From IMG/VR virus record IMGVR_UViG_3300014204_000143: a stretch of DNA of 28,697 nucleotides; one strand, written 5' to 3'. A model generated the notes under the pieces. The model did no database searches. It was not told the origin of the DNA and worked only from the letters and a program-made list of their open reading frames with translations. The DNA is from a virus. Taxonomy: Duplodnaviria; Heunggongvirae; Uroviricota; Caudoviricetes. The position numbers and the translations under genes are program-made. The stretch's first letter is position 1, and each line of letters begins with the position of its first letter. Positions 1 through 28,697 of this stretch are shown one piece after another.

Positions 1-104
1 ATGTGTTTAGTTTTTTCATTTTTAACTAATAAATTTACTTCTTTTTTGTCATCAAATCCACGTCCTACATAAGTCTTTTTTTGTAAATACATATCAAGTC
101 CCAT
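1..104 (-). CDS. Conserved phage hypothetical protein (MGLDMYL N-terminus), partial, runs off the window
   Basis: Manual translation from ATG at 104: MGLDMYLQKKTYVGRGFDDKKEVNLLVKNEKTKH, no stop before the edge. MGLDMYL is a recurrent phage protein N-terminus. Confidence 0.75.
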   Translation of the reverse strand, partial: MGLDMYLQKKTYVGRGFDDKKEVNLLVKNEKTKH

Positions 105-135
105 AATGTTTTAAATTAAAATTGATTAAAGTGTT

Positions 136-282
136 TTAGTTTTTTATTTCAATCGACCTATTCAGTTCAATTATTATATTTTCTAATTCATTGGATACGT
201 GGTAATTATAACCAATAATTTTATTTCTTGCTTCTGTTAAAAGTCTTATAGTTTCGCTAATTTCTATCTCTTTGCTTGTCAT
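136..282 (-). CDS. Small hypothetical protein (48 aa)
   Basis: Manual translation MTSKEIEISETIRLLTEARNKIIGYNYHVSNELENIIIELNRSIEIKN*. Its leader closely resembles that of the adjacent gene at 104. Confidence 0.65.
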   Translation of the reverse strand: MTSKEIEISETIRLLTEARNKIIGYNYHVSNELENIIIELNRSIEIKN

Positions 283-441
283 AGTGTTTTTAAATTAAAA
301 AATGTTAAAGTGTTAGTTAGTGATAGCTTGCCAGACTTTCCCTCATGGCTTCATCGATTGATTTTGCTATGGTGGGCAAAAGTTGTGTTTGACGTGCCAA
401 GTGGGATAAGTCCAGCAAGTTGTAATCCTTAACTGTCTATA

Positions 442-470
442 ATTTTACTCTACTTCTTAAAACCTGTCAA
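442..470 (-). promoter_or_regulatory. Sigma70-type leftward promoter
   Basis: Minus strand TTGACA (470-465), 17 nt, TAAAAT (447-442), upstream of the leftward genes. Confidence 0.75.
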
Positions 471-479
471 TAGGCTACC

Positions 480-488
480 TGTGGATAA
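480..488 (-). promoter_or_regulatory. Perfect DnaA box
   Basis: TGTGGATAA = TTATCCACA on the minus strand, 9 nt upstream of the -35. A one-mismatch copy (TTATCCAAA) lies at 491-499. Confidence 0.65.
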
Positions 489-523
489 CTTTTGGATAAC
501 TTAACTATTCAATGCCTATAATG

Positions 524-552
524 ATTTTATCCCGTTTTAGTAAGATTGTCAA
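524..552 (-). promoter_or_regulatory. Second sigma70-type leftward promoter
   Basis: Minus strand TTGACA (552-547), 17 nt, TAAAAT (529-524). Confidence 0.7.
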
Positions 553-822
553 TTTCGCTTATTTTTGGGATGTTTATTTCATCAGGTGTAAACTATCGTG
601 CAAGGTAATAAAAAAGCCACAGAAGTGATTTTTGAGCGTCGTAAAATACATTATAATACTAATAAGGCTAGTTTGTCTCCTCCGCTCCTCGACTGCTCGT
701 CTCCTCGACCCTCGATTGATTGGCGGTTTTTTGATTTCTTTTCTACTATCCAAACGTAAAGAATAATAAAATAAAAAAATCATAAGAGTTCCTAATGGGT
801 GCCAATATCCTAAGAGAGAAAA

Positions 823-886
823 CTTGTCCCTCGGCTGGTCTCGGCTTGTCCCTCGGCTGGTCTCGGCTGGCTTGTCCCTCGGCTGG
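823..886. repeat. Three copies of 16-bp CTTGTCCCTCGGCTGG
   Basis: Exact copies at 823-838, 845-860 and 871-886, separated by fragments of the same unit. Confidence 0.95.
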
Positions 887-970
887 TATAATGTAATGCT
901 GTCGGGCGACTGGCTGACTAGCTGGGAAGTGGTAAAGTGGCTCGAAGTGTTAAGCCTTGAGTAGTTGATC

Positions 971-1001
971 CTTGCTCCCTTGCTCCCTTGCTCCCTTGCT
1001 C
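971..1001. repeat. Tandem 8-bp repeat (CTTGCTCC) x ~4
   Basis: Direct reading: CTTGCTCC CTTGCTCC CTTGCTCC CTTGCTC. Confidence 0.95.
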
Positions 1002-1350
1002 GTGGCTGTTAATCGATTTGTTTTTTTGTAGCGTAAAACAACGGGCGAGGGTCTAATCTCTTATACCTCTATAGTCTTTTTGCCTTGCGTTCTATGTTTT
1101 ATCAGGTAAGAACATACACGCTACACGCCAAAAGCCTCAAATCTGCCAATTTCAAGCGTCGTACAATATATGTTATGCGACGCATACCACTAACATTGGC
1201 TTAAACATTGACCTCCTTGTCTTTTTGATTGACACCATTCGCCGTGATTTGTCCACTACAAACGCTTTACCCCCTCCCAACGCTCCCAATTGGTCTTTCT
1301 TTCTTATAATAGAGAGCCAGCACCCCAGCATATAAGCCAATGGCTACACG

Positions 1351-1496
1351 CCCCCAAGCCCCAAGGCTAGCAAGCCCCAAGCCCCATAGCCCCCAAGATA
1401 GGGAACGGGGGGCGGTTGGTTTAACTTCCCTAAATTTTTTTTGGTGCCATACCTGTATTACCCCTCTCCCCCTCATTCCTCCCCCAACTCCCCCCC
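1351..1496 (-). repeat. Two clusters of G-runs on the minus strand (C-runs on plus)
   Basis: C5/C4/C4/C4/C5 runs at 1351-1394 (AAGCCCC-like units) and C4/C5/C5/C7 runs at 1461-1496. Confidence 0.85.
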
Positions 1497-1641
1497 TTCA
1501 TATCTGCCCAAGGCACAATTAGGGGGGGTAACCCAGCCACAATCCCCATGCTACAAGCCAATCTGCCAAAAAAATCCGCCCCAATTTTAGACTTTCAAAC
1601 CTTATGTATAACCTTTGTCAAAAAAGAATATAACTTTGTCA

Positions 1642-1662
1642 ATCAACGAATGTTATAATTAA
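1642..1662 (+). promoter_or_regulatory. Conserved 21-bp putative late promoter, copy 1
   Basis: ATCAACGAATGTTATAATTAA contains extended -10 TGnTATAAT. Exact copies at 7069 and 13659. Confidence 0.8.
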
Positions 1663-1678
1663 AGTAGATTAAAATAAA

Positions 1679-1963
1679 ATGAACAAACATAAACTGTTCT
1701 TCGAGAAGTTATCTGAAAGTAGTCGGTATCTTGATTATGAGACAACAATGGAGTTCTACTATGGAATACTAAGAACCATTATCGCCATGCTCAAGCAAGG
1801 GGGAGCCCTTGAGTGCCCAGATTTAGGTAGGTTCGAGATAATTGAGAACAAGCCTACACGCTATGTTAACGTTAATACAGGGATGTTGGAGAACAAAAAC
1901 CCGATTAAATTAGTTAAGTTTAGACCGTGTAGGAAATTAAAAGAATTTATTAAGAATTGTTAA
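1679..1963 (+). CDS. HU/IHF-like DNA-binding protein
   Basis: LKQGGALECPDLGRFEI...YVNVNTG...VKFRPCRKLKEFI matches the HU/IHF pattern (G.v.l.gfG.F...NP.TG...v.F.p...Lk). Confidence 0.85.
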   Translation: MNKHKLFFEKLSESSRYLDYETTMEFYYGILRTIIAMLKQGGALECPDLGRFEIIENKPTRYVNVNTGMLENKNPIKLVKFRPCRKLKEFIKNC

Positions 1964-1978
1964 CGGTTTTTTATTATT

Positions 1979-2344
1979 ATGGAGGAAAAATTAGACTATA
2001 AGATTGACCAACTTACATCGGCAATCGAAAAAATGTTATCTAGAGAAATAGCTCCTGTTGCCCCTATAGCCCCAGTAGCCCCAGTTTTACCTTTAGCTCC
2101 AGTCAATGGTGACCACGACTTGCTTCTTAGGTTAGAAGAGAATGTTAATCTAAACTTTAGACAAGTTAAGGATGCTATTAAGGAATTAAGTGATGGAACA
2201 TCAACAAAAATTAATGACCACGAAAATAGGATTAGATGTAACGAAAAAAATATAACAAAGATTATGACGTGGGGGTCAGCACTTGTTATTATGATTGGAA
2301 TTTTAGAATTTATATTATCAAATTACCTGAATAAGGGGGTTTAA
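1979..2344 (+). CDS. Coiled-coil protein with C-terminal transmembrane helix
   Basis: Heptad-like region ending HENRIRCNEK, hydrophobic segment WGSALVIMIGILEFIL, and a PVAPIAPVAPVLP linker. Confidence 0.6.
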   Translation: MEEKLDYKIDQLTSAIEKMLSREIAPVAPIAPVAPVLPLAPVNGDHDLLLRLEENVNLNFRQVKDAIKELSDGTSTKINDHENRIRCNEKNITKIMTWGSALVIMIGILEFILSNYLNKGV

Positions 2345-2359
2345 AAATTAATTAAATAT

Positions 2360-2692
2360 ATGTCACAAATTTTAAATAGCGACGATAAGAAGGACTTGGA
2401 AAAGTTCTACAAAATTCGTCAGATGATAACTGACACAAAAGTTAAGAGTGGTGAGTGGAAAGAAGACCCATATAAAAATGAGAGTAAACCATCAAAAAAG
2501 ATGGAAGCTTTAATTAAAAACGTTTCAAAGCGAAAGAGTGAACAGGCTGGTCCGCTTAAGGCTGGGACTAATAAACTTTATGGGAAGAAGCTTGACACAA
2601 CGGCACCAATGGAATTACCAGTCTTTAATAGCATCAAAAGGAAAGAAGACCCAAGTTTATTAAGATTTAATAAAAGAAAATTAACTGCATAA
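2360..2692 (+). CDS. Basic hypothetical protein
   Basis: 110-aa ORF, tightly packed, with an A-rich leader. Confidence 0.6.
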   Translation: MSQILNSDDKKDLEKFYKIRQMITDTKVKSGEWKEDPYKNESKPSKKMEALIKNVSKRKSEQAGPLKAGTNKLYGKKLDTTAPMELPVFNSIKRKEDPSLLRFNKRKLTA

Positions 2693-2695
2693 AAT

Positions 2696-2893
2696 ATGTT
2701 ATCTAATATAAAACCTACAAATTATACTGCCGTTGCACCTAGACCAGGATATAAATATGTTGTTGGTGCTGATGGTGTCCGTAGGGAAGTTCCTATACAG
2801 ACAAATAATACAGTAAAACCAAATCTTCAGAACATGATTTCTAAGGTTTCACAGCGTAAAACAAGTTTAAATAATAACTCTATGGTTAAATAG
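2696..2893 (+). CDS. Hypothetical protein
   Basis: 65-aa ORF starting 3 nt after the previous stop. Confidence 0.55.
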   Translation: MLSNIKPTNYTAVAPRPGYKYVVGADGVRREVPIQTNNTVKPNLQNMISKVSQRKTSLNNNSMVK

Positions 2894-2940
2894 TTGTCCA
2901 CAGGTTAGCTATTGACAAGAGTTTTTATATATGTTAAAAT
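2894..2940 (+). promoter_or_regulatory. DnaA-like box plus sigma70 promoter driving the small-gene cassette
   Basis: TTGTCCACA (2894-2902), 9 nt, TTGACA (2912-2917), 17 nt, TAAAAT (2935-2940) with TG extension. Confidence 0.8.
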
Positions 2941-2969
2941 TTAATTGTTCTTTAAAGTTGAGGTGAAAA

Positions 2970-3134
2970 ATGAAATGCCTTATTTGTGGTAGAGAGTTAG
3001 GAGACCAGAGTAAACCATTTTATGCGTTTTCTTACAGCTGGAGAGTTGTTTGTGAATCGTGTCGTCGGGTTTATCTGTGTTACAAATGTAAGGATAAGCT
3101 TCCTAAATGTACTCCACTAGAGGAGGAATCATGA
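2970..3134 (+). CDS. Cys-rich microprotein, 54 aa, putative zinc-binding (not in the ORF track)
   Basis: SD GAGGTG. MKCLICGRELG...CESC...CYKC...C. Stop overlaps the next start (ATGA). Confidence 0.75.
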   Translation: MKCLICGRELGDQSKPFYAFSYSWRVVCESCRRVYLCYKCKDKLPKCTPLEEES

Positions 3135-3379
3135 AAGAAGTCATGAAATGCTACAAATGCGGTCGTGAGCTTGGAAATAAACTAGGTCAATATCCTGGTT
3201 ATTGCCATGGATGGAAAAAGGTTAGTGATTCTTGTATAAGAATTACACTCTGCAACATCTGCGACAAACTCCTTGACTGGTGTTTACCAAGCAAACATGA
3301 CGAGGACGCTTACTTCGGAAAATCCGAGGCAAAAAAGCCTCACAAAGACACCAAAAATCGAAAGGGAGGCAAAAAATGA
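3131..3379 (+). CDS. Cys-rich small protein, probable paralog of 2970..3134
   Basis: SD AGGAGG and ATGA coupling place the start at 3131. MKEVMKCYKCGRELG...CNIC. Confidence 0.75.
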   Translation: MKEVMKCYKCGRELGNKLGQYPGYCHGWKKVSDSCIRITLCNICDKLLDWCLPSKHDEDAYFGKSEAKKPHKDTKNRKGGKK

Positions 3380-3561
3380 ACGCCGATGTTCTTTCCTGCG
3401 ATTATTGTGGAAGACCTGTAAGGGTATATTCCACACAACTTCTTCACTATCGAATCAGGTGGTTTGATAAAAGACAGATTTGTATCTGCTCTGACTGCAA
3501 GAAAAACTTTCCAAAGGAAAAAGAATCCGACAAACCTTCAAGAATGAGGCGAAGAAAATGA
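3376..3561 (+). CDS. Zinc-ribbon-like microprotein
   Basis: SD GGAGG, ATGA overlap, CDYCGR...CSDC (two CxxC motifs). Confidence 0.75.
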   Translation: MNADVLSCDYCGRPVRVYSTQLLHYRIRWFDKRQICICSDCKKNFPKEKESDKPSRMRRRK

Positions 3562-3722
3562 CTATCCTTATCGAGGTCAATGCCAAAACAGGTGAAGTTG
3601 ATAAAATCACTTCAATCAATGGAGGGTTTGTTCAAACCGCCAGCGTTCACGAACTCAAAAAGAGTATCGAAGAACTTATCTCAGAGTTACTGGAAAAACA
3701 CAAGCAAGGTTGGATGGTTTAA
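3558..3722 (+). CDS. Microprotein, 54 aa (not in the ORF track)
   Basis: ATGA overlap, SD-like GAGG. MTILIEVNAKTGEVDKITSINGG...KQGWMV*. Confidence 0.65.
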   Translation: MTILIEVNAKTGEVDKITSINGGFVQTASVHELKKSIEELISELLEKHKQGWMV

Positions 3723-3737
3723 ATCCTAGGAGGAGAG

Positions 3738-3929
3738 ATGAGAATTATCATTGAATTATCGGTAAACGGACAAATCGAAGGAGTGTTTGTTGCTTATAAC
3801 AACAGAGCAAATTCGATTGATGTCGAGGGTGTTCACAATGTTGAACAACTCATTGCGATTGCGATGGAAACTGCTGGAGTCAAAAATGATTTTCCAGAAC
3901 TTCCATTTCGGTCGTGTCCGTGTGACTGA
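3738..3929 (+). CDS. Small hypothetical protein
   Basis: SD AGGAGG upstream. N-terminus MRIIIELSVNGQI resembles that of 3558..3722. Confidence 0.7.
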   Translation: MRIIIELSVNGQIEGVFVAYNNRANSIDVEGVHNVEQLIAIAMETAGVKNDFPELPFRSCPCD

Positions 3930-3934
3930 CTAAC

Positions 3935-3964
3935 TGAGTGGTGGACAACAAACCCCACCACTCA
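3935..3964. terminator. 10-bp stem-loop closing the cassette
   Basis: TGAGTGGTGG-N10-CCACCACTCA, 5 nt after the stop codon. No clear U-tract. Confidence 0.5.
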
Positions 3965-4068
3965 ACAAATTAAGATAAAATTCTATTATACAAGAAAATA
4001 ATGCCAGTCAAGGTTTAAGCCAAAAAGACGTTAATTTAATAGATTTGCGGTCTATGGAGAAAATAAGA

Positions 4069-4115
4069 ATAGGTTAACAAGTGTTAACCCTGTGAAGTGG
4101 ATAGGTTAACAAGTG
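4069..4115. repeat. 15-bp direct repeat with an embedded palindrome
   Basis: ATAGGTTAACAAGTG at 4069 and 4101; GGTTAAC-AAGT-GTTAACC at 4072-4089. Confidence 0.9.
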
Positions 4116-4416
4116 CATAGATTTAGAGTTAGTTTGCATAGTTTCTTGTTCTCTGGCAAAGGGGAGTCCCCTGTCACGGCGTTAAGCTGTAATTGCCAGA
4201 TAAGATGAAGTTATTCATCTAAGAATTACTTGGTATTCGCTTGATAGTTATCTGGTTGTGTCGCTAGTGACTGTCTTACACCGAATATTCAGCGATGTCC
4301 GCTTGTTCGCTAATGGCTCGCAAACGTGGTCGGCGTATCCGATATTAGACACCCCAGCCGTAGTCATTAACGCAAGGCGAGGCGGATTACGGCTGGCGAG
4401 ATTATTAAAATAAATT

Positions 4417-4686
4417 ATGTTAATCGAAGAACAAATAGAAACATTTGCACAAGAGTTTATTGATAAATACTTCGGTAAAACCGCTACCGAGTATTATTGG
4501 ATTGGTGAGGAAATTGGAGGAGTTATGGCTATCAACGATTACTTTTTTGACTTTGATTCTATGCTTCAGTTTATGCGACATAAGTATTCAAGAAAAAAAA
4601 TGTTTGAGTATTATGATTACGCCTTAGAACTTAATATGGCAAATGAATCACCTATAAATATAAAAAACTATGTTAGCAGAAAATAA
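4417..4686 (+). CDS. Hypothetical phage protein
   Basis: 89-aa aromatic-rich ORF with an A-rich leader; overlaps the next gene by 17 nt. Confidence 0.7.
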   Translation: MLIEEQIETFAQEFIDKYFGKTATEYYWIGEEIGGVMAINDYFFDFDSMLQFMRHKYSRKKMFEYYDYALELNMANESPINIKNYVSRK

Positions 4687-5815
4687 ATTTGGAACAGGGT
4701 GCTTAAGAGACAAACCAGATGTCAGAGACTATTCTTTCAAATCACCAGGTATGCCTTTTGATTGGGAACTTGGTTTTGATATTGAATTATTGCTTGGATA
4801 TCGCCAAACTGTTGACTTACAAACTTTCTTCGGTGATTACGGTCAGGCTGGTTGGGGGATTGAAAGATATAAAGAGATAGTCAATGAGTGTAAAGAGAAG
4901 AATATCAAACCTTTTAAAATTCCTATTAAGAATCAAGGGACTCAATCTTCTTGCACTTCTAATGGTAATGCAACATATTTATCAGTTCTTAATATGATTG
5001 AAACTGGCAAATGGGTTGAAATTAGTAGAAGAGATTGTTACGCTTTTATTTATCTTCAAGAAGGTGGTAGCTATATTAGAGATGCAATGAAACTTGACTG
5101 CAAACGAGGTATTGGGACAGAAGAGTTAGTTCCAGGGACAATCAATGGTAGAATTATGACCGAGACTGAAATCAGAGTAAAACCAGAAGAGACCGAAGCC
5201 TTAATTGCTATCAGAACCGCCTTACAATCGAAGTCTTATTGTAGCCAGTCAAATGCTTATACAAATGTTGACGGCTTTGCTTGGATGATGTTATTAAACT
5301 TCGGATTGGTGACAGGTGTGACTGGTTGTAATAACGGCACGTGGCGAAATACTTATCCCGTGCCACCACTAGAAACAATAAACCAAGACCAATTATGGGG
5401 TCACTGCATTTTTTGTGGTCGGGCGGAAGTCAGAGATGATAAAAATATGATTGGTCTTTGTAATAGTTGGGGGACAGGAACAGGCGAACAAGGTTGGCAA
5501 TATCTCGGAGAAAACTATTTTAATCTTCACGCCTATCCTTACACTCCGATTGCTTGGGATGGCGTATTTAATGCCTGGACTTTAGTCGATAACATAAAAG
5601 AAACTTTAATTGAAAAACCTATGACAAATGCAAAAATTATTCGAAATGTAAGAGGTGACGGCAAAGAATGCGGAATTTATCTGCCGATTTTATCCGAAGA
5701 CGCACTCAAATCTATGGGTGGAAATTTCGGACTACAAATCCCTAAAAATGATGATGGAAGTGTCGATTGGGACAAACTTGAGATTGCTGGTGAAACTAAT
5801 GTAGAAAGGTCTTAA
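4670..5815 (+). CDS. Papain-like cysteine peptidase (family C1)
   Basis: NQGTQSSC (Q89, C95), WGHCIF (H245), NSWGTGTGEQGW (N265), and an N-terminal G.lrD.pD.RDY segment typical of bacterial/phage C1 proteins. Confidence 0.9.
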   Translation: MLAENKFGTGCLRDKPDVRDYSFKSPGMPFDWELGFDIELLLGYRQTVDLQTFFGDYGQAGWGIERYKEIVNECKEKNIKPFKIPIKNQGTQSSCTSNGNATYLSVLNMIETGKWVEISRRDCYAFIYLQEGGSYIRDAMKLDCKRGIGTEELVPGTINGRIMTETEIRVKPEETEALIAIRTALQSKSYCSQSNAYTNVDGFAWMMLLNFGLVTGVTGCNNGTWRNTYPVPPLETINQDQLWGHCIFCGRAEVRDDKNMIGLCNSWGTGTGEQGWQYLGENYFNLHAYPYTPIAWDGVFNAWTLVDNIKETLIEKPMTNAKIIRNVRGDGKECGIYLPILSEDALKSMGGNFGLQIPKNDDGSVDWDKLEIAGETNVERS

Positions 5816-5865
5816 TAAACCCTCAGGCTCACCACGATGCCACATACGGCGTTTTAATTTAATAT

Positions 5866-5997
5866 ATGTCTGGAGTTCCCCTTAATATATTTGATGGAGT
5901 TTTTTTCCTTGTTATTGGAAGTATAGTCTATCTAATGACAAATATGAAATTATACAATAAACTAAAATATTTAATCAAAAATCTATGGAAACAATAA
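5866..5997 (+). CDS. 43-aa single-TM protein with basic tail (not in the ORF track)
   Basis: MSGVPLNIFDGVFFLVIGSIVYLMTNMKLYNKLKYLIKNLWKQ*; overlaps the next gene. Confidence 0.5.
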   Translation: MSGVPLNIFDGVFFLVIGSIVYLMTNMKLYNKLKYLIKNLWKQ

Positions 5998-6188
5998 ACA
6001 AATTCTTAATCTGGATTTCTGGATATAAGAGTATTCTCGCAGTTATTTTAACAAGTACTAATTCTTACCTCTGGAATAAAGGATGTTATCAAGAAATTGA
6101 CTTCTTATTTATCAGTGTAATTCTTGGTGTGTTATTTGGCGGAGCGGCTTATCAAACAAAGATTGCATTCAGCAAACAAAACAAGTAA
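5985..6188 (+). CDS. Small two-TM membrane protein, putative holin
   Basis: Two hydrophobic segments (ILAVILTST; FLFISVILGVLFGGAAY) and a basic C-terminus, next to a hydrolase. Confidence 0.55.
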   Translation: METINKFLIWISGYKSILAVILTSTNSYLWNKGCYQEIDFLFISVILGVLFGGAAYQTKIAFSKQNK

Positions 6189-6189
6189 C

Positions 6190-6233
6190 TGTGGATAACT
6201 ACATCTTGACTTATATTTATCTCTTGGTATAAT
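6190..6233 (+). promoter_or_regulatory. Perfect DnaA box plus sigma70-type promoter
   Basis: TGTGGATAA (6190-6198), TTGACT (6206-6211), 16 nt, TATAAT (6228-6233) with TG extension. Confidence 0.7.
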
Positions 6234-6239
6234 TAAGTA

Positions 6240-6342
6240 TTATTAACTCCTGTGGGATGGTTTAGTCACCGTTTCTACGGGGATTATATAAAATAAGATT
6301 GTACAGAATTGCCTGATGGACTCTAACACGTCAGGCTTTTTT
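6240..6342 (+). ncRNA. Candidate ~100-nt small RNA
   Basis: Lies between a promoter and a terminator, has no ORF, and contains a 14-bp GU-rich hairpin at 6248-6282. Confidence 0.4.
6311..6342 (+). terminator. Intrinsic terminator
   Basis: GCCTGA...TCAGGC followed by TTTTTT. Confidence 0.7.
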
Positions 6343-6358
6343 GTTTGTCAATAAAGAA

Positions 6359-6388
6359 TTGACAGCCACTTTAGTATTGTATTAAAAT
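6359..6388 (+). promoter_or_regulatory. Sigma70-type promoter
   Basis: TTGACA (6359-6364), 18 nt, TAAAAT (6383-6388). Confidence 0.55.
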
Positions 6389-6501
6389 ATACGTATGCTT
6401 GTCGTGAACAGGTTAGTGACCACATTCGACAGAGTAAGGTATTTTCGGAGAGATTTCTTGACCTTAAACTAACAAGTCTCTCGAACATTAAATAAACTTA
6501 T

Positions 6502-6717
6502 ATGGCTAATTTAATAGGTAAGTTGTTAGAAGAAATAGATAAATTCAAACCAGTCTTTGGTAATGAAATAGACTTAAAGATATTAAAAAAATATAACGTC
6601 TTAAAAAAAATATTGAAAGATGTTAAAAAAACTGGAACCATCTCACCGTCTAAACAAGGAGAGATAAAGGGTAAAATAGATGAAATATTAGAATTATTAA
6701 TTAAACAAAAATGTTAA
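6502..6717 (+). CDS. Hypothetical protein
   Basis: 71-aa helical-looking ORF overlapping the next gene. Confidence 0.6.
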   Translation: MANLIGKLLEEIDKFKPVFGNEIDLKILKKYNVLKKILKDVKKTGTISPSKQGEIKGKIDEILELLIKQKC

Positions 6718-7052
6718 CAAAAAATCAAATCGAAAAAATACTAATTGAAGCAAAAAAACAACACGATAAAGATAAGAAGTTTCAATATGCTCACGATGTC
6801 TATATTAATCACTTAGCACCAGGAGGAATCCCTGTGGCAATTGAGTTATCTTTTGTGGAATCATTTATTCGGGGACTAGATATGTTTGAACCAAGACTAA
6901 GAGATGAGATAGAATACCTACTGTATGAATCTGGACACATTAAGGGCAAGTGTGAATGTAAGTTTGAAGGCAAGAAGTATGATGCTCACAATATTAAGTC
7001 TTATTCAGAATTCATTTTTGCAGTTTTAAACGAAAATCAAGACAAAAAGTAA
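6711..7052 (+). CDS. Hypothetical protein
   Basis: 113-aa ORF. Confidence 0.65.
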   Translation: MLTKNQIEKILIEAKKQHDKDKKFQYAHDVYINHLAPGGIPVAIELSFVESFIRGLDMFEPRLRDEIEYLLYESGHIKGKCECKFEGKKYDAHNIKSYSEFIFAVLNENQDKK

Positions 7053-7068
7053 AATTTAATTCCAGTTT

Positions 7069-7089
7069 ATCAACGAATGTTATAATTAA
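7069..7089 (+). promoter_or_regulatory. Conserved 21-bp putative late promoter, copy 2
   Basis: Exact ATCAACGAATGTTATAATTAA upstream of the packaging operon. Confidence 0.8.
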
Positions 7090-7122
7090 TATGTAGAAAT
7101 ACATATTTTTTATTTAAAAAAA

Positions 7123-7509
7123 ATGGAAATTGGAACAAACTCTTCAAAAAAAGCTCTAATTGATAGAAAACTATTAAAATTAGAAAATAAACGAAAACAA
7201 GTCGAAACAGCAGAACTAACAATGAAAAATGTTATAAACAAATCGAAAGAGGAAACTCTTAATATTTTGTTTTCTAACATGCGTGCTTCTGGTGTTGACT
7301 TACAGTCAGACGAATCAATCGCTGAATATTTTCAGAGAATTTATGACAATGACCCAGATTTATATGAGTTGCTAGTCAGGGCGATTAATTCTGTGTCTAG
7401 TGGACTAAACACAGAATCGCAATTTAAGTCTAGTCTACCTAACATAAAACCAAATATTACTCCACCTCCAGTAACTCAACCCACAGAAGTATCGAACGTT
7501 CCAAACTAA
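7123..7509 (+). CDS. Hypothetical protein
   Basis: 128-aa ORF with a Pro/Thr-rich tail, first gene after the motif. Confidence 0.7.
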   Translation: MEIGTNSSKKALIDRKLLKLENKRKQVETAELTMKNVINKSKEETLNILFSNMRASGVDLQSDESIAEYFQRIYDNDPDLYELLVRAINSVSSGLNTESQFKSSLPNIKPNITPPPVTQPTEVSNVPN

Positions 7510-7533
7510 ATACAATAAACCAAATAAATAACT

Positions 7534-8271
7534 ATGAAAAATTACCCAAGAGAATATGAAAGAGTCTTTACTGGCCGTGAACTTTTAAAACGTAAATGTG
7601 ATTTAGACCTAGTAACTATTGATGGAAATTATATCAAGAGTGCTAGTGAATACGCAAATTTGTTTAGTGGAGTTTTTGTAGAAATTAGAAAACATCTTTT
7701 TAATTTTTTAGTTAAGTATGTTTGGTTATCTAGGAGGTTTTGTTATGGAGGCGTAAGAAGAACCAGAAATAATAGTAATGGTTATCGAGCAGATATATCG
7801 TTTGCAACCTTTCTTAGAAACTACGCTAACCTAGATACTAGACTTTTCTTTGGAACGGTTACTAATCGATGTCTTTCAAAAGTAATTTCTTATATGGATG
7901 ATTTTTTTCCAGACTTTGATGTGAGTAATCCCTTTGTAGACAGTTATGAATTTCCTTATAAAAACTTAACGTTAGAACATTTAGTGATTGTGGCTGAAAT
8001 GGATGAAAGGTTGGAACTATTAGATTACGCAGAAAAGAATGATATTAAGTATACAGAGTTCTGTGATTATATCCTTAACTACATAAACTGTTATAACAAC
8101 GAACACGGAAGAACTTACGAATGGGTTTTTTCGGCGTATGTTGGCGTAACGAAAACAAAAAAATTTGAGAAGTATTCAAAATTAATTAAATATGCAAAAC
8201 AAAGAGAATCAAGAAGATATTACAAAACATCAAGAGACATTAAGCGAATTAGCACAAAAGAGAACGGATAA
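7534..8271 (+). CDS. Hypothetical protein
   Basis: 245-aa ORF; no motif recognised. Confidence 0.75.
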   Translation: MKNYPREYERVFTGRELLKRKCDLDLVTIDGNYIKSASEYANLFSGVFVEIRKHLFNFLVKYVWLSRRFCYGGVRRTRNNSNGYRADISFATFLRNYANLDTRLFFGTVTNRCLSKVISYMDDFFPDFDVSNPFVDSYEFPYKNLTLEHLVIVAEMDERLELLDYAEKNDIKYTEFCDYILNYINCYNNEHGRTYEWVFSAYVGVTKTKKFEKYSKLIKYAKQRESRRYYKTSRDIKRISTKENG

Positions 8272-8785
8272 ACCAATTAGTTTTATTCAGGGAACACAGG
8301 AACACTATCGAGAGAATGACTATGCCGCTCGGATAATCCTTAAAGCACTTTCAGAAGGAATTACAGACATAAATGAGTTAAAAAAGTTAGCTGGTTTAAG
8401 CAAGGCGGCCGAAGTTCATCGCACCCTAGACAAAATGGGAATCAGAAAAGATTACCACGAAGCTTTAGTGTTAGCTGGAATCGATATGCCATTCTTAGCT
8501 AGTAAATTAAAACAACTAATTACTGATTCTAAATCTGAAAAAATACAATTAGAAAGTATTAATACTGTTATGAAATCTGTCGGGTTAGATAAGTATGAAG
8601 CAGTTGATGACTCTGGAAAGGGTTGGGAAGAACTTATTAAGAATGCTAGTGGTAATGTTTTAGAAATAGAAGCCGAAGCAATAGAAACAGCTGACTATGA
8701 GATTAATGAGCCAGAGATGCCAGAAGAAGAAATGGTAAGAAATGATGCTGAAAAGAAATTAAGTCAAGACCTGTATGGAAAATAA
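8192..8785 (+). CDS. terS: Putative terminase small subunit
   Basis: Immediately upstream of and overlapping terL, helical, with an acidic C-terminus. Assigned mainly from position; start uncertain. Confidence 0.55.
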   Translation: MQNKENQEDITKHQETLSELAQKRTDKPISFIQGTQEHYRENDYAARIILKALSEGITDINELKKLAGLSKAAEVHRTLDKMGIRKDYHEALVLAGIDMPFLASKLKQLITDSKSEKIQLESINTVMKSVGLDKYEAVDDSGKGWEELIKNASGNVLEIEAEAIETADYEINEPEMPEEEMVRNDAEKKLSQDLYGK

Positions 8786-10229
8786 TGAAGAGTATTTAAA
8801 AAGAATAAAAGACCCAAAGTTTTATTTGGAGAATTTTACAAAGATAAAAGCTAGAGATGGGTTAGTTCCTTTTAAATTAAACGAATCACAGAAGGACTTA
8901 TTTAATATTTTAAAAAAAGAGAAGCGTGTTTGCATATTGAAATCAAGACAATTAGGGCTGTCGACAGGAGTGATTGGTTATCTATATCATAAAGCAATTA
9001 CAACTCCAGCTATTAATATTGCTATCATCGGTTATAACGCAGACTTAACTCGTGAACTTCTTGACAAGGTTAAAACGTTTTTAAGAACAACACCAGATAA
9101 GTTAAGACCAACAGTTAAGTATGATTCAAAGAGCGAAATGACGTTTCCAGTGATGGATAGCAAGATTATTGTCTTACCTTCAACGGCTAACGTAGGACGT
9201 GGATACTCACTTAACTTTATACTTTGCTCAGAGTTGAGTTTTTGGGATGAAGCCGAAGAAAAAATGGCGACACTAGAGGCTTCTGCTGGTATGGTCAATG
9301 GTCAAATTATTATTGAATCAACTCCATCAAACATCGGTAACAAGTATCACCAGATTTGGTCAGATGATAATAATGGATATTACAAAAGAAAATATGGATG
9401 GTGGTGGGGATATACAAAAGAACAACTCGAGACTATCCGAAAAAGAATAAACGACCCAAAAAGATTTGCTAGAGAATATCTCCTTGAATTTACTTCAACT
9501 GGTCGCCCTGTCTTTGACTTAGACTATGTGACTGCCATGAGAAAAAATATTTTAAGAGTCGGAGATATTAGAACATACGAAGATGGAAAAACATTTACAG
9601 TTTATGAAGACAATGGAGTTCGCATTTATAAAGAACCAGAAGTAGGGAAATCATACATAATAAGTTCAGATGTTTCAGAAGGCGTAGAAGGTGGAGACTA
9701 TAGTGTGATGACAATCTTAGAAAGAAATAGTGGAGAAGAAGTTGTTTTTTATAAGGGACTTCTTCCAGCAGATGTAATGGGTTCTTTAGTTAATAGGTGG
9801 GGAAGAAAATATAATAACGCTTTGGCAATTGTTGAGTGTAATAATCACGGACTGACAACTCTTACATCTTTAATGAATTTACAATACCCATCAATGTATT
9901 TTAGACCAGCTAAATATGATGCTTATGACGGTTCATTTAGTGATAAGTTGGGGTGGAGAACAACAACAACAACTAGACCTATCTTATTAGATGATTTAGG
10001 AAAGTGTTTAAGAGAAGGAAGTATTCTAATTCACAGTAAGGAGACGTTAGATGAAATGACAACCTTTGTTTGGACTGACTCTGGAAAACCAGAACCATCA
10101 TCTAAGTCATATCACGATGATACTATCTTTGCACTAGGAATTGCGATTCAAGCTTTCCCGATGGTATCAAACAAACCTTTAGACCAATTAGATTATAATC
10201 AATATTTACCAAAAAGTTTTAGTTACTAA
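8775..10229 (+). CDS. terL: Terminase large subunit
   Basis: Adenine-binding/Q motif FKLNESQ, Walker A ILKSRQLGLST, Walker B FILCSELSFW, coupling motif IIESTP, nuclease acidic motifs SSDVSEGVEGGDYS and HDDTIFA. Confidence 0.93.
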   Translation: MENNEEYLKRIKDPKFYLENFTKIKARDGLVPFKLNESQKDLFNILKKEKRVCILKSRQLGLSTGVIGYLYHKAITTPAINIAIIGYNADLTRELLDKVKTFLRTTPDKLRPTVKYDSKSEMTFPVMDSKIIVLPSTANVGRGYSLNFILCSELSFWDEAEEKMATLEASAGMVNGQIIIESTPSNIGNKYHQIWSDDNNGYYKRKYGWWWGYTKEQLETIRKRINDPKRFAREYLLEFTSTGRPVFDLDYVTAMRKNILRVGDIRTYEDGKTFTVYEDNGVRIYKEPEVGKSYIISSDVSEGVEGGDYSVMTILERNSGEEVVFYKGLLPADVMGSLVNRWGRKYNNALAIVECNNHGLTTLTSLMNLQYPSMYFRPAKYDAYDGSFSDKLGWRTTTTTRPILLDDLGKCLREGSILIHSKETLDEMTTFVWTDSGKPEPSSKSYHDDTIFALGIAIQAFPMVSNKPLDQLDYNQYLPKSFSY

Positions 10230-10240
10230 TAAATAATAAA

Positions 10241-13200
10241 ATGTTTAATGAAACATATTCGGCATCAAGATTTGGAGAGCAAGAACTTGTAAGCAAGTTT
10301 ATTCTTCAGAGAGATGATTCCAAAGACTATTTCACAGGATATATAAAACCTATGCTAGATAGGTCTTATAAACTGTATATAGCTTATAACGGAGATAGAG
10401 AAAAAGAAATTCAATCATGGCAATGTATCAGTGAAGATACTGAAATTTTAACATTGTCAGGATGGAAAAATTGTAGCGAAATAAAACAAGGCGAGGTTGT
10501 TTTAAGTTACGAAAAAGAAACTGGAAAAATATTAAAAGACAAAGTAAAAAAAATATTTTCTTATGATATTGACGATGAAATGGTTTCTATTAAGTGCGAT
10601 AAAACAGACCAACTTGTGACTACAAATCATAGAGTCTTATTAAAAAAATGTAGAAAAAAAACAACTGAAAATTTATCATCAAACACTAAAGTTAGACAGA
10701 GAATGTGGAATGAAAAATTTGATTATTGTTTAGCAGATACCTTGGTTGGAAATGGAACTGATTATCGTCTTCCAGTAAGTGGTTTTTTTGATGGTAATTT
10801 ATCAATTGGAGGAGACTGGGCTGAATTAATTGGTTGGTTTTTAACTGACGGGTCTTTTACAAAAGGAATAAAAGCTGGAGGATATATAACACAATCTAAA
10901 CCAGAAGGATTGGTTAAATTGCGTTCGTTACTATTTAGTCTTGGTGTTCCTTTTAGAGAATGGTCAAGAAAGAAAGAAAAAGAACATTACTTTGACGAAC
11001 ATAGATTTTATTTTGGAGGAGATAGTGAAGTAATGGATAAAATGAGAATATGGATACCTAATCGTAAACCCACTAATTTATTGTGGAATTTAAAATTAAG
11101 TGAAAAAAGAAGACTAATAGACGGTATTTTTTATGGAGACGGTTCCAAAAGACCAGATGGTAAATACCACATGGTTTGTAAGCCGTATAAAGATTTTAAG
11201 GAATGGTTTCAAACTCTTCTGCATTTAACTGGTCTAAGAGGAAATATTTCTGAAAAATATATTAATATAGGATATAAAGATACGGTTGATGTTATTGGTA
11301 AGAAACATATAAAAACAATAAAATATAAAGGAAACGTTTGGAGTATTTCTACAGAAAGAACAAACTATATAGCTAAGAGAAATGGACATATTTTTATTAC
11401 TGGAAACTCTAACGTGTTTGTACCGTACGTTCAGTCGGTGGTAGAAACGTTAATGCCAAGAATATTAGATGCTCGTCCAGACTTTACAGTTAAGGGACGA
11501 AACGTCGATGACCAATTAAAGCAAGAAAAAGTTCAAAACCTACAAGACTATACGTGGGAGATTTCTGGTATGGATAAAACATCAGAAGACTTAGTCCGTT
11601 CAAGTCTTGTTTATGGAACTGGATTCTTACAGGCAAGTTGGAAATTAGATAAAAGAAAATTAAGTTTTCTAACTTCAGCAGTTGGAGACAAAAAATACAA
11701 GTGGAAAAAAGAAGAAAAAGTTTATTATGACGCTCCTTATGCTGAGTGGGTAGATAACTATGACCTCTGGTATGACTGGCATAATATCGAAAGAAAAAAT
11801 AAACAGTTTTGGTTTAAGAGAAAAGTCTTACCAGAGTCTGTTATCCGAAGAAGTTATCCTTATGCTGACCCAACAAAACTTGCAATGGCATTTAAAAATG
11901 GTGGTGCTGATGTAACCGACTATGCTTCGATAAGACGACAAGTAAAAAAAATACACGATGGAATAAGTAGGGGAGATGACAGAGGAACATCTGGTGGTGG
12001 TGGTTATGACAGTATCTCACAAAATTATACCGACCAGTCACTAAAACTTCACGAAGTATTTGAGTGGTGGAGACCATTTGAGGATAAGTTTGCGGTTATG
12101 GTTAACAACGTTCCAATTTTTCCTAAAGGAGAAATTCCTAATCCTTATGATTTTAAAGAATCTCCATTTATTGATTTCTCATATTTAAAACTTCCGAATG
12201 AATTTGAAGGAAAAGGGTTACCGTTGATTTTAGAGAACCCTCAAATAATGTTGAATACAATTAAGAATCAACGTTTAGACTCAGCAACGATGAGTATCCA
12301 TAAAATGTGGGTGGTTAATCCATTAGCAAATATTGATAAGAAGGAATTAGTTACTAGACCATTCGGGATTATTTATACTCCAGACGTTCAAGGCGTTAGA
12401 GAAATTCAATTCTCAGATATTAAAGCAAGTGCATATAAAGAAGAAGATTCATTAAAGAGTGATATGAGATACGCTTCGGGTGTTGATGACTTCTCTATGG
12501 GTGCAGGTGGTGGTGCTAGTAGTGCGACCGAGGTAAGACATTTGAGAGAATCAACATTAGAGAGAGTTCGTTTGTTTGTGAATCATCTTGGATATGGATA
12601 CACAGACTTAATGCGATATTGGATTTCTTTATGGAGACAGTTTATGACAGAAGAAATGGGAATAAGAATCCTTGGTGAAGATGGAAACTTTATTTTTCCT
12701 ATTATTGAAAAGGATGATTTAAATGGTGAATTTGATTTCGTAGCTACTGTTAATCCTTCTTTTGCTGGTAAAAATGATTTGGATAAGAAACAAGGAATGG
12801 ACTTATTCCAATTATTATCTCCAATGGAATTTGTTGACCAGAAGAAATTGACTCAAAAAGTTCTTCATAGTTGGAATTGGGCATTAGATTCAATTCTTAA
12901 AACTGAAGAACCAGTTCAACCAGAACAAATGGAGGGAATGCCAGGACAAGATGGCATACAACCAGGACAGGAAGGACTGCAAGGATTCCAAGGAAAGATA
13001 CCAGGAGCTAAGGGTGCCATTCCAGACGATGTTTTGCAACAGGCGTTGGGAATGTTGGGTGGAGAAGCACCAGCATCACAACCATCTCCTTTTGCTGAAG
13101 CAGGACAACCAATAAATGTTTTAAATACTCAAGGTCAAGTTCCGCCAACTGCAAAAGATATTAGCGGAAAGACATCAAATTTAAGAGGATTAAATAGGGG

Positions 13201-13294
13201 TGGAAAAGTAAATACAAACACTGGTAGTAATACCAATGGCGATGAGATGTCTAGACTCTTGGGTTCAGCACAAAATTTACAAGTTAAAAAATAA
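10241..13294 (+). CDS. Portal protein (P22/podovirus-like) precursor with intein; 689 aa after splicing
   Basis: Follows terL. The rejoined extein reads QSWQ|SNVFVPYVQSVVETLMPRI; portal-like segments LVYGTGF and ATEVR. Low-complexity G/Q/P C-terminal tail. Confidence 0.88.
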   Translation: MFNETYSASRFGEQELVSKFILQRDDSKDYFTGYIKPMLDRSYKLYIAYNGDREKEIQSWQCISEDTEILTLSGWKNCSEIKQGEVVLSYEKETGKILKDKVKKIFSYDIDDEMVSIKCDKTDQLVTTNHRVLLKKCRKKTTENLSSNTKVRQRMWNEKFDYCLADTLVGNGTDYRLPVSGFFDGNLSIGGDWAELIGWFLTDGSFTKGIKAGGYITQSKPEGLVKLRSLLFSLGVPFREWSRKKEKEHYFDEHRFYFGGDSEVMDKMRIWIPNRKPTNLLWNLKLSEKRRLIDGIFYGDGSKRPDGKYHMVCKPYKDFKEWFQTLLHLTGLRGNISEKYINIGYKDTVDVIGKKHIKTIKYKGNVWSISTERTNYIAKRNGHIFITGNSNVFVPYVQSVVETLMPRILDARPDFTVKGRNVDDQLKQEKVQNLQDYTWEISGMDKTSEDLVRSSLVYGTGFLQASWKLDKRKLSFLTSAVGDKKYKWKKEEKVYYDAPYAEWVDNYDLWYDWHNIERKNKQFWFKRKVLPESVIRRSYPYADPTKLAMAFKNGGADVTDYASIRRQVKKIHDGISRGDDRGTSGGGGYDSISQNYTDQSLKLHEVFEWWRPFEDKFAVMVNNVPIFPKGEIPNPYDFKESPFIDFSYLKLPNEFEGKGLPLILENPQIMLNTIKNQRLDSATMSIHKMWVVNPLANIDKKELVTRPFGIIYTPDVQGVREIQFSDIKASAYKEEDSLKSDMRYASGVDDFSMGAGGGASSATEVRHLRESTLERVRLFVNHLGYGYTDLMRYWISLWRQFMTEEMGIRILGEDGNFIFPIIEKDDLNGEFDFVATVNPSFAGKNDLDKKQGMDLFQLLSPMEFVDQKKLTQKVLHSWNWALDSILKTEEPVQPEQMEGMPGQDGIQPGQEGLQGFQGKIPGAKGAIPDDVLQQALGMLGGEAPASQPSPFAEAGQPINVLNTQGQVPPTAKDISGKTSNLRGLNRGGKVNTNTGSNTNGDEMSRLLGSAQNLQVKK
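10424..11407 (+). mobile_element. Intein (328 aa) with LAGLIDADG homing endonuclease
   Basis: Block A CISEDTEILT, block B LVTTNHRVL, endonuclease motifs LIGWFLTDGS and LIDGIFYGDGS, blocks F/G VWSISTERTNYIAKRNGHIFITGN, +1 Ser. Confidence 0.93.
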
Positions 13295-13303
13295 TTTAAT
13301 AAT

Positions 13304-13609
13304 ATGAAAATTGAAAATGAATATGTAGTAGATGGTGTCAATTCTACAAATGACTTATTAGCAGAACTTGGTAATAGTAAGTATTACAAAGCACTTTTGG
13401 TATATATGGAATACGTTCAGGCTCAGAACTTATATAAGTTATCTTATCTTGACCCCATTAAGGAACAAACAAAACTTGCTTCAACTCAAGGAGAGATAAG
13501 AGCGTTTGAAATGTTAAGTGCTAAGGTGGCAACTGAAGTTAAAAAATACGAAGACATAAAAAACGGGACAGAACCAGAAGAACCTAAAATTGCGTCTTAC
13601 AGAATGTAA
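13304..13609 (+). CDS. Small head-region hypothetical protein
   Basis: 101-aa ORF directly after the portal. Confidence 0.7.
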   Translation: MKIENEYVVDGVNSTNDLLAELGNSKYYKALLVYMEYVQAQNLYKLSYLDPIKEQTKLASTQGEIRAFEMLSAKVATEVKKYEDIKNGTEPEEPKIASYRM

Positions 13610-13618
13610 AGTTTGTTA

Positions 13619-13679
13619 ATCAACGAATGTTATCTCATAGAGGTAGCAGAAGTTGTTAATCAACGAATGTTATAATTAA
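13619..13679 (+). promoter_or_regulatory. Tandem putative late promoter (partial copy plus exact copy 3)
   Basis: ATCAACGAATGTTAT at 13619-13633 (the -10 is broken) and the full 21-mer at 13659-13679, 40 bp apart. Confidence 0.8.
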
Positions 13680-13703
13680 CGTATAAAGTAATTAATAATT
13701 AAT

Positions 13704-13868
13704 ATGAAAATCGATACAAGTATATTAGATAAAATGTCTAATAGCAAAAAACAACAAATGGATTTCGTTAAAAAGCAATTTGAAAAACCGAAAGAAGTAG
13801 ATTTAACAAGTCTAGCTATAAAATTTGCGAAGCGGAAAGCTTCGTTGAATGATAATGAAAATGAATAA
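13704..13868 (+). CDS. 54-aa hypothetical protein (not in the ORF track)
   Basis: MKIDTSILDKMSNSKKQQMDFVKKQFEKPKEVDLTSLAIKFAKRKASLNDNENE*, starting right after the promoter motif. Confidence 0.55.
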   Translation: MKIDTSILDKMSNSKKQQMDFVKKQFEKPKEVDLTSLAIKFAKRKASLNDNENE

Positions 13869-13887
13869 TAATTAACTATGAAACACT

Positions 13888-14703
13888 ATGTCTAATGAAG
13901 GACTAGATACATTCGATGACGGTAACGACATCAATGTTGACGATTTATTCGGCGAACCATCAACAGGTGGCACTCCAAAGAATGAATCAAAAAAAGAGAA
14001 AGCAGAAGAAACTGTTCCTTTAGCTCGTTACAAAGATGCTGAAAAGAAAATTTCAGAAATGGGAGAATCAATAGCAGAAAACACCAAATGGTTTAGTCAA
14101 GCTAAGCCGTGGTTGGACAAACTAGTTGAGTCTCCAGAAATAGTAGATGCTATTTTAAGTGGAAAATTGGATAGTAACTTATCCAAGGCAATTGTTGAAG
14201 GTAAAATTTCAACGGAAACTGCCAAAGAAGTTACACAAGCAAAAGAAGAAGTTAAAGAGGAATTAGGTAAAGACTTTATTAAGTTAACTCCTCAACAGTT
14301 GGAAAAACTTGTTGACGAAAAACTTAATGAAAGACTAGACACATTCAAAGAAAAAATTGACACAGAATTTAGTAAACACAAGGTTAGTGACGAAGCCGAA
14401 AAAGAAAATAGTGCTTTCGTTAGTAGAACCCCAGATATTGCTGAATATGCCGATGAAATTAATGAATGGTTGTCAGAACCAAGTCACCAAAACATTTGGA
14501 GGCTTGAAGATGCTTATTATGCAATCAAGGGTCGTAGATTTATGACTCGTGCTGCAGAAAAAAAAGCTAAAGAAGAAACTGAAGCTAAAAAACAAATTGC
14601 ATTAAATGCTAATGGTGCTTCATCTCAAGCAGGGACTCTTGAAAAAGATAACCTAGTTGATTCTATATTTAGTGGTCACGTCAATGCCAACAAACCTCGT
14701 TAG
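13888..14703 (+). CDS. Putative capsid scaffolding protein
   Basis: Acidic N-terminus, charged helical body, located between portal and capsid. Confidence 0.7.
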   Translation: MSNEGLDTFDDGNDINVDDLFGEPSTGGTPKNESKKEKAEETVPLARYKDAEKKISEMGESIAENTKWFSQAKPWLDKLVESPEIVDAILSGKLDSNLSKAIVEGKISTETAKEVTQAKEEVKEELGKDFIKLTPQQLEKLVDEKLNERLDTFKEKIDTEFSKHKVSDEAEKENSAFVSRTPDIAEYADEINEWLSEPSHQNIWRLEDAYYAIKGRRFMTRAAEKKAKEETEAKKQIALNANGASSQAGTLEKDNLVDSIFSGHVNANKPR

Positions 14704-14741
14704 TCTTCTGTTGTAATTAATTAATTTTATAAAAAAAGAAA

Positions 14742-16001
14742 ATGTCAACAGAATTTCCTTACCGAGCAGAACCTTCCCACAAAGTTGGGACTTCTACTAC
14801 TGGTACTCGCACAACCTCCACGCTTGATACAGCTGGTCAGTTGAAATTGGATGTCGCAGATAAAATTTACCTCTTAGAGGTCAATGCTCATCCTTTCGTA
14901 TCATACCTTACCAACGTTGGTAAGACTGTTAACGGACAAGCCGTTACAGGCAGTTCACTTTCAAAAGCTGTGACTGGTAATCCTAAATTTGAATGTATTG
15001 AAGATTCACATGGTGGCGTGTGGGCAAAAGTAAGTGGTACTTATGCTGCTTCAGGTGCCTTAACTATTACCGTAACTGGTGCTGGTTCAGAACCTGCTTA
15101 TATCTTTACCGTTGGTGACCTTTTCAAAAATGTCAGAACTGGTGAAGTTCAAAAAGTTGCTACAGTTGCTACTGCTACAACTATTACAACTGCTTCGACT
15201 GGTCGTGCTTATGGTACTACTGCCGCTGCTGCTGGTGCTGATGGTGATGACTTGCTTATCATTGGTAATGTTAATGAACAGGGTGCAACAGTTCGTAATG
15301 TCAATACTACAATTGCTAGTAAAACTTACAACTATACCCAAATCTTTAGAAACACTATCTCCGTAACAGGTACAGCCGAAGCCTCAGAAACTTATGGTGA
15401 AAATGATAGAAAGTTCCAACAGCGTAAAACAGCCGTTGAACATGCTAAATCTATCGAAAGACACTTCTTGTTTGGTGAAAGAAAAGCTACAACTGGTTCC
15501 AATGGAAATCCAGAATATGCAACTGGTGGTATTTTAGAACACATTGTTACTTCAGATGCTTATGTACAAGACCAAGACGGTCCATTAACAGCTCCTGATT
15601 TCAACTTGTTCCTAGAAAAAGGTTTCACTTATGGTAGTACAACCGATAAATTCTTGATGTGTGGTGGTACTGTTTTGAGTGCTATTAATGAATTCTCACG
15701 TGGTTCATTACAGACATCTATCGGAGACGAATATTATGGAATTAAAATCCATAAATATGTCTCAGCATTCGGCGACATCAATATTGTTCGCAATCCAGAA
15801 ATGCAAAAAGAATATGCTGGTTATGCTTTCTTGCTCGATATGAATTCATACAAGTATAGATTCTTGAAGGGTCGTGATACTAAACTCAGCTTGAATGTTC
15901 AAACTCCTGGTACCGATGGTATGGTGGATGAATATATCACAGAGTGCGGTCTTGAAAGAACTCTTGCTTCACAAAATGCTCTCTTGAAGGGTGTTGTCTA
16001 G
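14742..16001 (+). CDS. Major capsid protein (SU10-like/DUF5309-type, HK97 fold)
   Basis: Motifs NYTQIFRNTISVTGTA, EHAKSIERHFLFG and TGGILEHI; follows the scaffold. Contains an Ala/Thr-rich beta-strand insertion. Confidence 0.85.
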   Translation: MSTEFPYRAEPSHKVGTSTTGTRTTSTLDTAGQLKLDVADKIYLLEVNAHPFVSYLTNVGKTVNGQAVTGSSLSKAVTGNPKFECIEDSHGGVWAKVSGTYAASGALTITVTGAGSEPAYIFTVGDLFKNVRTGEVQKVATVATATTITTASTGRAYGTTAAAAGADGDDLLIIGNVNEQGATVRNVNTTIASKTYNYTQIFRNTISVTGTAEASETYGENDRKFQQRKTAVEHAKSIERHFLFGERKATTGSNGNPEYATGGILEHIVTSDAYVQDQDGPLTAPDFNLFLEKGFTYGSTTDKFLMCGGTVLSAINEFSRGSLQTSIGDEYYGIKIHKYVSAFGDINIVRNPEMQKEYAGYAFLLDMNSYKYRFLKGRDTKLSLNVQTPGTDGMVDEYITECGLERTLASQNALLKGVV

Positions 16002-16023
16002 TTAGTAGTCTTCTTATCCTACG

Positions 16024-16050
16024 GGGTGGTGGGATATAAAATCACCACCC
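16024..16050. terminator. Stem-loop after the capsid gene
   Basis: GGGTGGTG...CACCACCC, no U-tract. Confidence 0.45.
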
Positions 16051-16138
16051 TACGTGGACTAGTTCTACGTCCCGACCAGGTTACGGGTAATTAACCAGAT
16101 GCCGTTAATTCGGTGGTTTAATTAATAAATTTTAAAAA

Positions 16139-16870
16139 ATGTCTAGTGTAAATTCAATGGAATTGAAAAAACTAAGTGCAAAAGGAAGCGTCGGTTCTGT
16201 AATCGATGATAAAGCTGTTGCTCTTAGAGTTCGTTATAAGGGAACTGGTACGGTTACCTCTGTAGTTGTTACCGCTGGCACAAGCGTTGTTTTAACTTCA
16301 TCTGATGGTGGGGCAGAAACATTTGCTTTTGCTACTTATACAACCATGGGTACGTTGGCTGATAAAATCAATGCTTCAAGTTATTGGAAGTGTAAACTTC
16401 TTGATTGCTTAAGAACTGATTTAACAAGTTCAAGTGCTATTTTAAATAATGCTGGTGTTACAATTGACAGTCTTGGTAATTATGATTTGTTGCTTGATAC
16501 GTCAGTTTGTCTTGATAGTGCTAGTGCTCACGTTTTCACGTATCGTGTTACGTTTGATAGAAACTTTGATAAATCTGGTATTCAACCACAACACAGAGTT
16601 CGTTTACAAGAAATTTTCTATAATATCGACGTAAGCGGAGCAGCTGCTAATGGTGTTCGTATTTACGAATGGGATGCTTCAAAGAAAACAGAAACTCAAG
16701 TTTATCGAAATACATCAGTTGATGCTACCGATACAACTAAAAACTTTGCTGGTGGTAATGGTACGCTTGATTCAGATTTTGGAAATGATTTGATTGTCAG
16801 AATTGTTGATGCAACCTCAATTACAAATGCTACTGCCAATGTTTTACAAGTCACGTATATTGCTGAGTAG
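16139..16870 (+). CDS. Putative virion structural (decoration/cement-like) protein
   Basis: Beta-rich T/V/A/G composition, directly after the capsid gene. Confidence 0.55.
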   Translation: MSSVNSMELKKLSAKGSVGSVIDDKAVALRVRYKGTGTVTSVVVTAGTSVVLTSSDGGAETFAFATYTTMGTLADKINASSYWKCKLLDCLRTDLTSSSAILNNAGVTIDSLGNYDLLLDTSVCLDSASAHVFTYRVTFDRNFDKSGIQPQHRVRLQEIFYNIDVSGAAANGVRIYEWDASKKTETQVYRNTSVDATDTTKNFAGGNGTLDSDFGNDLIVRIVDATSITNATANVLQVTYIAE

Positions 16871-16883
16871 TTAAAAACACTTA

Positions 16884-16904
16884 AGGGGGCTGACAAAGCC
16901 CCCT
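16884..16904. terminator. GC stem-loop
   Basis: AGGGGGC-TGACAAA-GCCCCCT just after the stop. Confidence 0.5.
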
Positions 16905-16938
16905 AGTGGTTAATATTAATAATGAATAATAAAAAATT

Positions 16939-17508
16939 ATGAAGTATGTAAGTAAACAACGCTCTTTAACCTTAACTCTCCGTAGTGGGATTTCAGCTAA
17001 CAGAGCAACTGGGACAGAACCAGTTCCAGGAATTTATTTTAGATTTGAGGGTGGTAAAGCAGATACAAGAACATTAGAAAATATGCACGTGGATGAAGAG
17101 CAAGCAATTGCAATGATTGAGAAACATCGTGGATATAATGTTGATTTTGTAAGAGCAGATATTGACCCAGAAAATTCAGATTTAAATATAGATGAAATGA
17201 TTTCAACAGGTTCAACTGAGCCTCGCCATAAAATTCAATCCTTTAAAGACGGTGCTTCAAGAATAGAAAACCCAATGCAAAAAAATGTAGTCTTTACAGA
17301 CGAACAAAAAGATGTTGTTAGAGATATGTTAAAAGAAGCATTAGGGACTGTCAATGAAGACAAGGTTAAAAAGATGGCAGAAGAGATGGCCAAAGAAATG
17401 TTACAAGAAATGCTATTAAATCAAAAAGAAGAATTTTTAGGAAAAAATCCTGAAGAGTTAACAATTAATGATAATAAAATGGCTTGCAAAAAAGGTTCAA
17501 AAAAATAA
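16939..17508 (+). CDS. Hypothetical head-region protein
   Basis: 189-aa ORF with a charged helical C-terminus. Confidence 0.65.
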   Translation: MKYVSKQRSLTLTLRSGISANRATGTEPVPGIYFRFEGGKADTRTLENMHVDEEQAIAMIEKHRGYNVDFVRADIDPENSDLNIDEMISTGSTEPRHKIQSFKDGASRIENPMQKNVVFTDEQKDVVRDMLKEALGTVNEDKVKKMAEEMAKEMLQEMLLNQKEEFLGKNPEELTINDNKMACKKGSKK

Positions 17509-17577
17509 AACAAACAAATGGTAATAGGAACTGAGTTTTTTATACTCATCTATGACCACTAACTAACATTAAGACTT

Positions 17578-18768
17578 ATGCAGGTAAAAACAGTTGATGA
17601 TTATTTTTCATTTTTCTACGACCCACATATTTATGGGGGTGGTAGTATTGATGAATTAATCAGAATTTACACAGGGAATTGTAATGTTGTTAATGGAAAA
17701 CTAAGAGTTTATGCGACCGCAACCGATAGTGCTATTATAAACACTTCATTCATGCACATGCTGGGTGACTGGGTTGCTAAGATAAAAGTGCCTACTGCAC
17801 CAACCAGCGGAGATAACCGTGTCTGGGGTTTATATTCCAGAAGTTACGGTAATCGAAATGCTGCCTATTTCTTTATAAGTGGTACAAATTTTTACACAAG
17901 AACATATGATGGTGATGGAAATGTAGAATCAAGAAGTATTACATGGGATACCTCGTGGACAAACACCGAGGTTGAATGGGAAATTAGGTGGAGAATCAAT
18001 AAGATTGAATTCTTAGCTAATGGTAGGGTGTTAAGCACAATTACGAAATCTCTTGGTGATTCTACATCACAATTTGATATAACAAACACATACGCAGATA
18101 CTTATCGATATACGTGGGATACAACAGGAACAGACCCAGAATTATCGTTAGTATCAAAATCAGACAATGTTCAGATTTATTCGGCAAAGTTTAGTTCTGG
18201 GAATAATGGAACATTTAATGTTTCTAACGTAGGAACAAATTGGTTTGAAGTAATTAATCCAAATGGAGTTGCTGAAAATAACAAGACTCTTGGGGTTGCT
18301 GGTTACGTTAATCTTTTAGGTGGAAGAAGTTCTCATTGGAGTCACATTCCAAAACAAGTATTAATTCCAACTTATTTCTCAAATGCTGGTAAGCCAGCAA
18401 CTGATGCCTTAGTAATGGATTGGTTGAGAATTGAAGGTGCTCGCAAATTCCAACAGGCTACTTGTAGTTATTACAGTTCTACTTCAACTACGTCTAGTTC
18501 TACTTCATCGTCAACTTCGTCTAGTACGTCTAGTTCGACTTCAAGTTCAACATCTAGTTCGACTTCTTCGTCAACTTCGTCTAGTACGTCAAGTTCGACT
18601 TCAAGTTCTACGTCTAGTTCAACTTCTTCGTCAACTTCGTCTAGTACGTCAAGTTCAACTTCAAGTTCTACATCTAGTTCGACAAGTTCATCAACTTCGT
18701 CTAGTACGTCAAGTTCAACTTCAAGTTCTACGTCTAGTTCTACAAGTTCAACAACAACACTTCCATAG
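17578..18768 (+). CDS. Putative virion protein: ConA/GH16-like beta-sandwich plus C-terminal Ser/Thr tract
   Basis: WEIRWRINKIEFLANGRVL resembles the ConA-like lectin/glucanase strand motif; the C-terminal 95 residues before LP* are only Ser/Thr. Confidence 0.7.
   Translation: MQVKTVDDYFSFFYDPHIYGGGSIDELIRIYTGNCNVVNGKLRVYATATDSAIINTSFMHMLGDWVAKIKVPTAPTSGDNRVWGLYSRSYGNRNAAYFFISGTNFYTRTYDGDGNVESRSITWDTSWTNTEVEWEIRWRINKIEFLANGRVLSTITKSLGDSTSQFDITNTYADTYRYTWDTTGTDPELSLVSKSDNVQIYSAKFSSGNNGTFNVSNVGTNWFEVINPNGVAENNKTLGVAGYVNLLGGRSSHWSHIPKQVLIPTYFSNAGKPATDALVMDWLRIEGARKFQQATCSYYSSTSTTSSSTSSSTSSSTSSSTSSSTSSSTSSSTSSSTSSSTSSSTSSSTSSSTSSSTSSSTSSSTSSSTSSSTSSSTSSSTSSSTSSSTSSTTTLP
18475..18759 (+). repeat. 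(TSSS)n coding repeat 1, 95 codons, with a 60-nt higher-order period
   Basis: TCAACTTCGTCTAGTACGTC recurs exactly at 18511, 18571, 18631 and 18691. Confidence 0.95.
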
Positions 18769-18778
18769 TTCAATATTG

Positions 18779-18799
18779 GGGAGGGGCAACCCTCCCTTT
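18779..18799 (+). terminator. Intrinsic terminator-like hairpin with GNRA loop
   Basis: GGGAGGG-GCAA-CCCTCCC-TTT; short U-tract. Confidence 0.6.
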
Positions 18800-18825
18800 G
18801 AACGTTTAATATTAAATTATATACT

Positions 18826-20118
18826 ATGAATAAAGATAACATTAAGAATATCGAACCTATCGATATTATTTTGGTTTCTTATAATAGATTAAACTTTTTA
18901 AAAAAAATAGTAAATGAAATATATGAGAGAACAAATTATCCTCACAGATTAATTGTAGTTGATAACAATTCTGATGATGGTTCTAAGGATTGGTTACAAA
19001 ACGCTAAATTAAATGGTTTTGTTTCTGAAAACATATTTTTAGAAAAGAATAACGGATTAGCTAATGGATATACAGAAGGTTTTAAACATGTAAGAAGTAA
19101 ATATTTTATTACTACCCAGGATGATTGTTTACCACCAAAGTTACAACCATGTTGGCTTGAAAGAATGGTACATTTATTTGAAAAATATGATAATGAATAT
19201 TTAGCTTTATCAATGAGAATTCAAAGAATTAGACATAGAAAAGTTGATGAATTTGACGATATTATTGAATCACCAACATCACTAGCCTCAGTATTTAGAA
19301 TTCAAAGAAAAGAAGAAATAGAACAGGTTGGAGGTTTTGGTAACAGACAACATTGGGAAGGGGTTAGTTTTGTAAAAATGACAAAACATTTTAGAAAAAA
19401 ATACGGAGTTACGACACACATTTATTCAGACCACATTGGATTTATGTCAAATAATAAAGGTTTTAAAGAAGGTTTTAAGGACTATTTTACATATTCACCA
19501 GAGAGAGTTAATCAGGGTGAATTACAACCATATCCAGACGTAGAACCTAAAAGTTTAATTCCAATAAAAATAAATACAACAAGAGATTCTGTTGAGCAAA
19601 ATAAACGAAAAGAGTATTACGATTATTGGGGTCACGATATGAGAAAAGGAAAATTAAGATTAACAGAAGAACAGTTGGAATTATCTAAGTATTGTGAAAC
19701 TGGTGTTGGTTTAGATTTGGGTTGCGGAATGATAAAATGCAATAATAATTGTATTGGTATGGACGTTTATCCTCACGAGTGTGTAGACGTTGTTGGTGAC
19801 TGCACTGACTTGTGGATGTTTAAGGATAATGAGTTGGATTTTATAGTAAATGCTCATTTATTGGAACATTTACCAGACACACCAACGGTATTAAAAGAAT
19901 GGAAAAGAGTTTTAAAACCAGGAGGAATTTTAGGTATAGCGGTTCCTGATGGAGAAATTAAACATAAATATATTATTAAAAATGGTCATAAGGTAAACTT
20001 GGGTTTAAAGACATTAGAATTACTCGTCCATCGAGTAGTTGGAATGAAAATACTTAGATTGGAACAAGTTAAGAAGTCACCTGGTAAATTTGTCGCTTTA
20101 ATTATTGCTAAAAAATAA
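18826..20118 (+). CDS. GT2 glycosyltransferase fused to a class I SAM methyltransferase
   Basis: IDIILVSYNR...LIVVDNNSDDGS and TTQDDC (DxD-like); C-terminal LDLGCG, FIVNAHLLEHL and EWKRVLKPGGIL..AVPD. Confidence 0.88.
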   Translation: MNKDNIKNIEPIDIILVSYNRLNFLKKIVNEIYERTNYPHRLIVVDNNSDDGSKDWLQNAKLNGFVSENIFLEKNNGLANGYTEGFKHVRSKYFITTQDDCLPPKLQPCWLERMVHLFEKYDNEYLALSMRIQRIRHRKVDEFDDIIESPTSLASVFRIQRKEEIEQVGGFGNRQHWEGVSFVKMTKHFRKKYGVTTHIYSDHIGFMSNNKGFKEGFKDYFTYSPERVNQGELQPYPDVEPKSLIPIKINTTRDSVEQNKRKEYYDYWGHDMRKGKLRLTEEQLELSKYCETGVGLDLGCGMIKCNNNCIGMDVYPHECVDVVGDCTDLWMFKDNELDFIVNAHLLEHLPDTPTVLKEWKRVLKPGGILGIAVPDGEIKHKYIIKNGHKVNLGLKTLELLVHRVVGMKILRLEQVKKSPGKFVALIIAKK

Positions 20119-20120
20119 AT

Positions 20121-20732
20121 ATGAAAGTATCAATTATAACAGCTGCTTTTAGAGCAGAATATATGGATAGAGTATGGCAATCTGTTTTATCTCAAACGCA
20201 TAAAGAATGGGAATGGATAATAGTAAATGATGGACAAGATTCTATTAGAGAATGGTTTAACAAATCAAAGTCAAGTGGTATTTTTGAAGGATACGATGTT
20301 TGGTTTATTGATGTTACAAAAAATATGGGTAGATTTGGTTTATATGCTAGGAATATTGGTATAGTCTCATCACATAATGAGCATATCGTATTTTTAGATG
20401 ACGATAATGAATTTAACCCAGACCATATTGAGAGTCTTCTTAGTCTTGAAATATCTTCAGGAAAAGTTCCTTATTGTTATTTGCATATCAAGGGAAAGAA
20501 GGAAGATTCAAAGTTTGAAAGGGTAAAGGTTACTAATCTGCATAGGGGACAAATAGACCTTGGATGCGTGTTATATAAAAAAGAATATTTTGATAAGTTC
20601 GGATATTTTAGAAATGATTCACAGATAACATTTGACTGGAATTGTATAGACAGAATTTGGAAAGGGTTAGGAAATGATTCATTTGTATCAACTGAAAATC
20701 CATCATTAGTCTTTTGGCACAGAAGATATTAA
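20121..20732 (+). CDS. GT2 glycosyltransferase
   Basis: MKVSIITAAF, SVLSQTHKEWEWIIVNDG, ARNIGI, HIVFLDDDN. Confidence 0.88.
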   Translation: MKVSIITAAFRAEYMDRVWQSVLSQTHKEWEWIIVNDGQDSIREWFNKSKSSGIFEGYDVWFIDVTKNMGRFGLYARNIGIVSSHNEHIVFLDDDNEFNPDHIESLLSLEISSGKVPYCYLHIKGKKEDSKFERVKVTNLHRGQIDLGCVLYKKEYFDKFGYFRNDSQITFDWNCIDRIWKGLGNDSFVSTENPSLVFWHRRY

Positions 20733-20733
20733 A

Positions 20734-21048
20734 ATGAGAGATTATTTAAAAGACATCAATATAGTCCAAGCAATGTTAGTATTTAGAGAGGGTGATTTAC
20801 TTGACCAATCTATACCAAGTTTTTTAAAATATGCTGATAAAATTATAATAATGCTTGATAATAGTGATGAATATACAGAAAATAAGGTAATGTCGTATAA
20901 GTTAAAATATCAAGATAGAATAATTGTTAATCAATCTGAGTTCTATAAACTAGAATCTTCTCCAGAAAAGATGAATTCAAGATTCTGTAAATTAGAAGGT
21001 AAAATACGAAACAGTTTATTAGATTCTGTTAGAAATGAAAATAATTAA
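20734..21048 (+). pseudogene. Truncated GT2-like protein (N-terminal half only)
   Basis: AMLVFREGDLLDQSI...ADKIIIMLDNSDEYT...EGKIRNSLLDSVR, then a stop just before where the DxD strand would be expected. Confidence 0.55.
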
Positions 21049-21057
21049 AAATAAAAT

Positions 21058-22164
21058 ATGTCAATACAAGAAAAAGTTAAATTAATACAAGGTGGTAAAT
21101 TTGAAGGCAGTTCAATTACTAACGGAAAAATTTATCACGATTTACCATTTGAAAAACTTGGTAAAATAAGAAGTCACCGTGGAAATACTCGTGGTAGAAT
21201 TAATCAAATTTTAGATATTGTTGATGTTAAGGGTAAGACTGTATTAGATATAGGTTGTAATGTTGGAGGAATATCTCTCGGAATGGCAGAGGCTGGTGCT
21301 AGTTATGTTATGGGTGTTGATTATGATAAGGAGAGTATAGATATAGCAGTTGAGGCAACAAAAGAACTAGAATTTACAAATGCTAATTTTGATTGTGAAA
21401 ACATCGACATTAATTCCTTAAAAGACATTAAAAACTATGACATTATCATCTGGCTTTCTCAGTGGCAATGGATGGTTAAACAATATGGATTAGATATTGC
21501 CAAAGATATGTTGTTTGAAGTATCTAGAAAGTGTGAAGTTTTGGTGTTTGATAGTGCTTCTGATGATGGGATGGCCAGAATAAAGGGTTCAACTCAAGAT
21601 GATATTGAAAATTGGTTATTAGAAAATACTTGTTTTGATACTATAATTAGATATAAAGGTTTACCTGGATGGCTTAATAGAGACTTGTTTATTTGTAGCA
21701 ACCCAGTTAAAAGAATAAAAGATAGACACATAGCGGCATCATCTATTATAGAGAGAATTAGTAGAAACGAAATTAAAAAAACATATAAATTAAGTAATAT
21801 ATGGATGGTAAAGCGTGAATCTGAGTTTTTAACAGCACTTAAAGACAGTATTCATTTTCCAAAATTAATAGAAACTGGTGATAATTACATAGTAATGAGT
21901 TATTGTGGTAGACCTGGAAAAGTGACTAAGGATATGGAAACTCAAACAAGTGAAATTTTAAAAGCACTAGAAATTGCAGGAATTAAACACAGAGATATAA
22001 GGAGTGGAAATTTGTTATCTTTAAATGGTATATTATATTTAATAGATTTTGGGTTATCAATTTGGATAACTGAGACAGATACGCCATTTTTATCTGCCAA
22101 AAGGTTCAGAAAAGAGTCAAATACTGATTCTAGTGCTATAAATGAATTTTTTAAAAGTTTGTAA
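21058..22164 (+). CDS. Bifunctional SAM methyltransferase-kinase (WbdD-like domain order)
   Basis: TVLDIGCNVGGIS...GVDYD (SAM motif I), followed by kinase motifs IKKTY, RESEFL, HFPKLI, IVMSY, HRDIRSGNLL and LIDFG. Confidence 0.85.
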   Translation: MSIQEKVKLIQGGKFEGSSITNGKIYHDLPFEKLGKIRSHRGNTRGRINQILDIVDVKGKTVLDIGCNVGGISLGMAEAGASYVMGVDYDKESIDIAVEATKELEFTNANFDCENIDINSLKDIKNYDIIIWLSQWQWMVKQYGLDIAKDMLFEVSRKCEVLVFDSASDDGMARIKGSTQDDIENWLLENTCFDTIIRYKGLPGWLNRDLFICSNPVKRIKDRHIAASSIIERISRNEIKKTYKLSNIWMVKRESEFLTALKDSIHFPKLIETGDNYIVMSYCGRPGKVTKDMETQTSEILKALEIAGIKHRDIRSGNLLSLNGILYLIDFGLSIWITETDTPFLSAKRFRKESNTDSSAINEFFKSL

Positions 22165-22258
22165 ATCGACTTTCTCTAACTAAACATTAGTTTAAGACAA
22201 ATCTGGGTTAACAATAAACTAATTTATCCTATTGGGTTGACATTAGATATTTATGACT

Positions 22259-22272
22259 AATGTTATAATTAA
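22259..22272 (+). promoter_or_regulatory. Variant of the putative late promoter motif
   Basis: AATGTTATAATTAA matches the last 14 nt of the 21-mer; lies upstream of the fibre module. Confidence 0.65.
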
Positions 22273-22327
22273 TGTATATATGAAGATTATTATCTAACGA
22301 TAGTAGTCTTTTTTTTAAAATAACACT

Positions 22328-22555
22328 ATGTGGACAGCAACATTAAAAGAAATAAAAACAGAAAACGAAACAATCGTCTATGAAATTGAATACTCAAGAG
22401 ATGGAAAATCATTTAAAAGGCTTTATCAGGTTTCAGCCCTTGGGTCTATTGAAGAAATTCAAAAAGTAGCTCAAGACCAAATCAATACATTGATTGCAAA
22501 CGAAAGTGTTGTTGAGGATATTTTAGAATATTTAGACCAACCATTAACCGAATAG
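22328..22555 (+). CDS. Small hypothetical protein, possibly fibre-associated
   Basis: 75-aa ORF; the next gene starts 1 nt after its stop. Confidence 0.65.
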   Translation: MWTATLKEIKTENETIVYEIEYSRDGKSFKRLYQVSALGSIEEIQKVAQDQINTLIANESVVEDILEYLDQPLTE

Positions 22556-22556
22556 T

Positions 22557-25226
22557 ATGGCAACAGTAGTATGTGCCGCTTGTGCGGATGGAAATTTAAC
22601 CTCAGCCTCAACTTGGGCAATATGTGATCAGAGTTCAACCGCTGGACTTTCTTTTTTAGATACAGAAGGAAGTTCTGGAGTTGCAATTGGTTCAACACCA
22701 GCATATAGTGGTAATTTTTCTTGGACTTCTGGTGCTCCTACAATTGATGGGATTGGCTTAAAACTTGCAAGTCGAGCCGCATCAGTTTCGGGAACAATTA
22801 CGGTAATTTTAAGAGATGTAACTGGTTCTTCTAATGTAAAAACCGTAACAATAGATGCCGCAGATTTATCAGCACAATCTTATGGTTGGACATTTTTTAA
22901 GTTTGATTCATCAACCGCACTCTCAAACTCTAATAATTATGCTGTTGGTATTTCGGCATCAACAACACAACCAATTACAATTTTAAAACGAACGTCAGAT
23001 AATGATTTTGCTAAATATTTAAGAACAACAACAACTGGTGCTCCTGCCGCCGATGATGTAATGATTGTTTGTGGTGAATTTACCGCCGCAGGTGCAATGA
23101 CAACTAGAACGGTTACAATGAATAGCACCGCCACAACATCTTATGGGGTGGTTGCAGTGACAACATACTTACAACACATCTCAGTTGGACAAGGTGGATA
23201 TTGGAATAATGGAACAACCGCCTCAACTGATTATAATTTTACTTGGAAAGGTATATTTCAAGTTAGTGGTGGTGGAACGCTTAACATAGGTAGTTCTGGC
23301 ACTCGTTTCACTTCATCATCTACCGCAAGTTATAATGCGGCTGCCACTGCTAGTGGTAATACTGGTATAGTTTATAATATCGGGGCAGTAGTCAATATTT
23401 ATGGAACTACTAAGAACGAACAGACACTATTAACCGAATCTATCGGTGGAATTTGTTCAACTTCAGGGACAACGGTTACCAGACACACTGGTCTTTCATT
23501 CACTGGACTATCGGGGACACTTACAATCAATAGTGTTGGATATACCATCGCATCAGTAACAGATGCTGACCACCTAGAATTAACGGGAAGTCCTGGTAGT
23601 CAAACATATAAAAATTATATTCACTCAACTGCCAATGTAGTCAAGGTTGTCTCGACTTCTGGTTGGGTAGCTGGAGATACCTTGGCTTTTGCAGGAACTG
23701 GACAGAGTGTTTCTGAGGGTGAAAGTGCAACGATTTCAAACGTCGATAGTGCAACCCAAGTAACACTTTCGACTTCACTAACAAAACCCCACATTGTTGA
23801 TGGGTATGATGTAGTTGCTGAAGTCATCAATCTAACCAGAAATGTTAAATTTTTTGGAACATCTAGCTATGGAGGATATTCAGTGTCTGAGTCATCTGCT
23901 GTCGTTAATATTCACGATGTCGAACACTATTATTGGGGATATAATGCCACTGGTAAAAAAGGAATGACAATTCGAAGCACCACTGGTTCTTGTAATTTTC
24001 TTCACAATTCAATTTATAACTCAAACTTCACGGGTAATATTTCAGTCGATGTTTTGGGAAGTTCTTCGAATAATATTTTGATTGAATACAATGTTCTTTA
24101 TAATGTTACTGTTGGAATGTCGTTGGCAACATCTTCAAATGCAACTCATTGCCATAACAACTGCTTAATAACTTGTGCTGGTAACGGAATCACTTCTGGT
24201 AATCTGATTCACGAGATTTCTTATAATAGAATTGCCAATGCAGCAACAAACGGATTAAATTATAGTAATCCTGCTGGAGTCACTATTGGTCTTTGTGATA
24301 ACAATATTTGTCATAGTTGTAGTAGTGGACTTACAATCAACGCCGTCTATGCACAAGGAAACATTACAAATTGTAAAGCTTATAACAATGTTGGTAATGG
24401 ATTTAACTTTACATCCGCAATTCAAAATATAAAAATTAGTGATTCAAAAACATTTGGTAACGCAAGCAAAAACTTATTATTCACTAGTGCCGCTGGACAC
24501 GTCCTTTTAGATAACGTCACTCTTGGTGGTTGGATAGGTAGTGGTTCTGCTGGGTCAGGTGTTTATATGGAAAATGTTTGTTTTGATGTTAGAAGTAAAA
24601 ACTGCTCATTCGGGGTTACTTCGGGTTCGATTGTCGGTCAGGTTACTTCTGATTTTTACTTTACTGGTTTAAATTACGGTAAGTGGGTTGATGATAATAG
24701 TTATTTTGGTTCATCGACTTTGATAACTGGTCCAACAAGAATTTATTCAATGTTTCCTGGCGACCCATCAATGTTATCTTTTGAAAGATTTAATCGTACT
24801 GCTGGTTCTCATAAAACTTATACGAGTGAGGGATTGATTGAAATCGATACTACTGAATATTATGGAGCGAGTGGAGAGTCAACTCGAATGACACCTAACG
24901 CAAATGCGACTACATCAAATAGAATGAAAAGTTATGAATTTAAATGTGCCGTTGCTAGCGGAAATACAGTAACTCCAACACTATATTTAAAGAAAAATGC
25001 TTCTTATGACGGTTCTCAACCTCGACTTTATGTTAAACAAAACTATGCTCTCGGGATAACCGCCGATACACTCTTGGCGACTTATGCTTCAGGGACTGGT
25101 TCTTGGAATTCTCTTGGAGGGGTAGCAACTGCTTCTGTGACCGATGATGGAACTTTATCTTTTTATGTTGATTGTGACTACAACACTGGTGGTTATATAA
25201 ATATCGACACGGTAAATATTCCTTAA
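22557..25226 (+). CDS. Putative tailspike/receptor-binding protein with right-handed parallel beta-helix
   Basis: Asn/Gly/Cys-rich PbH1-like repeats (HNSIYNS, YNVLYNV, HNNCLIT, YNRIANA, DNNICHSC); AEVINLTRNVKFFG motif; beta-rich C-terminal domain. Confidence 0.75.
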   Translation: MATVVCAACADGNLTSASTWAICDQSSTAGLSFLDTEGSSGVAIGSTPAYSGNFSWTSGAPTIDGIGLKLASRAASVSGTITVILRDVTGSSNVKTVTIDAADLSAQSYGWTFFKFDSSTALSNSNNYAVGISASTTQPITILKRTSDNDFAKYLRTTTTGAPAADDVMIVCGEFTAAGAMTTRTVTMNSTATTSYGVVAVTTYLQHISVGQGGYWNNGTTASTDYNFTWKGIFQVSGGGTLNIGSSGTRFTSSSTASYNAAATASGNTGIVYNIGAVVNIYGTTKNEQTLLTESIGGICSTSGTTVTRHTGLSFTGLSGTLTINSVGYTIASVTDADHLELTGSPGSQTYKNYIHSTANVVKVVSTSGWVAGDTLAFAGTGQSVSEGESATISNVDSATQVTLSTSLTKPHIVDGYDVVAEVINLTRNVKFFGTSSYGGYSVSESSAVVNIHDVEHYYWGYNATGKKGMTIRSTTGSCNFLHNSIYNSNFTGNISVDVLGSSSNNILIEYNVLYNVTVGMSLATSSNATHCHNNCLITCAGNGITSGNLIHEISYNRIANAATNGLNYSNPAGVTIGLCDNNICHSCSSGLTINAVYAQGNITNCKAYNNVGNGFNFTSAIQNIKISDSKTFGNASKNLLFTSAAGHVLLDNVTLGGWIGSGSAGSGVYMENVCFDVRSKNCSFGVTSGSIVGQVTSDFYFTGLNYGKWVDDNSYFGSSTLITGPTRIYSMFPGDPSMLSFERFNRTAGSHKTYTSEGLIEIDTTEYYGASGESTRMTPNANATTSNRMKSYEFKCAVASGNTVTPTLYLKKNASYDGSQPRLYVKQNYALGITADTLLATYASGTGSWNSLGGVATASVTDDGTLSFYVDCDYNTGGYINIDTVNIP

Positions 25227-25249
25227 TTAATAAAAACTTCATATAAAAA

Positions 25250-26848
25250 ATGGCTTCGGTAGACCCACAAGGAGAACAAAATTATTGGGAAGATGGTCTT
25301 CCATTTAGAGGGATAAAAAATGGAAGCCATGATGCTGGTGAAATGCAGTTCTGGGACGAAGGGCTTCCTTTTGCATACTTATTTCCTTCTGGAGCAACAA
25401 CGACATCAACGAGTAGTTCTACAAGCTCTTCGACTTCATCGTCTACAAGTTCTTCGACTTCGAGTAGTACGTCTAGTTCGACATCAAGTTCTACGTCTTC
25501 ATCAACAAGTAGTTCCACTAGCTCATCAACAAGTTCAAGCACATCTAGTTCAACTTCATCGTCTACAAGTTCTTCGACTTCGAGTTCTACGACTTCATCG
25601 TCTACAAGTTCTTCAACTTCAAGTTCTACGTCTAGTTCTACGTCTAGTTCGACTTCAAGTTCTACAAGTTCTAGTACTTCGAGTTCAACATCAAGCAGTA
25701 CTTTAAGTTCAACTTCATCATCTACTAGTTCTTCAACTTCTAGTACTTCGTCGTCAACAAGTTCATCAACATCATCTTCTACTTCAAGTTCGACAAGTAG
25801 CTCAACATCAAGTTCGACAAGTAGTTCTACATCTTCATCGACTAGTAGTTCTACGAGTTCATCAACAAGTTCAACTTCGAGTTCTACCAGTTCTAGTACG
25901 TCTAGTTCTACATCTTCATCGACGAGCAGTTCAACTTCGTCAAGTACGTCTAGTTCAACGTCAAGTAGTACAAGTTCATCTACCTCAAGCTCAACTAGTT
26001 CTTCGACAAGTTCAACTTCAAGTTCAACGTCAAGTTCGACTTCATCGTCTACGAGCAGTTCAACTTCTTCGAGTACGTCTAGTTCGACGTCTAGCTCAAC
26101 GTCTAGTTCAACTAGTTCTTCGACTTCAAGTTCAACGTCTAGTTCAACTTCAAGTTCTACGTCTTCATCGACAAGTAGTTCGACTTCAAGTTCTACGTCT
26201 TCATCGACAAGTAGTTCGACTTCTAGTTCGACTTCTAGTTCTACGTCTTCATCGACAAGTAGCTCGACTAGCTCTTCGACTTCAAGTTCAACGTCTAGTT
26301 CAACTAGTTCTTCGACTTCAAGTTCAACGTCTAGCTCGACAAGTAGTTCTACAAGTTCTAGCACATCTAGTTCGACTTCAAGTTCTACTAGTTCTTCAAC
26401 TAGTAGCTCAACGTCATCTAGTACATCTCTTCCGTCTGACGAAGACTATTCTAGGGGAGACTATGCTAATTTGCCATTAGACGAAACAGACCTAGAGACT
26501 TTATTTTCTTCATCAGATTATTTAAAAGTAAGAACTGTTGATAGTATTTTTGTAGACCAAACAGCAACTGCTGAATATTCTGTCTTCTTATTTAAAAATC
26601 AAGCACCTGACGCTATTAATCCTCCGAATATGACGTGTGTCGCTAAAAGTAGTTTAGCTCCAACAATTTCAACTGTTTATTTACAAGTATATAACTTAAC
26701 AACGTCTTCTTGGGAAACCTTAACGTCAAATTCTGTCGCTAATGCTGATACTCCGTTTACAATGACAGCATCGCTAACTAGCGGTTTAGACGACCATCGA
26801 GATGTTGGTAATTGGTATTATTTTAGAGTTTATCAATTACAATTTTAA
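25250..26848 (+). CDS. Mucin-like putative virion protein: 49-aa head, 344-aa Ser/Thr stalk, ~140-aa distal domain
   Basis: Direct translation. The N-terminus contains the duplicated motif GEQNYWEDGLPF / GEMQFWDEGLPF. Confidence 0.8.
   Translation: MASVDPQGEQNYWEDGLPFRGIKNGSHDAGEMQFWDEGLPFAYLFPSGATTTSTSSSTSSSTSSSTSSSTSSSTSSSTSSSTSSSTSSSTSSSTSSSTSSSTSSSTSSSTSSSTTSSSTSSSTSSSTSSSTSSSTSSSTSSSTSSSTSSSTLSSTSSSTSSSTSSTSSSTSSSTSSSTSSSTSSSTSSSTSSSTSSSTSSSTSSSTSSTSSSTSSSTSSSTSSSTSSSTSSSTSSSTSSSTSSSTSSSTSSSTSSTSSSTSSSTSSSTSSSTSSSTSSSTSSSTSSSTSSSTSSSTSSSTSSSTSSSTSSSTSSSTSSSTSSSTSSSTSSSTSSSTSSSTSSSTSSSTSSSTSSSTSSSTSSSTSSSTSSSTSSSTSSSTSSSTSSSTSSSTSLPSDEDYSRGDYANLPLDETDLETLFSSSDYLKVRTVDSIFVDQTATAEYSVFLFKNQAPDAINPPNMTCVAKSSLAPTISTVYLQVYNLTTSSWETLTSNSVANADTPFTMTASLTSGLDDHRDVGNWYYFRVYQLQF
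25397..26428 (+). repeat. (TSSS)n coding repeat 2, 344 codons
   Basis: All Ser/Thr except one Leu (TTA at 25703); mixed synonymous codons. Confidence 0.95.
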
Positions 26849-26866
26849 TAAATTAACTTCAATTAT

Positions 26867-27622
26867 ATGGCAATTTCTCAACCAATAAGTACGGATAACT
26901 TAAATAGTCCAGACCATTCATTATCTCATAGAGTTTTCGCCAATGACCCGTCTTCACCAGTAAAAACAGTTGCAGTTGATTCTTCTGGAAATACAACAGT
27001 TGGAGATGGCGGAATAACAAATTATACAAAATTTGGAGTTGATGGTTATCAAACGTTATACGGTGCAGCACAAGGATTATTAACACTACGTCCAAATTTA
27101 GTACAAAAAGCTAGTAAACAATTAGGAACTCCTACGGAAGTTTATAGGGGTTGTAATGTTGGTTATTCTTTTCCAGTTTGGAATAGTGATAATGAAGAAT
27201 TATATTTTAGATTAAGAGTTCCTTCTAGATGGGATGGTTCTACTGACCCACAACTCGGAATTATGTGTACAATAACAGAAGCAGAGGACGTTGGTGATAA
27301 ATTTAAGTTTCAACTTGAATGGCAGACAACTGTGTGTGGAGGAACTACTGTAATGGGGACGACTACATCAAGTTGTGTGAGCGAACAAACAATAATTTCT
27401 GGTGGGAGTGATGCAAACACGGCATACTGTTTATTTTTTAATTTAGATGCATCAGATGCTACAAATTCTATATTAATTGGAGATATGCTTCAGGGTAGAT
27501 TAAGAAGAATTGCCGCATCATCTAGTAGTGTAAGTAATGAAATTACTGTATGGGATTGGGTAAGTAGATGGAAAACAAATAAAGTTTTTGGAGTTTGGTC
27601 TGTAGAAACTAATGCTAGTTAA
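26867..27622 (+). CDS. Putative structural protein (beta-sandwich C-terminal domain)
   Basis: 251 aa, beta-rich (LYFRLRVPSRWDGSTDP...FKFQLEW), located between two Ser/Thr genes. Confidence 0.65.
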   Translation: MAISQPISTDNLNSPDHSLSHRVFANDPSSPVKTVAVDSSGNTTVGDGGITNYTKFGVDGYQTLYGAAQGLLTLRPNLVQKASKQLGTPTEVYRGCNVGYSFPVWNSDNEELYFRLRVPSRWDGSTDPQLGIMCTITEAEDVGDKFKFQLEWQTTVCGGTTVMGTTTSSCVSEQTIISGGSDANTAYCLFFNLDASDATNSILIGDMLQGRLRRIAASSSSVSNEITVWDWVSRWKTNKVFGVWSVETNAS

Positions 27623-27626
27623 ATAA

Positions 27627-28697
27627 ATGTCAAGAAAATTATACAATTCAGAAGATGCCACCTATGGAGATATTGATAATTATTATAATGGTGGAGAATT
27701 GGGTACATTAAGCATTGATTTGTGGAATGTAGTTTTTTCTGGAACAACAACATCTTCTACAAGTTCTAGTACTTCATCATCTACATCCTCTTCGACTTCT
27801 AGTTCTACATCTAGTTCAACTTCATCGTCAACAAGCAGTTCAACATCTTCAAGTACGTCTAGTTCAACGTCTAGTTCTACATCAAGTTCTACAAGTTCTT
27901 CGACTTCAAGTTCTACGTCTTCATCGACTAGTAGCTCAACGTCTAGTTCGACTTCAAGTTCTACGTCTTCATCAACTAGTAGTTCTACGTCTAGTTCGAC
28001 ATCAAGTTCTACGTCTTCATCGACTAGTAGCTCAACGTCTAGTTCGACATCAAGTTCTACGTCTTCATCGACTAGTAGTTCAACGTCTAGTTCTACATCA
28101 AGTTCTACAAGTTCTTCAACTTCAAGTTCAACGTCTTCATCAACAAGTAGTTCAACGTCTAGTTCTACTAGTAGCTCTACATCTTCATCAACTTCAAGTT
28201 CTACAAGTTCTTCGACTAGTAGTTCTACAAGTTCTTCAACTTCAAGTTCTACGTCTTCATCTACGAGCAGTTCTACTTCTTCATCGACTAGTAGTTCAAC
28301 TAGTTCTTCGACTTCAAGTTCTACGTCTTCATCTACGAGCAGTTCTACTTCTTCATCGACTAGTAGTTCAACTAGTTCTTCGACTTCAAGTTCTACGTCT
28401 TCATCAACAAGTAGTTCTACCAGTTCTTCAACCTCAAGTTCAACATCAAGCAGTACATCAAGTTCAACTTCATCATCTACTAGTTCTTCGACTTCAAGTT
28501 CTACGTCTAGTTCAACTTCATCGTCTACGAGTAGTTCAACTTCTTCGAGTACGTCTAGTTCAACAAGTAGCTCAACATCAAGTTCGACAAGTAGTTCTAC
28601 ATCTTCATCAACAAGTAGTTCTACTTCAAGTTCGACTTCAAGTTCAACCAGTTCTACCTCGTCATCGACTAGTAGTTCTACAAGTTCTAGTACGTCA
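27627..28697 (+). CDS. Third mucin-like protein, partial (runs off the window; not in the ORF track)
   Basis: ATG at 27627: MSRKLYNSEDATYGDIDNYYNGGELGTLSIDLWNVVFSG, then an open Ser/Thr frame to the window end. Confidence 0.8.
   Translation, partial: MSRKLYNSEDATYGDIDNYYNGGELGTLSIDLWNVVFSGTTTSSTSSSTSSSTSSSTSSSTSSSTSSSTSSSTSSSTSSSTSSSTSSSTSSSTSSSTSSSTSSSTSSSTSSSTSSSTSSSTSSSTSSSTSSSTSSSTSSSTSSSTSSSTSSSTSSSTSSSTSSSTSSSTSSSTSSSTSSSTSSSTSSSTSSSTSSSTSSSTSSSTSSSTSSSTSSSTSSSTSSSTSSSTSSSTSSSTSSSTSSSTSSSTSSSTSSSTSSSTSSSTSSSTSSSTSSSTSSSTSSSTSSSTSSSTSSSTSSSTSSSTSSSTSSSTSSSTSSSTSSSTSSSTSSSTSSSTSSSTSSTSSSTSSSTSSSTS
27744..28697 (+). repeat. (TSSS)n coding repeat 3, at least 318 codons
   Basis: Ser/Thr codons continue in frame to the last base. 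Confidence 0.95.

Follow-up and report, generated by a model that had tools for sequence, protein, structure and literature searches.

A candidate phage-encoded O-glycosylation system in which (TSSS)n tract proteins co-vary with glycosyltransferase clusters

Phage-encoded O-glycosylation of the phage's own particle-module proteins is the best explanation, held here with moderate confidence, for a locus that combines long (TSSS)n tracts with a cluster of glycosyltransferase (GT) genes in an uncultivated landfill and groundwater phage of 93 kb. A phage that glycosylates its own fibres is favoured because the enzyme set and the long tracts have been gained and lost jointly in the relatives of this phage. 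The stretch of DNA analysed (the window) comprises 28,697 nt; coordinates refer to it, and all features located by them lie on the + strand. The locus was also present in a second, independent groundwater study, and no RNA runs holding it were found. The lineage is marked by an SU10-type capsid, portal and adaptor, and its host is probably a member of the Patescibacteria (CPR bacteria). The enzyme genes are situated inside the structural module, with the capsid gene on one side and the SU10-type adaptor gene on the other.

According to the initial annotation, three + strand genes contain Ser/Thr tracts, of 95, 344 and more than 318 residues, and the corresponding open reading frames were found in the claimed frame. 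Tract 1 (18475–18759), a proposed O-glycosylation acceptor, occupies aa 300–394 of g396, and its 95 residues (68 S, 27 T) form 21 units in 12 DNA versions. Tract 2 (25397–26428) spans aa 50–393 of g532, a total of 344 aa including one Leu. Tract 3, which begins at 27744 in g494, covers aa 40–357 within the window (at least 318 aa) and 415 aa in the full protein. Two further tract proteins are encoded just past the window on the same contig, one of 951 aa with a tract of 287 aa and one of 147 aa whose tail measures 58 aa. The tracts of the initial annotation therefore stand, but its total of more than 750 acceptor residues in three proteins does not; since the third tract is 415 aa long in full and two more proteins carry tracts, five proteins together have approximately 1,199 Ser/Thr residues in tracts.

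As judged from the sequence, these tracts are genuine coding sequence, selected as peptide. The 81 TSSS units of g532 occur as 54 different 12-nt versions, and AGT and TCN serine codons interchange at every Ser position of the tract, a codon pattern for which selection on the + frame is the sole explanation. Conserved non-repeat domains continue in frame on either side of the tracts. No such tract was found in 69 loci around distant capsid relatives (0/69), so tracts of this kind are rare by chance.

The first of the tract proteins, g396 (17578–18768; 396 aa), is a conserved head-module protein with a C-terminal 95-aa (TSSS)n tail. In its AF2 model (pLDDT 79.6; core blocks mainly 90–98) a GH16/ConA-like jelly roll (aa 1–155 and ~255–299) holds a β-barrel insert of about 90 aa (aa ~158–250). 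The best structural match was lichenase 3i4i (VIA Z 18.6, rmsd 2.6, 176 residues), and the next 20 matches were all GH16. The GH16 catalytic motif ExDx(x)E is not conserved in the g396 family; g396 itself reads E-V-E-W-E at these positions, and Glu was present at them in only 9, 7 and 15 of 32 homologues. The N-domain probably has a lectin-like, structural role and no catalytic one. It is syntenic in relatives, where it is encoded by the third gene after the major capsid protein (MCP) gene. The β-barrel insert is also present five times in the contig's 1648-aa fibre, an example of the modules that tract proteins have in common with fibre or adhesin proteins.

The second tract protein, g532 (25250–26848; 532 aa), begins with 49 aa that contain two W-[ED]-[ED]-G-L-P-F motifs, continues with the 344-aa (TSSS)n stalk and closes with a 139-aa C-terminal domain, which is AF_1625_C-like with a conserved YSRGDY. 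In homologues of this C-terminal domain, a Ser-rich tract of varied type always precedes the domain, and one homologue has BspA-type LRRs. The third, g494 (27627–28697, continuing to window coordinate 29111; 494 aa), has a 36-aa N-terminus, 415 aa of (TSSS)n and a 43-aa C-terminus. Two neighbouring proteins are without tracts. The structural-module protein g251 (26867–27622) has an N-terminus in common with a 984-aa protein of relative L121. The right-handed β-helix protein g889 (22557–25226) is a candidate spike or depolymerase, with an Atlas model TM of 0.55 to CEMIP/G8 β-helix clusters; tblastn detected no homologue of it in related loci. The C-terminus of the major capsid protein bears no tract.

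Glycan-type enzyme genes in a single orientation had been described between the first and second tracts, and Pfam searches confirmed the GT2-methyltransferase (GT2-MT), GT2 and methyltransferase-kinase (MT-kinase) assignments. The intergenic gaps in the order GT2-MT, GT2_203, g104, MT-kinase are 2, 1 and 9 nt, and no membrane segment, nor any hydrophobic stretch at transmembrane level, was observed in the cluster enzymes. GT2-MT (18826–20118) serves as the signature of the TSSS-linked cluster; it combines a GT-A glycosyltransferase (aa ~10–260; GT2, 64.7 bits) with a class I SAM methyltransferase (aa ~270–430; Methyltransf_11, 52.9 bits), an architecture kept in about 60 homologues of 45–62 % identity. 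Among 57 homologues, D100 of the QDD motif does not vary, D99 hardly varies, and the DxGCG SAM motif is invariant or nearly so. The AF2 model (pLDDT 95.3) gave only GT-A enzymes as top structural matches. The nearest solved folds of the GT domain were TarP, TarS, SpsA and EpsE, which act on teichoic acids or polysaccharides; polypeptide GalNAc-transferases came close behind in score, and a protein acceptor therefore cannot be read from the fold.

GT2_203 (20121–20732) is a short GT-A glycosyltransferase (Pfam GT2, 55.7 bits) with DDD at aa 93–95. Orthologues occur in L121–L127 (34–56 % identity), with copies in L366 (48 %) and L369 (30 %), and GT2-MT plus GT2_203 were found in every cluster whose contig reaches far enough. 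The next gene, g104 (20734–21048; 104 aa), had been labelled a truncated GT2. This label is reasonable but weakly supported, as its own match to the GT2 profile (PF00535, curated cut-off 23.3 bits) is sub-threshold (13.3 bits, E 0.078). It resembles a GT-A N-terminal fragment (the nucleotide-binding half) and shares homology with the first ~100 aa, at the N-terminus, of several 260–470-aa enzymes in relatives' clusters, one longer relative matching GT2 at E 5e-6. In relatives the family is full-length, or fused to methyltransferase or LicD domains; g104 is probably a truncated gene.

MT-kinase (21058–22164; 368 aa) carries a SAM methyltransferase (aa ~50–135; Pfam span 58–131) and a RIO/ePK-like kinase (aa ~235–340; RIO1/Pkinase span 240–340), with the kinase motifs HRDIRSGN and DFG. 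Its best PDB sequence match is WbdD (4uw0, 4azw; E 1e-7). It is an accessory gene, with orthologues in L125, L126 and L245 only. Sugar-nucleotide genes are absent from the cluster in the window, and so is a GT-B enzyme that precedes GT2-MT in relatives (a weak match, E ~1e-3). Among the genes in relatives' clusters are CTP-transferase and LicD-like ones, as is typical for teichoic-acid-type chemistry; Pfam detected neither a cytidylyltransferase nor a LicD gene in the window.

It was of interest to determine how closely tracts and enzymes accompany each other in relatives. TSSS relatives lacking the GT cluster, or the reverse, had been named beforehand as the finding that would speak against the glycosylation reading; on testing, the co-occurrence held. 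Homologues of GT2-MT with at least 45 % identity and enough flanking sequence were found on 15 distinct contigs, 14 of which have TSSS tracts (39–239 aa) within 10 kb; in the exception, L369, the cluster is present and no tract lies in 12.7 kb. More distant homologues (28–31 %) adjoin T/S tracts of up to 458 aa. In the opposite direction, loci picked by capsid protein alone, with enough downstream sequence, comprised six with both TSSS and GT2-MT, 19 with neither and none that was discordant.

The type of tail follows the same pattern. Among phages with a capsid protein of the same family, the protein encoded by the third gene past the capsid gene comes in three forms: tail-less, with a tail of (TSSS)n, or with one of (SxSPS)n. 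The GT2-MTase cluster was present in 14/14 TSSS contigs. The (SxSPS)n loci (L140, L152 and L163; 3/3 evaluable) have a different cluster, composed of another GT2, a UDP-sugar dehydrogenase and Methyltransf_24, and none of nine tail-less loci had a Pfam GT2 match. Fisher's test of tail versus GT2 (table 17/0/1/9) gave p = 2e-6, with one exception of the reverse kind (L149, in which a GT2 fusion is present and no tail was seen). On the MCP tree both traits change at least five times, always jointly, and five of five independent contrasts agree, although only two phylogenetically independent contrasts lie on well-supported branches (2/2 agree). In independent IMG/VR loci picked for very long S/T tracts only (L089 and L022), GT2, GT1, methyltransferase, UDPG-dehydrogenase and GDP-mannose-dehydratase genes lie directly upstream. 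Acceptor-repeat type and enzyme type thus co-vary, and the original proposal of phage-encoded virion O-glycosylation is supported by this covariation of tail presence and type with cluster presence and type.

Several other explanations were weighed. An extremely improbable one is that the tracts are a DNA repeat or assembly artefact, with opposite-strand (ELDV)n ORFs as the real reading. Several frames are indeed open across the tracts, contig ends are frequent within them, and automatic annotation placed a minus-strand ORF of 360 aa over g532. However, the AGT/TCN interchange leaves only the + frame constant, the in-frame folded domains on both sides are homologous across contigs from different samples and assemblers, and the locus was found again in independent material. 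Far more serious, though still unlikely, is the suggestion that the tracts are unmodified flexible linkers or spacers and that the enzymes act elsewhere, on the host envelope (as a superinfection block), a capsule or a lipid-linked glycan. The prophage-borne TarP of Staphylococcus aureus modifies teichoic-acid-type polymers of the host envelope, and in structure the GT domain is closest to TarP and TarS, both teichoic-acid GlcNAc-transferases. The CTP_transf_like and LicD-like genes of relatives point the same way. In addition, S/T linkers of 30–130 aa are frequent in viral contigs, and six unrelated viral loci with short TSSS-like tracts had no GT2 cluster in their vicinity. What unmodified linkers leave unexplained is the tracking of tails by GT clusters, with at least five changes on the capsid tree and no discordant locus. 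Moreover, the cluster enzymes are without membrane segments, their genes belong to a late structural operon and not to a lysogeny or early module, and tracts of 287–415 residues far exceed the usual linker length.

A chemical variant, in which the tracts are modified mainly by Ser/Thr phosphorylation, or by serine-started polyol-phosphate (teichoic-acid-like) chains that the GTs decorate, is considered decidedly unlikely. It draws on the intact HRD and DFG motifs of the kinase domain, on the cytidylyltransferase and LicD-like phosphotransferase genes of relatives, and on the methyl-phosphate cap made by the best solved relative of MT-kinase. Yet the kinase fusion occurs in a minority of TSSS phages (the window, L125, L126 and L245), whereas the pair GT2-MT and GT2_203 accompanies every sufficiently long cluster, and the window itself has neither a cytidylyltransferase nor a LicD gene. 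Self-glycosylation accordingly remains the preferred reading of the locus.

The combination had not been recognised as a described phage system, and none was found in the literature searched, although the principle has a mycobacteriophage precedent. According to Freeman et al. 2023, as cited in PMC12619734 and PMC11256854, the capsid and tail-tube C-termini of mycobacteriophage (Che8, Corndog, Myrna) virions are glycosylated by phage GTs. Both systems have phage GT genes and Ser/Thr-bearing extensions on virion-module proteins, which here are predicted from the genes. As these sources describe them, the mycobacteriophage GTs act in the host cytoplasm without export, as is proposed for the window phage, and they modify short extensions at the C-termini of major capsid and tail-tube subunits, in contrast to the 58–415-residue (TSSS)n proposed as acceptors here, on five other proteins. 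The hosts are Actinobacteria there and probably Patescibacteria here, the lineage here is SU10-type, and the window's enzyme set (GT2-MTase fusion, short GT2 and WbdD-like MTase-kinase) differs, by description, from that of the mycobacteriophages.

Several cellular systems offer further parallels. The serine-rich repeat (SRR) adhesins of Gram-positive bacteria (GspB, Fap1, SraP and PsrP) have dedicated glycosyltransferase loci led by GtfA/GtfB; hundreds of Ser-rich residues, glycosylated by soluble cytoplasmic enzymes, form a stalk for a folded binding domain. The layout of g532, with a 139-aa C-domain behind a 344-aa tract, is similar, its homologues have the same layout with other Ser-rich repeats, and the (SxSPS)n and SASVSPS tails of relatives closely resemble SRR repeats. 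The repeat unit is nevertheless TSSS and not SxSx, the carrier is a virus particle and not a cell wall, and no GtfA/GtfB (GT4 + DUF1975), GT4/GT-B, SecA2/Y2 or LPXTG hallmark was detected among the window proteins. WbdD of Escherichia coli O9a (PDB 4azs, 4azw, 4uw0), which terminates O-polysaccharide chains, shares with MT-kinase the order SAM-MTase then ePK-like kinase and a glycan-modifying context. The significant alignment covers the MTase part only (aa 61–197), MT-kinase ends at aa 368 directly behind the kinase, has no hydrophobic stretch past the kinase core and lacks the coiled-coil ruler and membrane-binding helix of WbdD, and it has no WbdA-type polymerase partner. In the flagellin O-glycosylation of Firmicutes (Listeria GmaR; Clostridioides difficile, with methylated sugars), soluble GT2 (GT-A) enzymes add sugars directly to Ser/Thr of a structural protein in the cytoplasm, before its assembly; the sites are scattered surface Ser/Thr, as opposed to homopolymeric repeats, and the likeness is one of description only. 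Foldseek ranked TarP and the housekeeping enzyme TarS (PDB 6h4m, 5tzk) first for the GT domain (E 2e-10), at 14–16 % identity and a TM of ~0.36 by query length, a generic GT-A similarity common to dozens of families. TarP is phage-borne, but it acts on the wall polymer of the host, and such a target would leave the covariation with tails unaccounted for.

The hypothesis presented here would operate late in infection, in the host cytoplasm, where soluble GT2-MT and GT2_203 would transfer sugars from host nucleotide sugars to tract Ser/Thr hydroxyls. The methyltransferase part of GT2-MT may O-methylate the sugar and, where it is present, the WbdD-like MT-kinase may cap or modify the glycan with (methyl)phosphate. 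We infer that the sugars are attached covalently, at a density that would form a 'brush', possibly for adhesion, shielding or mimicry, and that the tract proteins are exposed on the virion. Glycosylated tracts would be extended, protease-resistant, hydrated bottle-brush stalks. Mucin-type extension is ~0.25 nm per residue, at which 344–415 tract residues would give stalks of ~85–100 nm that display the folded end-domains or merely coat the particle.

A broader idea, offered tentatively as a possibility that is rather doubtful at present, is that this lineage of phages, whose hosts are probably Patescibacteria, builds mucin-like filaments of 25–100 nm from exchangeable pairs of an acceptor repeat and a matching enzyme cassette, as a modular attachment or protection code. 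In these pairs the GT2-MTase cluster would belong to (TSSS)n, the cluster of UDP-sugar dehydrogenase and GT2 to (SxSPS)n, and distant GT2-MTases to T-rich tracts, and the type of repeat would co-evolve with the type of glycan. We know of no such modular system described for viruses of bacteria.

To our knowledge, sugar-coated phage particles have so far been supported experimentally in mycobacteriophages only. If self-glycosylation is correct, it reaches an unrelated groundwater and landfill lineage, probably on ultra-small CPR bacteria, on a far larger scale (~1,200 acceptor residues in five proteins), with enzyme types new to it (GT2-methyltransferase fusions and a WbdD-like capping enzyme) and with the repeat type apparently matched to the enzyme cassette. 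The 95-residue tail and two or three small soluble enzymes would then be a compact pair usable for cytoplasmic O-glycosylation in bacteria.

As a separate observation, gene callers systematically overlook tract genes or put them on the wrong strand, as in g532, for which the opposite strand was chosen. Protein databases therefore contain too few of these proteins, and such systems are easily overlooked.

The window comes from a metagenomic contig of 92,733 bp (ENA ERZ27247350). Its DNA was found in a landfill metagenome, and a fraction of 0.71 of sampled words was also present in an independent groundwater study. On the + strand, genes for the large terminase (8775-10229), a portal of the SU10/P22 type with an intein in it (10241-13294), what is probably a scaffold protein (between the portal and capsid genes) and a major capsid protein of the SU10 type (14742-16001; PHROG 1328, E 3.5e-33) are followed, in order, by g243, g189, g396 (17578-18768), the four enzyme genes, a 75-codon ORF, g889, g532 (25250-26848), g251 and g494 (27627 to beyond 28697). 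Past the window, in the extended locus L288 (window 16867-37622), lie g951, an SU10-type adaptor, g147, g507 and a 1648-aa fibre. The window's tract and enzyme genes thus belong to the late structural module, with the capsid gene on one side and the adaptor and fibre genes on the other. The sizes given in the initial annotation for the (TSSS)n tracts of g396, g532 and g494 (95, 344 and at least 318 residues, respectively) were correct. At full length, on the contig beyond the window, the g494 tract reaches 415 residues, and two further tract proteins, g951 and g147, have 287 and 58 tract residues, for a sum of approximately 1,199 over the five proteins.

The four enzyme genes are separated by gaps of 2, 1 and 9 nt. 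GT2-MT (18826-20118, +) encodes a 430-aa protein with GT2 and class I SAM-methyltransferase domains (AF2 model pLDDT 95.3), in which D100 and the residues of the SAM motif vary little or not at all among 57 homologues. GT2_203 (20121-20732, +) is a minimal GT-A protein with a DDD motif. The product of g104 (20734-21048, +) corresponds to the N-terminal part (~100 residues) of a GT-A-like family whose members in relatives are 260-275 aa in length or are fused to MTase or LicD domains, so its earlier description as truncated is a fair one. The MTase-kinase (21058-22164, +; 368 aa) has the domain order of WbdD, its best solved sequence relative in a PDB sequence search (E 1e-7), but the coiled coil and membrane anchor of WbdD are absent from the phage protein. 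No membrane-type hydrophobic segment was found in any of the four enzymes. The Foldseek neighbours of the GT domain of GT2-MT were generic GT-A proteins (TarP, TarS, SpsA and EpsE); polypeptide GalNAc-transferases scored a little lower, and the fold therefore does not separate a protein from a polymer acceptor. A complex prediction for GT2-MT, GT2_203 and a 61-residue tail piece scored 0.00 and counts neither way.

Megablast found no match to the region among 50,697 phage records, and a capsid protein search of phage records found relatives at 32% identity or less only. In IMG/VR, pattern scans that used a single protein (the capsid protein or GT2-MT) yielded nothing; alignment-based scans recovered relatives. 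GT2-MT has approximately 60 homologues of the same architecture (45-62% identity), and the seven contexts fetched (L121-L127) are all syntenic phage structural modules. In those that include the head genes (L121 and L123-L126), the order is capsid, g243, g189, then a homologue of the g396 N-domain whose C-terminal (TSSS)n tail is 39-226 residues long, and then larger enzyme clusters. The fetched stretch of L127 gave no match to the head genes or the g396 N-domain; its TSSS tracts measure 214 and at least 118 residues. The clusters of L121-L127 contain 2-4 GT2 and 1-3 Methyltransf_24 genes, DegT aminotransferases, and cytidylyltransferase and LicD-like genes, with the MTase-kinase present in L125 and L126.

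Sampling by capsid only gave 160 loci from metagenomes and IMG/VR, and those with enough downstream sequence were counted. Six had both TSSS and GT2-MT, 19 had neither and none was discordant (Fisher p = 5.6e-6). The co-occurrence check proposed in the initial annotation, namely that relatives might have tracts without glycosyltransferases or the reverse, thus disclosed no discordance in these counts; L369 and L149, treated below, are exceptions. On the capsid tree each trait changes at least five times, always jointly; phylogenetic control is nonetheless thin, as five of five independent contrasts are concordant and only two of these are on well-supported branches. The clearest contrast is that of L163, which lacks both TSSS and the cluster, beside L209/L210, which have both (99% support); L123, also with both, branches just outside. 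The alignment-based IMG/VR scan for GT2-MT added L365, L366 and L367, all with TSSS tracts, L369 being the exception, and two GT2-MT homologues at 28-31% identity (L370 and L371) adjoin T/S tracts that reach 458 residues. No GT2 cluster was seen at six unrelated IMG/VR loci whose TSSS-like tracts are short, which indicates that the association is specific to this phage family and to long tracts, and is not universal. Distant capsid relatives, including Saccharibacteria prophages, had neither tracts nor cluster.

In TSSS-free relatives, the same head-module protein, encoded by the third gene after the capsid gene, either stops after a domain of ~190 residues or bears an (SxSPS)n tail. Tails of the (SxSPS)n or SASVSPS type were observed in L140, L152, L157, L163, L174, L182 and L186 (e.g. 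L163:9692-9859 and L152:14963-15343), and closely resemble the repeats of bacterial serine-rich-repeat adhesins. When 116 ORFs lying downstream in 12 TSSS-negative loci were scanned with Pfam, four GT2 proteins were identified, one in L140 and two in L163, which are SPS-tail loci, and one in L149, in which no tail was seen. Genes for a UDP-sugar dehydrogenase, a GT2 and two Methyltransf_24 proteins are present in L152, which likewise has an SPS tail. It is apparent that the SPS-tail loci L140, L152 and L163 possess a different cluster, of the GT2/UDP-sugar-dehydrogenase/Methyltransf_24 type, the divergent GT2s of which were missed by family-specific GT2 HMMs and found by Pfam. Nine tail-less loci had no GT2, only a conserved ~190-aa methyltransferase. 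This Methyltransf_11 gene is found in the structural module even in members with neither a Ser-rich tail nor a glycosyltransferase (L136:8671-9357, L161:15804-16376, L165:14864-15445, L176:15205-15780, L189:17808-18368 and L202:15168-15740).

When any Ser-rich tail was scored against any GT2, the counts were 17/0/1/9 (p = 2e-6). Repeat type and enzyme type co-vary, as is predicted by an enzyme-substrate relationship and not by modification of the host envelope or of DNA. The best explanation of these sequence comparisons, and one that we regard as probable, is a putative cytoplasmic O-glycosylation of the tracts by phage enzymes. GT2-MT and GT2_203 would O-glycosylate the tracts in the cytoplasm, methylation would accompany this glycosylation, with WbdD-like capping in some phages, and the product would be extended mucin-like stalks or coats. 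Counted against glycosylation are the non-discriminating GT-A fold neighbours, the teichoic-acid-type genes in the clusters of relatives, the two exceptions (L369 and L149), the small number of well-supported independent contrasts and the six unrelated short-TSSS viral loci without GT2 clusters. That the tracts are instead unmodified linkers, with the enzyme cluster working on the host envelope, seems unlikely, since a host-envelope target does not predict the co-variation of repeat and enzyme types. Somewhat less likely again is that the tracts carry mainly phosphate or polyol-phosphate in place of classical glycans.

It is highly improbable that the tracts are an artefact of frame or assembly. 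The 81 TSSS units of g532 are encoded by 54 distinct 12-nt versions, and the 77 units of g494 within the window by 40. AGT and TCN codons interchange at all three Ser positions of the unit, and as this interchange preserves the + frame only, the tracts are protein-coding in that frame; conserved folded domains adjoin them in the same frame. Automatic gene callers placed opposite-strand (ELDV)n ORFs over the tracts (window 25282-26364 and L124:5361-5759, both on the - strand) and missed the + strand genes, so that such proteins will be lacking from protein databases. The longest exact repeats in tract DNA are 41-95 nt, versus 17-35 nt expected with a random codon draw, and Tandem Repeats Finder detected higher-order periods of 48-84 nt. 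These features suggest that the tracts grew through duplication of blocks and then drifted synonymously, with purifying selection on the peptide. Tract lengths also differ between contigs sharing 99-100% identity over 8-14 kb (76 residues in L121:6758-6985 versus at least 179 in L122:2-541, and 34 in L131:7888-7989 versus at least 65 in L130:12042-12236), through either true hypervariability or assembly collapse.

In g396 the N-domain is a jelly roll similar to GH16/ConA proteins (Z 18.6); GH16 catalysis was rejected for it because the catalytic motif is not conserved. A β-barrel module of ~90 residues (aa ~158-250; window 18043-18330) is inserted in a jelly-roll loop; it is present in five copies in the contig's 1648-aa fibre, and relatives are without the insert. 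The g532 protein consists of a 49-residue N-terminus, a 344-residue stalk and a 139-residue C-domain. This C-domain (~135 residues, window 26429-26845; P0271, P0272 and P0273) is Pfam AF_1625_C-like by Atlas. In its homologues, one of which contains BspA-type LRRs, a Ser-rich tract of varied composition (poly-S, ST or SxSPS) always precedes it, irrespective of the type of repeat and of the N-terminal domain, and a YSRGDY motif is invariant. The C-domain's candidate roles are those of a virion anchor or a distal tip. The N-terminus of g532 (window 25250-25396) has two W-[ED]-[ED]-G-L-P-F copies, YWEDGLPF and FWDEGLPF, which may constitute a docking peptide for particle attachment. The g889 protein is a spike-like β-helix. 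In phage SU10, the sole gene between capsid and adaptor encodes a putative minor-capsid or head-fibre protein (PMC9509320). The tract proteins are therefore candidates for head- or neck-attached fibres, on the basis of position and shared modules only.

In the searchable part of the literature, mycobacteriophages are the only phages whose virions are reported to be glycosylated by phage enzymes. Relative to the system as described there, the present one differs in lineage, in acceptor architecture and scale, and in its enzymes, and further in the apparent pairing of repeat and cassette. Capsid relatives at ~40% identity are prophages in Candidatus Saccharibacteria, located in large contigs and one complete 743-kb chromosome, and the bins that contain closer relatives are MAGs of Shapirobacteria and Saccharibacteria; the loci concerned are L293, L297 (OZ246398.1:404499-425713), L325 and L327. 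These relatives and the origin of the DNA from landfill and groundwater together suggest a Patescibacteria host for the phage family, a lead and not a finding.

A promoter/terminator scan was at background level (62 sites versus 55.7 expected). Window 823-1397 contains short tandem repeats with periods of 8, 10 and 22-23 (e.g. CCTTGCTC x4), is without a long + strand ORF and has a reversed GC skew. The portal intein (~aa 77-382 of the product of window 10241-13294) includes a LAGLIDADG homing-endonuclease domain. In the relatives L121, L124 and L125 free-standing LAGLIDADG genes interrupt even the capsid gene, and a DegT aminotransferase of the L121 glycan cluster (14508-16766) bears an intein.

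Follow-up and report, generated by a model that had tools for sequence, protein, structure and literature searches.

Results

A methyltransferase-kinase gene within a phage glycosyltransferase cassette

The DNA analyzed here, a stretch of 28,697 nucleotides referred to as the window, belongs to an uncultivated 93-kb phage. It encodes a terminase (8775-10229), a portal protein (10241-13294) and, on the plus strand, a major capsid protein of the SU10 type (14742..16001; SU10_MCP, 3.8e-46) that is at most about 28-32% identical to the capsid protein of any cultured phage. A cassette of four plus-strand genes follows at 18826-22164, with gaps of only 2, 1, and 9 nt between consecutive genes. The first gene (18826..20118) specifies a 430-aa protein in which a GT2 glycosyltransferase is fused to a methyltransferase (Glycos_transf_2, 1.3e-17; Methyltransf_11, 6e-14); the methyltransferase glycines and the pair D99 and D100, read as a DXD motif, are invariant. 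A second GT2 glycosyltransferase of 203 aa (20121..20732; Glycos_transf_2, 7.6e-15) is followed by a 104-aa remnant with a faint GT2 likeness (20734..21048). The remnant was recognized through phmmer matches to longer ORFs of two related loci, and its counterparts in related phages comprise 264-281 aa (267-, 264-, and 281-aa ORFs of L001 and L003). Because the next gene starts 9 nt after its stop codon, there is no room for the missing part. That last gene, an ATG-to-stop ORF at 21058..22164 on the plus strand, encodes a methyltransferase-kinase fusion of 368 aa, hereafter MTK. No membrane segments were found in any cassette enzyme.

The position of the capsid gene places the cassette inside the virion-gene block, and the two GT2 genes and the remnant lie between the capsid gene and fibre-like genes, all in the same orientation. 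A sequencing-run search detected the same DNA in a landfill metagenome and a groundwater metagenome, and listed no RNA datasets containing it. No tRNA genes were found.

MTK combines intact methyltransferase and kinase motifs

The initial annotation had described this ORF as an N-terminal SAM methyltransferase fused to a kinase, and the ORF, the DIGCNVG, HRDIRSGN, and DFG motifs and the corresponding Pfam domains were all found. The methyltransferase domain spans residues 1-211 (21058..21690, plus strand), and its class I core at residues 58-131 matches Methyltransf_31 (3.7e-10). The minimal kinase domain occupies residues 212-368 (21691..22161, plus strand), with residues 240-336 matching RIO1 (1.9e-5; 24.8 bits against a cut-off of 22) and Pkinase (2e-4). 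AlphaFold2 modeled the full protein with a mean pLDDT of 91.6 and a pTM of 0.89, and the kinase domain alone with a pLDDT of 89.1.

All of the following motifs lie on the plus strand. In the methyltransferase, these are the SAM motif I VLDIGCNVG (residues 62-70; 21241-21267), the acidic D88 within GVDYD (21313-21327), and the invariant basic residues R41 and R47 (21178-21198) and R208 (21670-21681). The key positions of the kinase comprise K241 and E254, the catalytic loop HRDIRSGN (residues 311-318; 21988-22011), the LIDFG stretch (residues 328-332; 22039-22053, with DFG at 22045-22053), and, in the last helix, D357, which is nearly invariant. Among 44 family members, the SAM-motif residues D64, G66, C67, G70, and D88 and the kinase residues K241, D313, and D330 are invariant, while N318 is kept in 43, H311 in 41, and E254 in 38. 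MTK is a SAM methyltransferase joined to a minimal kinase, with its catalytic residues all intact.

MTK stops 36 residues past DFG, and both a coiled-coil ruler and a membrane anchor are absent. There is no hydrophobic segment apart from the kinase beta-strands, and the C-terminus is neither hydrophobic nor amphipathic. These features agree with the earlier description of a soluble enzyme in which the C-terminal coiled coil and membrane anchor of WbdD are not evident.

MTK is a homolog of the WbdD catalytic module

The closest solved protein to MTK is WbdD of Escherichia coli O9a and Klebsiella pneumoniae O3 (708 aa; PDB 4AZS, 4AZT, 4AZW, 4AX8, and 4UW0; PMC3482155), which likewise has a class I methyltransferase at its N-terminus that continues directly into a eukaryotic-type kinase domain. 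A search with the single MTK sequence recovered WbdD at 1.2e-7 and also aligned another, colinear stretch at the catalytic loop. With the MTK family profile, WbdD was the best match in the PDB at an E value of 1.4e-22 (83 bits), the next protein reaching 4.3e-12; profile positions 45-220 aligned with WbdD 34-215. A Foldseek search with the MTK model placed WbdD at ranks 1-5 (about 1e-18, over 365-409 columns), with the next match at 1e-10. VIA-align paired MTK 2-368 with WbdD 4-397 across both domains (Z 20.4), with an rmsd of 14.5 Å over 323 residues, the predicted domain arrangement being unlike that of WbdD. The WbdD likeness and shared domain order proposed initially are thereby upheld, and since WbdD leads both by profile and by fold, ahead of other methyltransferases, the best structural matches are not unrelated methyltransferases. 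MTK is a true homolog of the catalytic module of WbdD, which comprises residues 1 to about 397, and keeps its domain order.

The two halves contribute unequally to this likeness, which is carried by the methyltransferase domain. Although the catalytic residues D351, N356, and D369 of WbdD align with D313, N318, and D330 of MTK, the kinase part matches WbdD weakly by family profile (13 bits; domain E value 0.38). When the MTK kinase domain was searched alone, WbdD did not appear among the top 60 profile matches, nor among the top 50 Foldseek matches or the top 50 rows of VIA-align; consequently, a specific kinship of the two kinase halves could not be shown. Activity and disaccharide preference of the WbdD kinase require C-lobe elements and helix alpha-V (PMC3482155). 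MTK lacks this helix and the remaining kinase C-lobe, and has neither a coiled-coil ruler nor a membrane-binding end nor a polymerase-recruiting site.

Within the methyltransferase, functional residues of WbdD are conserved only in part. R203 of WbdD, which adjoins the transferred methyl group and has no counterpart in NodS and RebM (PMC3482155), aligns with the invariant R208 of MTK at high posterior probability. For R36, part of the sulphate or anion pocket of WbdD, the aligned residue is the invariant R47, with moderate posterior probability. Invariant Y26 and R41 have a spacing compatible with Y16 and R31 of the N-terminal lid in WbdD. A profile of MTK residues 1-100 leaves both WbdD residues unmapped, aligning WbdD from residue 55 on (native 4UW0 numbering), and is not WbdD-specific, as PRMT-type methyltransferases rank first. 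At the positions of H132 and H133, each of which abolishes methylation in vitro when mutated in WbdD (PMC3482155), MTK has Q137, where 38 of 44 members carry methionine, and W138, which is invariant.

The absence of this histidine pair, on which phosphate methylation by WbdD depends, invites an alternative that we consider rather unlikely, namely that both domains tailor a phage glycan independently. The kinase would then leave a free or later substituted phosphate, and the methyltransferase would O-methylate a sugar hydroxyl, as the methyltransferase-type WbdD of serotype O5 does, with no methyl-phosphate being formed. Chains capped by methyl alone are indeed known from K. pneumoniae O5 (PMC11231755). 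Retention of the R203 equivalent and of the second invariant arginine opposite R36 argues against this separation of the two activities.

The N-terminal motif and a SQWMW stretch of MTK also prompted a PRMT-like reading. Profile searches gave 1e-10 for PRMTs against 1e-22 for WbdD. PRMTs are defined by two loop glutamates, neither of which is evident in the SQWMW stretch, and this reading was rejected.

Structural neighbors of the separate domains

Searched alone, the MTK kinase is no closer to the kinase of WbdD than to RIO, Bud32, or ordinary protein kinases. Its best folds were RIO2 (1TQI; Z 15.2 over 140 aligned residues) and RIO1 (Z 14.2), and Bud32 matched at 1.7e-9 by profile, although the NCBIfam Bud32 score of 6.6e-6 lies far below the curated cut-offs. 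The domain looks like a RIO/Bud32-sized core, sharing the size and fold of these kinases (PDB 1TQI, 1ZP9, and 8UNK) and likewise having no activation segment and no lower C-lobe. RIO and Bud32 kinases act in ribosome maturation or tRNA modification and, unlike MTK, carry no methyltransferase fusion; RIO-specific N-terminal elements were not detected in MTK, where the methyltransferase precedes the kinase core instead. For the methyltransferase, the best match among methyltransferase-only structures was MePCE, like WbdD a phosphate O-methyltransferase (Z 17.9, rmsd 2.8, 190 residues by VIA-align), with a lead of less than one Z unit over other methyltransferases, and the RNA 5'-phosphate methyltransferase BCDIN3D reached Z 15.8.

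Together with the archaeal RNA kinase Ark1 (Z 13.6 to the kinase domain), MePCE and BCDIN3D, both of which methylate RNA 5' phosphates, suggest that MTK might act on nucleic-acid ends, as a minimal RNA or DNA 5'-kinase followed by 5'-phosphate methylation of the MePCE/BCDIN3D type. We regard this as highly improbable: WbdD is clearly the best match overall and the one spanning both domains, the consistent neighbors and fusion partners of MTK are glycosyltransferases, and the protein has no nucleic-acid-binding domain.

The nearest neighbors of the isolated kinase, which include TTK and CK2 besides RIO and Bud32, would also accommodate a protein Ser/Thr kinase. Its targets would be the (SSST)n tracts encoded nearby, where phosphate could serve as a charge coat or as a primer for phosphoglycosylation, and the methyltransferase would act on that phosphate or elsewhere. 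Three neighboring proteins present hundreds of Ser/Thr hydroxyls, as described below. In protein kinases, however, peptide substrates are bound by the activation segment and the lower C-lobe, and MTK ends soon after DFG without either. Direct fusions within the family moreover join the module to GT2 domains rather than to repeat proteins, and the protein-kinase reading appears improbable.

A large family coupled to glycosyltransferases

MTK belongs to a large, mostly viral family. We recovered 60 metagenomic homologs at 27-54% identity (E values down to 1e-123) and, at E <= 1e-30, 180 cluster representatives (50% identity), which takes the observation far beyond chance. Neither the protein nor the DNA matched the GenBank phage collection of cultured phages, and no published description of such phage enzymes was found in a literature search. 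Another compact viral copy of the module, K7YUZ4 of Megavirus courdo11 (401 aa; BFVD predicted structure), resembles MTK over its full length and both domains (1.2e-22 over 398 columns), although its carrier is a giant virus of eukaryotes.

Among 201 collected relatives, the order methyltransferase-kinase occurs in 112 and the reverse order in 19. Four relatives carry a GT2 domain and the methyltransferase-kinase module in a single chain (P0092, P0100, P0106, and P0196), and one (P0184) joins the module to an FkbM methyltransferase. In a further case the two domains are encoded by adjacent, overlapping genes (P0044/P0161) within an island containing eight glycosyltransferase genes. A glycosyltransferase lies within two genes of the MTK relative in 11 of 12 distinct loci, and homologs of the GT2-methyltransferase fusion lie upstream in 8 of the 12, directly abutting the MTK gene in 3 and persisting next to relatives of only 33% identity. 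Homologs of the second GT2 gene are present in L001, L003, L006, and L008, and the glycosyltransferase arrangement beside virion genes recurs in L001, L003, L005, and L008. These patterns show that the methyltransferase and kinase are coupled to each other and to glycosyltransferases. A glycan as the MTK substrate is well supported, and the link to phage glycan synthesis first drawn from the window stands on the conserved neighborhood, the GT2 fusions, and the split and permuted forms in glycosyltransferase islands.

The same data bear on independent tailoring by the two domains. Related cassettes are crowded with sugar-type O-methyltransferases (Methyltransf_24/RMNT_CmcI and Methyltransf_11) and sulfotransferase-like genes, as would suit a multitude of separate decorations. 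On the other side, the two domain subfamilies stay paired through both fusion orders and gene splitting, as expected for consecutive steps on one group.

As a further alternative, MTK could act on a host envelope glycan (O antigen, capsule, or a teichoic-type polymer) during its assembly at the cytoplasmic face of the membrane. Premature capping would then remodel the cell surface, for example, to block superinfection. WbdD itself acts on lipid-linked O polysaccharide at that face, where capping halts polymerization (PMC3482155), and PHROGs annotates the phage GT2 genes as O-antigen conversion types. This scenario nevertheless seems quite improbable. MTK has no membrane anchor or amphipathic C-terminus, and the cassette, flanked by capsid and fibre-like genes that share its orientation, is not part of a lysogeny or early region. 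In addition, the module is accompanied by glycosyltransferases and sugar-nucleotide genes of its own, which suggests a self-contained pathway.

A role in DNA glycosylation was considered separately and rejected: the scanned ORFs of the window include no cytosine methyltransferase or dioxygenase family. A report on DNA glycosylation (bioRxiv 10.1101/2023.12.21.572611) mentions no kinase.

(SSST)n proteins as candidate acceptors

Three plus-strand genes flanking the cassette encode mucin-like proteins with (SSST)n tracts, which are candidate glycan acceptors. The first (17578..18768) specifies 396 aa, of which the C-terminal 95 residues (300-394) form the tract. In the second (25250..26848; 532 aa), the tract covers residues 50-393 with one interruption, and the third (27627..28697), which runs off the window, contains more than 318 such residues. 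In L001, L003, and L008, the capsid gene is followed by an ortholog of the first protein that has the same tract, and homologs of the second are present in L003; in all four near-clade loci covering the region, (SSST)n proteins lie beside the cassette. No long Ser/Thr tract occurs within 10 kb of distant family members, even though those at 33-40% identity keep their glycosyltransferase partner. The (SSST)n proteins therefore cannot be the general acceptor of the family, and this distribution also speaks against the protein-kinase reading.

Two known systems resemble this arrangement in part. In the mycobacteriophages Che8 and Rita, phage glycosyltransferases are reported to modify the phages' own virion proteins in the cytoplasm (PMC11256854). 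These are actinobacteriophages with glycans on their major capsid proteins, in contrast to the (SSST)n tracts proposed here as candidate acceptors, and PMC11256854 mentions only glycosyltransferases. The serine-rich repeat glycoproteins of Gram-positive bacteria likewise carry long Ser-rich tracts that are O-glycosylated intracellularly by dedicated soluble glycosyltransferases encoded beside the substrate gene (PMC6973325, PMC7948813), as is proposed for the cassette. These glycoproteins are bacterial adhesins exported by the accessory Sec system, their enzymes belong to other families than those of the phage cassette, and, unlike in the MTK cassette, no kinase-methyltransferase is known to act on them.

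Discussion

Structural and neighborhood comparisons lead us to favor, by a little more than an even chance, MTK as a soluble two-domain glycan-tailoring enzyme that adds phosphate and methyl to sugars built by phage glycosyltransferases, capping included. The four genes at 18826-22164 would presumably be expressed late in infection, together with the virion genes. The GT2 domains would draw on the nucleotide-sugar pools of the host and transfer sugars to an acceptor in the cytoplasm. For this phage clade, the most likely acceptor sites are Ser/Thr hydroxyls within the (SSST)n tracts of the three flanking virion-region proteins, which would then serve as glycan carriers. The MTK kinase (K241, E254, H311-R312-D313, N318, and D330) would phosphorylate a sugar hydroxyl with ATP, a sugar being its probable acceptor. 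The methyltransferase (D64/G66/C67/G70/D88, with basic R41/R47/R208) would then methylate that phosphate, and the resulting methyl-phosphate group may block further extension at its position. The phospho-methyl cap and the polymeric product that the initial annotation proposed for MTK are unproven predictions.

WbdD sets chain length by means of a coiled-coil ruler, together with membrane anchoring, recruitment of the polymerase, and an ABC transporter for export (PMC11231755). Since neither ruler nor anchor nor transporter accompanies MTK, which also lacks polymerase recruitment, the initial proposal of a length-controlled glycan found no support. Any limit on chain length would instead be kinetic, given by competition between glycosyltransferase and capper, as there is no ruler, anchor, or export step. 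The genetic settings also differ: WbdD is encoded in an ABC-transporter-dependent O-polysaccharide gene cluster with the GT4 polymerase WbdA as partner, whereas MTK is encoded in a phage virion-gene block with soluble GT2 proteins, and no transporter or lipid-carrier gene was found among the scanned ORFs of the window. A second bacterial terminator, ORF6 of K. pneumoniae O7, is comparable by description, as its N-terminal methyltransferase and kinase jointly make a terminal methyl-phosphate (PMC11231755). It is fused to two GT2 modules, recalling the GT2 fusions of the MTK family. Its kinase is of the AmiN/aminoglycoside-kinase type, unlike that of WbdD in sequence and structure, and the protein bearing this terminator contains a coiled coil and a carbohydrate-binding module (PMC11231755).

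The wider picture, in which this phage and a mostly viral family, the giant-virus copy included, employ a ruler-less, soluble WbdD-type module to add methyl-phosphate caps to O-methylated glycans built in the cytoplasm on mucin-like (SSST)n virion proteins, is possible but doubtful. In bacterial O-antigen assembly, methyl-phosphate capping is bound up with the ruler and export (PMC11231755), and a literature search found no methyl-phosphate glycan caps outside bacterial O antigens. If the proposal is true, the MTK cap would be the first of that kind, and a free-standing catalytic module in phage virion cassettes would show that the capping chemistry has been reused for a different purpose. It would also represent a general viral means of terminating glycans, in which kinetic competition, and no molecular ruler, determines chain length. 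As a compact, soluble enzyme of 368 residues, MTK is far easier to study than WbdD, and with its GT2 partners and the (SSST)n proteins it forms a small expressible gene set in which virion glycosylation outside actinobacteriophages can be tested directly. Because the module is represented by 180 sequence clusters and is found in both fusion orders, as split genes, and in GT2 fusions, any function found for MTK would apply widely.

Results

The 368-aa methyltransferase-kinase fusion (MTK) is encoded by a real gene, a frame of 368 codons running from ATG to stop at 21058–22164 (+). The motifs quoted in the initial annotation were all located in this frame, namely the SAM motif VLDIGCNVG (residues 62–70) and the kinase motifs HRDIRSGN (311–318) and LIDFG (328–332). 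Residues 58–131 were assigned to a class I SAM methyltransferase (Pfam Methyltransf_31, 3.7e-10) and residues 240–336 to a kinase (Pfam RIO1, 1.9e-5, over the curated cut-off; Pkinase, 2e-4). Sixty metagenomic homologues (27–54% identity, mostly 350–385 residues) share this architecture, and an exhaustive profile search brought the number of cluster representatives with E ≤ 1e-30 to 180. Modelled by AlphaFold2 from 44 sequences, the protein reached a pLDDT of 91.6 and a pTM of 0.89. Family columns without variation comprise D64, G66, C67, G70, and D88 in the SAM site, Y26, R41, R47, W138, W205, and R208 elsewhere in the methyltransferase domain, and K241, D313, and D330 in the kinase, while H311, R312, N318, E254, and D357 are near-invariant. 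Because the catalytic columns are invariant or nearly so, both halves look catalytically competent, as judged from their residues.

WbdD, the E. coli O9a enzyme that caps O-polysaccharide by phosphorylation and then methylation, was the top solved relative of MTK in every whole-protein test. It was recovered by single sequence (1.2e-7, plus another colinear segment matching at the catalytic loop), by family profile (1.4e-22; next protein, 4.3e-12), by Foldseek (ranks 1–5 all WbdD, approximately 1e-18 over 365–409 columns; next, 1e-10), and by VIA-align (Z 20.4 over 323 residues, model 2–368 on WbdD 4–397), which bears out the homology and N-terminal methyltransferase order proposed earlier. 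The VIA-align rmsd was 14.5 Å, and the relative placement of the two domains therefore differs between the MTK model and WbdD. At positions tested by Hagelueken et al. (PMC3482155), WbdD kinase residues D351, N356, and D369 correspond to D313, N318, and D330. WbdD R36, in the sulphate pocket, lies opposite invariant R47, and R203, which is located at the methyl group and not present in NodS or RebM (PMC3482155), lies opposite invariant R208. However, the H132/H133 pair, each member of which is required for WbdD methylation (PMC3482155), is replaced by Q/M137 and invariant W138, and the alignment placed no counterpart position for Y16 or R31. The likeness to WbdD resides in the methyltransferase; when the kinase domain was modelled alone (pLDDT 89.1), the closest among the matches listed were RIO2 (Z 15.2), RIO1, Ark1, and ordinary protein kinases, and WbdD was not among them. 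As had been anticipated, a coiled coil and membrane anchor are absent: the chain ends 36 residues past DFG, so that MTK lacks the WbdD lower C-lobe, helix alpha-V, coiled coil, and membrane end. Since these C-terminal parts are missing, the WbdD ruler mechanism (PMC11231755) is inapplicable, and the earlier proposal of a length-controlled glycan is not supported.

The two domains are persistently paired. Of the 201 relatives collected, 112 run methyltransferase-kinase and 19 the other way round; 51 consist of the methyltransferase alone and 9 of the kinase alone. A methyltransferase-only protein (P0044) and a kinase-only protein (P0161) are encoded by neighbouring, overlapping genes. The island around them, on a 150-kb contig, contains eight glycosyltransferase genes. 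Such pairing would be expected if the two activities act one after the other on a single chemical group. In the reversed-order member P0119 (767 aa), an intein that contains a LAGLIDADG endonuclease interrupts the sequence.

The window is a virion-gene block from the 92.7-kb contig of an uncultivated phage, with DNA occurring in a landfill and a groundwater metagenome; no close relative was found among cultured phages. It encodes a large terminase (8775–10229), a 1017-aa intein-bearing portal protein (10241–13294, +), and an SU10-type capsid protein (14742–16001). Portal residues 77–382, in the N-terminal third, match Intein_splicing and LAGLIDADG_3, the latter a homing-endonuclease domain, with the portal domains starting near residue 410. 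A histone-like DNA-binding protein of the HU/IHF family (Bac_DNA_binding, 1.6e-9) is encoded at 1679–1963 (+), ahead of the packaging genes. MTK is the fourth and final gene of a same-strand enzyme cassette with intergenic gaps of 2, 1, and 9 nt, following a GT2-methyltransferase fusion (18826–20118), a GT2 (20121–20732), and a 104-residue remnant (20734–21048, +); no membrane segments were found in the four enzymes. The remnant corresponds to the N-terminal third of a 264–281-aa protein of related phages (loci L001, L003, and L008), and the rest was deleted rather than frameshifted, since MTK starts only 9 nt past its stop. Directly downstream of the cassette, 22557–25226 (+) encodes an 889-aa Ser/Thr/Gly/Asn-rich protein, possibly a fibre or spike, for which Pfam, PHROGs, and NCBIfam gave no hits.

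We compared 12 distinct loci that encode full-length relatives. In 11 of them, a glycosyltransferase gene is no more than two genes away from the MTK gene; the remaining locus has sulfotransferase-like, methyltransferase, and APS-kinase neighbours. A GT2-methyltransferase homologue lies upstream in eight loci and directly abuts the MTK gene in three of these, at only 33–38% identity. Related cassettes add Methyltransf_24/rhamnosyl-O-methyltransferase-like, cytidylyltransferase, epimerase/dehydratase, UDP-glucose dehydrogenase, GT1, and GT8 genes. Four relatives (P0092, P0100, P0106, and P0196) join GT2 and methyltransferase-kinase in a single chain, and P0184 fuses an FkbM methyltransferase to the module. 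These fusions agree with the gene neighbourhood, and a glycan is a well-supported candidate substrate of MTK.

Individual cassettes vary. In L001, an IS605 OrfB/TnpB-type gene (12479–13663) sits between the methyltransferase genes and the final GT2. The much larger cassette of L003, a 101-kb relative (3626–4651 and 11110–15140), encodes a papain-type peptidase, three GT2, two Methyltransf_24, and sulfotransferase-like, cytidylyltransferase, and metallophosphatase-like proteins, followed by a 1032-aa protein with a long Ser/Thr tract, (SSST)n. In the replication-gene region of L004 (9385–12333 and 21589–21722), a 573-aa relative with about 200 extra N-terminal residues adjoins a sulfotransferase-like gene and methyltransferases, with an APS-kinase gene close by, a context that hints at sulfation instead of, or besides, phosphorylation.

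Three (SSST)n proteins flank the cassette, at 17578–18768 (+; tract of 95 residues), 25250–26848 (+; 344 residues, one interruption), and 27627–28697 (+; more than 318 residues). Such proteins lie downstream of the capsid gene in all near-clade loci covering the region (the window, L001, L003, and L008), where the tracts are likely glycan carriers. Direct phosphorylation of the tracts by the MTK kinase is a weakened alternative: more distant phages keep the glycosyltransferase partner, yet no long Ser/Thr tract was found within 10 kb in them. The tracts are thus probable clade-level carriers that do not define the family substrate. Long, spurious Leu/Glu/Val/Asp-rich ORFs opposite each tract are taken up by gene callers (L001). 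L011, whose G+C content is 60%, is a phage that encodes a distant MTK relative; one of its proteins (2005–3153) opens with 30 residues that are nearly all serine.

Discussion

MTK is a compact, soluble homologue of the WbdD catalytic module and a partner of phage glycosyltransferases. This much of the initial interpretation stands, whereas ruler-based control of chain length is excluded. A methyl-phosphate would be our best single guess for the product, given the WbdD homology and one conserved arginine, set against the missing His pair.

The papers retrieved, on bacterial WbdD and on O-antigen-receptor phages, describe no phage methyltransferase-kinase like MTK; one preprint gives the name 'WbdD' to an archaeal-virus methyltransferase in passing. 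Virion glycosylation by phage-encoded machinery is known in mycobacteriophages, according to a passage of PMC11256854 citing Freeman et al. 2023. A 680-aa Mimivirus-like 'glycosyltransferase' contains a methyltransferase domain related to that of MTK. Megavirus courdo11 K7YUZ4 (BFVD, 401 aa) matches both domains of the MTK model (E 1.2e-22, 398 columns), and several Atlas clusters of MTK relatives are dominated by viruses, which together suggest that the methyltransferase-kinase module is widespread in viruses.
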